Assembly: GCA_904386005.1 (NCBI GenBank)
Contig: CAJFKR010000004.1
Location: forward strand, 28,514 to 92,513
Direction: 5' to 3'
DNA length: 64,000 nt
Source: Candidatus Flemingiibacterium merdigallinarum
GTDB taxonomy: Bacteria > Bacillota > Clostridia > Oscillospirales > CAG-272
The notes under the pieces are model-generated. The model ran no database searches. It saw only the letters and a list, made by a program, of their open reading frames with translations, and was not told the DNA's origin. Every line of letters starts with the position of its first letter. Positions within the stretch are counted from its first letter, which is position 1. This document shows, piece by piece, positions 1 through 64,000 of this stretch. A program made the position numbers and the translations under genes.

Positions 1-228
1 GTCACGGTCGACCTTGATGTGCTTGACCCGTCCGAGTTCCCGGGAACGGGCACGCCCGAAGCCGGCGGAATCAGCTTTCTCGAGCTGCTCGACTCGCTCA
101 TTATGATTGCGTCTCGGCTGAATGTCGTCGGTGCGGATTTGGTCGAGCTCGCGCCGAGTCTCGACAGCTCGGGTAGGTCGACCGCGCTCGCCTGCAAGCT
201 GCTGCGCGAGGTGCTGCTCGCGCTGTGA
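1..228 (+). CDS. speB: Agmatinase/ureohydrolase, C-terminal part (truncated by window edge)
   Basis: Reads VTVDLDVLDPSEFPGTGTPEAGG...GADLVELAP: ureohydrolase DxD metal motif and PGTGTP signature. Lies directly upstream of CASDH/nspC. Confidence 0.9.
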   Translation, partial: VTVDLDVLDPSEFPGTGTPEAGGISFLELLDSLIMIASRLNVVGADLVELAPSLDSSGRSTALACKLLREVLLAL

Positions 229-353
229 TCGGTGCTCTGTCACTGTCTGTACTACTGCGTGAGAGGGGATATTGATTGCCGGTACATCGTTTAAGTTATA
301 TATCATAATTTCAAATTAAAATAATCCAGAAATTTCTACAGGAGGATAATATA

Positions 354-1608
354 ATGTCAAGAGTACTCATCATTGGCTGCGGCGCGGTCGCGAGCGTGGC
401 TATACACAAGTGCTGCGCTTTGCCCGAGGTGTTTTCGGAAATCTGCATCGCGAGCCGTCACCGCGAAAACTGCGAGGCGCTCGCAGAGAAGCTGCGTCCG
501 AACACGAAAACAATAATCACGACCGCGAAGGTCGACGCGTCGATAACATCGGACGTCGTGCGTCTCATCAAGGATTACAAGCCCGAGCTGGTCATGAACA
601 TCGCGCTGCCCTATCAGGACCTCACCATCATGGACGCCTGCCTCGAGTGCGGAGTCAACTACATGGACACCGCGAACTACGAGCCGGAGGACACCAACGA
701 CCCTGCGTGGAGAACAGTATATGAAAAGCGCTGCCAAGGGCTTCTCGGCATATTTCGATTATTCGTGGCAGTGGGCATACCGCGAGCGCTTCGAAAAAGC
801 CGGACTCTGTGCTCTGCTCGGCAGCGGCTTCGACCCCGGCGTCACACAGGCATACTGCGCGTACGCGAAGAAGCATCAGTTCGACACCATCGACACTATC
901 GACATCCTCGACTGCAACGGCGGCGACCACGGCTATCCGTTCGCGACCAACTTCAATCCCGAGATAAACCTGCGCGAGGTCAGCGCGCCCGGAAGCTATA
1001 TTGAGAACGGCAAGTGGATAGAGGTTCCGGCGATGAGCATCAAGCGTGAGTATTTATTCGACGGAGTCGGCAAAAAGGATATGTACCTCTTGCACCACGA
1101 GGAGCTCGAGTCGCTCGCGGTCAACATCCCGGGTGTTAAGCGCCTGCGTTTCTTCATGACGTTCGGTCAGAGCTATCTCGAACATATGCGTTGTCTCGAG
1201 GATGTGGGAATGCTGTCGACGACGCCAATAAACTACAACGGAGTTGAGATAGTGCCGATACAGTTCTTAAAGGCATTGCTGCCCGACCCGTCGACGCTCG
1301 GTCCGCGCACTCACGGCAAGACAAATATCGGCTGCATATTCAGCGGCACCAAGGATGGCAAGCCGAAGCACTACTATATTTATAACATCTGCGACCATCA
1401 GGAGTGCTATCGCGAGGTCGGCTCGCAGGCGGTCGCCTACACTACCGGCGTACCGGCAATGTGCGGCGCGCTGATGATGCTCAACGGAAAATGGAACAAG
1501 CCGGGCGTATACACGGTCGAACAGTTCGATCCCGATCCCTTCCTCGAAGCGCTGTCGACGTACGGTCTGCCGTATAAGGAGAGCTTCGAGCCGCTCATGG
1601 TAGACTGA
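354..1608 (+). pseudogene. Carboxy(nor)spermidine dehydrogenase (saccharopine dehydrogenase family), interrupted by a frameshift at ~735-740
   Basis: Frame starting at 354 gives Rossmann GCGAVA...NIALPYQD...YMDTANYEP...YEKRC. The homologous sequence continues in the +1 frame as KGFSAYFDYSWQW...GSGFDPG...FATNFNPEINLRE to the stop at 1608. SD AGGAGG precedes 354. Confidence 0.85.
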
Positions 1609-2747
1609 TGAGACGCGACGAGCTGCGAACCCCCTGCTTTGTCATAGAGGAAGCCAAGCTCCGCCGCAACGGGCGGATTTTAGCCGAGCTGCGGCGGAAT
1701 ACCGGCTGCAGGATACTGCTCGCGCAGAAGTGCTTCTCGAATTGGGAGCTCTACCCGCTGCTCGCCGAGTATCTCGACGGCAGCGAGGCGAGCGGATTAT
1801 ATGAGGCGAGACTCGGACACGAGAAATTCCCGGGCGAGTGCCATGTCTTTTCGGCGGCGTTCCGCGACGACGAGTTCGACGAGCTGCTCGGTTATGCCGA
1901 CCACATCGTGTTTAACAGTCTGCGCCAATTGCAGAAATTCGGAGAGCGTGCTAAAACTGCCGGTCTGAGCGTCGGACTGAGGGTGAATCCCGAACATTCG
2001 ACGCAGGTCGGACATGAGATATACGACCCCTGCGCGCCGGGCAGCCGGCTCGGCGTCACCGCGGACGAGCTGTCGGAGGGCGGGGAACTGCTCAGACTGC
2101 TCGATGGCATACACTTTCACACGCTCTGCGAGCAGGACAGCGATTCGCTCGAGGAGACGCTCGACGCGGTCGAGGAGAAGTTCGGATATCTTTTCGGTTC
2201 GCTCAAATGGATAAACTTCGGCGGCGGGCACCACATCACGCGCGAGGGCTACGACCTCATGCGCTTGGAGAGCTGCATACTGCGCATACGCGACAAATAC
2301 GGGCTTGACGTATACCTTGAGCCGGGAGAGGCGGTCGCGCTGAACGCGGGAGTGCTGATTACGAGCGTACTTGATGTGTCGCCGTCCGACCGCAAGCCGC
2401 TGCCGTACGCGATACTCGACACTTCGGCGGCCTGCCATATGCCGGATGTGCTCGAGATGCCCTATCGACCGCCGCTCTTTAATTCGGGCGAGCCGGACGA
2501 ATACAGCTACACCTACCGGCTCGGCTCGCAGACCTGTCTCGCCGGCGACATCATCGGCGACTACAGCTTCGAGCACGAGCTGCACGAGGGCGACCGTCTG
2601 ACCTTCGGCGACATGGCGATATACACGATGGTCAAGACGAACACGTTCAACGGTATGCCGCTGCCCGACATTTATGTCGAGCACGAGGACGGCGAATGCG
2701 AGCTGCTGCGCAGGTTTGGGTACGACGATTTCTTCGGCAGACTCTGA
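1608..2747 (+). CDS. nspC: Carboxynorspermidine decarboxylase
   Basis: LAQK PLP lysine, HFHTLCEQ, NFGGGHH, EPGEA, CHMPDVLEMPY, CLAGD, YTMVK motifs. Translationally coupled (TGATG) to CASDH. Confidence 0.95.
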   Translation: MRRDELRTPCFVIEEAKLRRNGRILAELRRNTGCRILLAQKCFSNWELYPLLAEYLDGSEASGLYEARLGHEKFPGECHVFSAAFRDDEFDELLGYADHIVFNSLRQLQKFGERAKTAGLSVGLRVNPEHSTQVGHEIYDPCAPGSRLGVTADELSEGGELLRLLDGIHFHTLCEQDSDSLEETLDAVEEKFGYLFGSLKWINFGGGHHITREGYDLMRLESCILRIRDKYGLDVYLEPGEAVALNAGVLITSVLDVSPSDRKPLPYAILDTSAACHMPDVLEMPYRPPLFNSGEPDEYSYTYRLGSQTCLAGDIIGDYSFEHELHEGDRLTFGDMAIYTMVKTNTFNGMPLPDIYVEHEDGECELLRRFGYDDFFGRL

Positions 2748-2911
2748 CGTATACGTTAAACTGACCATAGATATTTGCCTGCCGCGGACGCTGGCTTTCT
2801 ACACCTTTTCGCGATCTATTTATTGAAACTGCGTTAATATTTATAATACTTCCGCAATATTCTGTCAATGCTGATATCAATTCGTATATAACGCATATGC
2901 CGAATTGATAA

Positions 2912-2947
2912 TTGACAATCAGTCCGATTTGTGTTATAATTTTAACA
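2912..2947 (+). promoter_or_regulatory. SigA promoter overlapped by a Rex-type operator
   Basis: TTGACA (2912-2917), 17 nt, TATAAT (2935-2940). TGTTA-N6-TAACA (2932-2947) matches the clostridial Rex box TTGTTAANNNNTTAACAA and lies upstream of an NADH-consuming ADH. Confidence 0.8.
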
Positions 2948-3047
2948 GAAGTTAAGAAGTCGATAAAATAACACCGACTGACACAAATATATGGATTGAA
3001 TATTGCGGAATTTGTATTTATTCCGCGGTTGAAAGGATGGCAAAAAT

Positions 3048-4271
3048 ATGGCAAGATTTACACTCCCGAGAGATATTTATCACGGCAAGGACGCGCTCGA
3101 AGCACTCAAGAGCTTTACCGGTAAGCGTGCTATGGTTTGCACCGGCGGCGGAAGCATGAAGCGTTTTGGCTTCCTCGATAAGGTAGTCTCCTACCTCAAG
3201 GAGGCAGGCATGGAGGTCGAGCTTTTCGAGGGCATCGAGCCCGACCCCTCTGTCGAAACGGTTATGCGCGGCGCTGAAGCCATGATGAAGTTCCAGCCCG
3301 ACTGGATTGTCGCAATCGGCGGCGGTTCGCCTATCGACGCGGCTAAGGCTATGTGGATCAAGTATGAGTATCCGGAAGTTACCTTCGAGGATATGTGCAA
3401 GGTATTCGGCATCCCGACCCTGCGCCGCAAGGCTCATTTCTGCGCGATTTCGTCGACGTCCGGCACCGCTACCGAGGTCACCGCGTTCTCGATTATCACC
3501 GACTACTCAAAGGGCATCAAGTACCCGATCGCCGACTTTGAAATCACTCCCGACGTCGCTATCGTCGACCCCGAGCTCGCTCACACGATGCCGAAGAAGC
3601 TGGTCGCTCACACCGGTATGGACGCTATGACCCACGCAATCGAAGCGTACGTTTCGACCGCGAATTGCGACTACACCGACCCGCTCGCGCTGCACGCGAT
3701 CGAGATGATCGAGCATGACCTTGTCAAGTCCTACAACGACGACATGGACGCGCGCGACAGAATGCACAACGCACAGTGCCTTGCCGGAATGGCGTTCTCG
3801 AACGCTCTGCTCGGTATCGTTCACTCGATGGCACACAAGACCGGTGCTGCGTTCGCCGACTACGGCGCACACATCATTCACGGCGCGGCAAACGCTATGT
3901 ACCTGCCGAAGGTAATCGCGTTCAACGCCAAGGACGAGACCGCGAAGAAGCGTTACGCGTACATAGTCGACCGCATGGAGATCTGCGACAAGACCGCGTC
4001 CGACGACGACAAGGTAAAGGCGCTGATCGCCTACCTGCGCAAAATGAACGACGAGCTCAACATCCCGCACTGCATCAAGAACTACGGCGCGGACAGCTAT
4101 CCCTGCGAGAACGGCTTCGTTCCCGAGAGCGTATTCCTCGAGCGTCTGCCTGAGATCGCGAAGAACGCTATCGGCGATGCCTGCACCGGCTCGAACCCGC
4201 GTCAGCCGAGCCAGGAAGAGATGGAGAAGCTCTTGAAGTGCTGCTACTACGACACTGAAGTCGATTTCTGA
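3048..4271 (+). CDS. Iron-containing alcohol (butanol) dehydrogenase
   Basis: MARFTLPRD start, GGGSPIDAAK, TSGTATEVT, GMDAMTHAIE, HSMAH and HG Fe-ligand motifs. Confidence 0.95.
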   Translation: MARFTLPRDIYHGKDALEALKSFTGKRAMVCTGGGSMKRFGFLDKVVSYLKEAGMEVELFEGIEPDPSVETVMRGAEAMMKFQPDWIVAIGGGSPIDAAKAMWIKYEYPEVTFEDMCKVFGIPTLRRKAHFCAISSTSGTATEVTAFSIITDYSKGIKYPIADFEITPDVAIVDPELAHTMPKKLVAHTGMDAMTHAIEAYVSTANCDYTDPLALHAIEMIEHDLVKSYNDDMDARDRMHNAQCLAGMAFSNALLGIVHSMAHKTGAAFADYGAHIIHGAANAMYLPKVIAFNAKDETAKKRYAYIVDRMEICDKTASDDDKVKALIAYLRKMNDELNIPHCIKNYGADSYPCENGFVPESVFLERLPEIAKNAIGDACTGSNPRQPSQEEMEKLLKCCYYDTEVDF

Positions 4272-4301
4272 TAAACCGCTTTCTTCTTGTATAGATAAAA
4301 T

Positions 4302-4333
4302 AAACGCACGACAGATTTTCTGCCGTGCGTTTT
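4302..4333 (+). terminator. Intrinsic terminator
   Basis: AAACGCACG...CGTGCGTTT stem followed by T-run after the ADH stop. Confidence 0.75.
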
Positions 4334-4372
4334 ACTATTGAAGTAAAAAGTGCGGCAAATTATTAAAAACTA

Positions 4373-4401
4373 TTGACATATTGGCTGAATAATGGTATAA
4401 T
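4373..4401 (+). promoter_or_regulatory. SigA promoter
   Basis: TTGACA-17-TATAAT with extended TG. Confidence 0.75.
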
Positions 4402-4479
4402 TTGATTACAATCATTGACTTGCTTATTGTTTATGAAAAGAATGATTGCGGAAATTCAATCGATTCTGGAGGTTGTATT

Positions 4480-5046
4480 ATGAAGACAAAGACCATAATC
4501 AAGCGCCTCCTTGTTCTCGGCTGCATTGTTGCCGCACTGGCTTTGGCGGCGTTTGCCGGATATCTTACCTATGACCACGTTGGTTATAAGCCGTTTGGCT
4601 CGATAGACGACGATGAGATTGAAACTCTGTTATTTACATATGACAGCGGTTCTCCTACAGAAAACTGGTTTGAAATAATCGATTATGAAATTCCGGAACT
4701 GTACTATGACTCTATTCTTGACGCTCTGAGAAATGTACGCGTATTTTTCCCGTATGAGGATCAGAATTTGGGCTATTACGGAAACGCGTACATTCTGTAT
4801 ACAATAGTCCTGAAAGACGGAACAAAGCACACGGCTGAAATCGTCGGTTGGTCAAAAAATGATATTGACACCGGATATTACCTGCGCGGCGAATCGGGAA
4901 CCTTTCGGATAATGAAGGACGGCGTGCGAACCTATTTTGTGCGTGTGGACGGCGTGCTTTACGATATCCGCGACGAGCTGATCTATACCGACCTGCGCGA
5001 CTATTCGAGAGGGATAATCAACGAGTATGACCGTGAATATAATTGA
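4480..5046 (+). CDS. Hypothetical membrane-anchored protein
   Basis: GGAGG SD before ATG 4480; N-terminal hydrophobic helix; Tyr-rich acidic body; own promoter and terminator. Confidence 0.7.
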   Translation: MKTKTIIKRLLVLGCIVAALALAAFAGYLTYDHVGYKPFGSIDDDEIETLLFTYDSGSPTENWFEIIDYEIPELYYDSILDALRNVRVFFPYEDQNLGYYGNAYILYTIVLKDGTKHTAEIVGWSKNDIDTGYYLRGESGTFRIMKDGVRTYFVRVDGVLYDIRDELIYTDLRDYSRGIINEYDREYN

Positions 5047-5051
5047 ATGTT

Positions 5052-5086
5052 ACGCCCTGTTCAATGCCTTGGCTTGAACAGGGCGT
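5052..5086 (+). terminator. Intrinsic terminator
   Basis: ACGCCCTGTTCAA / TTGAACAGGGCGT 13-bp inverted repeat. Confidence 0.7.
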
Positions 5087-5124
5087 TCCTTTATAAAAAT
5101 TTTCACATTGTTCAGCACTCTTTA

Positions 5125-5153
5125 TTGACTTTCGGCGGCGCGTATGGTATCAT
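5125..5153 (+). promoter_or_regulatory. SigA promoter of ygiQ
   Basis: TTGACT-17-TATCAT with extended TG. Confidence 0.6.
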
Positions 5154-5270
5154 TTATTGTAGGATATCATAACAATAATGATAAATCCAACGTAAAACGA
5201 CCCTTTGACTTTGCTGTGCAAAGACGTCCGAATTTCGACAAGTGAAAGGTAGCTTTGCGTATGCAAAGTC

Positions 5271-7334
5271 ATGGATATAATAACTATGTATACTGAATTT
5301 CTGCCGCTCTCTCGCGCCGAAGCTGACGCGCGTGGGTGGGACCGCCCCGATTTCGTCTATGTCACCGGCGACGCGTATGTCGACCACCCGAGCTTCGGCG
5401 TCGCGATTATCTCGCGTGTCCTTGAAGCCGAGGGCTTCCGCGTCGCGATATTGTCGCAGCCCGACTACAAGTCCTGCGACGCCTTCCGCGAATACGGACG
5501 CCCGCGTCTCGGCTTTCTCGTCACCGCCGGAAATATCGACTCGATGGTCGCGCACTATACCGTATCGAAAAAACGCCGCTCGTACGATTACTACTCGCCC
5601 GGAGGCAGGATGGGACTGCGCCCCGACCGCGCGACTATCGTCTACTGCAACCGCATACGCGAAGCCTTCGGCGACGTGCCGATAATACTCGGCGGACTCG
5701 AAGCCTCGCTGCGCCGGCTCGCGCACTACGACTACTGGGACGACAAGGTGCGCCGCAGTATATTGGTAGACTCGCGCGCCGACTTACTCACCTACGGCAT
5801 GGGCGAGAATATCCTGCGCCGCGTCGCCGAGCTGCTCGACCGCGGCGTGCCGATAAAGAAGATACACGATGTGCGCGGCACGGTATATCTGACGAGCCGC
5901 GACGACAAGCCGCATTTCGACGTCGGCGGCGAATGGAATTATGACGACCTGAAAGCCGACTGTAAGCTCTACGCCGAGGCGTTCGGCGTGCAGTACAAGA
6001 ACACCGACGCTGTAACCGGCAAGGCGCTCGTCGAATACTATGACAATAAAATGCTCGTGCAGAACCCGCCGATGCCGCCGCTCGAGCGCGACGAGCTCGA
6101 CGCGGTCTACGCGCTCCCATATACCCGCCGTCCTCACCCGAGCTATGACAGCGTCGGCGGAGTTCCGGCTATAGCCGAGGTCGAGATGTCGATAACGCAC
6201 AACCGCGGCTGTTTCGGCGGCTGCAATTTCTGCGCACTGGCCTTTCATCAGGGCAGAACCGTGCGCTCGCGCTCGATCGAGTCGGTTGTCAATGAGGCGA
6301 AGCTCATCACCGAGTCGCCTAATTTCAAAGGCTACATCAACGACATCGGAGGTCCGACCGCGAATTTCCGCTATCCCGCCTGCGAGAAGCAGAAGACTCA
6401 GGGCGTCTGCGCAAACCGGAAGTGTCTCGCGCCGAAGCCCTGCCCGAATCTTATCGCCGACCATTCGGAATATATCGAGCTGCTCCGCCGCGTCGAGAGC
6501 CTGCCTAAAGTGAAAAAGGTGTTCATTCGTTCGGGCATACGCTTTGACTATATGCTCGCCGACAAGGATGAGAGCTTCTTCAAGAAGCTGGTGCGCGATC
6601 ATGTCAGCGGTCAATTAAAGGTCGCGCCCGAGCACTGCTCGAACGCGGTGTTATGCGAGATGGGCAAGCCGCCGATCGAGGTTTTCGAGCGGTTCAAGCG
6701 CCGTTTCTTTGAGCTTACTAAGAGCATCGGCAAGGAGCAGTACCTCGTCCCCTACCTGATGTCGAGCCACCCGGGCAGCCGGCTTTCCGACGCGGTCGAG
6801 CTGGCGGTATATCTCAAAAAATGGGGCTACTCTCCCGAACAGGTGCAGGACTTCTACCCGACTCCCGGCACGGCGTCGACGGTAATGTATTACACCGGAA
6901 TCGACCCTCTGACGATGAAGCCGGTTTACTGTGCGCACGATTATGAGGAAAAACGTATGCAGCGCGCGCTGTTACAGTACAGCCGTCCGGACAATGCCGA
7001 GCTTGTGCGCCGCGCGCTCGAGAAGTGTCACCGCACCGACCTCATCGGATATGGTCCCGACTGTCTTGCGAGGCCGCGCTCGGGTAACGGCGGCAGCAGA
7101 TCGCAGAGAGACGCGAAGTCGAACAAGGATGTAAAATCGCGCTCCGGTCAAAATCAGCCGTCATTGCGCGTGAGCAGAGAAGCGTCTGACCGCTCACGGA
7201 ATCGCGGTCACCAAAAAGACAGCGGCAGACCTATTACAAAGGGCGGACGCGCCGACAATAAATCTCAAGCGTTTTCCGGCAAGAAGGCTCAAGCATCCAA
7301 TGATAAGAACCGCGGCGGGTATCCTCACCGATAA
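5271..7334 (+). CDS. ygiQ: YgiQ-family (UPF0313) radical SAM protein; alternative start 5286
   Basis: VTGDAYVDHPSFG, CFGGCNFC (CxxxCxxC), DIGGPTAN, KVAPEH, QVQDFYPTP; basic low-complexity C-terminal tail. Confidence 0.93.
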   Translation: MDIITMYTEFLPLSRAEADARGWDRPDFVYVTGDAYVDHPSFGVAIISRVLEAEGFRVAILSQPDYKSCDAFREYGRPRLGFLVTAGNIDSMVAHYTVSKKRRSYDYYSPGGRMGLRPDRATIVYCNRIREAFGDVPIILGGLEASLRRLAHYDYWDDKVRRSILVDSRADLLTYGMGENILRRVAELLDRGVPIKKIHDVRGTVYLTSRDDKPHFDVGGEWNYDDLKADCKLYAEAFGVQYKNTDAVTGKALVEYYDNKMLVQNPPMPPLERDELDAVYALPYTRRPHPSYDSVGGVPAIAEVEMSITHNRGCFGGCNFCALAFHQGRTVRSRSIESVVNEAKLITESPNFKGYINDIGGPTANFRYPACEKQKTQGVCANRKCLAPKPCPNLIADHSEYIELLRRVESLPKVKKVFIRSGIRFDYMLADKDESFFKKLVRDHVSGQLKVAPEHCSNAVLCEMGKPPIEVFERFKRRFFELTKSIGKEQYLVPYLMSSHPGSRLSDAVELAVYLKKWGYSPEQVQDFYPTPGTASTVMYYTGIDPLTMKPVYCAHDYEEKRMQRALLQYSRPDNAELVRRALEKCHRTDLIGYGPDCLARPRSGNGGSRSQRDAKSNKDVKSRSGQNQPSLRVSREASDRSRNRGHQKDSGRPITKGGRADNKSQAFSGKKAQASNDKNRGGYPHR

Positions 7335-7488
7335 ACGTTTTCCGGCGGAATATTACATTATCATTACATTTACAAATATCCTCTTGCAAAATTCCGCAGG
7401 ATGGTGTATCATATATTCATGACAGTGAGCCGCCGCTCGATTGTGAAAACGGCTCGGGGCAACAGTATTTACGAAAGGACTGAATAAG

Positions 7489-7773
7489 ATGCCGATGCAG
7501 ACGCAAGACAAGGAAGAACAGGGCTTCGACAAATCGAAGACCATAACCTTTACCGTCCACGACGAAAAGGAAAATGAAATGAAGCGCATACTCTCCGCAA
7601 TTTACGAAGCTTTGCGTGAAAAGGGATACAACCCGATAAATCAGATCGTGGGATATATCCTCTCCGAAGACCCGACCTATATTACAAACTACAAGAACGC
7701 ACGCAGCCTTATCCGCCGCATCGACCGTGACGAGCTTCTCAACGCGCTTGTGAGAAATTATCTCGGACTCTGA
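7489..7773 (+). CDS. ireB: IreB/ReoM-family regulatory phosphoprotein (UPF0297)
   Basis: [26 protein letters not shown]...RDELL signature. Confidence 0.92.
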
Positions 7774-7797
7774 TCGGGCGGCAGAATATCCCGATAA

Positions 7798-8751
7798 ATG
7801 GAAATATATAATCTTTCGACAATGAAAAGGGAGGAGAGGGCGGTCTCTCCTCTTTCACCCGAGAGCGACCGCGGCTTCGCGGTCGCGCTCGGCAGCTTTG
7901 ACGGAATTCACGCTGGTCACGTCGCGCTGATCACACGCGCCGTCAGTGCCGCGCGTCAGCGCGGACTATATTCGGCCGTCTGGACCTTCCGCGACGACGC
8001 GTCGCAATTGCCCGGAAAGAAGGGCACGCGCGTGATAACAACTCTCAAAGAAAAGCTCGGACTCATAGCCTCGCTCGGCGTAGATTATGCGCTGCTCGAG
8101 GATTTTTCGCGTGTCAGAGACTATTCGCCCGATTATTTTGTGAATCAGCTGCTGCGGGTCGACTGTAACACCAAGCTCGCGGTCTGCGGCTTTAATTTCC
8201 GCTTCGGCAAGGGCGGACTCGGAGACTGCGACACGCTGTGCGAGCTGATGGGCAGTGAGAATTGTATCGTGGTGCCTCCGGTCTACCGCGCCGGTCATTT
8301 GGTCAGCTCGAGCGCGATCAGACTGCTCATATCCGCAGGCGAAATGGAGCAGGCGGCGGAGCTTTTGACCCGCCCTTTCTTCATCGACTTTCCGGTCGTA
8401 CACGGAAAACAGCTCGGACGAACTATCGGCATACCGACGATAAATCAGGAATTTCCCGAGGGGCACGTGATCCCGAAAAACGGCATCTACGCCTGCACGG
8501 TCGAGATTGCCGACGACATATTCCTCGGAGTCGCGAACGTCGGCGTGCGTCCGACCGTCGACCACGATCCTGCGCATATCAACTGCGAGACTCACATCAT
8601 CAACTACAACGGCTGGCTGTACGGCAAGAACATCAAGGTTTCGTTCTACAAGCGAATACGCGACGAGATCAAATTCCCGTCGGTCGACGAGCTGAGGGCG
8701 CAGATAAAGCGCGATATCGCGTCGGCTATCGATTATTTTTCGAAGAAGTGA
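7798..8751 (+). CDS. ribF: Bifunctional riboflavin kinase/FAD synthetase
   Basis: LGSFDGIHAGH, GFNFRFG, VSSSAIR, GRTIGIPTIN, NVGVRPT, ETH, IRDEIKF motifs. Confidence 0.95.
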   Translation: MEIYNLSTMKREERAVSPLSPESDRGFAVALGSFDGIHAGHVALITRAVSAARQRGLYSAVWTFRDDASQLPGKKGTRVITTLKEKLGLIASLGVDYALLEDFSRVRDYSPDYFVNQLLRVDCNTKLAVCGFNFRFGKGGLGDCDTLCELMGSENCIVVPPVYRAGHLVSSSAIRLLISAGEMEQAAELLTRPFFIDFPVVHGKQLGRTIGIPTINQEFPEGHVIPKNGIYACTVEIADDIFLGVANVGVRPTVDHDPAHINCETHIINYNGWLYGKNIKVSFYKRIRDEIKFPSVDELRAQIKRDIASAIDYFSKK

Positions 8752-8775
8752 TCCCAGAAAAGGTGATCCCATAAG

Positions 8776-10368
8776 ATGAAATATAGAATTACCCTATTCG
8801 AGCGTATGCTCTCGCTTATACTCGCGCTTACAATGACGGCGGTTATGCTGGCGTCGGGCGTATATGTACGCGCTGCCGATGTCGATACCGGCGCGGTAAG
8901 TACCGCTGGAACTGACAGTACCGCCGCAACTGACAGTACCGCTGGAACTGACAGTACCGCCGCAACTGACAGTACCGCTGGAACTGACAGTACCGCCGCT
9001 GCTGACAGTACTGCCGCAACTGACAGTACTGCCGCAACTGACAGTACCGCTGCCGGCGACAATGGCGCGTCAGGCTCGGTCGACATATCCGACGCGACCG
9101 AACCCGCTGACACCTCGGATGAGTCGGACGAGGACTCCAACCCCATGCCAACCGTCGACCACGCGAACGCCGCTTGTGTCTACAACATCGAGAACGACCG
9201 CTACATCTTTGACAAAAACAAGGACGAGCAGATCTATCCGGCGTCGACGGTCAAGCTGATGACCGCGATACTCGCCGTCGAGGCGTTCGGCGAAGACCTC
9301 GACCGCGAAATCACCGCGACGTCCGAGGCGCTCGGCGCGACGTCAGGCAACAACATCGCGATAAAGCGCGACGAGGTATTGACCGCCGAGCAGCTGCTAT
9401 ACGCGCTGATCTGCGGCTGCGCGAACGACGCGGCGAATGTGCTGGCAGTCGAGATCGCCGGAAGCATCGAGGGCTTCGTCGTGATGATGAACCAAAAGGC
9501 GAGGGAGCTCGGCGCGGTCAACACAAACTACATGAACCCGACGGGTATGCACCACCCCGCGATGGTGACGACCGCGGCGGATACCGCGCTGATCGCGGCT
9601 GAAGCCGCGAAAAACGAGCTGATAGTCGAGATGTCGACCGTCGAAAAATACACGATTGAAGCCACGAACAAGCAGCCGCAGCGGATTATCTTCAACAAGA
9701 ACTACTACTATTCGTCGAATATGGAGTATATCTACCGCTGGAGTGTGCCGCGCGGACTGAATGCCGGCTACACCGCGGAGGGCGGCTACTGCATCGCGAC
9801 GTCGGCGGCGCGCGACGGACTGACTTATATAATCATCGTAATGGGCGCGCGGGCGGACGACAAATATATCTACTCCTACACCGAGGCGGCCGACCTCATC
9901 AATTGGGCGCTGTACGCTTATGGCTACGTGAAAGTGCTGACCACGTCGAGTATGATCTGTGAGGTGCCGGTCAAGCTCGCGAGCAAGGTCGACTATGTGA
10001 CCCTGTTCCCGTCGTCCGACATCGAGCTTTACCTGCCGGTCGACGTCGACCTGTCGAACGACGTGCAGATAAGCTGGCAGCTGACGGTCGACTCATTCAC
10101 CGCGCCGGTCGATGAGGGAGAGGTCGGCGGAACACTGACCGCGACCTACAAGGGCGAGAGTCTCGGCAGCTACGAGCTGATTACGAAAAGCAGTGTGAAC
10201 CGAAGCAACATATTGTATATAGTTGACCTTGCGAGACAGCTGGTCGAGACGCAGCAGTTCAAGACGGTGGTTGTCATTGTCGTCATACTGTTTGTCGGAT
10301 ATATCGGTGTCTCGTTCCTGCTCGCGTACAATTCGCGTCAGCGCAGAAGCCGCGGTCGGAGACGATAG
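8776..10368 (+). CDS. D-alanyl-D-alanine carboxypeptidase family (S11) protein with variant active-site motifs
   Basis: Signal peptide, PASTVK (SxxK), NPTGMH, C-terminal PBP5 beta domain and TM anchor. SxN appears as CAN and KTG as NAG. Confidence 0.85.
   Translation: MKYRITLFERMLSLILALTMTAVMLASGVYVRAADVDTGAVSTAGTDSTAATDSTAGTDSTAATDSTAGTDSTAAADSTAATDSTAATDSTAAGDNGASGSVDISDATEPADTSDESDEDSNPMPTVDHANAACVYNIENDRYIFDKNKDEQIYPASTVKLMTAILAVEAFGEDLDREITATSEALGATSGNNIAIKRDEVLTAEQLLYALICGCANDAANVLAVEIAGSIEGFVVMMNQKARELGAVNTNYMNPTGMHHPAMVTTAADTALIAAEAAKNELIVEMSTVEKYTIEATNKQPQRIIFNKNYYYSSNMEYIYRWSVPRGLNAGYTAEGGYCIATSAARDGLTYIIIVMGARADDKYIYSYTEAADLINWALYAYGYVKVLTTSSMICEVPVKLASKVDYVTLFPSSDIELYLPVDVDLSNDVQISWQLTVDSFTAPVDEGEVGGTLTATYKGESLGSYELITKSSVNRSNILYIVDLARQLVETQQFKTVVVIVVILFVGYIGVSFLLAYNSRQRRSRGRRR
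8899..9060 (+). repeat. Coding tandem repeat, 9 x 18 bp (STAGTD/STAATD)
   Basis: AGTACCGCTGGAACTGAC / AGTACCGCCGCAACTGAC units, read directly. Confidence 0.95.
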
Positions 10369-10574
10369 CCGTTCAGAAAAAGTTTACAAATGACCGGTTG
10401 CAGTGTCGAGCTTTATATGATATAATATTTTTGTATAGGCAGTGGGATCAGCGAGTGAATGGCTTAGCGATGACATTGAGAAGATTCGCTAAAACAAATT
10501 AACTTTAATTTTCACTCATATCCGGAGCTCGCGCTTGACAACACTGAACACAAAATAGGATACAACTTGATTAA

Positions 10575-10927
10575 ATGCTATGATGAGGTCTGCGCCCGCG
10601 GCACTGACAGACAGAGAGAACCGTCACCGGCTGAAAGCGGTTTTGTTATGTGCGTGGGATTGCGTTTCGCCTCGGAGCAGAGTCGGTCAACATGATGCGT
10701 GGCGGGATGGCAGGGTCGCCTGTCCGTTGATATTTGTGACAAGCGCAAAATATTTGCGGAAAACACAAATATACGTAAGTAGCCGACTACGTTTACCGGC
10801 GTTATTCGGTCAGAGTGCATCGTCCGTACACGGACTGTGAACACAGGTGGTACCGCGGGGTACGCATTTTCCGTTATCGGAATTATGCCGCTTCGTCCTT
10901 GTTTATACGAGGACGGGCGGCTTTTTT
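10575..10927 (+). promoter_or_regulatory. T-box riboswitch leader (Phe) with terminator
   Basis: Stem I AGAGA and GCTGAAA motifs, TTC specifier at 10666-10668, T-box GGTGGTACCGCG at 10846-10857, terminator GCCGCTTCGTCCT...AGGACGGGCGGC-TTTTTT at 10887-10927; upstream of pheS. Confidence 0.9.
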
Positions 10928-10991
10928 AGTTAGGAATGAGGAGTTAGGAGTGAGGAGTTGAGGTTGAAAAATTCCCTGCGAGAATTTTTCA
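10928..10991. repeat. Heptameric tandem repeat (GAGGAGT/TAGGAGT) followed by an 11-bp inverted repeat
   Basis: agtTAGGAAT GAGGAGT TAGGAGT GAGGAGT tgagg, then TTGAAAAATTC-cctgcga-GAATTTTTCAA. Confidence 0.75.
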
Positions 10992-11201
10992 ACATTATAT
11001 TTTCCATATTATATAGCGAGTGATTTATTAGAAGGATGTTTGGTGTCAAGTGAGAAGTGAGGCTGAAACCCGCTATGGCAGGCACGAATTGATATTCAGT
11101 GCTTGATTTCACATTATTCCATACTTGATTTTACATCATAATTATATTTTTCATTACCGCATTGACAGTGATAATAGCAATTTTTGGAAAGGATTTTTGC
11201 C

Positions 11202-12215
11202 ATGAAAGAAAAACTTGAACAGATACGCGCCGCGGCGGCTGAACAGCTGAACGCCGTGGGAGCCGACCTCGAGGCGATACGCATTCGCTTCCTCGGCAAA
11301 AAGGGCGAGCTGACCGCGGTGCTGCGCGGAATGGGACAGCTCTCCTCCGAGGAGCGTCCGGTCATAGGTCAGCTCGCGAACGAGGTGCGCGAGTATATCG
11401 AGCGATTGATTGCCGAAAAGACCGAGTCGCAGAAGCGCGAAGCGCTTGAAAACAAGCTGAAAAGCGAGCGGCTCGACGTCACTATGCCCGGCAGGGCTCC
11501 CGAGCTCGGCTGCCGCCATCCGCTCGAGCAGGTGCGCCGCGAGCTCGAGGACCTGTTCGTCGGCATGGGCTTCAGCATCGTCGACGGTCCCGAGGTCGAA
11601 TACGACTACTACAACTTCCAAGCGCTGAACATCCCCGAAAATCATCCGGCGCGCGACACGCAGGACACCTTCTACATCACCGACAACATTCTGCTGCGCT
11701 CGCAGACCTCGTCGGTTCAGGTGCGCGTAATGGAGCAGCAGAAGCCGCCGATCCGCGTGATCTCGCCCGGCAGAGTCTACCGTTCGGACGCGGTCGACGC
11801 GTCGCACTCGCCGATGTTCCACCAATTAGAGGGCTTGGTCGTCGAGCGCGGGATAACGATGGGCGACCTCAAGGGCACGCTCGAGACCTTCGCTAAGGCC
11901 ATGTTCGGCGAGTCGACGCAGATTCGCTTCCGTCCGCACCACTTCCCGTTCACTGAGCCGTCTGCCGAGGTCGACGTCTCCTGCTTCGCCTGCGGCGGCA
12001 AGGGCTGCAAGCTCTGCAAGGGCGAGGGCTGGCTCGAGATTCTCGGTGCGGGCATGGTACACCCGAACGTGCTGCGCGGCTGCGACATCGACCCGGACGA
12101 ATACAGCGGCTTCGCGTTCGGCATGGGTATTGAGCGCGTGACAATGATAAAATACGGCATTGATGATATGCGCTATCTGTACGAGAACGACATCCGCTTC
12201 TTGTCGCAGTTCTAA
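11202..12215 (+). CDS. pheS: Phenylalanyl-tRNA synthetase alpha subunit
   Basis: [37 protein letters not shown]; SD GAAAGGA before ATG 11202. Confidence 0.98.
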
Positions 12216-12302
12216 AAAATAATAACAGCGGATTGACCATATACGACAATGGAGCCGCGATTTGCGCGGCAAATAAACGACCACGCATACGATATGAGCT
12301 AA

Positions 12303-12383
12303 GTCTGAAAATAAATTTTCAGACACGAGTTTTGTGACTTCGCGGTCTTCAACCGCGATTTGCTTCGCAAACCGTCACAAAAC
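12303..12383. repeat. Intergenic palindromic element (hairpin plus three-way junction)
   Basis: GTCTGAAAAT/ATTTTCAGAC at 12303-12324. GTTTTGTGAC/GTCACAAAAC at 12329-12383 encloses TCGCGGT/ACCGCGA and TTTGC/GCAAA hairpins. Confidence 0.65.
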
Positions 12384-12467
12384 ATCGACATAGAAAGGTC
12401 CATATACGCAATAGTGTTTCGGCTGTATACGATACAAAACCACGATATACGCGATTGGAGACGGACA

Positions 12468-13028
12468 ATGTATACAATAGGAGTCGCGGGCGGCTCCTGC
12501 TCGGGCAAGACTACACTGACCGGCGCGCTCGAGCGCCGCTTCAAGGACGGCGGGCTGAATACAAGTGTCATACACATGGACTCCTTTTTCAAGAATCCGC
12601 CGCCGAGGACTGTCGCCCCATTTACGGGCGTCGAATACAAAGACTGCAACCACCCGAATTCGTTCAGGCTCGACGATTTCTACGCCGCGATAGACAACGC
12701 GAGGGCTTCGGCGACCGATATCGTCATAGTCGAGGGGCTGTTGGTGCTGTGGCTCGACGAGGCGCGGCAGAGGCTTGATTTGCGGATATTTGTCGACCTC
12801 GCGAGCGACGAGCGGCTCTACCGGCGCATCAAGCGCTTCATGCGCGACACAAACGAGACTATCGACGAAATCGCGTCGCGCTATCTCGATACGGTGCGCT
12901 TCAGGTACGACGAATTCATCGAGCCGTCGCGCTGGTACGCCGACCTTGTCATAAACGGCTCTGCCGACACGAATAGAAGCTCGGAGATAGTATATCGCTA
13001 TGTAAACGGTGAAATCCACGGCAAATAA
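12468..13028 (+). CDS. Uridine kinase-family P-loop kinase
   Basis: IGVAGGSCSGKTT, HMDSFF, NHP, IVEG, RRIKR, FIEPSRWYADLVI; GGAG SD before ATG 12468. Confidence 0.85.
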   Translation: MYTIGVAGGSCSGKTTLTGALERRFKDGGLNTSVIHMDSFFKNPPPRTVAPFTGVEYKDCNHPNSFRLDDFYAAIDNARASATDIVIVEGLLVLWLDEARQRLDLRIFVDLASDERLYRRIKRFMRDTNETIDEIASRYLDTVRFRYDEFIEPSRWYADLVINGSADTNRSSEIVYRYVNGEIHGK

Positions 13029-13072
13029 AATACGATGTATAGTTTTCAGCAATCTGAAAGGAATGAATATAT

Positions 13073-15484
13073 ATGAATTTATCGCTTGAATGGGCAAACG
13101 ATTTCGTAGACCTTAATGGAATCGCACCCAAGGAATACTGCGACCGGCTGACCGCGACCGGCTCGAAGGTCGAGGGCTGGGAGACTCTCGGCGACGATAT
13201 CGAGAACGTGGTCGTCGCGCGCGTTATATCGCTCGAACGCCACCCAGACTCCGACCACCTCTGGGTCTGCCAGGTCGACGTCGGCGAGGCGGAGCCGGTG
13301 CAGATTGTCACCGGCGCACAGAACCTGTACGCCGGAGCTGTCGTGCCAGCGGCAAAGGCACCGTCGCGTCTGCCGGGCGGCGTTAATATCAAGGCGGGCA
13401 AGCTGCGCGGAGTCGAGTCGAACGGAATGCTCTGCTCGATTGCCGAGCTGGGACTGACAACGCACGATATGCCCGGCGCGGCTGAGGACGGAATCTTCAT
13501 TCTGAGCGACTCGGCTATCGATACCGACAAGCTGACCTGCGGCATGGACATCCGCGACGCTCTACGTATGCGCGACACGGTCGTCGAGTTCGAGATAACA
13601 TCGAACCGCCCCGACTGCCTGTCGGTCATCGGACTCGCGCGCGAGAGCGCGGTATCGTTCGACCGCGAGTTCAATCTGCCGACTCCGGTCGTCACATACA
13701 CCAAAGACGGCGACGACATCTCGAACTACCTGTCGGTCGAGGTCACAGACTCGAAGCTCTGTCCGCGCTACACGGCGCGCGTCGTCAAGAACGTGAAGAT
13801 CGCGCCGAGCCCATTGTGGCTGCGTATGCGGCTGCGCGCGTCGGGCGTGCGGCCGATAAACAACATCGTCGACATCACTAACTATGTAATGCTCGAATAC
13901 GGACAGCCGATGCACGCGTTCGACTACTCCTGCCTTGACGGCAAGAAGATAATCGTCCGCACCGCCGCCGATGGCGAGAGCTTCAAGTCGCTGGACGACA
14001 CCGACCATGTGCTCACATCGAAGAATCTCGTCATAGCCGATGAGAAAAAGGCGGTCGCGCTCGCCGGAGTCATGGGTGGAGCGAACAGCGAGATCAAGGA
14101 CGACACCGCTACGGTCGTATTCGAGAGCGCGAACTTCCTCGGCAGCTCGGTTCGTGTGACCGCGAAGAGTCAGGGTATGCGCACCGAATCGTCGAGCCGC
14201 TTTGAGAAAGGACTTGACCCCGAGAACACGCTGCCGGCGGTCGACCGTGCCTGCGAGCTGGTGACGCTGCTCGGCGCGGGCGAGGTCGTCGATGGTACCA
14301 TCGATGTATACGGCGGACGCGAGGAGCCGTACAAGATGAAGCTCGAAGTAGATCGCATCAACTCGTTCCTCGGGCTTAATGTCAGTGCCGACTACATGAA
14401 GCGGGTGCTCGAACGACTCGAATTCAAGGTCGATGGCGACACGCTGACCGTTCCGTCCTTCCGCGCCGACTGCCGCTGCATGAACGACATCGCCGAGGAG
14501 ATACTGCGCATCTACGGCTACAACACGATTGAAGCCACGAATTTCGTCACGCCTATCGTCGCCGGCGGCCGCACGCCCGAGCAGAAGTTCGAGTTGAAGT
14601 GCGCCGACACGCTCTGCGCGATGGGGCTTTACGAGTGCGAGACCTTCTCGTTCATCAGCCCGCGTTACTATGACAAGATAAATATGCCTGCCGACGACCC
14701 CCGCCGCAATTCGATTGTGATATCGAATCCGCTCGGCGAGGACACGAGCGTAATGCGCACGACCGCGATACCGTCGATGCTCGAGGTGCTTGCGCGCAAC
14801 AACAACTACCACGCCGACAAGACCGCGCTGTATGAAATGGCGCGCGTGTATATTCCGAGGGAGGACAAGACGCTGCTGCCCGACGAGCGTCGTCGCATTG
14901 TAATCGGCTTCTTCCGTGACGGCGACTTCTACACGCTGAAGGGTATGTGCGACGCGCTGCTCAAAGCCGCCGGAATCGACGACGCCGCGTATGTCGCCGA
15001 GTCGAACGACGCCGCGTTCCATCCCGGACGCTGCGCGAAGATCGTATTCGCTGACGGCGAGGTGCTGGGTGTGTTTGGCGAGATTCACCCGTCGGTGCAG
15101 GAGAACTACGCGATCGACGCGCCGGTATACATCGCCGACCTCGACTTCGCGACTCTGTTCGCGCATTCGAAGCGAGACCGTATGTTCAGCCCGCTGCCGA
15201 AATTCCCGGCGGTCACTCGCGACTTCGCGTTCGTCTGCGACGACGAGCTCGAGGTCGGCAAGATCGAAGCGGTGATGAAGCTGGCAGGCGGCAAGACAGT
15301 CGAGTCGGTGAAGCTGTTCGACGTATATCGCGGCAAGCAGCTTGGCGAGGGCAAGAAGAGCGTGGCATACAGTGTCAGCCTGCGCGCCGCCGACCACACG
15401 CTGACCGACGAGGAGGCAGACAAGACCGCGAAGAAGATACTGACTCTGCTCGAGCGCGAGCTGGGCATTACTCTGCGCGCGTGA
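13073..15484 (+). CDS. pheT: Phenylalanyl-tRNA synthetase beta subunit
   Basis: HPDSDHL, KLRGVESNGM, NRPDCLS, INNIVDITNY, RFEKG, C-terminal FDX-ACB domain (FDVYRG). Confidence 0.98.
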   Translation: MNLSLEWANDFVDLNGIAPKEYCDRLTATGSKVEGWETLGDDIENVVVARVISLERHPDSDHLWVCQVDVGEAEPVQIVTGAQNLYAGAVVPAAKAPSRLPGGVNIKAGKLRGVESNGMLCSIAELGLTTHDMPGAAEDGIFILSDSAIDTDKLTCGMDIRDALRMRDTVVEFEITSNRPDCLSVIGLARESAVSFDREFNLPTPVVTYTKDGDDISNYLSVEVTDSKLCPRYTARVVKNVKIAPSPLWLRMRLRASGVRPINNIVDITNYVMLEYGQPMHAFDYSCLDGKKIIVRTAADGESFKSLDDTDHVLTSKNLVIADEKKAVALAGVMGGANSEIKDDTATVVFESANFLGSSVRVTAKSQGMRTESSSRFEKGLDPENTLPAVDRACELVTLLGAGEVVDGTIDVYGGREEPYKMKLEVDRINSFLGLNVSADYMKRVLERLEFKVDGDTLTVPSFRADCRCMNDIAEEILRIYGYNTIEATNFVTPIVAGGRTPEQKFELKCADTLCAMGLYECETFSFISPRYYDKINMPADDPRRNSIVISNPLGEDTSVMRTTAIPSMLEVLARNNNYHADKTALYEMARVYIPREDKTLLPDERRRIVIGFFRDGDFYTLKGMCDALLKAAGIDDAAYVAESNDAAFHPGRCAKIVFADGEVLGVFGEIHPSVQENYAIDAPVYIADLDFATLFAHSKRDRMFSPLPKFPAVTRDFAFVCDDELEVGKIEAVMKLAGGKTVESVKLFDVYRGKQLGEGKKSVAYSVSLRAADHTLTDEEADKTAKKILTLLERELGITLRA

Positions 15485-15533
15485 CTATCTGACTTTGTCA
15501 AAATAATATTTTTCAGAAATATTATTTTTTCAC

Positions 15534-15562
15534 TTGACATACCTGCGTTTTTATAGTATAAT
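15534..15562 (+). promoter_or_regulatory. SigA promoter of rpsU
   Basis: TTGACA-17-TATAAT. Confidence 0.8.
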
Positions 15563-15615
15563 ATTCTGGAGATAAAAAATCTCTTTTCCACTTGCGGAGG
15601 GAGGGATTGTAGTTA

Positions 15616-15792
15616 ATGGCAGAGGTCAGAGTAAAGGAGAACGAATCGCTCGACAGCGCTCTTCGCAGATTTAAGAGACAGTGCGCAAGATCCGGTGTGC
15701 TTTCGGAACTCCGTAAAAGAGAGCATTACGAAAAGCCGAGTGTAAAACGCAAGAAGAAATCTGAAGCGGCTAGAAAGCGCAAGTCTAAATAA
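15616..15792 (+). CDS. rpsU: 30S ribosomal protein S21 (58 aa; absent from the ORF track)
   Basis: Manual translation [58 protein letters not shown]; SD GGAGGGAGG. Confidence 0.97.
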
Positions 15793-15820
15793 TATTCCGC
15801 AAGATGTTTTATACTTCTGG

Positions 15821-15858
15821 ATTTAAGGGGGTGGCAGCAATGCCATCCCCTTAAATTT
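15821..15858 (+). terminator. Intrinsic terminator
   Basis: ATTTAAGGGGGTGGCA / TGCCATCCCCTTAAAT stem. Confidence 0.75.
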
Positions 15859-15945
15859 GCGTATTTAAAATTGTTATTGTTCTTGACATTTTATAATAAC
15901 AATGATATAATATTTCTGTAAATTTAATTTCATGGAGATGTGAAT

Positions 15946-17397
15946 ATGAAAAGGTTATTTTCGATATTATTGCTTTTTCTGCTCATCACACAAACGGCGT
16001 GCGGTGATAAATCGGATGATGTGCCGTCAGACGATACTGAAAAAGTGAGTGAAACAGTAACTGACGAGACTGAACCCGAGTATGTATTCCCAAATTTAGA
16101 CTGGGATGGAGATACGTTCACTGTGCTGAACGCCAACACGACGTGGGGCTTCTACCACTATATGGATTTTGAGGAGCAGACCGGCGAGAAGCTCGACGAC
16201 GCGATATATGAACGCAACCGTTCGGTCGAGGAAATGTACAATCTGACGCTTGAAATTGTCGAGGACGATATAGACACGAACTACGAAAAATATCGCACCT
16301 CGATACTCGCGCAGGACGATGTGTACGACGTCGCTTACATACGCTGCGACCGGATATCGTCGTTCATGGAGGAGGGCTATTTATACAATCTGCTCGACTA
16401 CCCAGAGTTTCAGCTCGACGAGCCGTGGTGGGATCAGGTCATACGTGAAAAATCACTGATCGGCGACAAGACAAAGCTCTATTTTGCCGGCAACGATTTC
16501 TCGCTGATCGGCTTTGAGGGCACGCTCTGCTGCTATTTCAACGAGAATATGCTCTATGACCTCGGACTCGAGACGCCGTATGATCTGGTTCGCGACGGCG
16601 CATGGACAATTGACAAGCTCCACGAATACGCGACCGCGGGCGCGAATCTTAATGGCGACAGCAGCTTCGCATGGGACGAAAACGGCAGCGCGATATACGG
16701 TCTCGCGTCATACGAGGACTCGTTGAACGCGTTTATAACCGGCGGCGGCGAGAGCTATGTTTCGATTGACGAAAATGGTCAGCCGGTGCTGCTGAATAAC
16801 GCCGAGAAGTTCTACGATATTATAGACAAGGCATACAGCATATACAACACCGAGGGTGAATTTATATTTATGAACGGCAGCGGCAACAGCCACTACGAGA
16901 TGATATTCAAGAACGGTCGCTCGCTGTTCACTATAGCCGAAATCAAGGCAAGCTCGAAGTACCGCGATATGGAGGACACATTCGGTATAGTTCCGATTCC
17001 GAAATACGACGAGGAGCAGGAGCAGTATTACAGCCATCGCACACACATATGTTTAGTGATGAGCGTACCGGTCACAAATCAGCGACCGGAGGACACCGGA
17101 AAGATCATGGATACATTCTCGTATCTGTCCTATACCGACATCTTGCCGATATTCTACAATGAAAAGGTCGCTCAGAAAGGACTCCGCAACGAGGAATCGA
17201 TTGAAATGCTCGGCATCATTGCCGAGACTCGCAGCTTTGACATCGGCGAGGCTTACGCGTGGACCGAGGAGCTGTCCGGCGCGGTCAATACATCGGTCGT
17301 AAATCAGAAGAACAACAACGTCGCGTCGCTGGTCGAGTCCTATCGTTCGGCGATTGAGGAGAGCTTCAAAAAGACGCTCGAATTTATGGAGGGTTGA
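15946..17397 (+). CDS. Extracellular solute-binding lipoprotein (carbohydrate ABC type)
   Basis: Lipobox TAC, acidic linker, YFNENM, WTIDKL, FGIVPIPKYDE motifs; promoter TTGACA-17-TATAAT just upstream. Confidence 0.85.
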   Translation: MKRLFSILLLFLLITQTACGDKSDDVPSDDTEKVSETVTDETEPEYVFPNLDWDGDTFTVLNANTTWGFYHYMDFEEQTGEKLDDAIYERNRSVEEMYNLTLEIVEDDIDTNYEKYRTSILAQDDVYDVAYIRCDRISSFMEEGYLYNLLDYPEFQLDEPWWDQVIREKSLIGDKTKLYFAGNDFSLIGFEGTLCCYFNENMLYDLGLETPYDLVRDGAWTIDKLHEYATAGANLNGDSSFAWDENGSAIYGLASYEDSLNAFITGGGESYVSIDENGQPVLLNNAEKFYDIIDKAYSIYNTEGEFIFMNGSGNSHYEMIFKNGRSLFTIAEIKASSKYRDMEDTFGIVPIPKYDEEQEQYYSHRTHICLVMSVPVTNQRPEDTGKIMDTFSYLSYTDILPIFYNEKVAQKGLRNEESIEMLGIIAETRSFDIGEAYAWTEELSGAVNTSVVNQKNNNVASLVESYRSAIEESFKKTLEFMEG

Positions 17398-17429
17398 TCG
17401 GACAAGACCGGTTAGTGAGATCAGCGGAA

Positions 17430-17491
17430 ACCGCCGCTTCGGTCAAAGCTGTCACTACATCCAAACCCGCTTCGGTCAAAGCCGCCGCTTC
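17430..17491. repeat. Imperfect direct repeats CCGCTTCGGTCAAAGC
   Basis: Two full copies and one partial copy between the SBP and AraC genes. Confidence 0.6.
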
Positions 17492-17588
17492 TGATATAAC
17501 GGCTACAGTCAAGCAATCGTTGATTTTATCAATAATCTGCGATTGACTTGACTATTTTTTTATTGTATAATAAAAGCGGGGCGGGGAT

Positions 17589-18482
17589 GTGATGATTAAA
17601 TTACGAGGTGAATATCAAGTCGAGCGAAATGGCGAAACGCTTCATGTTACAAAAAGCGGCGAGGATTTCACGATCGGCAGCTATGTAAAAACGCCGTCGA
17701 AATTCAAGCGCCGGCTGCATTATCATGACTTCTATGAGCTTGAATTTGTTGTGGACGGCTGCGGCGCCAACATCATCAACGGTCTACGGTTTGAATTGCG
17801 GCGTGGGTCCATGTTTCTCTGCCGTCCGACCGATATGCACAAATACGAAATTGGCGAGGGCGAGCGGCTCGAGGTTTACAGCGTCAGATTCAGCGGCGCG
17901 ATGCTGTCGGGTGAAATTGACCAAGCTCTCAATGAAAGCTCTGCTCTCTGCGGTAATTTCAATGCCGAATACCGTGAGCTGAAGCGAATATTTGACAACG
18001 CGGTCAATGAATATCGGCATCCGGACCGCTATTCAAATTATATCTATAAAACAGCCGTGACACAGCTGGTGGTCAGACTGCTGCGCGTGAGACGCGATAA
18101 TTCCGACGGTAAGTTTGTTTCGCGGCTCGCTGCCGAAGCGCAGCGATATATCAACACTCGGTTTGCGTCTCACATCACGCTGCGAGATGTGGCCGCGAGT
18201 CTGGGTGTGTCGCCGAATCATCTCGGCAAGATATTCAGTGAGAGCATGAATATCAGCTTTTGTCAATACCTTAAACGTGTGCGGCTGCTGTACGCGATGA
18301 ATCGTATCGTCAATACCGATGATACTATACAATGTATCGCGCTTGAATGTGGGTTTTCATCGGCGAGTGTGTTCGCGCGTGAATTCAAAAGCTATTATGG
18401 CAATCCGCCCACGTTCTACCGGGATGGCAGTCATAATGATATGGACAAGCGAAAATCAATACAAATAGATAATCAAAATTAA
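17589..18482 (+). CDS. AraC-family transcriptional regulator
   Basis: Cupin HYHDFYE...H sensing domain; C-terminal double HTH (IALECGFSSASVFAREFK). Confidence 0.93.
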   Translation: MMIKLRGEYQVERNGETLHVTKSGEDFTIGSYVKTPSKFKRRLHYHDFYELEFVVDGCGANIINGLRFELRRGSMFLCRPTDMHKYEIGEGERLEVYSVRFSGAMLSGEIDQALNESSALCGNFNAEYRELKRIFDNAVNEYRHPDRYSNYIYKTAVTQLVVRLLRVRRDNSDGKFVSRLAAEAQRYINTRFASHITLRDVAASLGVSPNHLGKIFSESMNISFCQYLKRVRLLYAMNRIVNTDDTIQCIALECGFSSASVFAREFKSYYGNPPTFYRDGSHNDMDKRKSIQIDNQN

Positions 18483-18493
18483 GGGGTGGTTTT

Positions 18494-19603
18494 ATGAACG
18501 GTCAGTGGACTAAGGAACAGGCATGGAGCTGGTATAACTCGAAGCCATGGATTCGCGGCTGCAACTTTATGTCGAGCGACTGCGCGAACCGTATCGACGA
18601 ATGGCAGGAGTTCGGCTTCGAGGATAAGTTTGCGACTACGGCTCGCGAGATTGAGCTTGCCGAGGCTATCGGCTACAACTCGGTGCGGGTTATACTCGAG
18701 TTTGAGGTTTGGGATAAGCAGCACGACGGATTCATGCAGCGGCTGGACCGCTACCTTACATTGTTTTGGCAGCATGGGATCAGCGCGATGCTTGTGCTCG
18801 CGAACGACTGCTCCGTGCCGAAATCGCTCTGGCAGCCGGCAAAATTCGGCGAGCAGAAATATGATATCGGATATCACGGCGGTAAGAAGAACTCACCGCA
18901 TAAGAAACACGGCGAATTGAGCTGGCACCTGCTGGATGATCCTGACATCGCGGCGAGATATTATGAATTTGTAAAAGAGATAATATCTGTTTATGCGCAC
19001 GACGAACGTGTGATTGTATGGAACCTGTTCAACGAGCCGGGCAACAATCGCGGAAATCTGAGCCTTGGTCACATGGAGAAGTTTTTTGAGATAGCTTGGA
19101 CGATAGCACCCGACCAGCCGCTCTGCGCTGATATATGGTCAGGATTGCGCGGTTCGAGAGCGACGACAGAGACCGAACAGCGCGCGCTTGAGCTGTCTGA
19201 CGTGATCAGCTATCACAATTACGGCAGTTATGACTCGAATGTTATGCTGGTTGAACAGCTTAAAGCAATCGGTCGACCGGCGCTGAATACCGAGTGGCTG
19301 AATCGGATACTGCACAACAATGTAAATGAGCTGTATCCGTTGTTCTACCTTGAAAAAATCGGTTGCTACAACTGGGGCTTTGTCGCGGGGAAGTATCAGA
19401 CCTTTGAGCCGTGGGAGGGCTTGTGGCAGCAGGTCGAGTCGGGCGGCGGCAAGAATCTCGACCTTACGAAATGGCAGCACGACCTGTTCCGTCCGAGTCT
19501 GCGGCCATATGATCCGGCGGAAATTGATATAATCAAAACCTACAACCGGCGTGCCGATGAGAGGTTCAAGTCTGGGCTTGATAAGCGTCTGTTTGGCAAG
19601 TAG
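18494..19603 (+). CDS. Clan GH-A glycoside hydrolase (GH5-like)
   Basis: WNLFNEP acid/base and NTEW nucleophile motifs; no signal peptide. Confidence 0.8.
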   Translation: MNGQWTKEQAWSWYNSKPWIRGCNFMSSDCANRIDEWQEFGFEDKFATTAREIELAEAIGYNSVRVILEFEVWDKQHDGFMQRLDRYLTLFWQHGISAMLVLANDCSVPKSLWQPAKFGEQKYDIGYHGGKKNSPHKKHGELSWHLLDDPDIAARYYEFVKEIISVYAHDERVIVWNLFNEPGNNRGNLSLGHMEKFFEIAWTIAPDQPLCADIWSGLRGSRATTETEQRALELSDVISYHNYGSYDSNVMLVEQLKAIGRPALNTEWLNRILHNNVNELYPLFYLEKIGCYNWGFVAGKYQTFEPWEGLWQQVESGGGKNLDLTKWQHDLFRPSLRPYDPAEIDIIKTYNRRADERFKSGLDKRLFGK

Positions 19604-19631
19604 CGGCAGTTTACATTAAATAATGGTTCAT

Positions 19632-19670
19632 AATGAAGAGATGATGTTTTTTAACCATCTCTTCATTTTT
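19632..19670 (+). terminator. Intrinsic terminator
   Basis: AATGAAGAGATG / CATCTCTTCATT plus T-run. Confidence 0.65.
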
Positions 19671-19881
19671 ATATAAATTTTCGATTCAAAATCAAGCTAA
19701 AGGTTTACTTTTATATCGCGTGGTAGTATAATAAACTTGCCGTAGGCGTTAAAATAAAAAGATAAATTCTGTCAACTTTGCCTTGACACACCGACCGGTA
19801 TTCGTTACAATTATTGTGTATGCGGCATATCATGCCCGAATATCGAGCCTGCGCCAACGCGGGCTGAAAGGTTGTGTTAAA

Positions 19882-22005
19882 ATGAAAATAAGCTACGATG
19901 AAACACGGAAATTGTTCCGCATGGTCTCGAGTGAGATGGAATACGCGTTTGCGGTGAATCAATATGGACGGCTGATTAACCTGTACTGGGGCGCACCCAA
20001 CCGCTCGGAGAGCGACTATGATATATTGCTGTCGTATAATCCGGTAATAAAGCCCGGACCGCGCGGAGTTCAGCGCGCCGAATATCCGTCGCGCGACAGC
20101 TTCGACTTTGGCGAGCCTTGCCTGCGCGCCGCGTTCGACGATGGCGCGGAGACGCTGCGGCTGGTCTATTCGAGCCATGTAATCAGCGGTGGCGAGCTGC
20201 GCGTGACACTGCGCGACGAATACTACCCGCTCGAGGTCGAGTTGGTCTATACGACCTGGGGCGACCTGCCGCTTGTGGGCAGGCGCGCGGTCATAAAAAA
20301 TACCGGCAGCGAGCCGGTGCGCCTCGATTCGGCTAAGAGCGCGGCATTCTGGCTGCCGTATGGCAGAAGGTGGCGGCTCACGCACTACGCGGGCGACTGG
20401 GCGTCCGAATATCAAAAGCAGCAGCAGCTTTTGACGCAGTCGAGTCTGCGGCTCGAAACCTCGCAGCTGACCGACGCGGCGGCACACCACACGCCCTTCT
20501 TCGCGCTCGACGCGGACGGCGGCTCGACCGAGGAGCTGGGCGAGGTCTATTTCGGTATGCTTCACTGGAGCGGAGATTTTCAAATGACCTTCGAGACGCA
20601 GCACACGCAGCAGCTCGACTGCCTTGGTGTGACCGGCGGCGTCAGCGACTATATGTCGCGACCGGTGCTTTGCGGCGGTGAGAGCTTTGTGACGCCGTTG
20701 TTCACCTGCGGATTTTCGTCGCGCGGTTTCGGACATATGAGCGAAATTTTGTACGACTGGCAGTTCGACTATATTCTGCCGCGCGGGGACAAGACTGACA
20801 AGGGGCACGGCGAGCGCCCGATAATCTGCAACACGTGGTACCCGTATGAGTTCGACATCGACGAAAAGAAGCTGCTCGATTACATACCCAAGGTAAAGCG
20901 GATCGGCGGCGAGCTGTTTGTCATCGACGACGGCTGGATGAGCGGCAGGACAAATGACCGCGCCGGTCTCGGCGACTGGGTCGCCGACCCGAAACGCTTC
21001 CCGGGCGGGCTCGGCAAGATCGCCGACGCGGTGCATGACGCCGGACTCCTGTTCGGAATCTGGGTCGAGCCGGAGATGGTCAACCCCGACAGCGACCTGT
21101 ACCGCGCGCACCCCGACTGGATTCTGTCCGAGCCGAACCGAAATCCGCTGACCATGCGCAGTCAGTACATACTGGATATGTCGCGCGAGGATATACGCGA
21201 CTGGGCGATTGACTGGCTCGACGAGCTTATCGAGTCGGCGAAGCTCGACTATCTGAAATGGGACATGAACCGTCAGGCGAATGAGCTGGGACTGTACGCG
21301 CTCGAGCGCGCGGTCTCGGTCAAATATATGCGGTCGATCGAATATATCTGGCGGCACATAAACGAGAAATACCCCGACCTGCTGCTCGAAAACTGCGCGG
21401 GCGGCGGCGGGCGCGCCGACTTCGGTATGCTCGGCTTCGCCGACCGGATGAACCGCTCAGACAACGCCGACCCTATCGACGTCATGACGATACACGAGAA
21501 TTACTCGACCTTCTTCGTGCCGAAGCTCGCCGGCGGCGCGGGCAACGTCTCGCCGTCGCCGAACGGAATTAACGGTCGGGCAGTGCCGCTCGAGTTCCGT
21601 ATCGCGAGCGGAATGACCGGCTCGATGAGCATCGGTATCGATCTGCTGACGGCTGACGACGCGACGCTCGAACGGCTGAAATCGGCGATTGCCGAGTTCA
21701 AGCTGCACCGGCGCGCATTGCAGAACTCGTATGTATATCGAATCGCGTCGGTATACGACCATTCGTATCAGGTGCTCGAATATCTTGAGCGGGATAAAAA
21801 TGAGTTCACGGTATTCGCGTTCGGGCACAACCTGCACCAATGGGACAAGCAGCTGCCGCGCTTCCGTATGCGCGGGCTCGACCCCGACGCGGTATACGAA
21901 TCGGACGGAGTGCGGATGTCGGGCGCGGCGCTTATGAATATCGGCATACAGCTTCGCTTGATGGGCGACTATACGAGCTCGGTCAGCTTCTGGCACAGGG
22001 TCTGA
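19882..22005 (+). CDS. Alpha-galactosidase, GH36
   Basis: IDDGW, GIWVEPEMVN, YLKWDMNR, ENCAGGGGR, SDN motifs; SD GAAAGG before ATG 19882. Confidence 0.92.
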   Translation: MKISYDETRKLFRMVSSEMEYAFAVNQYGRLINLYWGAPNRSESDYDILLSYNPVIKPGPRGVQRAEYPSRDSFDFGEPCLRAAFDDGAETLRLVYSSHVISGGELRVTLRDEYYPLEVELVYTTWGDLPLVGRRAVIKNTGSEPVRLDSAKSAAFWLPYGRRWRLTHYAGDWASEYQKQQQLLTQSSLRLETSQLTDAAAHHTPFFALDADGGSTEELGEVYFGMLHWSGDFQMTFETQHTQQLDCLGVTGGVSDYMSRPVLCGGESFVTPLFTCGFSSRGFGHMSEILYDWQFDYILPRGDKTDKGHGERPIICNTWYPYEFDIDEKKLLDYIPKVKRIGGELFVIDDGWMSGRTNDRAGLGDWVADPKRFPGGLGKIADAVHDAGLLFGIWVEPEMVNPDSDLYRAHPDWILSEPNRNPLTMRSQYILDMSREDIRDWAIDWLDELIESAKLDYLKWDMNRQANELGLYALERAVSVKYMRSIEYIWRHINEKYPDLLLENCAGGGGRADFGMLGFADRMNRSDNADPIDVMTIHENYSTFFVPKLAGGAGNVSPSPNGINGRAVPLEFRIASGMTGSMSIGIDLLTADDATLERLKSAIAEFKLHRRALQNSYVYRIASVYDHSYQVLEYLERDKNEFTVFAFGHNLHQWDKQLPRFRMRGLDPDAVYESDGVRMSGAALMNIGIQLRLMGDYTSSVSFWHRV

Positions 22006-22126
22006 AAATGACAGTATGCCGCATAGTCGTGCCGCGGCGACCGATTTGTCCGATTCAGCGCGGTCAATCAATTAAAAACGAAGCACAGGCTTCAATAAAT
22101 ATATCTGACACAAGGTGGTTATAAAA

Positions 22127-23170
22127 ATGAAAAACGGAAAAATCGGTTATGCCGTGGTAGGTCTCGGCATAGGCAAAGCACACGTCGACGCGGCGGCGGC
22201 ATCGAAAAAATGCGAGCTTGTCGCGGTCTGCGACCTGATACAGGCGAAGCTCGACAAGGTTGTAGAGCGCTATCCGGGCACGCTTACCTATCTCGACTTT
22301 GACGAGATGCTTAAAAATCCCGAGATCGACGTCGTCAGCATCTGTCTGCCGAGCGCGATGCACGCTGAATTCGCGGTCAGAGCTATGGAAGCCGGCAAGA
22401 ACGTGCTCGTCGAAAAGCCGATAGACATCACGGTCGACGCGGCGATGAAGATTGAGGAGGCGCGCGTCCGCACCGGCAAGATCGCCGGCGTGATTCACCA
22501 GAACCGCAACAACGCGGTCATGAAGCCTATCAAGGAGGCGCTCGACTCGGGATGTCTCGGCAAGCTGATCCTCGGCACGTTCGCGGTCAAGTGGTACCGC
22601 GACCAGCACTACTACGAGGGCTGGCACGGCACGTGGGACATGGACGGCGGCGGCTCGCTGATGAATCAGGCCGTACACACGGTCGACCTCATGCAGTGGC
22701 TGATGGGCGACGTCGAGAGCGTACATTCGACTATGGGAATATACGACCACGACATCGAAACCGAGGATTTGACCGCGTCGATTGTAAAGTTCAAGAGCGG
22801 CGCGACCGCGACCTTTGTCAGCACGACCTGCGCCTACCCGGGTATCAGCACCGACATCCAGCTTTACGGCACGGGCGGCACAATCGAGGCTGACGCGGAC
22901 ATATTGAAGCGCTGGATTCTGCGCGACTCTGACGACGCGGAGGAAGAGGAGGCAGAGATGCTCGAAAAGTACGGCGGAGGCAATCGCGCCGCCGAGAAGA
23001 ACGACCCGATGCTTGTCACCGGACACGCGTCCATGGTCGAGAATATGCTCGACGCCGTCATCAATCACACCGACCCGCAGATTCTGCCGCTCGAGGCTAT
23101 CAAGAGCGTGCGCATAGTCAACGCGGTATACGAGTCGGCGCGCACCGGCAAGACGATATATTTTGACTGA
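22127..23170 (+). CDS. Gfo/Idh/MocA oxidoreductase
   Basis: VGLG, VLVEKP, GGGSLMNQAVH motifs. Confidence 0.92.
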   Translation: MKNGKIGYAVVGLGIGKAHVDAAAASKKCELVAVCDLIQAKLDKVVERYPGTLTYLDFDEMLKNPEIDVVSICLPSAMHAEFAVRAMEAGKNVLVEKPIDITVDAAMKIEEARVRTGKIAGVIHQNRNNAVMKPIKEALDSGCLGKLILGTFAVKWYRDQHYYEGWHGTWDMDGGGSLMNQAVHTVDLMQWLMGDVESVHSTMGIYDHDIETEDLTASIVKFKSGATATFVSTTCAYPGISTDIQLYGTGGTIEADADILKRWILRDSDDAEEEEAEMLEKYGGGNRAAEKNDPMLVTGHASMVENMLDAVINHTDPQILPLEAIKSVRIVNAVYESARTGKTIYFD

Positions 23171-23295
23171 TATCCGCCCGCGCGACAGACGAATTCAATT
23201 GCATGGCGCGATTCGGGCTGATATACAGTCGAAGCAAATGCGAAGCTAATCGTACAGCCATTTTGGCTGTGATAACAGAAAAGAGGTAATTTGAA

Positions 23296-24054
23296 ATGAT
23301 AAAAACACTTGGTGTACAGCTGTTCACAATCCGCTCGGCTATGACCGACGAGGACAGCATCAGAAGCAGCTTTTTAAAGCTAAAGGAGCTCGGCTACGAG
23401 GAGGGACAGACGGCGGGATTCTTTGTCGGCGCGCCCAAATTCGCCGAGATCGCGAAGGAGACCGGACTGAAGATCTGCGGCACGCACTGCGGCTTCGGCG
23501 AGCTCATCGCCGACCCCGACCGCGCTATGGAGGAGCACGACCTGCTGGGTACTAAAAACATCGGTATCGGCGGTATGCCGGGCGAGGCGCGCGAGAGTCT
23601 GGACGCGCTCTATCGCTTCGTCGAACAGTTCAACGAGTTCGCGGCGAAGGTCAACAAGTACGGCTTCAAGTTCACCTACCACAACCACAGCTTTGAGTTC
23701 GCGCGTCTCGGCGGCAAGCGGATAATCGACGTGCTGGTCGACGGTCTTGACCCGAAGACCACGTCGTTCGTGCTCGACACCTACTGGGTACAGCACGGCG
23801 GCGGAGATGTAATCTGGTGGATGAACAAGCTCGCCGGACGCATTGACATTCTGCACCTCAAGGACATGGCTATGGCTGACAAGCAGTACATAACCGAAAT
23901 CGGTCAGGGAAATATCAACTTTGACGGAATCATTGCGACGGCAGAGAAGATCGGCGTAAAGCACTATGTCGTCGAGCAGGACACCTGCCCGGGCGATCCG
24001 TTTGACAGTCTCAAGATAAGCTACGAATACATCAAGTCGAAATACATGGCGTAA
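23296..24054 (+). CDS. Sugar phosphate isomerase/epimerase (AP-endonuclease-2 TIM barrel)
   Basis: GVQLFTIR, YHNHSFEF, LDTYW, LHLKD, VEQD metal motifs. Confidence 0.9.
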   Translation: MIKTLGVQLFTIRSAMTDEDSIRSSFLKLKELGYEEGQTAGFFVGAPKFAEIAKETGLKICGTHCGFGELIADPDRAMEEHDLLGTKNIGIGGMPGEARESLDALYRFVEQFNEFAAKVNKYGFKFTYHNHSFEFARLGGKRIIDVLVDGLDPKTTSFVLDTYWVQHGGGDVIWWMNKLAGRIDILHLKDMAMADKQYITEIGQGNINFDGIIATAEKIGVKHYVVEQDTCPGDPFDSLKISYEYIKSKYMA

Positions 24055-24072
24055 GGTCCGCGCCGAGACGAG

Positions 24073-25182
24073 GTGAACAGCATGAGCGCAATTGTCAGAT
24101 ATACCGAGACGATGTCGCCGAAGGAGCGTGTGCGCCGGACATTCGAGTTCGATAAGACCGACCGTGTGACGATCGGTTATGAGGCAAATGGAGCGGTACA
24201 TATGCGGCTTTCACAGGCGCTCGGCATTCCCGACGGCAACCTCGAGCTGGTATACCGCGCGCTCGGTGTCGATTACCGCGGAGTGAATCCGGCGTATACC
24301 GGACCACAGCTGTTCACCGCCCCCAAGGGACGGCAGGTCGACCCGCTCGAGGGTTTCATCATGCGCTGGGTGCCGAACGAGAACGGCGGCTACTGGGATT
24401 TCTGCGACTTCCCGCTAAAGGACGCTGACGACGAAGATTTCGACAATTTCCCGATACCGAATCCCGACGACTTTGACTATGCCGGCGCGGCCGAATACGC
24501 CGCGTCGGTCGGTCGCGAATACGCGCTGTACGTCGGAAATCCGGGCGTGCCGGATATAATCAACTCAAACGGTCGAATTATGGGTATGGAGGATGTGCTC
24601 TGCCACCTGATGCTCGGCGACGAAGCCGCGCTGTCGCTGATTCAGCGCCGCAGCGATTTCTTCCTCGCGCGCATGGAGCGGACGATCGAAGCCTGCCGAG
24701 ACTACATCGATTTTGTATGGCTCGGCGAGGATCTCGGCACGCAGATTGCGCCGATGATCAGCCTGGAGCTGTACCGCAAAGAGATAAAGCCGCTGCACAA
24801 GCTGTTTGTCGACCTCGCTAAGAGTTATGATCTGCCGGTGCTCTTTCACACCTGCGGCAGCTCGAGCTGGGTATACGAGGACTTCATTGAGCTGGGCGTG
24901 CGCGGCGTCGACACGCTCCAGCCCGAAGCGCACAACATGAGCCCCGAATATCTCGTCTCGCGTTTCGGCGGCAGGCTGAACTTTCGCGGCTGCATATCGA
25001 CCGCCGGACCGCTCGCTTACGGCACGCCTGAGGACACCGAGAGGGTCTGCCGCGAGACGCTCGAGACGATGATGCCTACCCGCGGCTATCACTTCGCGCC
25101 GACTCACGCGATACAGGACAACACTCCGGTCGAGAACATCATCGCGATGTACAACGCCGCGCACAAATACGGAAGATATTGA
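24073..25182 (+). CDS. Uroporphyrinogen decarboxylase/MtaA-family protein
   Basis: MSPKERV start, GEDLGTQ, FHTCG, PTHAIQ, PVENIIAM. Confidence 0.85.
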   Translation: MNSMSAIVRYTETMSPKERVRRTFEFDKTDRVTIGYEANGAVHMRLSQALGIPDGNLELVYRALGVDYRGVNPAYTGPQLFTAPKGRQVDPLEGFIMRWVPNENGGYWDFCDFPLKDADDEDFDNFPIPNPDDFDYAGAAEYAASVGREYALYVGNPGVPDIINSNGRIMGMEDVLCHLMLGDEAALSLIQRRSDFFLARMERTIEACRDYIDFVWLGEDLGTQIAPMISLELYRKEIKPLHKLFVDLAKSYDLPVLFHTCGSSSWVYEDFIELGVRGVDTLQPEAHNMSPEYLVSRFGGRLNFRGCISTAGPLAYGTPEDTERVCRETLETMMPTRGYHFAPTHAIQDNTPVENIIAMYNAAHKYGRY

Positions 25183-25252
25183 GGCTTGCGGTGGCTTTGA
25201 GCTTGCTGGCGTTGGTGCGGTTTATGCGGGCTTTGAGTTAGGAGTTGCGGAA

Positions 25253-25281
25253 CACATAAATTGCCGCAGGCAATTTTTGTG
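25253..25281. terminator. Hairpin, probable terminator
   Basis: CACATAAATTGCC-GCA-GGCAATTTTTGTG. Confidence 0.55.
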
Positions 25282-25335
25282 ATTCAATATATTTGATTTA
25301 CGGATTGATATTATATAGTGAAAGCAGGTGAGAAT

Positions 25336-26529
25336 GTGATTTATCTGAATGGGCAGGGGATTGACAAATACAGGATATATACGACCGAAGAAATTCCGGT
25401 CGACATATTGAATTCGCTCGAATATCTGCGCGGCAGAATTGAGGATTTGACCGGACACAGGCTGACGATTTCGTCGGAACGCGGTGAGCTGAATATTGAG
25501 GCGCGGATTGCTGACCTCGCGCCCGAATACGCCGAGTGCGGATTCGATGGCGGCGACCTGATATTTGCCGGCGGGCATTATCTGTCAGCCGCTGAGCTTG
25601 TGCGCTCGTTTGCCGACTCGCTGCGCGACGGCGACTACGACGCCGCGTTTACGCTGTCATACAGCTACGACAAGCAGCCGCTGTATTCGACGCGCTATCC
25701 CGAGATGAAGCTGGTCTGGGACGACGAATTCGACTATACCGGAGACCTGTACGACCGCAGAAAGTGGGTGCAGCGTCCGCAGATGCGCGCGAAGGATGTC
25801 GTCAACGGCACAGGCGAGCGCAATGTCGTCGTGCGCGACGGCAAGCTCGTGCTGCGCTCCTGGAGCGAGGACGGCGACAAGCCTTATTCGACGAATATGT
25901 CAATGACGACCTACGACTCGCTCAATTACAGCTACGGCTATCTTGAAATGCGTGCGAAGGTGCCGTTCGGAAAAGGCTGCTGGCCATCGTTCTGGATGAT
26001 CTCGAAGCCCGAGTATTCGGACCAGGTATACAACACCGAGATCGACATTTTCGAGGTGTTCGCGTCGCCCGACTCACTCTGGCCGAACATACACAAGTGG
26101 TTCCACGACGGCAGCGGCTACCACTCGCAGCTGGGCGGCGACCGCAAGTGTCCGTATGTGTTCGGTCACACCGCGGGGCTGTCGGACGAATGGCACACCT
26201 ACGGCTTTTTCTGGGACGAGACGCGGATGATATTTTCGGTCGACGGTCAGGATTACTGCACGTTCGACATTACCGAGACCGGCGATTTCGGCGACAGGCC
26301 GGGCATGGGCGGATTTCATGTGCCCTGCTATGTGATACTGAACAATTTCATCTTCACTCCGCTCGCGCACTGGAAGCCGAACGGCGACGCGTCGCTCGTC
26401 GACGAGCGGACGGTCTATCCGGTCACCTACACAATCGACTACATCCGGCTCTATCAGGGCGAGAACGGAATACTGCACAAGCCGAGCGAGCGGGCGGGAT
26501 ATGTGCCGCCGGTCGTCGTCGGCGAGTGA
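25336..26529 (+). CDS. Glycoside hydrolase family 16 with an N-terminal extra domain
   Basis: LVWDDEF, YGYLEMRAK, WPSFW, catalytic EIDIFE, WHTYG, IDYIRLYQ; AGGTG SD before GTG 25336. Confidence 0.88.
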   Translation: MIYLNGQGIDKYRIYTTEEIPVDILNSLEYLRGRIEDLTGHRLTISSERGELNIEARIADLAPEYAECGFDGGDLIFAGGHYLSAAELVRSFADSLRDGDYDAAFTLSYSYDKQPLYSTRYPEMKLVWDDEFDYTGDLYDRRKWVQRPQMRAKDVVNGTGERNVVVRDGKLVLRSWSEDGDKPYSTNMSMTTYDSLNYSYGYLEMRAKVPFGKGCWPSFWMISKPEYSDQVYNTEIDIFEVFASPDSLWPNIHKWFHDGSGYHSQLGGDRKCPYVFGHTAGLSDEWHTYGFFWDETRMIFSVDGQDYCTFDITETGDFGDRPGMGGFHVPCYVILNNFIFTPLAHWKPNGDASLVDERTVYPVTYTIDYIRLYQGENGILHKPSERAGYVPPVVVGE

Positions 26530-26611
26530 CGGCAGCTTGTGGTCGACAAATAACTCGATTTCGGGTTTGTGAATGGATGACGTATACAACCACACGATAT
26601 TACGCATAACA

Positions 26612-26639
26612 ACAAGCCGGAGCGAACGCTCCGGCTTGT
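26612..26639. terminator. Bidirectional terminator between convergent genes
   Basis: ACAAGCCGGAGCG-AA-CGCTCCGGCTTGT perfect 13-bp stem. Confidence 0.75.
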
Positions 26640-26679
26640 ATTTGTATTCGCGATGTGTGCCGCGACCGCCGCGCAAATA

Positions 26680-26801
26680 TACGGCAGGCGCGACTTTAGT
26701 GTCTGATATGACAGATGTAGCTTTAACGTCCGATATGACAGATGTAGCTTTAGTGTCCGATATTACAGCCGTGGCTATAATATCAGATGCGGCAGGCGAG
26801 A
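26680..26801. repeat. 27-bp tandem repeat (~4.5 units) overlapping the stop codon of the Gfo gene
   Basis: CTTTAGTGTCTGATATGACAGATGTAG / CTTTAACGTCCGATATGACAGATGTAG / CTTTAGTGTCCGATATTACAGCCGTGG / CTATAATATCAGATGCGGCAGGCGAGA. Confidence 0.85.
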
Positions 26802-27838
26802 CCGTGTCCCTCTTCCTCGGACTTGAACAGCAGGTCGATGACCTTCATAACGCGCAGTGCCTGCGCCGGTTTTACAATCAGCTCAGCTTCACCGTCCAGC
26901 ACGCCGAGGATGTTCTTGTAATAGTCGCTCCAGTCGGACGAAACGTCGGGCAGCGGCAGCTCTGTAAGCGAGGTCTTGGGTCTCGGCACCATAGTGCGTG
27001 TCGGTCCGGCTTCGGTGTAGACAATCTCGTCGTCCCACGCCATCTCGGCGTTGGTGTTCAGCTTGACCATCTTGCCCTTGCAGCTCCAGTCCTCGATTAT
27101 AGCCGTGCCGTCGGTGCAGGACATATGCCAGCGCGGCAGATTTATAAAGCAGTTGGTCGACATTTCGAGCAGCGCGGACACGCCGTTCTCGAAGCGGAGC
27201 ATCAGCTTGATGTTGTCGTCGACGTCGCTGCCGAACAGCTTTAAAAGGTGCGCGTTGACCGATACGACCGGCGAGTCGATCAGGTTCATCATCTGGTCGA
27301 TGAGGTGTACGCCCCAGTCGAGCAGCATTCCGCCGCCGTTGACCTTATGGTTGCGCCAGCCGTGCATCGAGCCGCGCGAGCCCTGAACCCGGCTTTCGAT
27401 GAAATAGGGCTTGCCGATGACGCCGCTCGCGACTATCTCCTTGATTATACAATAGTCGCGGTCCCAGCGGCGGTTCTGGTGGATCGAGAAGAGCTTGCCA
27501 TTCATCTCGGACGCGGCGATGATCTCCTCGAGCTCGGCTGAATTCAGTGTGACCGGCTTCTCGCAGATCACGTTCTTGCCGGCGTTGAGGCAGGCTATAG
27601 CCAGATCCTTGTGGAAGTTGTTCGGTGTGGCGATTGTGACAAGGTCGACCTCCTTATCCGCGAGTAGCTCGTCGAGCGACGAATATGGATACAGCCCTTT
27701 CTCCTCGGCCGATTTGAGTGCCTCCGGACGTATGTCGTAGGCTCCTTTTGTATTGAGCTCGGGCAGGCGCGACTTGATATTGCTGTAGTGCCAGCCGCCC
27801 ATTCCGCCGAATCCGATAAGTGCCCATGTATGCTGCAT
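26783..27838 (-). CDS. Gfo/Idh/MocA oxidoreductase
   Basis: IGFGGMG, ICEKP, HQNRRWD, GGGMLLDWGVH; SD AAAGGAG before ATG 27838. Confidence 0.92.
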   Translation of the reverse strand: MQHTWALIGFGGMGGWHYSNIKSRLPELNTKGAYDIRPEALKSAEEKGLYPYSSLDELLADKEVDLVTIATPNNFHKDLAIACLNAGKNVICEKPVTLNSAELEEIIAASEMNGKLFSIHQNRRWDRDYCIIKEIVASGVIGKPYFIESRVQGSRGSMHGWRNHKVNGGGMLLDWGVHLIDQMMNLIDSPVVSVNAHLLKLFGSDVDDNIKLMLRFENGVSALLEMSTNCFINLPRWHMSCTDGTAIIEDWSCKGKMVKLNTNAEMAWDDEIVYTEAGPTRTMVPRPKTSLTELPLPDVSSDWSDYYKNILGVLDGEAELIVKPAQALRVMKVIDLLFKSEEEGHGLACRI

Positions 27839-28141
27839 ATTGACAACTCCTTTCATATATCCTGCCGCCGGACACATCCGGCGGGAATTCGATTATCCGC
27901 TGCTGTCTATGCGGCGCGGTAATATGTCAAACAGTAATGAACCACACGGCAATACATTACATAGTAATACATTACACAGTAATGTTCACACAGTCATTAT
28001 AGCACCAAATCCCGATGATTTCCAGTCAATATTTCGGTTTGAATGGACAGATTTTGTGTTCTTGCGAATTTTGATATCTCCGAGGACGTTTTGTTTTTGA
28101 CTATTCAGTATATTATATGATACATCATTTCATGCGGTCGG

Positions 28142-29617
28142 TCATTCGAGCTCGCGGAAAAAGCTGTTGACCTTTTCCAGCTCGGCTTCGATTGCGGCGC
28201 GTTTTGATTCCATTGTAGACACGAGCGTGCGGTCGTTTTTCTTGAACATCTGCGCAAAGATGCCGTCGCGTATCTGCTCGCACCAGAAGGTGTCGCCAAG
28301 GTCGTAGGTGCGGTTTTTTAGTATCAGGTCGAACATCTCAGCCGAGTCGTCGTCGCGCGAATATTTCGCCTTGATCGTCATCTCGTAATAAGCCGGAATC
28401 ACATTCTGGTACGAATACGAGCACATCGCCTCGATGACCGCTCCGGCGACTTCGGTGTCGGCGTTCGTGATCGGTACGATGCAGACCTGCGCTCCGCCCT
28501 CGACGCGCGAGTAGTAGTCGGTCTGGCTCTCGTCCCACTTCGGATAGGGAAGCACGCCGAAGTCGTCGACCATGTCACGCAGCTGCCCGACCGAGTAAAG
28601 CGTATGCGCGGCGAAGAGTGAGTGACCCTCCTGAAATTGGCGCAGCGTCTCATAATATGTGTTGCTGTCGTTGGTGTTGACATACCAGATATTGGTATCC
28701 CAAATCAGCTCGTAGATTCGGTCAAAAACATCGGCGAAGTGCGTGTCGGCGGGAATCGAAAAATACGGATAGCCGTCGTCGTCCTTTTTGATCGACTGCT
28801 CGCCGGCGGCAATCCAGAAGCAGGGAAGTATCTGCTTCGGCGCAGAGACAAAGCCGTACATATCGTCCTCGTCCTGAATCGAGTTGCCGTTCAGGTCGGA
28901 TGTGACCGCTTTCGCCAGATCGGCGAACTTGTCGTAGGTCCATTCGCCGCTTCGAACGAGGTCATACGGATTCTCGAGCGAGTAGTCGGAAATCAGCCGC
29001 GAGTTGAACGCGATGAGGTGCGTGTAGTCGAGCGCGGTCATCGATATGTCGCCGAACAGGAAGTAGAGCCGTCCGCCTACCCGCATCGCGTCGTTGATCT
29101 GCCGCGTCCAGTAAGGCTTTTCGGTGTCGATATACGGAATTTCGTTCATATCGTATATGGTGTTTTGCAGAGCGAGTTGCAACGCGTAGCGGTCGGTCAT
29201 CATACAGAAGTCGTAGGTGCAATCGCCGGCGGCAACCTCCTTGATGATGTTGTCGCGAAGGACGCCCGACGTGCCGTTTGGGAATATCTCCTCGTCAATG
29301 CTTACGTTAAAGCGTTCCTCTATCGTCTGCTCGCGCGACCAGAGCGCGTCGTTGTAGACCTCGCCGTTCTGCTCGTCGGTTGTGAGGTCACCGTTGTAGT
29401 GTGTGTTGTCGGGCGTGCCGATGAGGATTTCGGTCCCGTCGAAGTTCAGAGCGGGGACGCTGTCGCTGCCGTCGTCGACTGTCGTTTCAGCCGCGGTCGA
29501 CGTCGTCACGTCGTCAGTGACGACGTCCGCATCGGACATATCGCCGCAGGCTGAAATCGAGAACGATAATGACAATATGAGCAGGGCTGTGAGCTGTCGG
29601 TGGCTTTTTTGTGACAT
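28142..29617 (-). CDS. Extracellular solute-binding lipoprotein
   Basis: Lipobox ISAC, GEWTYDK, FGVLPYPKWDE; paralogous to 15946-17397. Confidence 0.85.
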   Translation of the reverse strand: MSQKSHRQLTALLILSLSFSISACGDMSDADVVTDDVTTSTAAETTVDDGSDSVPALNFDGTEILIGTPDNTHYNGDLTTDEQNGEVYNDALWSREQTIEERFNVSIDEEIFPNGTSGVLRDNIIKEVAAGDCTYDFCMMTDRYALQLALQNTIYDMNEIPYIDTEKPYWTRQINDAMRVGGRLYFLFGDISMTALDYTHLIAFNSRLISDYSLENPYDLVRSGEWTYDKFADLAKAVTSDLNGNSIQDEDDMYGFVSAPKQILPCFWIAAGEQSIKKDDDGYPYFSIPADTHFADVFDRIYELIWDTNIWYVNTNDSNTYYETLRQFQEGHSLFAAHTLYSVGQLRDMVDDFGVLPYPKWDESQTDYYSRVEGGAQVCIVPITNADTEVAGAVIEAMCSYSYQNVIPAYYEMTIKAKYSRDDDSAEMFDLILKNRTYDLGDTFWCEQIRDGIFAQMFKKNDRTLVSTMESKRAAIEAELEKVNSFFRELE

Positions 29618-29719
29618 GATTTTACATTCCTTTCAGACACGACTGCGTAAGGTCGCTTATTATAAATAGATTATACCAAACTGCAACTGATATGTCAATA
29701 CAATTATAAAAAATATTAA

Positions 29720-29756
29720 AAAATGCACCACATGGATATACCATGTGGTGCATTTT
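29720..29756 (-). terminator. Intrinsic terminator
   Basis: AAAATGCACCACATGG / CCATGTGGTGCATTTT perfect 16-bp stem. Confidence 0.8.
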
Positions 29757-29758
29757 GT

Positions 29759-29953
29759 CTACAGCTTGAAATCGGGCGGCTTATCGATTTCATCCGAGAC
29801 ATATTTTCCGCTCTTCTTGTGCTGTTTTACACATTCGGTCAGGATATACTCGATCTGACCGTTGACCGAGCGGAAATCCTCCTCCGCCCACGCCGCGAGC
29901 TCATTGTACAGCTTCTCGGACAGGCGCAGTGGTATCTGCTTCTTCTCCGGCAT
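29759..29953 (-). CDS. Arc-like ribbon-helix-helix DNA-binding protein
   Basis: KKQIPLRLS...WAEEDFRSVNGQIEYIL; coupled to the SPFH gene. Confidence 0.82.
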   Translation of the reverse strand: MPEKKQIPLRLSEKLYNELAAWAEEDFRSVNGQIEYILTECVKQHKKSGKYVSDEIDKPPDFKL

Positions 29954-29954
29954 A

Positions 29955-30983
29955 TCAGTAAAGCGAACCGGAGTTGACTACCGGCTGTGCGTCGTGATTG
30001 CCGCAGAGGACTACGAGCAGATTCGAAACCATTGCCGCCTTGCGCTCCTCGTCGAGCTCGACCGTGCCCTTTTCGGCGAGACGTTCGAGCGCCATTTCGA
30101 CCATGCCGACCGCTCCGTCGACTATCATCTTGCGCGCGTCGATTATTGCCGACGCCTGCTGACGTTGAAGCATGACCGCGGCGATTTCGGGCGCGTAAGC
30201 GAGGTAGGTGATCCGCGCTTCGATTATTTCGAGCCCGGCGTCGGCGACGCGGCTTTGCAGTTCGTCGCGTATGCGCGAGACCACGACCTCGCTCGAGCCG
30301 CGAAGGCTCCCGTCGTCGGCGAAGCCGTCGCCGGTAGTGTCGACATTCGGCGCGACGTCGTAGGGATATATTCTGACGATGTTTCTAACCGCGCTGTCGC
30401 ATTGAAGCGACAGATATTCTTTGTAATTGTCGACGTTGAAGACAGCCTTTGCCGTGTCGACGACCCGCCACATTACGGCGATGCCGATTTCGACCGGATT
30501 GCCGAGACAGTCGTTTATCTTCTGCCGGCTATTGTTTAGTGTCATAATCTTGAGCGACAGCTTGTTGTTCGGCATCTCGAGCGAATTGTTAATCGAGTTC
30601 AGCCCGATGTTGATGTGACTCTGCTGATTCGACACGTCGCCGCTCTGTCCGAGCCGAGTCTTTGCGGCAGGGTTGACTGCGATGCAGAAAGGATTGACAA
30701 AGTAGAACCCTTCGTTTTTGAGCGTGCCGATGTATTTGCCGAACAGCGTGAGCACAAGAGCTTCCTGCGGCTTTAGGATTTTAAGCCCCATAAACGGTAT
30801 CCAGCCGACGGCGAGCCATACCACGCCGACGACAATCATAATTATCGCCAGCGGGGGATATTTCTCGTTTTCTGTCATGATCGCGCCGACTATGACCAGC
30901 GCGATTGCCGCAATGTAGGCTATAATGATCCAGACCAATGCAGCCATGCCGTTTTTGTGTTTTTCGATGATTTTTTCATTCAT
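29955..30983 (-). CDS. SPFH/band-7 domain membrane protein
   Basis: Two TM helices, [35 protein letters not shown]. Confidence 0.92.
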
Positions 30984-31020
30984 AATTAATACAACCCTTC
31001 ATGTGCGATTGATGTAATCT

Positions 31021-31059
31021 TGATATCAATATGATATCACAAAATTCCGCGATTGTCAA
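31021..31059 (-). promoter_or_regulatory. SigA promoter of the SPFH-RHH operon with tandem palindromic operator
   Basis: TTGACA (31059-31054), 17 nt, TATCAT (31036-31031); TGATATCA twice at 31021-31028 and 31032-31039. Confidence 0.65.
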
Positions 31060-31102
31060 TAGGCAAAATAAAAAATCCGGAAAAAAACTTCCGGATTCGA
31101 TT

Positions 31103-32782
31103 TTAACTGCCGGTCAATTCGGAAATCAGCCCGAGGAGCCCTTTTTCATGAAAAACCTGCTTGTAATAGCCGAGTTCGTCGGAGATAAGCCCGTCAATCA
31201 CGCCCATTCCGAGCAGCTCGACCGGCGCGCGGTCGTCGGTGAAGATATTGTCTCCGCCCGAATAGGGAGTCAGCCCCTCGGCAACCGAGAGCATACGGGA
31301 CTCAAAGTCAATGTCGCCGAAGCCCTCGGGCGCTCCGTCAAAGTCGAGCAGCGATATACTGCCGTCAGCCGCGCCGCCATCGGACGCGCGCGCGAACAGC
31401 TCGCGGTTGGTAGTGCCGGGCACGTCCACTGTGACGACATCGTCGAACACCGAAGCTATTGTGTCGCACAGCCATTCGTTAATGCTGCCCTCGCCGTCGC
31501 TGACCATGTTGAGGTTGACTACCATCACACCGCCCGGCTTTAAGTGGTCGCGCACAAGCGTGAAGAATTCGGCGCTCGACATCTGGAACGGTATCGTTAT
31601 GTCCTGATACGCGTCGACCATGATGACGTCGTATTTGTTCGGGTCGACCTCGAGATAGGCGCGTCCGTCGTAGGTTATTGACTCGACCGTCTCGGGCAGA
31701 CCGAAGTATTCGTGCGCGAGGTCGGTTATATTCTCGTCTATCTCGACGCCGGTGACGGTCGACCCCGGGTAATATTTCTGGCAGAGGGTCGCGTAGGTGC
31801 CGCTGCCCATGCCGAGGACGAGTATATCGAGCTTGTCCGAGCTGCTGCCGGTTGTGTCCATGCTCATCAGCGGCGCGGCGAGCGCGGTGTCGTAGTACAT
31901 ACCGGTGAGTCCGCCGTCCTTCATCGCGACCGACTGCACGCCGAACAGGACATTCGTAGACAACAGTATGCTGCGGTCGGTCTCCTTGACCTGTAGGTAG
32001 TTGTAGATCGACTCGCCCTCATACAATAGATCCTTTTCCCAGAACGCGAAGCTGTCCGAATGACCGAATATTGAGCAGACGACAAATATAACTACCGACA
32101 CCGCGGACGCTATGAGCTTTGTCTTTGTCGATATAAAATAGATAAGTCCGAGTATCAGCAGCACCGACGAGAATATCAGGAAGGTTATCGATGTGCCGAC
32201 CGCGGGTATCGTCACAAAGGTCGGGAGAAATGTTCCGAGTATGCTGCCGACCGTGTTGAACGCTTCGAGCCGACCGACAGTGCGTCCGCTGTCGTCCATT
32301 GACTCCATCGCGAATTTGACGAGCGACGGCGTCGCGGTTCCGAGCAGGAACAGCGGGTAGGCGAATATCACCATACAGGATACGAAAGCCGCGACGACGA
32401 GGTAGCCGGTGTCGACCGCGAGGACGAGCAGTCCGGATATGCCGATTATAATATACTTGCCGACGAGCGGTATGCAGGCGATCCAGACAGCCGCGACGAC
32501 GAGCCGCATATACAGCCGTCCCGGGTCGGGGTCGCGGTCGGCGATACGCCCGCCCCAGATATTGCCGAGGGCGAGCGCGATCATAATTGTGCCGATGATT
32601 ATCGTCCAGACGATCTGCGACGAGCTGAAATAAGGAGCGAGCAGGCGGCTCGCGCCGAGCTCGACCGCCATTACGGCGATTCCCGAGAAGAATTCGGTCA
32701 GGTAGAGATAGAGCTTGTTTTTGAGCAGTTTGTTCTGCGCGATTTTGGCTTTTAAGTCTGACAATTCTGATTTTTCAGTCAT
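31103..32782 (-). CDS. Fused MFS-like membrane domain / spermidine synthase-like methyltransferase
   Basis: N-terminal multi-TM region (MAVELGASRLLAPYF); SAM-binding VLGMGSG, VEID, DGR, IMVDAY. Confidence 0.9.
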   Translation of the reverse strand: MTEKSELSDLKAKIAQNKLLKNKLYLYLTEFFSGIAVMAVELGASRLLAPYFSSSQIVWTIIIGTIMIALALGNIWGGRIADRDPDPGRLYMRLVVAAVWIACIPLVGKYIIIGISGLLVLAVDTGYLVVAAFVSCMVIFAYPLFLLGTATPSLVKFAMESMDDSGRTVGRLEAFNTVGSILGTFLPTFVTIPAVGTSITFLIFSSVLLILGLIYFISTKTKLIASAVSVVIFVVCSIFGHSDSFAFWEKDLLYEGESIYNYLQVKETDRSILLSTNVLFGVQSVAMKDGGLTGMYYDTALAAPLMSMDTTGSSSDKLDILVLGMGSGTYATLCQKYYPGSTVTGVEIDENITDLAHEYFGLPETVESITYDGRAYLEVDPNKYDVIMVDAYQDITIPFQMSSAEFFTLVRDHLKPGGVMVVNLNMVSDGEGSINEWLCDTIASVFDDVVTVDVPGTTNRELFARASDGGAADGSISLLDFDGAPEGFGDIDFESRMLSVAEGLTPYSGGDNIFTDDRAPVELLGMGVIDGLISDELGYYKQVFHEKGLLGLISELTGS

Positions 32783-32830
32783 ATGTGATACTTCCGGCTT
32801 TGATAATTAACTGTTTAGCAACGAATAAAT

Positions 32831-33739
32831 TCATTTTTTACGTCTGCCCTGATAGCCGCGGTATTCATTAGGACCGTCGAAGAATTCGACTCCGCCGCGG
32901 CAGCGTTTCAGATAATCGAGTGAGGTCAGCTGCGCCGACCATTCGAGGTCGTCGAAGAACACCGGATCATGGTAGCCCTCGATGTCGCAGCTGCCGACAA
33001 AGCCGTGCTGCATCAATATCGTGAAGATATCGACCCAGTCGGTGTCGCCGAATCCGGGCGTACGGTTCCAGCAGAACGGCGACGTGCCGGTTATGCCCTC
33101 GTCGCGGATGATGTCCCACGCGATGTGCCCGTCCTTGCCGTGGACGTGGACTACCTTGCCCGCCCAATGGTGCAGCTGGATTATCGGGTCGGCGAGCGTC
33201 TCTATCGCGTGAGTCGGCTCCCATTCAAGCCCGAGCGCGCCGCTCGGAACGGCGTCGAACATCAGCTCCCACGATTTGGGACAGAACGCGATATTCGTCG
33301 AACCGCGATGCCAGCCGCCGCCGCAGCCCTCGAACGCGATGCGGACGCCATTCGCTTCGGCGCGGCGGGCGAGCTCGTCGAATACGCGCTTGAACTCGGG
33401 GATTGTATCGGGCACGCTCTTTTCGGGATTGCCGCCGGCGAATACTGAAACGATATTCGTGCCGTAAAGCCGCGCGCTGTCAATCAGCTTTTCGACCGCG
33501 CGGCGCACCTTTTCGTCGAGCAGAGTATTGCCGTAGCGACCGAGCGCGCCGACCGTTCTGCCGTCGAGCGAATCGCGTATACGCGCGGCGTGTTCTGTGA
33601 GGTCGACCTCGTCGATATCCCAGCTGTTGAAATCGAGCTCGTAGCTCTCGAAGCCCTTTGGGTTGAGCTGCGGGATCATCGCCGCGGCCTTTTCGGCGGG
33701 GATAAGCGTACCGATTTTGATGTCAAACATTGAAATCAC
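32831..33739 (-). CDS. Sugar phosphate isomerase/epimerase (TIM barrel)
   Basis: IAFE, LEWEPTH, HVHGKD, PGFGDTDW, DIEG motifs. Confidence 0.88.
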   Translation of the reverse strand: MISMFDIKIGTLIPAEKAAAMIPQLNPKGFESYELDFNSWDIDEVDLTEHAARIRDSLDGRTVGALGRYGNTLLDEKVRRAVEKLIDSARLYGTNIVSVFAGGNPEKSVPDTIPEFKRVFDELARRAEANGVRIAFEGCGGGWHRGSTNIAFCPKSWELMFDAVPSGALGLEWEPTHAIETLADPIIQLHHWAGKVVHVHGKDGHIAWDIIRDEGITGTSPFCWNRTPGFGDTDWVDIFTILMQHGFVGSCDIEGYHDPVFFDDLEWSAQLTSLDYLKRCRGGVEFFDGPNEYRGYQGRRKK

Positions 33740-34161
33740 CTCTGTGTGCGTCTATATTTATAGTTTCGGTAGTCGTCAAAAAAAGTCCTATGCAGCCGCC
33801 GTAGCAAAATAGATATTCCTATCCCGACCGCCAGCGGCACAAAGCTGACAGCGATAATCATGACGGTCATATCGGCTGTCTCGGGCAGGAACCCGCGTAT
33901 AAGTCCGGCAAGCATGAACACAAGCAGGTTCACGATGAGATAGCCGTTGTCGCGGAACGCGAGCGGCAGCGCGAGAAGTCCGTAGGCAAGCGCGAAGATA
34001 AAGCAGTATAGGGTTGTAGCCATTCCTTTTGTGTCAACCTGCATTGTTATCATACCCTCGTCCGGCGTCCAGCCGCAGTATATGATGAAGAACCATACCG
34101 CGACCGCACCGAGCAGAAGGGAAGATATCAGCTTTGCTTTGAGCCTGGCACATCGAAACAT
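33736..34161 (-). CDS. Hypothetical four-TM membrane protein
   Basis: Four hydrophobic segments; GAGGT SD; overlaps the next start (ATGA-type coupling). Confidence 0.7.
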   Translation of the reverse strand: MFRCARLKAKLISSLLLGAVAVWFFIIYCGWTPDEGMITMQVDTKGMATTLYCFIFALAYGLLALPLAFRDNGYLIVNLLVFMLAGLIRGFLPETADMTVMIIAVSFVPLAVGIGISILLRRLHRTFFDDYRNYKYRRTQR

Positions 34162-34204
34162 TGTCTTTACCTCATTGATTTTGGCGTCGCTGTTTTCGAT
34201 TATT

Positions 34205-34274
34205 TATTCAGCTGTTATTCTTGTGTTTATTCAACATTGAATATTCAGCATGAATATTCAATGTTGAATATTCA
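34205..34274. repeat. TGAATATTCA-based tandem and inverted repeat at the ftsH stop
   Basis: TATTCA recurs at 34228, 34242, 34255 and 34269; 34228-34270 forms a 20-bp inverted repeat around GCA. Confidence 0.8.
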
Positions 34275-36137
34275 GCCGTTCAGAATCTTCATGAACTCGT
34301 CGCCGGTGATAGTCTCGCGTTCGAGCAGATACGCCGCGAGCTCATCGAGCTTCTGACGGTTGTCGGACAGAATCGATATCGCCTTTTCGTGTGCCGCGCG
34401 GATGGTCTCGACGACCTTTTCGTCGATCTTCGCCGCCGTCTCGTCTGAGCAGGCGAGCGATGTGTCCTGTGTCAGGTACTTGCCGCTGACCGTCTCGAGC
34501 GCGACCATGCCGAACTCGTCGCTCATGCCGTAGCGCGTGATCATCGCACGGGCGAGCTTGGTCGCCTGCTCGATGTCGTTCGACGCTCCGGTCGTGGCGC
34601 GACCGAACACGATCTCCTCGGCGGCGCGTCCGCCGGTGAGGGTAGCGAGCTTGTTCTTTATCTCCTCGCTGTTCATCAGACTGCGCTGTCCGTCGTCTAC
34701 CTGCATAGTGTAGCCGAGCGCGCCGGATGTGCGCGGTACGATCGTAATCTTCGTGACCGGAGCCGAATCCGACTGGCGCGCGGCGACGAGTGCGTGGCCG
34801 ATTTCGTGGTATGCGACTATGCGCTTCTCGCTGTCCGAGATAACCGCGTTCTTGCGCTGATAGCCGGCGATGACCGTCTCGACACTCTCCTCGAGGTCGG
34901 AGTCTATGACCTCGCTTCGTCCGAGCCGAACCGCGCGCAGCGCAGCTTCGTTGATGATATTCGCGAGCTCCGCGCCGGACGCTCCGGCGGTCATGCGGGC
35001 AATTTTCGCGAAATCTGCGTTAGGCGCGATTTTGACGCCTTTGGCGTGGACGCGGAGTATGGCTTCACGTCCGGCGAGGTCGGGCAGCTCAACCGGAACA
35101 CGTCGGTCGAAACGTCCGGGGCGCAGCAGCGCCGGGTCGAGCGTTTCGGGACGGTTGGTTGCGGCGAGTATCACGACGCCGCTCGCCGGGTCGAAGCCGT
35201 CCATCTCGGCCAGCAGCTGGTTTAAGGTCTGTTCGCGCTCGTCGTTGCCTCCGATGCCCGACGTGTCGCGCTTTTTGCCGATCGCGTCGATTTCGTCTAT
35301 AAATACGATACAGGGAGCTTTCTCGTTCGCCTGCTTAAAAAGGTCGCGGACCTTTGCCGCGCCCATGCCGACGAACATCTCTACAAATTCCGATCCGGAG
35401 ATCGAGAAGAACGGAACCTTCGCCTCACCGGCGACCGCCTTTGCGAGCAGGGTCTTACCTGTGCCGGGAGGTCCGACGAGCAGCACGCCCTTCGGCAGCT
35501 TCGCGCCGATCTCGGCGTATTTTTCCGGCTCGTGCAAAAAGTCAACGACTTCGGCGAGCGCGTCCTTAGCCTCGTCCTGACCGGCGACGTCGGCAAAGGT
35601 CTTACCGGTCTGCGCCGCGACATATACCTTGGCGTCGGCCTTGCCGAACGACATCACATTGCCGCCCGGGAAGCCGCCGTTCTTGAGCTTTTTCATCATC
35701 ATACGGTTGAAAATTTCGCCTATGATGAGGAAAAAGGCGATCGGCAGAACCCAGCTGACTATAAATGAAATGAGCGGGTCCTGCTGTGTCGGTATCGCCG
35801 CGCTAAATACAATATCGGAATTATCACGCAGCTGTGAGAGCAGGCGCTGACCGTCGTCGGGCCAGATGCCGGTGCTGTAGAGCTTCGCGGTGCGCGCGTC
35901 GGTGCCGCTGATGAAAATTATCTCACCGGCTTCGGCGTCATACGCTACCTCATTGACCTGCCCCGCGTCGATCATATCGAGAAATTCGTTATACGGGATC
36001 TCGGTGACCTGCTTGTGAAGTAACGACGGAAACAGGAATATATTGAGGAGAATGATAATGATCATTGCAATTCCGGCGTAATAAATCAAAGGTTTTTTCG
36101 GAGTTTTGGATTGGTCATCGTTTTTTTCTTCAATCAT
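34272..36137 (-). CDS. ftsH: ATP-dependent zinc metalloprotease FtsH
   Basis: Two TMs, [35 protein letters not shown]. Confidence 0.96.
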
Positions 36138-36276
36138 GCGTTTGAATCAGTCCTTTCCTAAATAGTAATCCTATCCACGGCTCTGTGTTGAGACGCGGGG
36201 ATTGTATAATAGTATAGCATATATTTATAATCGAGTCAACTATTTTTATCTTAAATATAGGTTAATAATGATAGTA

Positions 36277-36311
36277 CACGGCTATGACGAATAATATTCG
36301 CACATAGCCGT
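36277..36311 (-). terminator. Probable terminator hairpin
   Basis: CACGGCTATG / CATAGCCGTG. Confidence 0.55.
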
Positions 36312-36324
36312 GGGCTGAATTGCT

Positions 36325-38328
36325 TCATTTGTGGTATTTTATAAACGCGTAGCCGCGTTTCTTGCCGAAATGAGCAGTTAAGGCGTCATTCTGGCAGTCG
36401 ATCTCGACCTTCGTATTTGACGCGAGCAGGTCGAGCTTCGCGCCCTGAGGAAGCGCGACATTGTAACTGTAGCTGTCGATGTCAGACGATTCGCGCAGGA
36501 GTATCAGATATCCGTCGCTCTCGCCGCAGCGCGCGTGGAAGCCGGTGTAGACAATGCCGTCGGGCTGCTCGCCTATCGGCAGGACGTCGGCTGTATACAG
36601 CTTGTCGCGCTCGATGCGCCAGAGGTGACAGATGTGCGAAAGCCGGTCGAGCTGCTCGTCCGACAGGTGCTGCATCTCCATCCAGATAAGCGGGTTCGCG
36701 ACCATGATCGAAGCGAACAGCCAGTCGATGTCGTAGTTTGCCGGAGCGAGCTCATCGCCCGGCGCGACCGACTCGTAGCGGTCGGCGTTGCGCTGATTGT
36801 TCAGTATCTCGAACTGGAACTTGCGGGTTGGAAAGAACTCGGACAGCATCCAGAGGTTCTTCAGCGTGGCGTGCGGGTAGTAGTTCATGAAGTCGGTGTA
36901 GCGGTTCTCGACGAATATCGTTCCGATTTCCTTCATCGCGAGGTAGCCGAGCCGGACGCCGGCGGTGATATCTATGTTGTAGCTGAGCTCACAGCCCGAC
37001 TTCTCGCGCGCAAGGCTCATGAAGCGACCGATATTGCGCTCGCCGAGCTTGTTTTTCAGTATCATTCCGTCGAGCTTGAACTGCTTTATGCCGTACTCGC
37101 GGCTGAGTGTGGCGAGCCTCTCCGCGTCGCGCTCGCAATTCTGATAGTCGCCCTCGCCGTCCGGACTGAACCAGAGCGCGAGCTCGAGGTTGTCGCTCAT
37201 CAGCGGCGCGAGACCTGACGGGAAGCGGTCGGGGTCGACGTCCCAGAAGCGCGGGTCGTTCTTGTAGTAGCCCTCCGACCAGATGCTGCCCTTCGGCTTC
37301 TGACGCGACGAGTTCGCGGTCACGCCCTTTTCCCAGCCGTCGTCGATCTGCATCACATCGACACCGATTTTGGTCGCCGCGTCGCGCTCACGGAGCATGA
37401 ATTCCTCACAGATCGCGGCGTCTCGGCTGCGGTCGCCCCAGGTGTTCGACATCGCGAACAGGCTGCCGCCGCCAAGGCAGACCTTCGCATACAGCCGCTT
37501 ATACAGGTTCGGCAGAGTCTTTGCCCTGCCGGTGCCGACAGTCGAGCCGTAGAGCGGCAGCTCAACGTCGCCGACCTCGTCGGTTCTGACGCCGCTGCCG
37601 CAGAGCCGGGCATATCCGCCGGCGCGCGAGCGGAGCTTCAGGTCGCGGCTGTGTCGATTGAGCTGTGACGAGATGCAGGGAGCTTCCTTGACAATGAGCA
37701 GCGCGTGGTCGGTTTGGTATTCGTCGAGAATGAACATCGAGCCGTCGAACGAATTCTCGCGGTGGTCGTAAATCAGCTCGCTGCCCCGACGGACAAGGCA
37801 GTCGTTGACGTCGGTCTGTTCAACGAATGTGATTGCGTCGACCCGTATATGCGGCGACGACAGGGTTAAGCAGTCGACCGTGTCGTCCTCGGGCAGCAGC
37901 TTATTTATCGCGGCGCGCTCGTCGCTCTCGATACCGCTCGGGCGCTCGTCCGGGGCTGTTTCGCCCGACGCGGTCGGCTTGCCGCTGACATAAAGCCGCG
38001 TGGTGACAAACGGCGAGCCGTCGTATACCTCGAAGCACTGCCTGATTTTCGCGGTCGGATTTGTATAGACAAGCTCGGCGGTGATATGCGGCGCGGACAG
38101 TCCATCGTTGTCGGAAACATACTGTCTGAACTCGACCGAAGCGGTCGCGAAGTCAAATCCGCAGACATTGAACATCGCGGTCGGGCAGTCGCTCTCCCAG
38201 CACTTGTTCGCGAGCTTGTCGAGGATATATTCGCTGTGCGGCAGCGCGCCGTCAAGTCTCACCGCGCGTTCGATTTGCTCATTGCCGACCTTGAGCAGAT
38301 TGTCTTTATAAATAGCGTAGGAATTCAT
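36325..38328 (-). CDS. Clan GH-D glycoside hydrolase (GH36/alpha-galactosidase-like)
   Basis: SNTWGD, QIDDGW, FPSGL, LWFSP, FKLDG nucleophile motif. Confidence 0.78.
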   Translation of the reverse strand: MNSYAIYKDNLLKVGNEQIERAVRLDGALPHSEYILDKLANKCWESDCPTAMFNVCGFDFATASVEFRQYVSDNDGLSAPHITAELVYTNPTAKIRQCFEVYDGSPFVTTRLYVSGKPTASGETAPDERPSGIESDERAAINKLLPEDDTVDCLTLSSPHIRVDAITFVEQTDVNDCLVRRGSELIYDHRENSFDGSMFILDEYQTDHALLIVKEAPCISSQLNRHSRDLKLRSRAGGYARLCGSGVRTDEVGDVELPLYGSTVGTGRAKTLPNLYKRLYAKVCLGGGSLFAMSNTWGDRSRDAAICEEFMLRERDAATKIGVDVMQIDDGWEKGVTANSSRQKPKGSIWSEGYYKNDPRFWDVDPDRFPSGLAPLMSDNLELALWFSPDGEGDYQNCERDAERLATLSREYGIKQFKLDGMILKNKLGERNIGRFMSLAREKSGCELSYNIDITAGVRLGYLAMKEIGTIFVENRYTDFMNYYPHATLKNLWMLSEFFPTRKFQFEILNNQRNADRYESVAPGDELAPANYDIDWLFASIMVANPLIWMEMQHLSDEQLDRLSHICHLWRIERDKLYTADVLPIGEQPDGIVYTGFHARCGESDGYLILLRESSDIDSYSYNVALPQGAKLDLLASNTKVEIDCQNDALTAHFGKKRGYAFIKYHK

Positions 38329-38652
38329 TTTTATTACCCTGACTTCGCGGCGGCGAAGTCTTCCTTTCCGTGTATAACGCCGCGATTCATGCGCGGGCTT
38401 GTTTTCGGATACAAACAGATATATGTTGATTTCAGTATAGCATATCACACGGGTAATGTCAAGCTTATATGTGAGATTTCGAAAGAATGGCGGATCGGCT
38501 GAAAGAATTGCGATGACGGTATGAATATCGCTTCCGTTAATTGGTTGTGACTTGCATATGTGATTACAAATACGCTTTCGGCTGAATTTGTGTCAAAATC
38601 CCAATAAACGGATATACTGCATAGTGAAAACACATATAAGGGGGCTTTGCCA

Positions 38653-39060
38653 ATGGAAAGTACGCAAAACAACGGCTATCTCATCGTCAACGTCGTGACC
38701 GCGCGCGGCGCGATACCTGTGGCGGGAGCTAAGGTAACGGTATACGACAACACATCCGACGCGAATCCGCCGGTCGCTGTCATCTACACCGACTCCGCCG
38801 GCAAATCCGAGAAGCTGGAGCTTCCGGCGCCGTCAAGGTCGCTGAGCGAGCAGCCGGGGAATGTCAAGCCTTACGCGACCTATCTCATTGAGGTTGACAA
38901 GGAGGGATACTATCCGGTCACGAAAAACGACGTGCCGATATTCACCGGCGTTACGTCGATACAGCCGGTCGACCTGATGCCGCTCGCCGAATACGACTCA
39001 GACAGCGTCTACCCGCGTTACGGACTTGTGACCGACGAATACGAGAATCCCGAGCTGTGA
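38653..39060 (+). CDS. Stand-alone SleC pro-domain-like protein (carboxypeptidase-regulatory-like fold)
   Basis: GYLIVNV...IPVAGAKVTVY...TDSAG...LPAP...QP...KPYATY...GY resembles the N-terminal pro-region of clostridial SleC as I recall it. Confidence 0.7.
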   Translation: MESTQNNGYLIVNVVTARGAIPVAGAKVTVYDNTSDANPPVAVIYTDSAGKSEKLELPAPSRSLSEQPGNVKPYATYLIEVDKEGYYPVTKNDVPIFTGVTSIQPVDLMPLAEYDSDSVYPRYGLVTDEYENPEL

Positions 39061-39070
39061 GGAGGTATAT

Positions 39071-40465
39071 ATGCCCGAACTTCCATATATTCCCGAATAC
39101 ATCACAGTACATCTCGGTCCTCCCGACTCGCCGGCGCAGAATGTGACAGTTCCGTTCAACGAATACATCAAGAACGTCGCGTCGAGTGAAATCTACCCGA
39201 CCTGGCCCGAGAGCGCGATCCGAGCCAACATCTACGCGCAGATATCATTCGCGCTCAATCGCATCTACACCGAATACTACCGCAGCCGCGGATACGATTT
39301 TGACATAACGAACTCGACCGCGTACGACCAGTCGTTTGTGAACGGCCGCGACATCTTCGAAAATATCAGCCGGATTGTCGACGAGATTTTCACCGACTAC
39401 ATAAGCCGTCAAGGCACGGTCGAGCCGCTGTTCGCGCAGTACTGCGACGGCACGAATGTGATCTGCGACGGACTTTCGCAGTGGGGCACGGTCGAGCTTG
39501 CGAACCAGGGACTGACACCGTACGAGATACTGACCTACTATTATGGAAACGATATAAATATCAACCGCGACACGCCGATTCGTCCGATCGAGGGGAGCGC
39601 GCCGCTGCGTCCGCTTCGCCCGGGCGACGCGGGAGAGGATGTGCGAACCGTGCAGCTAAGGCTGAACCGAATTTCACAAAACTATCCGTCGATACCGAAG
39701 ATATATCCGGTCGACGGAGTTTACACATATGAAATGCTGAACGCGGTGCAAGAGTTCCAACGCATATTCGACCTGACGCCCGACGGCATTATCGGCAACG
39801 CGACTTGGTACAAGATATTGCAGATATACAATGCCGTCAAGCGGCTGAACGAGCTCGATTCGGAGGGTCTCGAGCTGTCGGAGGTCGAGAAGGTATTTCC
39901 CGAGGAGCTGTCGCGCGGCGACACCGGAGTTTATGTCAAGGTCGCGCAGTACTATCTCGCGGTCATCGCGCAGAATCTTGATACAGTGCCGGAAATTGAC
40001 ATTGACGGAATCTTCGGTCCGAGAACCGAGGCGGCGGTCAAGGCGTTCCAAAGGGACTACGGCCTGCCCGAGACCGGAATAATCGACGAGCGCACATGGA
40101 ACGATATGTATAATGTCTACCGCGGAATTGTCGAGTCGACGCCCGAATACTACACGGGAGTACCGGTCGCGCCCTATCCCGGGTTTGTATTGTCGATAGG
40201 TATGCGCGGCAACGAGGTGCGGCTTTTGCAGGAATATCTCTCGAAGCTGTCCGAGGTATACCCCGAGATACCGCAGATCGCGGTTGACGGCGTATTCGGT
40301 CCGGCGACCCGCAGCGCGGTCATGGCCGCGCAGCAGCTGTTCGGTTTGCCGGTGACCGGAATCGTGTTCGCGCTCACATGGGACGCGATAACCAGCGCGT
40401 ATCAGGACGTCATATCGGGCGAGACTGCCGCCGAGGGGCAATACGCGGGCTATACGCTCGGCTGA
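39071..40465 (+). CDS. sleC: Spore cortex-lytic enzyme, SleC-like (SpoIID/LytB-type catalytic domain plus 3 PG-binding domains)
   Basis: PEYITVHLG, YIKNVASSEIYPTWP, ISFALNRIYTE, AQYCDG, SQWG; repeated DGIFG...AVKAFQ PG_binding_1 units; SD GAGGAGG. Confidence 0.85.
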   Translation: MPELPYIPEYITVHLGPPDSPAQNVTVPFNEYIKNVASSEIYPTWPESAIRANIYAQISFALNRIYTEYYRSRGYDFDITNSTAYDQSFVNGRDIFENISRIVDEIFTDYISRQGTVEPLFAQYCDGTNVICDGLSQWGTVELANQGLTPYEILTYYYGNDININRDTPIRPIEGSAPLRPLRPGDAGEDVRTVQLRLNRISQNYPSIPKIYPVDGVYTYEMLNAVQEFQRIFDLTPDGIIGNATWYKILQIYNAVKRLNELDSEGLELSEVEKVFPEELSRGDTGVYVKVAQYYLAVIAQNLDTVPEIDIDGIFGPRTEAAVKAFQRDYGLPETGIIDERTWNDMYNVYRGIVESTPEYYTGVPVAPYPGFVLSIGMRGNEVRLLQEYLSKLSEVYPEIPQIAVDGVFGPATRSAVMAAQQLFGLPVTGIVFALTWDAITSAYQDVISGETAAEGQYAGYTLG

Positions 40466-40538
40466 CTCCCGCCGCCGCGATATTCCGAGCAGTCACAGTT
40501 AAAGAGCACAACGACCGAACACGAAAGGATGACCGCGA

Positions 40539-41063
40539 ATGATAAACATAACCGGAAACGAGCCGATCTACGAGGCGCAAAGATTTCTGCGCGCGCTGCA
40601 CTTCGACACCGGCGGCGCGATACCGCTGGTGTCGCCCGACGGGATATACGGCAGCCGCACGCGCGAAGCCGTGAATGAATTCCAACGGCTGTATGGTCTG
40701 CCTGTGACGGGAATGATCGACTATGACACTTGGACCGCGCTCTACCGCGCCTACGTCGACTCGCTGACCCGAAGCGAGCTTCCGCTGCCGCTCGATCTGT
40801 TCCCGACCGCGCGAGGTTATACAATCGCGCCAGGCGAGAAATCGGACATTGCGTATATAGTCCAGTTCATACTCCGCGCGCTCGCCGACAGCTACGCCGA
40901 CATAGACGGAGCCGACCCCACCGGAGTCTATGACGACGCTACGCGGAATGACATAAGACGCTTCCAGCGATACTATCGGCTGCCAGAGACCGGACTCACC
41001 GACCGGATCACCTGGAACCGTCTGACCGAGGCTTACATAAAGAATTCGTATCAGTATCAATAG
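40539..41063 (+). CDS. Peptidoglycan-binding domain protein (2 x PG_binding_1)
   Basis: DGIYGSRTREAVNEFQ...TW and TGVYD...FQ...TW. Confidence 0.85.
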   Translation: MINITGNEPIYEAQRFLRALHFDTGGAIPLVSPDGIYGSRTREAVNEFQRLYGLPVTGMIDYDTWTALYRAYVDSLTRSELPLPLDLFPTARGYTIAPGEKSDIAYIVQFILRALADSYADIDGADPTGVYDDATRNDIRRFQRYYRLPETGLTDRITWNRLTEAYIKNSYQYQ

Positions 41064-41096
41064 AATGAGTCTCCGGCAAAGCCGGAGACTCATTCT
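41062..41096. terminator. Bidirectional terminator
   Basis: AGAATGAGTCTCCGGC-AAA-GCCGGAGACTCATTCT perfect 16-bp stem between convergent genes. Confidence 0.8.
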
Positions 41097-41140
41097 TGCG
41101 GGAATTATACTGCGCGCCTGATTAGACCACGGCGTGCCGA

Positions 41141-44100
41141 TTATTTTTCGCCTTCATCGGCGATATAGCGAATCCCGAACGGCTCGTATTCGCTCTTCTC
41201 GATTATTTCGTAGCCGAGCCATTTGCCGTCGGTTGTCAGCGTGTAGGTGATTTTGTGCGACCTTATCAGCGCGTTGCATTCAGCCCAGAACTGAACCGTG
41301 ACCATGACCTCGTCGCCGTCGCGGTCGGCTGACACAACTTCCCAGCAGCTCTGATCGCCGTACTCACCCGACTGAATATATGTGATGCCGTCGCGCTCGT
41401 AGGTAAATGCGTCGACCCCGAGCGCGTCATAGTCGGTGCAGCCGAATTTTTCGGCGGCGAGCCGCTTGTATTCGTCGAGCGTCAGTCTAATGCCTCTTCC
41501 GTAGTAGTTGCACAGATAGTTGTGCATACCCGGGTAGGTTGTGCCCTCGCCGTAGGTCGGGCAGTTCCAGATAAACGTGCTCCAGATGAAGGTCTCGACC
41601 ATATCGACCGCTTCGGAAAGCGCCGGATCGTTTTCCCAGTCATGTGTTTCTTCGACCGGTTCGAAGTCATTCATCCAGCAGCAGGCGCCGTCAACCACCT
41701 GCTTGGAGTAGCTGCCGGGCGGCAGTGTATCGAGCCCCGACTCGCTGACCGTGAAGTCAAAAGTCATGTATAAATCCTCGCGCGTGTCGGTGAAGGTGAG
41801 CGCAAAATCAGGAATTATTACGCTGTTGTATTCGGGAAAAGAAACGCTTTTTCCGGACAGCAGATCATAGAAGAACTGGTAAGCGGTTTCGCTTATCAGC
41901 CCGCGGTCATACGCCGACTTTATCTCGGCTAGCGAGGTCGCGGTATGGGTCGAGCCATCGGACGGCGGGTAACCGTCGGGGTAAGAATACGAGAGCCGGA
42001 CAGCGTAGATTTCGCCGCGGGGAGACGCGAGGTAGTCCTCGCGCCAAGCGGCGAGTCCGGCGTCATAATCGATATCCGGGTTGTCGACAAAGCTTGTGTC
42101 GCCGATGTCGCCGAGCATGAGAACGTCGAGCTTTATTCCTTCGACGACTGTATACAGGTGCGCGCCGCCGTTCATGAATTCATAATCGCAGCTGTACCAC
42201 TCGATGCCCGAGCCGCAGTCGGAAATGTCGCTGCCGATAGTCAGACCGAACACGCTGTCGACTCCGGGATAATCAGCGTTTATCATGACCTCATTCGGGA
42301 TGTAATTGTCGTCAGGCGGCGTGTCCATGTCGAGTCCGTGAAAGACGAGCAGCACTCCCGGGAATCCCGCGATCGAATATACCGGCTGCCCGGGTCCGTG
42401 CTCCGAATACTCGAGCTTGAGCCCGCCGTACCGTCCGCGTATCTCCCCGACCGTAGCCGACAGAAGGTCGATGAGCTTCTGCTCTATTGTCGTCGGATAA
42501 TCGTCGTCGCCGGCAATCGCGAGCCGCAGTTGTATAATTTTACCGAGCGGCTGCTTGCGGTATTCCTCGCCCCAGCCGGACAGCCAGAGACCGTATACAT
42601 CGCCGTTTCCGATGTCGGGCGGAGACGCGCCAGAATCGGTCATTTTCGCGGTGAGCCTGACGCCGTCGACGACGGTTGACACGTTCGCGATTCCGGTGGT
42701 GAATGTAAAGCCGGTGTGATACCATTCGTACAGATCATAGTCGTCGATCTCTGTGCCGAGCTTCAGCCCGTACAGGCTGTCGATGCTCGCATTGTCAGTG
42801 CCGATATCCGAGTTGTCAATGTCGATCATCACCTCGTCGGGATATCTGTCGTCGTCGGGCGGTGTGTCCATATCAAGGCTGTGAAATACTATCAGCGCGC
42901 CGGGAAATCCCGAGATCGAATATACCGGCTGTCCGGGTCCGTTCTCCGAATACTCGAGCGTGAGCTCGCCGTACCTTTCGCGTATCTCGGCGACTGTCAT
43001 ATACAAAAGCTCGGTCAGGCTTTTGTCATAATCGCTGGCTGGATCGGACGAGTCGGCGTTCGAGGTATCGGCTTGATTCTGATTTTCTGAAATTGTCGTT
43101 GTATCCGAATACGCCTGGTCGGTCTCGCAGGCAAACGATGCTCCCGCGATCAGACAGACTGCCAGTGCCGCGGTCATGACCGCAAGCCCTCGCTTTTTTG
43201 CTGTGTTATCCATAATATTGATAAACCTTTCCTTTACCGCTGTACGGCGCGGATTGAAATGGGTCGTCAGTGTCGACGGCATATCGCCGCAGCCGCGGAT
43301 GATTTCGAGCAGTACTCGCCCGTATGAGCCGCGCGCTTCGTTGTCAAGACCGGCGAGCAGCTCCTCGTCACAGGCGAGCTCTATCGTCTGTGACGACTGC
43401 CTTGACGCGAAATGCACTATCGGATTAAACCAGTGCAGCGAGCAGGCGACAACGCCTATGAGCTTGATCCAAAGGTCATGCCGCTTGTAGTGTATCAGCT
43501 CGTGACCGAGTATTCCGACCGCGGAGTTGTCGCTTATATCGAGCACCGGCAGTAATATTTTCGGCTTGACGAAGCCGCAGAGCATAGGACTGTGTATGCA
43601 GCCGCACACATACAGCTCGGGAGGACGGCGTATGCCGAAGCGCTCGCACAGCCGCAGATAGAGCGTCTGCCGCTCGCTTTCGACCGGATAACATCCGCGC
43701 GACAGCTTTTTCTGCATGACGACGCAGCCGATAAGCTCATACGACAGGCAGCCGACCGCTCCGGCCGCCCAGCCGACAAAAATTATACTGCAGATCAATG
43801 TAAAAGCGTCCGGCGAAATCAGTATATCGCGCGGCGTATCGCTGTCAGCTCTGCTGTCAGCTCTGCTGTCAGCAGCTAGGTCGGCTTTGCCGCCGGAGGT
43901 GCCGACGCTGTTCGGCTGGGAGCTTGTGTCTTGCGGCGGGGCGGTCGGCAGGCTGACAATACCCGAAATCGAGCTGTCCGAGACTGCCGGCTCGACCGCG
44001 GATATGTCAGACTCGGAGTCCGTATCTGCCGTATGCGGAATTTGGAACGTCACGATCGACGGCAGCAGCTCGAACGGCAGGCAGAGACAGACTATCACCG

Positions 44101-44230
44101 CAGCCCAGACGAACCTGCGGCAGCTCTGCGAATATCTTTGTCTTGACAGGCGTAGAAAAAGATATATCAGTAATATCGCCGCCGACAGGACGGCGGACTT
44201 TAGAAAATAGGACAATATGAATTCGGTCAT
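41141..44230 (-). CDS. BlaR1/MecR1-type M56 metallopeptidase signal transducer with a large non-PBP extracellular region
   Basis: SPMLCGFVKPKILLP, GHELIHYKRHD, HWFNP, ELACDE, KERF; C-terminal duplicated ~170-aa domain. Confidence 0.9.
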   Translation of the reverse strand: MTEFILSYFLKSAVLSAAILLIYLFLRLSRQRYSQSCRRFVWAAVIVCLCLPFELLPSIVTFQIPHTADTDSESDISAVEPAVSDSSISGIVSLPTAPPQDTSSQPNSVGTSGGKADLAADSRADSRADSDTPRDILISPDAFTLICSIIFVGWAAGAVGCLSYELIGCVVMQKKLSRGCYPVESERQTLYLRLCERFGIRRPPELYVCGCIHSPMLCGFVKPKILLPVLDISDNSAVGILGHELIHYKRHDLWIKLIGVVACSLHWFNPIVHFASRQSSQTIELACDEELLAGLDNEARGSYGRVLLEIIRGCGDMPSTLTTHFNPRRTAVKERFINIMDNTAKKRGLAVMTAALAVCLIAGASFACETDQAYSDTTTISENQNQADTSNADSSDPASDYDKSLTELLYMTVAEIRERYGELTLEYSENGPGQPVYSISGFPGALIVFHSLDMDTPPDDDRYPDEVMIDIDNSDIGTDNASIDSLYGLKLGTEIDDYDLYEWYHTGFTFTTGIANVSTVVDGVRLTAKMTDSGASPPDIGNGDVYGLWLSGWGEEYRKQPLGKIIQLRLAIAGDDDYPTTIEQKLIDLLSATVGEIRGRYGGLKLEYSEHGPGQPVYSIAGFPGVLLVFHGLDMDTPPDDNYIPNEVMINADYPGVDSVFGLTIGSDISDCGSGIEWYSCDYEFMNGGAHLYTVVEGIKLDVLMLGDIGDTSFVDNPDIDYDAGLAAWREDYLASPRGEIYAVRLSYSYPDGYPPSDGSTHTATSLAEIKSAYDRGLISETAYQFFYDLLSGKSVSFPEYNSVIIPDFALTFTDTREDLYMTFDFTVSESGLDTLPPGSYSKQVVDGACCWMNDFEPVEETHDWENDPALSEAVDMVETFIWSTFIWNCPTYGEGTTYPGMHNYLCNYYGRGIRLTLDEYKRLAAEKFGCTDYDALGVDAFTYERDGITYIQSGEYGDQSCWEVVSADRDGDEVMVTVQFWAECNALIRSHKITYTLTTDGKWLGYEIIEKSEYEPFGIRYIADEGEK

Positions 44231-44344
44231 ATTAAATCACCTCGGAACAGTGGACAGGGAAAGGGTTATCGAGCTGTGTATACGCACTAGCATATATGCT
44301 TTTGCATAACACACTTGCGTATACATTATAATCATAATCGCGGC

Positions 44345-44725
44345 TTACTTTCCGCGGCGGATTATCTCCTCGAGCTCGGCGATGTCGTCGTCCGAGATTT
44401 TGCCGGTGTCGACGAGGTTCGCGATCAGATTCTGCCAGCGTCCCGAAAACAGCTTCGAAATGAATCCGTCCGACGCGCTGCCGCAGTACTCATCGCGCGT
44501 GACGAGCGGCGACACGAGCTTATATGGCACCGGCGCGTCGACATTCTCGATTTTGACGTATCCTTTTTCACACAGTCGGTCGACGAGGATATGCACCGCC
44601 GCCTTGCTGCATTTGCGGCGGCTTTGCATAGCGCGGTGTATATCGGCTATAGTCGACGGGCAGTCAAGCTCCCACAGCGCGAGCATGACGTCGAGCTCCG
44701 AGTCGGGCAATTCTTTTCTTTTCAT
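44345..44725 (-). CDS. BlaI/MecI/CopY-family repressor
   Basis: LPDSELDVMLALW...RLCEKGYV...ISDDDIAELEEII; adjacent to the M56 gene. Confidence 0.9.
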   Translation of the reverse strand: MKRKELPDSELDVMLALWELDCPSTIADIHRAMQSRRKCSKAAVHILVDRLCEKGYVKIENVDAPVPYKLVSPLVTRDEYCGSASDGFISKLFSGRWQNLIANLVDTGKISDDDIAELEEIIRRGK

Positions 44726-44842
44726 TGTACTTTGCTCCCTTATGAATTTCCACGCGAAGGTCTGAAAATGGATTCTGACTATGCTGGCTTCCGATAGCGT
44801 GGATTGAAACATGATATCAACTTATGTATATAACAATAAACA

Positions 44843-44880
44843 ACTGTATACAGTATAGCACAAAAATTCCCAACTGTCAA
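44843..44880 (-). promoter_or_regulatory. Promoter of blaI-M56 with overlapping palindromic operator
   Basis: TTGACA (44880-44875), 17 nt, TATACT (44857-44852) with extended TG; palindrome ACTGTATACAGT at 44843-44854. Confidence 0.65.
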
Positions 44881-45240
44881 TAGGTCGGACTGAATTGTCA
44901 GAAATTTCTGCGTCGGTTGTGATAAGATAAACTTGAATTCGATAGTAATTCTCATTATTAAATAAATCAACAAGCGTATCGCGGTGACAAACCAAAATAT
45001 CCACGAACCGGCGTTATTCTTCGCGTTCTCCCCAGATAAATAGAATAAAAATGAGTGTGAAGTCCCGCGATGACCGCGCATAACGCGGAGGCGAAAAATT
45101 TTTTTGCGATTTTCACAATAACTATTGCAAAATCCGCGAATATGATTTATAATATAGTCATGTACTACGAAAACAGGTCGGGCGGTCGTCCGGCGTGGCT
45201 TCGTTTGCATACTTTACATATACACGGAGGATAACTCAAA

Positions 45241-46404
45241 ATGGCTGATGAAGTATTGAGCCAATTTCAGCAGGCTGCCGCTGAAAAGGAAATCGACGCC
45301 ACAAAGAAGCTGAAGGTTGGTATCATTGGTACAGGTTGGATCGCAGAATCCCACATTCAGCAGTATAACGTAATGCCTGACGTTGAGGTTGTAGCTATGG
45401 CTGACCTCATCCCCGGCAAGGCAGAGGCTTTCAAGGAAAAGTGGGGCGTCAAGGGCGACGTTCACTTCTATCCCGATCACAAGTCGATGATCGACAACGA
45501 GGAGCTTGACGCGGTCAGCGTCTGCACCTACAACGCAACTCACGCGGAGTGCACAATCTACGCTCTTGAGCATGGTATCAACGTCCTGCTTGAAAAGCCG
45601 ATGTGCGTAACTCTCGACGAAGCAGCTGAAATCGTAAAGGCAGAGAAGAAGAGCGGAAAGATTCTTTCCATCGGCTTCCAGCCGAGATACGACGCCAATA
45701 TGCAGATGATCAAGAAGATCGTTGAGTCGGGCACTCTCGGCGAGATCTACTACATCCAGACCGGCGGCGGACGCCGTCGCGGCATTCCGAACTCGACCTT
45801 CATCGAGAAGAGAACCGCCGGAATCGGCGCGCTCGGCGATATCGGCTGCTACTCGCTCGATATGGTGCTGAACGCTATCGGCTATCCGACTCCGAAGACC
45901 ATCTCGGCTTACAAGTCGAACTTCTTCGGCACGAGCACCGAATATCAGTCCGAATACGACGCTAAGCGCTTCGACGTCGACGACTTCGCAGCCGCTTTCA
46001 TTCGCCTTGAGCCGGGCAAGTACGGCGACAAGGACGGCATAATCCTCGACTTCAGAATCGCTTGGGCTATGCACGTCGACACCCCTGGTGACACGATAAT
46101 CTTCGGTAAGAAGGCAGCTCTGCGCATTCCGTCCACCGACTGCTGGAACGGCTCGGTCGGCGGTCCGATGAAGATTTACCACGACATCGCGGGCGCAAGA
46201 GTCGAGACTGTTGTTCCGATCATTCAGAACAAGGGTCAGGGTCTGTTCTACAAGAAGGTTCGCTCCTTCCTCGACGCTATCAAGACCGGCGGCACCTCGC
46301 CCGTTCCGTCCAGCCAGATCATCAAGAATCAGGCTATCCTCGACGGTATCGTAAGATCGGCAGAGGCAGGCAAGGAAGTCGACATCGTTATGCCTGAGGT
46401 CTGA
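45241..46404 (+). CDS. Gfo/Idh/MocA oxidoreductase
   Basis: IIGTGWIA, LLEKPM, GALGDIGCY; strong codon bias; GGAGG SD. Confidence 0.92.
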   Translation: MADEVLSQFQQAAAEKEIDATKKLKVGIIGTGWIAESHIQQYNVMPDVEVVAMADLIPGKAEAFKEKWGVKGDVHFYPDHKSMIDNEELDAVSVCTYNATHAECTIYALEHGINVLLEKPMCVTLDEAAEIVKAEKKSGKILSIGFQPRYDANMQMIKKIVESGTLGEIYYIQTGGGRRRGIPNSTFIEKRTAGIGALGDIGCYSLDMVLNAIGYPTPKTISAYKSNFFGTSTEYQSEYDAKRFDVDDFAAAFIRLEPGKYGDKDGIILDFRIAWAMHVDTPGDTIIFGKKAALRIPSTDCWNGSVGGPMKIYHDIAGARVETVVPIIQNKGQGLFYKKVRSFLDAIKTGGTSPVPSSQIIKNQAILDGIVRSAEAGKEVDIVMPEV

Positions 46405-46463
46405 GCATACGGCTCGACATACTGAGCATACGACTCGACATTGAGCGTACAGCTTGATTTTGA
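46401..46463 (+). repeat. 19-21-bp tandem repeat starting at the stop codon
   Basis: TGAGCATACGGCTCGACATAC TGAGCATACGACTCGACAT TGAGCGTACAGCTTGATTT TGA. Confidence 0.8.
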
Positions 46464-46470
46464 TTTATCG

Positions 46471-46503
46471 AACAATTCCCTGCTTTGCGGGGAATTGTTT
46501 TTT
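46471..46503 (+). terminator. Intrinsic terminator
   Basis: AACAATTCCCTGC-TTT-GCGGGGAATTGTT plus T-run. Confidence 0.8.
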
Positions 46504-46673
46504 GCTCGCGTCAATTAGCACAAAACGAATCGGCGGTAATTGGTCACCTCGCATATTTACAGCCGCGGATCGATGTGATATAATCATATATGAAATGATG
46601 TGACAAAGTCACAAATATGAAATTATGTGATATAGGCACATATTATTTATACTGATTGCGTGAGGTGAATTGA

Positions 46674-47285
46674 TTGGAAAATGTAAAGCCCGAAAAGCTG
46701 CTCACAGCCTGCGCGGCACTTGGCTTTGTACTGCTCGTGCTGCTTGTCGGCGTCAATGTCATGGCACGGAGGGCGGCGCGCGCCTTTGACGAGACGGTCG
46801 AAGCCGAGAGAAGCGAGTATATGGTCTCCGGGATTTTCGGCGACTTTGTTTATAACGGGGATGAGCTGACCGAATATTACGGCGACGGCGGCGACATCGT
46901 CTTTGACGAGAGCATCTACGGCTTGACGGCGGATGACATCACGATATGCACCGGAGCGTTCAACCAGTACCGGCTGAACGAATATGGCATCGAGCCCGAG
47001 ACTGTCTATCTCGGAAACGCGGTCACACGAATCGAGGATCGCGCGTTCTACGCGACGACCGCCGAGGAGATACGCCTGCCCGCCGGACTCACGTATATCG
47101 GCGCGGAGGCGTTCGCCGACTCGCCGAATTTGAAGCGGGTATACTTCGACTGGCCGACGACGGGTGACCTGATGATTCACTCGGACGCGTTCAAGGGATC
47201 AGTGAATGTTGAATTGGTGAATTTTCCGGACGGGATTGTATTTGACGAGAACATGGTCATATTCGGGGGAGGTGACATCGGATGA
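46674..47285 (+). CDS. Membrane-anchored leucine-rich-repeat (LRR_5/BspA-type) protein
   Basis: N-terminal TM; VTRIEDRAF, LPAGLTYIGAEAF, IHSDAF repeats; GAGGTG SD. Confidence 0.82.
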   Translation: MENVKPEKLLTACAALGFVLLVLLVGVNVMARRAARAFDETVEAERSEYMVSGIFGDFVYNGDELTEYYGDGGDIVFDESIYGLTADDITICTGAFNQYRLNEYGIEPETVYLGNAVTRIEDRAFYATTAEEIRLPAGLTYIGAEAFADSPNLKRVYFDWPTTGDLMIHSDAFKGSVNVELVNFPDGIVFDENMVIFGGGDIG

Positions 47286-47854
47286 AGCCGGACAGAATCG
47301 CGATTTTGGCAATAGTGAATCTCGCGCTGGCTGTTATGCTGCTTGTCGCGGGAATATTTACCTACAACAGTATTGACCGGCTGTGCGGCATCGCCGAATA
47401 CGACCTTTACGATATAACCGACTATTCGTACATAGTACCGACCGAAGCCGAGGGCTTGATGGTCACAAATTACCTCTCATACGGCGGCGACCTCGAGATT
47501 CGCTATGGCGCGACCGCTATCGGCGCGGGGGTGTTCAACGGCGTGCGCCTATTAAATCAGGCGAATCCGCAGGTAATTGACAGCATTTATCTGTCCGACG
47601 GCGTAAAAGTCATTGAGAGCAGTGCGTTTTTCGGCACGCAGGCCAAGTGGGTGCGGCTGCCGAGCGACGTCACGTATATCGGAGACCTCGCGTTTGCCGA
47701 AGCGTATTCGCTCGAGCGGGTCTATTTCGACGAGGTTCCCGACCACCACATCGAGATTTCGCCGACGGCGTTCGCCTATCTCGAGGGAGTCGAGTTTGTG
47801 AATTTTCCGGATTACATTGTGTTCGGCGAGGACAATTTAGTCAGTTATAAATAG
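47282..47854 (+). CDS. Membrane-anchored LRR_5 protein (paralog of the preceding gene)
   Basis: TAIGAGVF, VKVIESSAF, LPSDVTYIGDLAF; shared C-terminus RVYFD...VNFPD.IVF. Confidence 0.82.
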   Translation: MKPDRIAILAIVNLALAVMLLVAGIFTYNSIDRLCGIAEYDLYDITDYSYIVPTEAEGLMVTNYLSYGGDLEIRYGATAIGAGVFNGVRLLNQANPQVIDSIYLSDGVKVIESSAFFGTQAKWVRLPSDVTYIGDLAFAEAYSLERVYFDEVPDHHIEISPTAFAYLEGVEFVNFPDYIVFGEDNLVSYK

Positions 47855-47864
47855 GAGGCTGAAA

Positions 47865-48077
47865 GTGGGTTCTATTTCAAGCATACTGAGAATAATTATC
47901 ATGGAGCTGATACTGCTTGCGGTATTTTTGGTTTGCGGTGCTTTTGTCATGATAATTCTTGACAATATGTTCGCAATCAAGATGGAAAACACGGTCGGAC
48001 GGGGAGTCATAATAGGCTTCATTTCATGGATTGTGTTTTCGGTGATTCTGTGGATTTATGTGATTCGGTCAAAATAA
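47865..48077 (+). CDS. Small two-TM membrane protein
   Basis: AGGAGG SD, two hydrophobic helices, followed by terminator hairpins. Confidence 0.65.
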   Translation: MGSISSILRIIIMELILLAVFLVCGAFVMIILDNMFAIKMENTVGRGVIIGFISWIVFSVILWIYVIRSK

Positions 48078-48085
48078 GCATCAGA

Positions 48086-48150
48086 GCGCATAAAGGCGTG
48101 TGTTTCCTGCCTTTATGCGCACATAACCGCCGGCGAAGCCGGCGGTTATG
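48086..48150. terminator. Tandem hairpins / bidirectional terminator
   Basis: GCGCATAAAGGC/GCCTTTATGCGC and CATAACCGCCGGC-GAA-GCCGGCGGTTATG. Confidence 0.7.
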
Positions 48151-48931
48151 ATTCAATCGGCTTCGCCGTTATCTGCACCCACGCCGGCTTGAACCCCGAC
48201 GCGAGCGCGCAGCGCACGCTGCGCACATTCGACCACGCCGCGCAGTAGAACGGCACCTTGCCGAGCTTGATTATCTCCTGCGCGAGCAGAGTGACGATAG
48301 TCTTCGCGATACCGCACCGCCGGTATTCGGGAAGCACGTCGATTCCGATCTGGTACATACTGTCGCAGTCGGCGCTGCACGCGGCAAGTCCTATCAGTCT
48401 ATTTCCGTCATACGCGCCGACTCCGAGCGTGTCGAGCTCGGCGCGGTGCGCGCAGAGCGCGTTCGACCATTCGGGCGTGTAGAGCGGCGCGAAGTCGGAT
48501 TTATACAGCAGCCGTGTCTCAAAGCCGCGGCTATTGCCGAGATTTATTCCGCGTTCATTGCGTTGTGCCGCGCGCTCAAGCTCTTGAATGTCCGGCAGGA
48601 AGTATTCAGCCATATGTAATATATGGTGTCCATATTTTGCCAGCTCGCGGTTCAGCTCGTATATCGCCGGCGTCTCGAAGCAGTGGCAAAAGTCGTCACG
48701 AGATATGAATTTTGCCGCGAAGTCCAAAATCTCGGGCGATCCGGACGCGACGATGTTGCCGCCGTAGGACGTGAGGTCTAAAAAGAACGGCAGCTTCAGA
48801 TATCGACGGGCGTCGGGATGCGGTCGCGACTCGACTGTGACCGGCTCGGATTTCGTAAAGTCGTCAGGTGCGCAGCCCGAGTCGATTGCCGACTGCGCCA
48901 TCGCGGTTTTTAATATGTATTCGTTTGTCAT
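48146..48931 (-). CDS. GNAT-family N-acetyltransferase
   Basis: QIGIDVLPEYRRCGIA acetyl-CoA motif, WSNVRS...GF; GAGG SD before ATG 48931. Confidence 0.88.
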   Translation of the reverse strand: MTNEYILKTAMAQSAIDSGCAPDDFTKSEPVTVESRPHPDARRYLKLPFFLDLTSYGGNIVASGSPEILDFAAKFISRDDFCHCFETPAIYELNRELAKYGHHILHMAEYFLPDIQELERAAQRNERGINLGNSRGFETRLLYKSDFAPLYTPEWSNALCAHRAELDTLGVGAYDGNRLIGLAACSADCDSMYQIGIDVLPEYRRCGIAKTIVTLLAQEIIKLGKVPFYCAAWSNVRSVRCALASGFKPAWVQITAKPIES

Positions 48932-49038
48932 GTGGGTTAACCTCATCGTAATAAATGCGCAGGATTGCGGAATATATTTGTTGACACCTCGGTCAGAATT
49001 GTGATACAATAATACTAAAGGCAAGATCGCGTCGGTGC

Positions 49039-49134
49039 TGTCTATGGGATGTACGATTTCATGGCGATACTGTCTATGGTATGGACAATTTCATGTCAAT
49101 GGTGTCTATTGTATACGCAGTATCACGACCGATT
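49039..49134. repeat. Three degenerate 32-bp tandem units overlapping the AraC stop
   Basis: TGTCTAT recurs at 49039, 49071 and 49103, with T(T/A)TCA in register. Confidence 0.7.
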
Positions 49135-50001
49135 ATTCCTTGTTCGGTATTCGCTCGGCGTCATGCCGGTCACTTTGCGGAACGCGCGGTTGAAATTGGA
49201 CGCGTTGTTGAAGCCGCAGGAATTCGCGACCTCGAGTATGTTCATGTCCCGCCGCGTGAGCAGCGCGTAGGATTTCTCGATGCGCCGCGCGGTCAGGTAT
49301 TCCCACGGCGTCACGCCGTTCAGCTTTTTGAACAGGGTTGTGAAATAGGTCTTGTTGAGATTCGCCTTCGCCGCGATTTCGTCGAGCGTGAGCGGCTCGG
49401 CGAGATTTTCGTCGATATACTTCATCGCGCCGCTTATCTGGCTGTATTTCGCCGATTCGACATAACTTGTGCCGTCGCTGACATAGTCGTATTCGCGCAG
49501 CAGTAGGACGAGCAGGGAGAGCAGCTTTATTTTGACCATAAGCTCGTATTCCTCGCGCCGCTCGGCGGCCTCGCGCTCGATTTCGACAAGCAGGCGCACG
49601 ATTTCCGGAGTCGCGGGATTTTCGCGGTCGAGCCGGTTGCGAAAATTATCGCTCCGGTCGAAGAATATGCGCAGATACTTCACGTCGAACAGGTCGCTGC
49701 CCGCCCAGATGAAGCGCGGTTCGAAGTGTATGTTCATCAGCCGCAGCCGCTCGCAGCCCGAGATGTCGGTGATGTAGTGCTCCTCGTGCGTGCCGAACAG
49801 AAACACGTCGCCGGGGCTAATCGTATACTGCGCGGCTCCGACTGTATACACGCCCTGCCCCTCCTTGACCAGCGAAATTTCGAGCTCGGTGTGGTGATGC
49901 TCGCGCCATTCGCGCTTTTTCGGCAGAGCCTCGGAGTAGAAGATTCTCAATAGACAGTCTCCATTGTCGCCGCTTTTGATTTTTATCTGTTCAAAATCCA
50001 T
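49123..50001 (-). CDS. AraC-family transcriptional regulator
   Basis: HHHTELE cupin motif; CGFNNASNFNRAFRKVTGMTPSEYR. Confidence 0.93.
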   Translation of the reverse strand: MDFEQIKIKSGDNGDCLLRIFYSEALPKKREWREHHHTELEISLVKEGQGVYTVGAAQYTISPGDVFLFGTHEEHYITDISGCERLRLMNIHFEPRFIWAGSDLFDVKYLRIFFDRSDNFRNRLDRENPATPEIVRLLVEIEREAAERREEYELMVKIKLLSLLVLLLREYDYVSDGTSYVESAKYSQISGAMKYIDENLAEPLTLDEIAAKANLNKTYFTTLFKKLNGVTPWEYLTARRIEKSYALLTRRDMNILEVANSCGFNNASNFNRAFRKVTGMTPSEYRTRNNRS

Positions 50002-50121
50002 ATCCCGCCGCTCCTTTGCTTGTGCTACAGTTTATTATACAATATTTACAACGCCACGTCAAGTCTAAAATATATTTTCATGCCGCCGTGGTGAAAACCA
50101 TGCGCGGACAGAAAGGAAGAA

Positions 50122-50874
50122 TTGGGAATGTTTGATTTAACCGGAAAAAGAGCCCTGATCACCGGCTCGACGCAGGGAATCGGCTTTGCGATAGCCGAAT
50201 GCTTCGCTCACTGCGGCGCGGATGTGATTATACACGGCTCGAAGAGCTATGACAAATGCGCGTCGGCGGCCGAGCGCATATACACGCCCGACCTTGCCGG
50301 CAAGCTCGGTATCGCGGTCGCCGACCTGTCGAGTCCGGACGGCGCGGACAAGCTGTACGACGCGGTCGGCGATGTCGACATCCTTGTGCTGAACGCGAGC
50401 ATACAGTTCCGCAAGAAGTGGATTGACATCACACCCGACGAGGTTGAGACTCAGCTCCAGACCAACTACAAATCCTCGCTGCGGCTGATACAGCTGTGCG
50501 AGCCGTATATGGAGAAGAACGGCTGGGGACGCGTCGTCACGGTCGGCAGTGTGCAGCAGTACAAGCCTCATCGCGATATGGCGGTCTACGCTTCGTCCAA
50601 GGCGGCGCAGCTGAATCTCGTCACGAATCTGGCAAAGCAGCTCGCGCCGTGCGGAATCACGGTGAACAACCTGTCGCCCGGAGTCATCGCGACTCCGAGA
50701 AACGCCGACGCGCTCGCCGACCCGCTATATTCGAAGCAGGTAATGGCGGGCATTCCGGCAGGATTCGCCGGAGACGCCGAGGACTTGGCTGGAGCCGCGC
50801 TGCTGCTCTGCTCAAGCGAGGGGCGCTACATCACCGGAATCGACCTCGTCGTCGACGGCGGAATGAAGCTGTGA
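50122..50874 (+). CDS. SDR oxidoreductase (gluconate-5-DH/KduD-like)
   Basis: TGSTQGIG, YASSK, PGVIAT, VDGG. Confidence 0.9.
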   Translation: MGMFDLTGKRALITGSTQGIGFAIAECFAHCGADVIIHGSKSYDKCASAAERIYTPDLAGKLGIAVADLSSPDGADKLYDAVGDVDILVLNASIQFRKKWIDITPDEVETQLQTNYKSSLRLIQLCEPYMEKNGWGRVVTVGSVQQYKPHRDMAVYASSKAAQLNLVTNLAKQLAPCGITVNNLSPGVIATPRNADALADPLYSKQVMAGIPAGFAGDAEDLAGAALLLCSSEGRYITGIDLVVDGGMKL

Positions 50875-51172
50875 TGAACTATTGATTATATAAGGCAACA
50901 CGCTTAGGACAGCAAATGCTGTCCTATTTTTATATAAATTTTCCTCCGGCTATTGATTTTTAATATTATATATGGTATATTATTAGCGTAACAAAGCGAT
51001 GTGGTGTAAGATAATATAAACCGGAATGGAATGAAGTTTGAAAAAATCCAAGCTCACGAGTTTTGCGGCTTCGATGCCGGGCGTCGAATGACGTTGTATA
51101 CATCGAATTGGCTTTGCAGAACTGCCGCAAACCGACGCAAAAAATCGACAAGTGAAAGAAATGATCATAGTT

Positions 51173-53026
51173 ATGAAGCTGCTGACAAAATATTACGAAA
51201 CGCTGGGAGGTAAAGTCCTACCGCTCGACAAATTCCGCCTGTTCATTGACCTTGCCGAGCCAATATCCGCGAGCGGAGATATCGGTCTTGACAATATCTC
51301 CGAGTCCGACCGCGACGGGATCATTGCCGCGGCAGAGAAAATATTCGACAACCCCTATCCGCTGACGCTCGCGAGCGATTTCATCCGCTTCTGGCGCGAC
51401 GGAAACCGCAGTATATTCGAAGGATTCTACTTCACCCGCCGCAATATGCTGCTCACCTTTGCGCTCGCCGAGGCGATCGAGCGAAAGAATCGCTTCACCG
51501 ACCGCGTTATGGACGGCATAATGCTGATCTGCGACGAATACGACTGGGTCATTCCGGCGCACATAGACCACAGATACGCGTTGAATCCCTGCTTTTATCA
51601 CAAGCATAACAACCTCGACCTGTTTTCGGCGATGACCGGCGCGACGCTCGCGCTCGTCACAACACTGCTGCGCGGTGAACTCGACGCGACCGCGCATGAG
51701 ATTCGCGAGAGGGTGATATATGAACTGCACGAGCGCATCTGCGCGCCGTTCATGGAGCGCGACCTCGGCTGGATGGGCTTCGCCGGAAACGCCGTCAACA
51801 ACTGGAATCCGTGGATCGTGTCGAATGTGCTGCTCACAGCGGCTCTGACCGAAGCCGACGGCGAGTACCGCGAGTCGCTGACACTGCGCGCCATAAAAAT
51901 GGTCGACAACTTCATCAACGGCTACCACACCGACGGCGGCTGTGACGAGGGGCCGAGCTACTGGGGCGCGGCGGGAGCGTCGCTGTTCGATGTGCTCGAG
52001 CTGCTGTACGACCTGACCGACGGATATGTAGACATATTCGGCGAGGAGCTGATCCGCCGCATGGGCGAATACGAGGCCGACTTCAATATCAGCGGCAGCT
52101 ACTACATAAACTTCGCCGACTGTCCGGCGCACGTGCGCCCCGACTTCCGGATGATCGCGCGCTACGGCAGACGGGTCGGCTCGCCGCGTCTGACCGCGTT
52201 CGGCACGTCGTCGCTTGCAAAATACGCGCGCCCCGGCTTCTCGGGCAACCACTGGCAGCTCTACCGCACACTTAAAAATCTCGTCGAGCCGCCGTATGAG
52301 ACGGGCGAATACAAGCCGGCGCGCCAGTGCTGGTACGACGGCATCTGCGTCGCTATCGAGCGCGAGACCGACGAATACGACAAGGGCTTCTTTGTCGCGG
52401 CAAAGGGCGGTCACAACGCCGAAAGCCACAATCACAACGACGTCGGAAACTTCATCGTCTATCACGACGGAAAGCCGGTGCTGCTCGATGTCGGCGTCGG
52501 CGCGTATACGAAAAAGACGTTCAGCTCCGACCGCTACAAGATCTGGTCGATGTGCTCGGACTACCACAATCTGCCGACTGTGAACGGCATAACGCAGCGC
52601 GCGGGCAAGAATTTCCACGCCGAGGACATTGCCTACGACAAGGCAGGTCACTCACTGTCGCTCGACATATCAAAAGCTTATCCGGACGAAGCCGGACTGG
52701 TATCGCTGTGTCGGCGCGTATCGCTCGACGACGGCGTTGTGACGGTGTCGGACGACGTCAAGCTCAAAGCCGAGGGCGAGGTCTGTTTCACGCTTATGTG
52801 CGCGCGCGGCGTAGACTTGTCGCAGTCGGGTGTGATCAAATTTGACGGCGGTATCGAGCTATGCTATTCGCCGAATCTGACCGCTGAGCTTGACGAAGGC
52901 TTCGATGTCTCGGCTGAGGACGATTCTATCAAGAATAATTGGAAGGAACTGACAATAAGCCGCGTTCTGCTCCGCTCGAAGGAATTCACCGAGGATAAGT
53001 TCGAAGTGAAGCTCCGCAAGGTATGA
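51173..53026 (+). CDS. Heparinase II/III-family protein
   Basis: NNWNPW, DGGCDEGPSYW, NFAD, HNHNDVG, S..HN motifs. Confidence 0.85.
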   Translation: MKLLTKYYETLGGKVLPLDKFRLFIDLAEPISASGDIGLDNISESDRDGIIAAAEKIFDNPYPLTLASDFIRFWRDGNRSIFEGFYFTRRNMLLTFALAEAIERKNRFTDRVMDGIMLICDEYDWVIPAHIDHRYALNPCFYHKHNNLDLFSAMTGATLALVTTLLRGELDATAHEIRERVIYELHERICAPFMERDLGWMGFAGNAVNNWNPWIVSNVLLTAALTEADGEYRESLTLRAIKMVDNFINGYHTDGGCDEGPSYWGAAGASLFDVLELLYDLTDGYVDIFGEELIRRMGEYEADFNISGSYYINFADCPAHVRPDFRMIARYGRRVGSPRLTAFGTSSLAKYARPGFSGNHWQLYRTLKNLVEPPYETGEYKPARQCWYDGICVAIERETDEYDKGFFVAAKGGHNAESHNHNDVGNFIVYHDGKPVLLDVGVGAYTKKTFSSDRYKIWSMCSDYHNLPTVNGITQRAGKNFHAEDIAYDKAGHSLSLDISKAYPDEAGLVSLCRRVSLDDGVVTVSDDVKLKAEGEVCFTLMCARGVDLSQSGVIKFDGGIELCYSPNLTAELDEGFDVSAEDDSIKNNWKELTISRVLLRSKEFTEDKFEVKLRKV

Positions 53027-53068
53027 CAGTCCCCGCAGAACGACAGCAAAAGCAGGCTTAAATATAAG

Positions 53069-53099
53069 TGGCAGCGTTCGAATTGTGAAACGCTGCCGC
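53069..53099 (+). terminator. Probable terminator
   Basis: GGCAGCGTT / AACGCTGCC stem. Confidence 0.55.
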
Positions 53100-53249
53100 T
53101 ATATTATTATCGAGATATCATTGTTCAGGATATATGTGAAACGATTGCGGCAATGCGGGGCTAATACTTGCGCAATATGTCATTCAAGCCGGAAACCGGC
53201 GCCGCGTTAATATACTCAAACACTCAAAAGAAATTTTGACCGTCAGATG

Positions 53250-53975
53250 TCATCCGAATAGCTCACCCAAAAATTCAAGCAGTCTGAACCGCACGGTCAC
53301 GCGCGGCGAGTCGCCGGTGATAAGCTCGATCTGCGACGGCGTGAGTCCGGCGGCGATCAGCTTCTCGTCGTCATAATCAAAAGTGACAGTCTCGTTTTGC
53401 CGCGTCGGCTCGTCGCTCACCGCCGGCGCGAGGCAGAGCTGCGGGAACAGCACGCACCACCAGTTGTGACCCTCGGCTTCGCCGATGAGTACGCGTAGCG
53501 ATGTGTATTCTCCCGCCGGAAGCCGCAGCGAGCCGTATTCGCGTGTCGGGTAACTCTCGCGAGTCAGAGTCACGCGTATAGAATAGTCCGAGCCCTCGTT
53601 TTTTAGCGCTTCCTTCGCGGCGTCGGCGACAAGGTCGAGATTATCCGCGAGAATCGCGCGCGCCGCGGCGACGTCGGCGGCAGACTCGGACAGCTTTGCC
53701 GCGACCTCGAGTATGCCGTCACGCACCTTCAGCTTGAGCTGCTGGTCGTAGTCTGAATCTGAATTCGCGAGCACGTGCAGTCGAATTACGCTGTCGTATA
53801 TGTCATAATCGCTCGCGTCGGGCAGAAATCCGAACACCGGAAGCGATGTGGCGCAGAGAATCGAAAAGGTGACAAGGAACACACACAGCCGGTCGGCTTT
53901 GCTGATGCGGTCGGCTTTGCTGATGCCGCTGCGATTTGCGCGGCCGCGGAACACACGTGCGAATAGGCGTCTCAT
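53250..53975 (-). CDS. spoIIR: Stage II sporulation protein R
   Basis: IRLHVLANSDSDYDQQLKLKVRD, PTREYG, LPAGEY, GHNWWCVLFP; 18-bp duplication (ISKADR x2) near the N-terminus. Confidence 0.95.
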   Translation of the reverse strand: MRRLFARVFRGRANRSGISKADRISKADRLCVFLVTFSILCATSLPVFGFLPDASDYDIYDSVIRLHVLANSDSDYDQQLKLKVRDGILEVAAKLSESAADVAAARAILADNLDLVADAAKEALKNEGSDYSIRVTLTRESYPTREYGSLRLPAGEYTSLRVLIGEAEGHNWWCVLFPQLCLAPAVSDEPTRQNETVTFDYDDEKLIAAGLTPSQIELITGDSPRVTVRFRLLEFLGELFG

Positions 53976-54034
53976 AATAAAATCTCCCTGTTTATGTTGA
54001 TATCATGAATATCGACCGAAACAGGGAGATTTAT

Positions 54035-55225
54035 TCATTCAGTTGTGGAAACATAACTGCGGTCGCAGGTTATGACCGCGTTGTAGCTTGGCGAGAGCCG
54101 CTTTATTTTGGCTTCAATCAGCTCGCGCAGCGCGGAGTCCGACAGCTTCGAGTCAAGCGGCACGGTGATGTCGAACAGCAGATTCGTATGCGTCTGCCTT
54201 TTGACGACGCGGAAGTCGTGCATAGTCAGCTCGCAGTGGATTTCGGACGAGATTTCCTTAATTATAAGGTCTACCTCCTCGTGCAGCCGCGAAACCTCGG
54301 GGTTGCCGGTGACGACCGGGTCGAGGTGGATAACGAGGTGTATTCCGGTTTCGCGCAGAAAGTCGAACTCGATGTTGTCTATAATATCGTGGCTTTCGAG
54401 TATATCACGTTCGGCCGGAACCTCGGCGTGTACCGACGCGAAGCAGCGTCCTGGACCGTAATTGTGTACGACGAGGTCGTGATAGCCGAGTATACCTTCG
54501 TAGGACATGATCCGGTCGCCGATAGACTTGATGAATTCGGACGACGGAGCGAGTCCGAGCAGAGGATTCGACGTCTCGATGATCAGGCTGACGCCCGAAT
54601 ATATTATGAACAGCGCGACCGCGCAGCCGAGCCAGCCGTCGAGGTTCAGCTTAGTCAGCTTAGAGATTATCGCGCCGACCAGAACCGCGGACGTGGTCAA
54701 CACGTCGTTTCGGCTGTCAGAAGCGGTGGCAATCAGTGTAGCCGAGTCGATATGACGTCCAACCGCGACATAGAAGCGGTTCTGCCAGAGCTTTATAACA
54801 ATAGACACGGCGAGAATCGCGAAAGTGACCGGAGTATAGGTCGTCTCGGGTTCACTGAACAGCGACTCGACCGAGTTCAGGAAGAACTGAACTCCGAGTA
54901 TCGTTATCACCATTGACACGATAAGACCGGTGATATATTCAATCCGGCGGTGTCCGTAAGGGTGCTTTGCGTCGGCTGGCTTCGACGCGAGCCGAAAGCC
55001 GATAAGCGTGATTATCGACGAGCCGGCGTCGGTCAGGTTATTGACCGCGTCGGCAGTGATAGCGATGCTCTTTGTGACAATACCGATTATGACCTTGATA
55101 ATCGACAGGAAGATATTCGAGGCTATGCCGACGATACCGGCCGCCGACGCGCATCTCTCGCGGACACGCGGGTCGCCGGTGTTCTCATAGTCACGGACAA
55201 AAAGAGATAAGATACGCAGATTCAT
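54035..55225 (-). CDS. Cation diffusion facilitator transporter
   Basis: ADAVNNLTD, HPYGHRR.EY, DSRND, HDLVVHNYG, IHLDP. Confidence 0.92.
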   Translation of the reverse strand: MNLRILSLFVRDYENTGDPRVRERCASAAGIVGIASNIFLSIIKVIIGIVTKSIAITADAVNNLTDAGSSIITLIGFRLASKPADAKHPYGHRRIEYITGLIVSMVITILGVQFFLNSVESLFSEPETTYTPVTFAILAVSIVIKLWQNRFYVAVGRHIDSATLIATASDSRNDVLTTSAVLVGAIISKLTKLNLDGWLGCAVALFIIYSGVSLIIETSNPLLGLAPSSEFIKSIGDRIMSYEGILGYHDLVVHNYGPGRCFASVHAEVPAERDILESHDIIDNIEFDFLRETGIHLVIHLDPVVTGNPEVSRLHEEVDLIIKEISSEIHCELTMHDFRVVKRQTHTNLLFDITVPLDSKLSDSALRELIEAKIKRLSPSYNAVITCDRSYVSTTE

Positions 55226-55280
55226 AATAGTTGTTAGTTATTAGGTGTTAGTTGTTAGTTTAAGGTTGTTTGTGTTAGGA
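55226..55280. repeat. Heptameric repeat (TAGTTGT/TAGTTAT)
   Basis: TAGTTGT TAGTTAT TAGGTGT TAGTTGT TAGTTT, immediately 5' of the CDF start. Confidence 0.75.
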
Positions 55281-55376
55281 AAATTAAGCGAGTGCAAAAG
55301 TTTGACAAGAGTGAAGCTCACACATGTTATCGGTCGAACCTGCCGGAGCTTTGTATATCATCGAACTCACGTTGCA

Positions 55377-56630
55377 TTAATCGTTGTTTCCGAGAAGCCG
55401 TTTCGCGGCGCCGAGGACGCCGAGCTTGCCGCTCTCGTAGGTCAGTCCGCCCTGCATATACGCGATATACGGCGCGCGCATCGGTCCGTCGCAGGACAGC
55501 TCGATTGACGCGCCCTGCGTGAAGGTTCCGGCCGCCATTATTACCTCGTCGGCGTAGCCGGGGATCGGCGACGGCTCGGGCGAGACATACGAGTCGACCG
55601 GCGACGCCGCTTGTATGCCCTTACAGAAGTCGACCAGCTTTTTCGGGTCTCCAAGGCGAATCGTCTGGATTATATCAGCGCGGCGTTCATTCCAGCGCGG
55701 CGAGACGTCGCAGCCGAGCGCCTCGAAGATATACGCGGCGAGGTGTGCGGTCTTGAGTGCCTGCGCCACCGTATGCGGGGCGTAGAAGAAGCCTTTTATC
55801 AGGCTCTTGTTCATACCGAGCGTAGCGCCGCCGTCGAGACCGACGCCGACAGACGTCATGCGGTAGGACGCGAGCTCTACCGCGCGGGCTGTACCGGCTA
55901 TATAGCCGCCCGACTCGGCCATTCCGCCGCCCGGATTCTTGATGAGCGAGCCCATGATGAGGTCGGCTCCGACCGCGGTCGGCTCGCGGGTCTCGGTGAA
56001 CTCTCCGTAGCAGTTGTCGACTACTACATACGCGCCACAGCGCGACTTTACGAATTTTACGATTTCACCGATTTTCTCGACGGTCAGGGTCGGGCGGTCG
56101 AGGTAGCCCTTAGAGCGCTGGATGAACACGACCTTGACGCGGCTTGCCTCGGCTTTGATGATCTCGTCGGCCTTGTCGAAGTCGATGCTGCCGTCGGAAA
56201 GCAGGTCTACCTGACGGTACCCGACCCCGAAATCAGCGAGCGAGCCGTTGCCGGGCTGACCCGAGATACCAACGACCTCCTCGAGCGTATCATAGGGCTT
56301 GCCGGTGATCGCGAGCATTATGTCGTGCGGACGGAGCAGACCGTACAGACCTATCGTTATCGCCATAGTGCCGTTCGCGATCGTATGGCGGACAAACGCT
56401 GACTCCGCGCCGAACACATCGGCATATATGGCGTCGAGCGTTTCGCGTCCGCGGTCGTCGTGACCGTACCCGCTTGTTCCGGCGAAGCAGGTGTCGTCGA
56501 CACGGTGGGTGCGGAAAGAGTCGATGACCCGCTCGGTATTCTGATAGGCGATATCGTCGATATCGGCGAAGATATCGGCGAGGTCATGTTCGGCTTTTTT
56601 TGTGAGCTCCATTAGATTTATGTCTGACAT
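55377..56630 (-). CDS. ynbB: Methionine gamma-lyase-like / aluminium-resistance family PLP enzyme
   Basis: GYGHDDRGR, IQRSKGY, VDNCYGEF, GSLIKNPGGG, MAAGTFTQGASIELSCDGP. Confidence 0.9.
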   Translation of the reverse strand: MSDINLMELTKKAEHDLADIFADIDDIAYQNTERVIDSFRTHRVDDTCFAGTSGYGHDDRGRETLDAIYADVFGAESAFVRHTIANGTMAITIGLYGLLRPHDIMLAITGKPYDTLEEVVGISGQPGNGSLADFGVGYRQVDLLSDGSIDFDKADEIIKAEASRVKVVFIQRSKGYLDRPTLTVEKIGEIVKFVKSRCGAYVVVDNCYGEFTETREPTAVGADLIMGSLIKNPGGGMAESGGYIAGTARAVELASYRMTSVGVGLDGGATLGMNKSLIKGFFYAPHTVAQALKTAHLAAYIFEALGCDVSPRWNERRADIIQTIRLGDPKKLVDFCKGIQAASPVDSYVSPEPSPIPGYADEVIMAAGTFTQGASIELSCDGPMRAPYIAYMQGGLTYESGKLGVLGAAKRLLGNND

Positions 56631-56690
56631 TTATACATTATCCTTTCATTAATACATAAACATCCGCCCTCATGAGAAGGCGGACAAGCG

Positions 56691-56728
56691 TATTAGTTAT
56701 TAGTTATTAGCAATTAGTTATTAGTAGA
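56691..56728. repeat. Heptameric repeat (TAGTTAT)
   Basis: TAGTTAT TAGTTAT TAGCAAT TAGTTAT TAGTAGA. Confidence 0.75.
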
Positions 56729-56780
56729 TACATTGTGTGAAAAGTGAAGGGGATTGCAGGCGCGCATTTTATGTTTTGCG

Positions 56781-58190
56781 TCATTTGAACGAATTGACTA
56801 TTTCCTTGAAGCGATTGCCGCGCTCCTCGAAGTTTGTAAACATATCGAAGCTGGCGGACGCGGGGGAGAGAATCACGATATCGCCCTGCGACGCGGCACC
56901 TCGGGCGGACATAACCGCGCCCTCGAAGCTGTCGGCTTCGATAATCTCGGGGCTGCCGTTATATTCGGGGCAGGAAGTCAGCGCCGCCTTTATCTTCGGC
57001 GCGGTCGCTCCGACGAGCACGACCTTTTTCGCGCAGTCGATGAGCGGCTTCGCGAGCGGGGCATATGGGATATGCTTGTCATATCCGCCGCAGATTACGA
57101 TCAGTGGCTGATTAAACGAACGAAGCGCGGCCTCGGTGCGGGTCGGGCTCGAATCGATCGAGCTGTTGTAGTATTTCACACCGTCGAATTCGCGGACGAA
57201 CTCGCAGCGGTGCTCGACGCCGCCGAATTCGCGGGCGAGCGAGACTATCGTATCGTTCGAGACATAGCCGCGGGTCAGCGCGATCGCGGTCATATAATTT
57301 TCGACGTTGTGTATTCCGGGCAGCTTGATATCCGCGCGGGACATTATTATTTCCGAGCCGGATTTTGTACTATATACAATATCCTCGCCGTCGAGGTACA
57401 CAGCCGCTGACGCGTGATCGAGCGACGGCTTTGTGTGCGCCGAGAAATAGGTGATCTCGGCTTTCGACAGGCTGTACATATCGCGCGTAATCTCACAACC
57501 ATAATTGAGCACAAGGCGTTCGTTTCCGTCGTGCAGGAAGATATTCTCCTTCGAGCGGATATATTCGCTCATGTCGGTGTGCCAGTTCAGGTGATTCGGC
57601 GACACGTTGGTGATCGCGGCCGCGTAGGGCGAGCGGGTCATTGTATGCAGCTGGAAGCTCGACAGCTCGAGTACGGCGTAATCTTCCGGCTTGATATTTT
57701 CGATTTCGGGCAGCAGAGGTTTTCCTATATTTCCGCCGACATAGACCTTAGCCCTGCTGCCGCGCGTCTCAAGCTCGCGGGAGAGCAGGAGGTAGGTCAG
57801 TGTCGTCGACGTAGTCTTGCCGTCGCTTCCGGTGACCGCGAAGATCTTGCAGGGGCAGAGCTCGAAGAAGAGCTCCATTTCGGACGTGACGCGCGAGCCC
57901 TTGGCGGCAGCCGCGACGAATTCGGGCTTATCGCGGCGTATACCGGGGGCTTTGAATATAATCTCCTCGTCGAGCTCCTCGAGGTAATTTTCGCCGGTGA
58001 TGAGCCGGACGCCTTTTGCTTCAAGCGAGTCGGCGAGGTCTCCGAGCTTATCGCGGGTTTTGATATCGCGCGCGGTGACGCTCGCGCCATGCGCAAGCAG
58101 GAACTCTATTAATGGCGTATTGGAGATTCCGATTCCGACCACGGCGGTAGTCTTTCCGTTTATATATTTGTAAAAATCGGTGAGCAGCAT
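56781..58190 (-). CDS. murD: UDP-MurNAc-L-Ala:D-glutamate ligase
   Basis: VTGSDGKTT, GGNIG, ELSSFQL, NHLNWH, EHRCE, SPASASFDMF.NFEERG. Confidence 0.96.
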   Translation of the reverse strand: MLLTDFYKYINGKTTAVVGIGISNTPLIEFLLAHGASVTARDIKTRDKLGDLADSLEAKGVRLITGENYLEELDEEIIFKAPGIRRDKPEFVAAAAKGSRVTSEMELFFELCPCKIFAVTGSDGKTTSTTLTYLLLSRELETRGSRAKVYVGGNIGKPLLPEIENIKPEDYAVLELSSFQLHTMTRSPYAAAITNVSPNHLNWHTDMSEYIRSKENIFLHDGNERLVLNYGCEITRDMYSLSKAEITYFSAHTKPSLDHASAAVYLDGEDIVYSTKSGSEIIMSRADIKLPGIHNVENYMTAIALTRGYVSNDTIVSLAREFGGVEHRCEFVREFDGVKYYNSSIDSSPTRTEAALRSFNQPLIVICGGYDKHIPYAPLAKPLIDCAKKVVLVGATAPKIKAALTSCPEYNGSPEIIEADSFEGAVMSARGAASQGDIVILSPASASFDMFTNFEERGNRFKEIVNSFK

Positions 58191-58425
58191 GGTTCGGCAG
58201 ATTCCTTTTATTATTTTTGTTTTTCGGCTGTCGATATCAATATTATCGGCAGCCGATTCATTTTATGATTGCATTCGGATTGATTTAACTCTTAACGATC
58301 ACTACTATAATTATATACTCATCAATCGTCATTTGCAACCGCGAAATGTAAATATTGCCGCCAGAAGCAGAATGGATATGTGATTTTCGGGTATTTCAAC
58401 GCTGGGCTTACATCCGACTGCCGGT

Positions 58426-59088
58426 TCATTTTGTAATACGGTCAATATCGGCGTTTTCACCGAGCAGCGCGACCGTTTCCTCGCCCGAGAAGGGCTTGGA
58501 CGGGTCGGGGGAGATATCCATGCCGGTGACCGGGTCGTTGACGGCGAGAACGGTAACTCCGAGCTTGCGTCTGACGTCGAGCTCGGCGAGCGATTTGCCA
58601 ATCCAGTTTTCGGGAACCGGAATTTCGACTATCGAATGCCGGTCGGAGAATTCGATATATTCAAGCACATTGTTGCGGTCGAGTATGCCGACCAGCTTTT
58701 CGCCCATGTCGCGCTCGGGGAAGACCACCATGTCAACCCCTAATTTTTCAAGCACGCGGCCGTGCTGGTCGCTGGCAGCGCGGGCTACTATCTGTCCCAC
58801 GCCAAGATCCTTTAGGTTTATTGTGGTCAGCACGCTGTCGGACAGGCGGGACGCTGTGGCGATAACTGCGCAGTCGTATTCGTGAACGCCGGCAGCACGC
58901 AGCACGGCGTCATTGGTGGGGTCGCCCACCACGGCGTTTGTGACGATATCGCTGAGCGCGGTGACCAGATTGTCGTCGGGATCGATTACCAGAACCTGAT
59001 GTCCGGTTCGGGCGAGATTTGTCGCCAGAGTCTGACCGAAGCGGTCAAGACCGATGATAACGAATGAACGTGATTTGCTTTTTTTCAT
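58426..59088 (-). CDS. ktrA: Ktr/Trk potassium uptake RCK subunit
   Basis: IIGLDRFG (GxGRFG variant), VFPERDMG, TrkA_C domain. Confidence 0.88.
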   Translation of the reverse strand: MKKSKSRSFVIIGLDRFGQTLATNLARTGHQVLVIDPDDNLVTALSDIVTNAVVGDPTNDAVLRAAGVHEYDCAVIATASRLSDSVLTTINLKDLGVGQIVARAASDQHGRVLEKLGVDMVVFPERDMGEKLVGILDRNNVLEYIEFSDRHSIVEIPVPENWIGKSLAELDVRRKLGVTVLAVNDPVTGMDISPDPSKPFSGEETVALLGENADIDRITK

Positions 59089-59156
59089 TGTATATAACCT
59101 GACTTTGTATCAAAGTCTGCCTTTCTTAAAAATGAGCCCTGACAATAGAGCCCGGG

Positions 59157-60545
59157 TTAACCGATAAGCAGGTTTGCCTCGGGATATTTTATTGAGCTTT
59201 GCAGCTTGGCTTGCTTTAGCATTATCGAGAAGGTTACCGTCAGAATTCCGACTCTGCCGAAAAACATGAGCAGCATTGTGACAATGTGCGATGCAAGCGA
59301 CAGCTCCGGCGAGAGCGCAAGCGACAGACCGACGGTCGACATTGCCGATATAGTCTCGTAAAGCGCGGGAATAATCGGAACCTTGTCGACAAAACAGATG
59401 ATAAGCGCGCCAATTGTGCCGAAGGAGAGATTTATCGTACAGATTGTCAGCGCGCGGCTTATTGTGTCGGCGGATATACCGCGGTGGAATACCGAAACGT
59501 CCGTGCGTCCGACCGCGTTGCTTTTTGCGGCAAGCAGCAGCACCGCAAACGAGCTTACCTTGATGCCTCCGGCGCATGAGCCCGAGGCTCCGCCGATAAA
59601 CATCAGAACAAGGCAGACTATCTGAGTTGATTCGGTAAGATTATAGTTTAAGATTATGTCGTATCCGGCGGTACGCGTGGTAATCGACTGGAAGAAGCAG
59701 TGGAGCAGCTTATGCCCGAGTGGCATATTGCCGATGGTCTTGTCGTTGTCCCACTCAAAAAAGCCGATGAGCAACGCACCGACAAGTATCAGCGCCGCGG
59801 TCGTGATAATGACAAGCTTTGTATAGACCGAGACGCGCTTTTTTCTCAGTGCGAGGTTGACAAGATCGTCCCAGACAATAAAGCCGATTCCGCCGATTAC
59901 AATGAGCAGCATGATTGTGATTTCGACAACGTAATTTTCACGGAAGCCGGTCATGCTGTCAAGCAGGTCGAAGCCGGCGTTGCAGAACGCCGATATCGAG
60001 TGGAAGGCGCCCATTCCCAGTCCCGACCAGAAGCCGAACTCGGGTATGAACTGCGTTGCGAGTATCAGCGCGCCCGTGCCCTCGATTATCAGAGTTCCGA
60101 TCAGTATCCGCCGTACAAGGCGGATCGCGCCGCCGGTTCCGGTAAGTCCGAGCGACTGTGCGACAACCACGCGTTCGCGAGGTGTTATCTGCCGCCGTAT
60201 GAACATCGACAGCATTACCGCCAGTGTCATAAAGCCAAGACCGCCGATCTGGATAAGCAGAATAATTACTATCTGACCGAACAGACTCCAATAAGCACCG
60301 GTATTCTGCACTATCAGTCCGGTTACGCAGGCGGCGCTGACCGAGGTGAACATCGCGTCTTCAAACGACGTGAATTCGCCCGAGCTTGAGGATATCGGAA
60401 GCGTCAGAAGTATGCCTCCGCAGAAAATCAGAATGATAAAGCCGATAATGATGATTTGCGGCGCGGTCAGCCTGTGCGAAACGTCGCCGCGCAGTCTCAG
60501 CCGCATCGAACGGCGTCTTGCGCGTAATTCATCGTTTATTTGCAT
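59157..60545 (-). CDS. ktrB: Ktr/Trk potassium uptake membrane subunit
   Basis: SAACVTGL, QIGGLG, SAFCNAGF, RTAG, GGIK, TVGLS, GRVG pore motifs. Confidence 0.92.
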   Translation of the reverse strand: MQINDELRARRRSMRLRLRGDVSHRLTAPQIIIIGFIILIFCGGILLTLPISSSSGEFTSFEDAMFTSVSAACVTGLIVQNTGAYWSLFGQIVIILLIQIGGLGFMTLAVMLSMFIRRQITPRERVVVAQSLGLTGTGGAIRLVRRILIGTLIIEGTGALILATQFIPEFGFWSGLGMGAFHSISAFCNAGFDLLDSMTGFRENYVVEITIMLLIVIGGIGFIVWDDLVNLALRKKRVSVYTKLVIITTAALILVGALLIGFFEWDNDKTIGNMPLGHKLLHCFFQSITTRTAGYDIILNYNLTESTQIVCLVLMFIGGASGSCAGGIKVSSFAVLLLAAKSNAVGRTDVSVFHRGISADTISRALTICTINLSFGTIGALIICFVDKVPIIPALYETISAMSTVGLSLALSPELSLASHIVTMLLMFFGRVGILTVTFSIMLKQAKLQSSIKYPEANLLIG

Positions 60546-60604
60546 ATGTAGATGTGTCCTTTTCGTTTATTGACCGACTGGACGCCTGATGATATTTCAA
60601 TTAA

Positions 60605-61399
60605 TCAGTCCGTCAGTCGGAGTGAGGCTATCAGCGGATAATGATCGGACGGATACAGGCCGTCATATGACGAGCGGATAACCTCGAAATCGGATAGTTG
60701 GAAATCCTTGCTGGCAAAAATATAGTCTATGCTGCGCGAGCCCTCGCCGCCGCGGTAAAAATGATAAGTGCCGCCGATTCCCTCCGACAGATTGTAAAGC
60801 CTGACGTTTTCATATCCGCAGCCGTTATCTGCAAGCTCTTTTATTGAGCGCGAATCGGGCTTTGCGTTGAAATCGCCGCAAAGCAGCGTGGGCAGCGGGT
60901 CATGCTCCTGATAGGCGGAAATCTGCCGGCAGATAATGCGAAGCTCTATATAGCGCGCGGCGTCGCTCATAAGGTCAAGGTGTGTGTTGAAAACACGTAT
61001 GCGCCGTCCGTTCTTGGTGATTTCGGCAACTGTGCATATGCGCGGAAATATCCAGGAAAGCGGCGAGCGCGGAGTCACCAGACGGCTTGAGCGGTCGGGG
61101 CGGCGCGTAAGCCAGAAGGTCTTGAGAAGCTTTGCGTTCAGTCCTTCCTTGACCGCGATATCGGCGTGCTCGTCAAAAAGCGCGCCGCCGCGCCCGACCC
61201 CGAAGAGACGCCAGCCGGCAAGATTCGAAACAAAATCCCGCCGCATGGACGGCGTCAGCTCCTGAACCCCGGCAACATCCGCGTCAAGCTCGCGGAACAT
61301 ACGGAAAATCAGCTCGCGCCGATATTTCCAGCGCCGTTCTCCGAACGCTATAAGCGAGCTTTTCAGGTTAAAGGTTGCAACACGCAGATAGGTATCCAT
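60605..61399 (-). CDS. Endonuclease/exonuclease/phosphatase (EEP) family protein
   Basis: TFN, GVQE, NTHLD, GDFN, IDYIF, SDHYP. Confidence 0.9.
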   Translation of the reverse strand: MDTYLRVATFNLKSSLIAFGERRWKYRRELIFRMFRELDADVAGVQELTPSMRRDFVSNLAGWRLFGVGRGGALFDEHADIAVKEGLNAKLLKTFWLTRRPDRSSRLVTPRSPLSWIFPRICTVAEITKNGRRIRVFNTHLDLMSDAARYIELRIICRQISAYQEHDPLPTLLCGDFNAKPDSRSIKELADNGCGYENVRLYNLSEGIGGTYHFYRGGEGSRSIDYIFASKDFQLSDFEVIRSSYDGLYPSDHYPLIASLRLTD

Positions 61400-61449
61400 T
61401 TTTTTGAAATCAGAGCCTTCTTTGATTCGTTACTATAATCAACTATTTT

Positions 61450-61648
61450 ATGCGCGACTAAAAACAACACTGCCGGAAAAAGCGGCAGGTCAGCTATTAC
61501 GGCAAAAATACAGTCGGGATGGATTCAGCGGACTTCGTTCTTCGGTCCGGTACATCCCGAAGCGATTATAACCGTGAGCCGCAGAGCGCAGTCTATTTAC
61601 TTGCCGCCTGCCGGCTCTGCCGGATACTTTGCCTATAGAATCGCACAT
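61450..61648 (-). ncRNA. Candidate ~200-nt rod-like structured RNA (6S-like or leader)
   Basis: Nested complementary segments end to end; G-U pairs favour the minus strand; extended -10 TGGTATAAT at 61663-61655 puts the TSS at about 61648. Confidence 0.6.
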
Positions 61649-61783
61649 ATAATTATTATACCATAAAAAAATTATTATGTATATACTGTATGTAAATTTA
61701 TTATTATATCACCGGTTCCTTGCCGGTAGATTGTGCATGCCGGCTGTCGGATTTATCTGAAAGCGTCAAAACGCGTCGGTTTA

Positions 61784-62272
61784 TTAAAGCGGCTTTTCGT
61801 AATACAGCACCAGCTCGTCGTCCTCTATATCCCAGCGGACCAGCCGCGTATAGCCCCAGTGCAGATAGATCGCGAGATTGCGCGTCTCCTTGGCCTCGAC
61901 GCCGATAGTTATGCGCTCATATCCGAGCGACCTCGCGTGCGCCTCGATCATACGCACAAGCCGCGAGATGTGGTGCTGACCCTCGTATTGCTTGTCGATT
62001 CGCAGCGCGTTGACGTTGGCGACCGAATGCCCGTCGGCGATCTCGGGGCGACCAATCGCCGCGCCGCACTCGGGAGACTGTATAAGCGTGCCCTCTCCGA
62101 CCGGTATCCCGTCGGCGGCGACTATAAATGTAGTCGCCATCTGCTTTTCGTTATAGCCGATGTATATGTCCCGCCAAATCGGCCAGCGCGGGTCGCCGGG
62201 ATTGTCGGCGATATTCTTTTCCCAGATGAGCTTCAGCTCGTTCATGTCTGCGATTTTATAATCAAATTTCAT
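61784..62272 (-). CDS. GNAT-family N-acetyltransferase
   Basis: ALRIDKQYEGQH, IGVE...NLAIYLHWGY; most plausible start MKFDYK at 62272. Confidence 0.82.
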   Translation of the reverse strand: MKFDYKIADMNELKLIWEKNIADNPGDPRWPIWRDIYIGYNEKQMATTFIVAADGIPVGEGTLIQSPECGAAIGRPEIADGHSVANVNALRIDKQYEGQHHISRLVRMIEAHARSLGYERITIGVEAKETRNLAIYLHWGYTRLVRWDIEDDELVLYYEKPL

Positions 62273-62343
62273 ATATGAACACGACTTTGCAAGGGCAAAG
62301 TCTACCTCCCTCATGTTAATGTCACCAAACTCGCAGGCTGTTA

Positions 62344-63189
62344 TCACAGCAGCCGCATCCTTGCCTTGCGGTATTCGAGAGGGGATTTTCCGGTCTGCTG
62401 CCGGAACGCGCTGATGAAATAAGCCGCGGTCGCAAAGCCGCACAGCTCGGCGATTTTCGACACCGGATATTCGGTCGTCGCGAGCAGCTTTTCCGCGTTC
62501 TGCACACGGCAGGCGGTCAGGTAGCGGTGCAGCGTCAGCCCGGTCTGCGCGCGTATCAGCTTGTTGACATAGTATTCATGGTAATTCACGCTGTCCGATA
62601 TGTCGCGGTTGGTTATCGGCTGCGCGTAGTTTTCGCGTATGTAGGCGATTACGCGCTCGACTGTATTCGTCGTGCCGGCGTCGGACAGGGTCTGGCGCGC
62701 GGCGGTGCAGAGTATAGCCTTGAGCCGTGCCGACGCGGCTTCGCGGAAATAGAGCTTGCGCTCGCCGAGCTCGCGGACTATCGACATCAGCTCGTCCTCG
62801 AGATATCGCATATTGTCGAGTATAAGCAGCGGCAGCAGCGACGCGCAGTCTTCAAAGGAATCGGTTTCGAGCAGCCGCTCGGGACTAAAATCCCGCTCGT
62901 GTACAATCGAAAGAGTGTGTGTCTTATCGCGGTTCGACTGCGTGAAGTCAAAATTCAGTAATATTATCTCGGCCTCCGATACGAGCTCGAAGCGGTAGGG
63001 GGTGCCTGACTGCCACATGAGCAGTGTGCCGACCGCGGCGTCGTGGACGGTGTCGCCATAATACAGCCGCAGCTCGCCGCGCCGGACATACAGCAGTCGG
63101 TGGTCGTATGAATATACCCGGAACGGCACCGGGTCGAGTATGAGATTTTCAGCAAAGCGTATGTGAGGGTTTATGTCGGATAGCTTCAT
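62344..63189 (-). CDS. AraC-family transcriptional regulator
   Basis: Cupin-like N-terminus; IAELCGFATAAYFISAFRQQTGKSPLEYR. Confidence 0.92.
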   Translation of the reverse strand: MKLSDINPHIRFAENLILDPVPFRVYSYDHRLLYVRRGELRLYYGDTVHDAAVGTLLMWQSGTPYRFELVSEAEIILLNFDFTQSNRDKTHTLSIVHERDFSPERLLETDSFEDCASLLPLLILDNMRYLEDELMSIVRELGERKLYFREAASARLKAILCTAARQTLSDAGTTNTVERVIAYIRENYAQPITNRDISDSVNYHEYYVNKLIRAQTGLTLHRYLTACRVQNAEKLLATTEYPVSKIAELCGFATAAYFISAFRQQTGKSPLEYRKARMRLL

Positions 63190-63382
63190 TGGCTTTCACT
63201 CGTGGATATGATTTCGAAAGAGTTTGTTTTTTCGATATTTGATGTTGGTTTTTATACTTCCATTATAGCATATTCTGTGATATAATACAAGAAAAATCGA
63301 AAATTTTACAAAGAATCCTGTTTTGAATTTATACGGGATACGGACGGCGGAGAGCGAGACCGTCACGGAAGGAAAGGAATAA

Positions 63383-64000
63383 ATGATAAGGTTTTCTGTG
63401 GGCTATCCCACAAACGGAAGCCGCGCGTTTATCGACAAAATAATCGAGCGGCGCGAATACATAAACGAGGTCTATTTCGCCGCGCTCGGAGTCGCGAGCG
63501 GGCGCAGCTCGGTCTCGCCTGATACAGACGAGCTGCCGTGGGAGAGCGCCGAGCGGCTGCACTCTGACCTTGCGCGGCTGCGTGACAATAAAATCAAGCT
63601 GAATCTGCTGCTCAACGGCAACTGCTACGGCGAGGACTCGCTGTCACGTCAGTTTTTCCTCAAGCTCGGAGATATCGTCGACTGCTATCTGAACCGGTAC
63701 GGGCTGTCGTCGGTCACGACCGCGTCGCCGGTGATAGCGCGGTTTATACACGACAACTTCGCCGCGCTCGAGGTGCGCGCTTCGGTCAATCTTGGAATTG
63801 GCGACATCCGCGCGATGGAGTTTTCGACCACTATTTACGACGGATACTACGCCGCGCGCGAGCTGAACCGCGACCTCGCGACCCTGCGCAGAATGAGCGA
63901 GTGGTGCCGCTCACACGGCAAGCGGCTGTATATGCTCGCGAACAGCGGCTGTATCAACAATTGTCCGGTCAGAACCTTTCACGACAACCTCGTCGCGCAC
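63383..64000 (+). CDS. Peptidase U32-like (Fe-S) protein, truncated at the window end; absent from the ORF track
   Basis: Manual translation MIRFSVGY...EVYF...NLLLNGNC...RASVN...RELNRD...LANSGCINNCP...H; SD GGAAAGGA. Confidence 0.75.
   Translation, partial: MIRFSVGYPTNGSRAFIDKIIERREYINEVYFAALGVASGRSSVSPDTDELPWESAERLHSDLARLRDNKIKLNLLLNGNCYGEDSLSRQFFLKLGDIVDCYLNRYGLSSVTTASPVIARFIHDNFAALEVRASVNLGIGDIRAMEFSTTIYDGYYAARELNRDLATLRRMSEWCRSHGKRLYMLANSGCINNCPVRTFHDNLVAH

Follow-up and report, generated by a model that had tools for sequence, protein, structure and literature searches.

A hairpin between Shine-Dalgarno sequence and start codon belongs to a small dispersed repeat, a candidate portable ribosome-binding site, in Candidatus Flemingiibacterium merdigallinarum

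The window analysed here is a 64,000-nucleotide stretch of the Candidatus Flemingiibacterium merdigallinarum genome (GCA_904386005.1, contig CAJFKR010000004.1, positions 28,514 to 92,513). Four of its genes, ygiQ, ktrA, a GNAT gene and a 667-aa ORF, carry a hairpin between the Shine-Dalgarno sequence (SD) and the start codon. The initial annotation had aligned these four 5' regions, and all four sites read as it described (Table 1). Its gene names agree with Pfam for ygiQ (Radical_SAM_N and DUF3362), KtrA (TrkA_N/C) and GNAT, but the ORF that it called GH36-like has no Pfam match at E<=0.001; by BLASTP it is weakly similar (E 3e-4, one comparison) to a protein of the melibiase family encoded in the same genome. 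For the pattern GACTTYG-N1-8-CRAAGTC the window has 3 matches where 0.02 would be expected, and none of 100 shuffles reached 3. This pattern misses the ygiQ copy, where one base is absent.

Table 1. Copies of the repeat element and a related hairpin in the 64-kb window
Feature	Position	Strand	Parts	Basis
Second, weaker hairpin, CTTTGC-TGT-GCAAAG, built on the same half-site and some 30 nt upstream of the ygiQ module	5209..5223	+
Solo ribosome-binding-site (RBS) module before ygiQ (radical SAM)	5244..5288	+	SD GAAAGG 5244-5249; hairpin 5252-5269 (7 bp, loop GTAT); ATG 5271-5273 right behind the hairpin; second in-frame ATG 5286-5288	sequence
Leader-only copy of the element family	12302..12399	+		99% identity over 98 nt to a copy on another contig (C47)
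Solo RBS module before the 667-aa ORF (weakly melibiase-like; "GH36-like")	38326..38369	-	SD GGAAAGG 38369-38363; AA; hairpin 38360-38341 (8 bp, loop CGCC); tail AGGGTAATAAAA 38340-38329; ATG 38328-38326	sequence and pattern match
Solo RBS module in the trkH-ktrA intercistronic gap	59086..59125	-	SD GAAAGG 59125-59120; CA; hairpin 59117-59101 (7 bp, loop ATA); tail AGGTTATATACA 59100-59089; ATG 59088-59086	sequence, pattern, Pfam
Solo RBS module between an AraC-family gene and the GNAT gene	62270..62310	-	SD GGGAGG 62310-62305; TA; hairpin 62302-62283 (8 bp, loop CCTT); tail GTGTTCATAT 62282-62273; ATG 62272-62270	sequence, pattern, Pfam

Folded alone, the hairpins of the GH36-like, GNAT, ygiQ and ktrA copies reach -11.3, -9.2, -8.0 and -5.2 kcal/mol, respectively, and the weaker hairpin upstream of ygiQ reaches -5.1 kcal/mol (z -1.5). 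When flanking sequence was included, the hairpin was part of the MFE structure in two of the four window copies (ktrA and GNAT) and in 4/4 full leaders. It was missing from the context MFE of the ygiQ copy, and in the 76-nt context of the GH36-like copy a competing helix joins the upstream UCGCGGCG to the 3' half of the hairpin. These two failures, with a weak z of -1.1, count against the reading that we prefer below. The leader-only copy contains a 5' hairpin (GTCTGAAAATAAATTTTCAGAC) and a long-range helix around two hairpins, and ends in ...CATCGACATAGAAAGGT. It has no SD-proximal hairpin and no adjacent start codon; the nearest gene, of the uridine-kinase family (Pfam PRK), starts at 12468. 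The ktrA and GNAT copies are old, and the leader copy at 12302 is young.

The genome is a 153-contig MAG of 3.5 Mb with 94% completeness, in which repeats and IS elements may be missing. A profile search of it found 88 oriented copies on more than 50 contigs. The four sites first noticed are therefore real but are a small part of about 88, and the hairpin, taken at first for the element itself, is only the 3' module of a larger multi-hairpin element of about 150 nt. The module consists, 5' to 3', of (A)GAAAGG, 2 nt, the hairpin GACTTYGC-N4-GCRAAGTC (8-bp stem, 4-nt loop), ATGGTCATA, 3 nt and the ATG of an ORF. This unit makes up the solo form of about 45 nt, whose stretch between the loop-bearing stem and the last 3 nt before the AUG reads AUGGUCAUA. 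The full form of about 150 nt adds an upstream leader of about 100 nt with four hairpins, in which a 5' hairpin is followed by a long-range helix enclosing two further hairpins. Among 80 copies, 23 are full, 29 intermediate and 21 solo, and 7 are cut by contig ends; the 3' end is fixed and the 5' extent variable. Four copies that are identical upstream part immediately 3' of ATGGTCATA. Leaders lacking the SD-proximal hairpin have the arrangement AAAGG(A)-ATGGTNAT...ATG, and many other copies have hairpin units duplicated or in tandem. In diverged copies the stems look better preserved than the tails, a comparison biased by a search profile that the hairpin dominates. A coupling ORF ending at the TAA of GGTCATAA was rejected, since the frame is open for only 0-77 codons and has no conserved start; in this genome the preceding stop lies mostly 11-33 codons back. 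The resemblance of UCAUAA to the tRNA-Met anticodon loop and a GUCAUG/CAUGAC mini-stem were seen in the ATC variant only and dropped as coincidence.

The genome-wide scan revealed the bias of orientation and position that the initial annotation had proposed to look for: the element always lies in sense orientation, mostly at one offset before the ATG. With a pattern for the hairpin only, 79 matches were found in the whole genome. An ATG at +6 to +17 opening an ORF of at least 100 aa was present on exactly one side in 44 of the 79 and on both sides in none; in 35 of the 79 such an ATG stood at exactly +12. An SD-like motif lay within 3 nt upstream of the hairpin in 37 of the 44 one-sided matches. 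By the profile, an ATG at +12 opens an ORF of 100 aa or more in 49 of the 88 copies, a count that is partly circular because the profile includes the tail, whereas the hairpin-only count is free of this circularity. The same copies read on the opposite strand gave 0/88, and random positions gave 70/20000. An ORF of at least 50 aa follows 73 of the 88 copies, and the hairpin-to-ATG offset is 12 nt in 51 of these 73. Directly 3' of the hairpin, the codon is ATG in 60/88 copies and AGG in 7/88, so that the earlier idea of a canonical SD cut in two and rejoining as AAAGG|AGG holds for few. Further upstream, 20/34 leaders have an SD-like motif in the 14 nt that precede the 5' hairpin, compared with 3/33 in a control window and 639/5000 among random 14-mers.

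The pairing of the predicted stem gives a hint at the RNA level. In 35 aligned copies, 98.2% of stem cells are paired, a value that none of 500 shuffles reached. The compensatory change reported from the four genes recurs at columns 13-22 of this alignment (C-G in 25, U-A in 7, U-G in 3). It is a single covarying pair within this genome; the stem is otherwise largely conserved in sequence, and most of its variety lies between species. Isolated hairpins fold at -5.2 to -11.6 kcal/mol with z of -4.3 to -6.4, and full elements with z of -4.9 to -6.7. The three-way-junction stems of the leader show strong covariation between species. For these junction hairpins we relied on single-sequence folds, since MAFFT with RNAalifold on 19 leaders misaligned the variable middle and did not recover them.

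SD pairing was taken from the anti-SD tails of Bacillota, the 16S rRNA 3' end being absent from the assembly. AAAGG is the commonest SD pentamer in this genome and lies 8-12 nt from the ATG. The SD of the module is 34 nt from the ATG of the gene and 22 nt from the first ATG in linear distance, which is outside this working range. Looping out of 20 nt would leave 14 nt, and hairpin-less copies have 13-14 nt.

The genes behind the element do not form a coherent set of the kind expected for a cis-regulatory RNA family. When 60 downstream proteins were scanned with Pfam, 46 had matches, and these fell into unrelated families, including RelA/SpoT, RecG, LigA, HisS, TruB, MnmA, DapB, ProC, Pdf and SpoIIIAC as well as a HaeIII restriction enzyme, transporters and glycosidases. 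Copies also occur inside operons, for example before ktrA and truB. An integron attC or gene cassette array, with short cassettes in tandem at one locus, does not fit the dispersal of the copies, which stand before housekeeping genes on more than 50 contigs.

The element is absent from corresponding sites in relatives. Orthologs of ktrA, hisS, ligA and truB there have plain RBSs such as GAAAGGA-N10-12-ATG. Among 11 same-genus ktrA orthologs, one has a module of its own stem type and the rest are hairpin-less, several with plain GAAAGG-N8-13-ATG. The truB gene shares an overlapping stop and start with its neighbour in relatives, and here a full element stands between the two genes. Within the species, the module precedes a gene on a metagenome contig (L125), and the copy of this gene in the present genome has GGAGGGCAACT-ATG (contig C45 of G000, ATG 20247-20245, minus strand), with 99.2% identity downstream. 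These filled and empty sites favour an insertion origin, one of the possibilities raised at the outset. Two observations count against it: L125 begins inside the element, so that the left junction of the sole polymorphic site lies beyond it, and no polymorphism was seen at the ktrA and GNAT copies in the DNA strains X10 and X12 at 97-99% identity. In the part of the window from 44001 to 64000, where four sequencing runs were compared, the ktrA copy is gap-free in two other strains and the GNAT copy is gap-free in other strains. The X5 contigs end at 58916 and resume at 59175, around the ktrA copy, and RNA contigs (X15) cover parts of ktrA and trkH with none across a hairpin. Hairpin units of 21-22 nt differ between strains. 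In the present assembly a contig start truncates the 5' side of seven copies, and further contigs end within the leader part; metagenome contigs span four of these breaks.

Other species of the genus hold few copies. The strict stem pattern has 42 matches here and only 4 matches, in 2 of 24 same-genus species searched. With a looser pattern, 13 of 31 further species in the genus have 1-4 matches each, 12 of them with a hairpin by eye. Stems are species-specific yet complementary (ACTTTTGC/GCAAAAGT, ACTTTCGC/GCGAAAGT, GACCTG/CAGGTC). Matches in 300 other genomes of the order were all chance-like and had no hairpin. A scan of all GTDB species gave 27 matches at 25 loci in 17 assemblies, all of them uncultured gut Clostridia. 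Several genera have kept the tail GTCATGGTCATAA and the entire architecture, and an identical 36-nt module is common to five species. Such conservation across genera could reflect a host function rather than selfish spread. Against the 1-4 copies of other species in the genus, the present genome has undergone a burst to about 88, some of them near-identical.

No mobilising enzyme was found in this genome. The Y1 transposase (PF01797) has 0 matches in this incomplete MAG (G000); it occurs in 7/32 genus genomes, unrelated to the element, and is absent from the element-bearing G012 and G016, also incomplete MAGs. Neither a Y1 transposase nor a RAYT is associated with the element in these genomes, and a retroelement origin found no support, the sole reverse transcriptase being a Drt2-like defence enzyme. 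Like REP/REPIN or IS200/IS605-derived elements, the element has a subterminal hairpin on both sides, namely the 5' hairpin on the left and the SD-proximal hairpin 9 nt short of the right end, and no inverted repeats. By eye, its left terminus (GTCTGAAAA...) does not resemble the right one read as reverse complement (TATGACCATGAC...). No target-site duplication was seen by eye, and TA is present on both flanks in only 3-4/34 leaders. As to earlier descriptions, the initial annotation had not recognised the motif and suggested comparison with Rfam. The window has 0 Rfam matches at gathering score, ten full leaders have two chance-level matches only (E 0.56, 0.68), and the literature searched holds no description of such an element, in agreement with that view.

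We consider it somewhat better than even that this is a "portable RBS" element, non-autonomous and spreading at the DNA level, with a right end that comes to lie some 3 nt ahead of start codons. Of the origins first proposed, a tiny SD-targeting insertion element is best supported, by some 88 copies before unrelated genes. In this model, the hairpin would be the start-codon-proximal module of a small non-coding repeat family whose members multiply and get lost as DNA. Each insertion would be in the sense direction and put the right end some 3 nt ahead of the start codon, and a full-length element would often strand the former SD of the gene just upstream. In the mRNA the element would provide a working SD, and the hairpin, at -5 to -12 kcal/mol, would loop out 20 of the 34 nt between this SD and the AUG of the gene. 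The 14 nt left after loop-out equal the hairpin-less spacing, and initiation should therefore still work. From the geometry, such a loop-out restoring SD spacing, also proposed at the outset, is the likeliest consequence of the hairpin in mRNA. The AUG directly 3' of the hairpin, 22 nt from the SD, in frame and present in 60 of the 88 copies, may serve as an extra start but would be dispensable.

The conservation of the module may instead reflect control. As the initial annotation also proposed, the hairpin could be the site of an RNA-binding regulator. Together with the adjoining GUCAUGGUCAUAA it could bind an RNA-binding protein or small RNA by which about 90 genes are co-regulated; as a host-serving translational operator or leader, the elements would be retained, perhaps recruited, for this purpose. 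The sequence conservation of the stem, not of structure alone, points in this direction, with ACTTYGC common to all types and a tail invariant across the 17 assemblies and several genera. So do a total AAAGG-to-ATG length of 42 nt in most types, a same-gene module kept by two species (L149, L155), and stem mismatches that favour G.U on the sense strand (30, versus 13 A.C). The same hairpin also occurs in non-RBS hairpin arrays (17/79 hairpin-only matches), which could titrate a binder. However, the downstream genes share no function, and copy number ranges from 1-4 to about 88 between species of one genus. Loops vary freely (36 variants among 88 copies), tails decay in old solo copies, those of the window included (AGGGTAATAA, AGGTTATATA, GTGTTCATAT), and no candidate binder was identified. 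On balance we regard such an operator as rather unlikely.

Two other regulatory readings fare less well. The first is a switch, riboswitch-like or thermosensing. In it, UUUUGUGAC, which is the 5' strand of the long-range helix, would pair either with GUCACAAAAC, leaving the RBS open, or with GGUCAUAA before the start codon, closing it, while the SD-proximal hairpin would serve as a structural spacer. The UUGUGACU:GGUCAUAA helix is predicted by RNAalifold from 19 leaders of 9 species, with 8 pairs kept in most rows, single-sequence MFEs are split (G000 and G012 open; G002 and G016 closed, AUG included), and the interspecific covariation of the three-way junction would suit a switch. Solo copies, including all four of the window, nevertheless keep hairpin and tail without the partner strand. 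The alternative helix shows no two-sided covariation because the tail is invariant, and the normal helix is much stronger in G000 (13 bp). With no conserved unpaired sequence for a ligand pocket, no common gene function and no Rfam match, a switch appears improbable. The 8-4-8 palindrome could also be read in DNA, as an operator whose dimeric transcription factor would act on many genes as a roadblock. The palindrome is perfect over 20 bp, with conserved half-sites around a free centre, and has the form of such a site, but its position is fixed to the nucleotide relative to SD and ATG, not to promoters, and it is found inside operons too. Furthermore, the site is embedded in a larger set of covarying hairpins, its stem changes between species are paired substitutions, and its mismatches are biased to G.U on the sense strand, all of which make a DNA operator very improbable.

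The portable-RBS reading can be extended to a more specific and more doubtful proposal, which we hold only tentatively. The element may be a hitherto undescribed kind of mobile or installable "portable translation-initiation region" that homes to the last few nucleotides before start codons, stranding the old SD and supplying an SD-hairpin-spacer unit whose fold hides its 20-nt bulk from the ribosome. Its mechanism might read the RBS or start codon via a new recombinase or nuclease, or by copying from a donor in which the 3' end is fixed and the 5' extent varies, and the host may have co-opted it to standardise or co-regulate the translation of some 3% of genes.

If the model is true, this bacterium tolerates or exploits a stable 8-bp hairpin in the SD-AUG gap at about 90 genes, among them the essential ligA, hisS, relA and pdf. 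To our knowledge, split RBSs have so far been isolated phage curiosities. The copies would then offer a natural, replicated test bed for the accommodation of structure inside the SD-AUG spacer by the 30S subunit, and whole ribosome-binding sites, besides promoters, would be movable between genes as cassettes. A sharp question would follow, namely what puts a DNA element 3 nt before start codons. Annotation is affected as well. At these genes callers will mis-set starts, misled by a second in-frame ATG 12 nt upstream, and assemblers break contigs at copies.

The element is related to two known kinds of sequence, small repeat elements and split RBSs. A GAAAGG-type SD far from the start codon is known from STAB-SD of Bacillus thuringiensis cryIIIA, which binds the 30S subunit and stabilises mRNA from about 125 nt upstream without driving initiation; here, in contrast, the start codon has no SD nearby other than the distant one. 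Hairpin units about 20-27 nt long, nested or in tandem and gained or lost between strains, are a feature shared with the SDR repeats and the in-frame palindromic elements of Rickettsia. We know of no small-repeat family specialised for the gap between SD and start codon or supplying a split RBS.

MITE-type repeats such as Correia and ERIC, which alter expression, are likewise small, non-autonomous and co-transcribed with genes (PMC3575422). Terminal inverted repeats and TA duplication were not seen here, unlike in MITE-type elements, whereas the dispersal and the presence/absence polymorphism by which MITEs are recognised were found (88 copies, L125 versus C45, empty ortholog sites). Putative mobile promoters are also highly similar non-coding upstream sequences before unrelated genes of one genome, but they are defined on -150 to -50 and are untied to the start codon (PMC3575422). 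The present element reaches to about 3 nt before the ATG, carries an SD but no apparent promoter and occurs inside operons too. REP/REPIN sequences with their RAYT genes (PMC3116915, which also names the very small dispersed repeats, SDR, of cyanobacteria) are similar in being short, abundant, palindromic, hairpin-forming within-genome families with tandem clusters and lineage-specific sequence. REPINs are inverted doublets mostly outside RBSs and accompanied by a RAYT (Y1) gene, while the hairpins here are single or in direct tandem, locked in sense in the SD-AUG gap of a genome with no Y1 gene. The closest mechanistic parallel is the split RBS of T4 genes 38 and 25, where a hairpin shortens the distance between SD and AUG to 5 nt (from 22) and 11 nt (from 27), respectively (PMC3014915). 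There too a stable hairpin separates an SD from an AUG that is too far in linear distance (in T4, 22 and 27 nt; here, 34 nt to the AUG of the gene and 22 nt to the first one), and the stem is conserved among close relatives only (PMC3014915). The translational effect was shown in T4 and is predicted here, and the T4 sites are single loci that evolved in place, whereas here the hairpin travels with a repeat element and stands before about 88 genes.

The initial annotation had aligned a hairpin between the Shine-Dalgarno (SD) sequence and the start codon of four unrelated genes. All four sites were re-read and carry the sequences it gave, the ygiQ copy having a 5' arm short by one base, and the hairpin pattern has three matches in the window where 0.02 would be expected. 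The genes behind the copies are ygiQ, ktrA (TrkA-type, following trkH), a GNAT gene preceded by an AraC gene, and a GH36-like 667-aa ORF which has a weak melibiase-like motif and no Pfam match. The ktrA and GNAT copies lie in gaps separating same-strand genes. No Rfam family matched within the window at gathering score.

Positions of the element copies and of neighboring or related features (G000, genome of the window)
Feature	Location	Strand	Remark
ygiQ copy	window 5244-5288	+	ATGs at 5271 and 5286
GH36-like copy	window 38326-38369	-	
ktrA copy	window 59086-59125	-	
GNAT copy	window 62270-62310	-	
Leader without SD-proximal hairpin	window 12302-12399		upstream of uridine-kinase-family gene
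Flanks of that leader	window 12230-12460		repeated CCATATACG / ATACGATA motifs on either side
Methionine-gamma-lyase-family gene (PF06838) segment	window 55260-56690		1.43 kb; TTAGTTATTAG-type tandem repeats at both borders
Solo module abutting full leader	L079 (G044:C242:4403-4788)		
Strain-variable hairpin in leader	G000 C1:119775		22 nt, perfect
Second-context arrays	G000 C22:11246-11544; C10:38330-38460; C40:18478-18590; C1:106906		21-nt hairpin unit at C1:106906 differs between strains
Drt2-like antiviral reverse transcriptase	G000 C147:2363-3537 (L158:1108-2280)		383.5 bits against cut-off of 390; ORF runs past contig end
Insertions in L115, other strain only	against G000 C1:236519-243957		258-330 nt; long perfect palindrome CTGGGGGAGGTGCCTTTTGAAAAAGGCACCTCCCCCAG inside

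The observation was much extended by searching the whole genome (3.49 Mb in 153 contigs, 53% G+C; the window is part of contig C4). A profile derived from 41 copies recovered 88 oriented copies at E≤0.01, with the consensus (A)GAAAGG-NA-GACTTYGC-N4-GCRAAGTC-ATGGTCATAANN-ATG. An ORF of at least 50 aa follows 73 of them, and in 51 of these 73 its ATG stands exactly 12 nt from the hairpin end; the reading frame is open from the codon after the hairpin in 59. That codon is ATG in 60 of the 88 copies, GTG in 5, TTG in 4, AGG in 7 and ATA in 6. Since the profile includes the tail, the placement count was repeated on the 79 matches of the hairpin-only pattern GACTTYG-N-CRAAGTC. In 44 of these matches exactly one side has an ATG, at +6 to +17, from which an ORF of at least 100 aa runs; in none do both sides have one. 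For 37 of the 44, an SD-like motif precedes the hairpin by no more than 3 nt. The ATG is at +12 in 35 of the 79 matches, compared with 70 of 20000 random positions and 0 of 88 on the opposite strand of the profile copies (ORF of at least 100 aa throughout). The random placement or orientation that the initial annotation wished to see checked by a genome scan is clearly not the case.

The downstream genes have little in common. Pfam matches were obtained for 46 of 60 downstream proteins and the families are unrelated: RelA/SpoT, RecG, NAD-ligase, HisRS, TruB, MnmA, DapB, ProC, peptide deformylase, SpoIIIAC/AD, SbcC, a HaeIII-type restriction enzyme, MatE and ABC transporters, kinases and glycosidases. 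Many module-bearing genes, ygiQ among them, have two in-frame ATGs 12-15 nt apart, on which automatic gene callers will disagree. A further 17 of the 79 hairpin-only matches occur in a second context, as ACAT-GACTTTGCC-N4-GGCAAAGTC-ATGT within arrays of differing short GC-rich hairpins joined by GAGAGTGGTCTC linkers. Start codons are not adjacent to these arrays, one of which has a 49-nt unit in three tandem copies.

The hairpin proves to be the final module of a larger element: in many copies, about 100 nt more are shared upstream of the SD. This leader begins with a 5' hairpin, GTCTGAAAATAAATTTTCAGAC, followed by a long-range helix, GTTTTGTGAC...GTCACAAAAC, around two hairpins (CGCGGTC/GACCGCG and TTTGC/GCAAA), and then by a linker, ATCGACATA, the SD, the SD-proximal hairpin and the tail. 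Folds of full copies from four species have the same architecture (z -6.1, -6.7, -4.9 and -6.2). Measured against one full copy, homology starts from the 5' hairpin in 23 of the 80 copies that reach the 3' end, at an intermediate position in 29, and at or after the SD in 21, the solo form to which the four window copies belong; contig ends cut the other 7. Several contigs start or stop within the element, and four such breaks are bridged by metagenome contigs of the same species.

Other copies have the leader and lack the SD-proximal hairpin. One on contig C3 ends AAAAGGA and continues directly into ATGGTAATTAATATG, one at mnmA of the relative G002 reads AAGAAAGG-ATGGTCATCAAAAATG, and one lies in the window (see table), where the flanking motifs may be an operator-like or target repeat. 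These copies show that the hairpin is a 20-22-nt unit placed between the SD and ATGGTC; in them the SD-to-ATG distance is 13-14 nt. Hairpin units are in tandem duplicate in some copies. In L079, a locus from another genome, a solo SD-hairpin-ATGGTCATAA module runs directly into the 5' hairpin of a full leader, so these copies are nested or in tandem.

Comparison of orthologs and strains suggests movement as DNA. The module precedes ktrA in only 1 of 11 same-genus orthologs read (G002, with its own stem type); the other 10 have no hairpin and several read GAAAGG-N8-13-ATG. Three relatives have GAAAGGA-N10-12-ATG at hisS, against a partial leader plus hairpin in G000, and four relatives lack the element at ligA. 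At truB, the ATG overlaps with the stop codon of the preceding gene in the two closest-aligning relatives (G012 and G002), and the other two orthologs read are also without the element; in G000 a full element stands precisely at the junction of the two genes, and its 5' hairpin supplies the TGA that now ends the upstream ORF. Within the species, metagenome contig L125 reads ...ACATCGACTTAGAAAGGTA-hairpin-ATGGTCATAAAT-ATGAAAAAATAT, and the matching site on G000 contig C45 reads GGAGGGCAACT-ATGAAAAAATAT, the following 600 nt being 99.2% identical. Two smaller hairpin differences between strains are tabulated. Separately, strains X10 and X12 have 19 letters of the TTAGTTATTAG-type repeat in place of the methionine-gamma-lyase segment, whose two borders show many loose ends, and the insertions in metagenome contig L115 look like another MITE-like family.

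In four copies with identical upstream sequence, the sequences part right after ATGGTCATA, and the alleles at the L125/C45 site differ all the way to the ATG. An SD-like motif lies within 14 nt upstream of the 5' hairpin in 20 of 34 leaders (control window, 3 of 33; random 14-mers, 639 of 5000). By eye, these motifs are 4-8 nt from the element, about 3 nt under the usual SD-ATG spacing of the genome. From this we infer that the element would insert about 3 nt ahead of the start codon and leave the gene's former SD stranded upstream. Such a targeting mechanism, if real, would be new.

Of the pentamers that precede long G000 ORFs, AAAGG is the most frequent, with a spacing peak at 8-12 nt. A side peak at 22 nt in the first-ATG ORF scan is due to the module, in which the ATG after the hairpin is in frame with the gene's ATG; the SD is 22 nt from the former and 34 nt from the latter. 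The ATG after the hairpin is missing from 19 of the 88 copies, three of the window's four among them, so the gene's own ATG must function alone. Looping out the hairpin gives an SD-ATG distance of 14 nt, matching the hairpin-less copies, and would hold the SD functionally near the start codon. The isolated hairpins fold at -11.6 (consensus), -11.3 (GH36-like), -9.2 (GNAT), -8.0 (ygiQ) and -5.2 kcal/mol (ktrA). However, when the GH36-like and ygiQ copies are folded in contexts of 76 and 72 nt, the hairpin is missing from the minimum free energy (MFE) structures (z only -1.1). Pairing holds in 98.2% of stem cells over 35 aligned copies, and the compensatory stem change noticed earlier was borne out at one covarying pair (C-G 25, U-A 7, U-G 3); 0 of 500 shuffles match the observed pairing or covariation. 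Among 64 distinct stems, the sense-strand mismatches are 30 G.U and 13 A.C, a modest hint that it may be the transcript structure which matters.

The strict stem pattern has 42 matches in G000; among 24 same-genus species it has 3 in G012 and 1 in G023. In the genus, 13 of the 31 other species have 1-4 matches each to an SD plus tail pattern (reversed-pattern control, 0-1 per genome), and by eye 12 of the 13 have the hairpin. The stems are species-specific and still complementary: ACTTTTGC-TAC-GCAAAAGT in five species, ACTTTCGC-TTC-GCGAAAGT in two, and GACCTG/CAGGTC and GATCTGC/GCAGGTC in one. The relatives' leaders likewise keep the architecture with a different stem sequence in every helix. 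Among 300 further genomes of the order, scattered matches occurred in only 12, none with the hairpin. A scan of GTDB (one genome per species) for GAAAGG-N17-22-GTCATGGTCATAANNATG gave 27 matches at 25 loci in 17 assemblies, 8 of them in one assembly; by their record titles, all the assemblies belong to uncultured gut Clostridia of animals or humans, and several to Candidatus Flemingiibacterium. Two of these species (L149 and L155) have the module ahead of the same gene (N-terminus MNYNVKLS) with different leader architecture, apparently an old copy maintained in position. Near-identical DNA is present in chicken-gut metagenome runs from several studies.

On balance, we lean towards a non-autonomous "portable RBS" element which spreads at the DNA level and whose hairpin would maintain functional proximity between SD and start codon. 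The main rival is an operator that would serve the host by attracting a hypothetical binder; the invariance of the tail and half-site across genera speaks for it, and we consider it unlikely. Less likely still, the full leaders could act as a switch with closed and open forms. This reading is kept alive by RNAalifold on 19 leaders, where GGUCAUAA, ahead of the start codon, pairs with the long-range helix's 5' strand, UUGUGACU, and by leader MFEs, which are closed in G002 and G016 and open in G000 and G012; a switch is inapplicable to the solo copies of the window.

As to the class of the element, neither the window copies nor the full leaders match an Rfam family, no inverted terminal repeats were seen, and no link to a Y1 transposase/RAYT was found. 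A test for a conserved upstream ORF spoke against one, and the element is not a cassette array. Nor was there support for a retroelement origin, the sole reverse transcriptase of G000 being Drt2-like.

Such an element was not found described in the main texts of the literature. Cyanobacterial small dispersed repeats and Rickettsia palindromic elements are among the nearest genome objects. REP/REPIN repeats (PMC3116915) and putative mobile promoters (PMC3575422) also belong here. None of these four is known to be specialised for the gap between SD and start or to bear a split RBS. In its proposed mechanism, the element comes closest to the split RBS of T4 genes 38 and 25, where a hairpin shortens the spacing of 22 nt to 5 nt in the former and that of 27 nt to 11 nt in the latter (PMC3014915).
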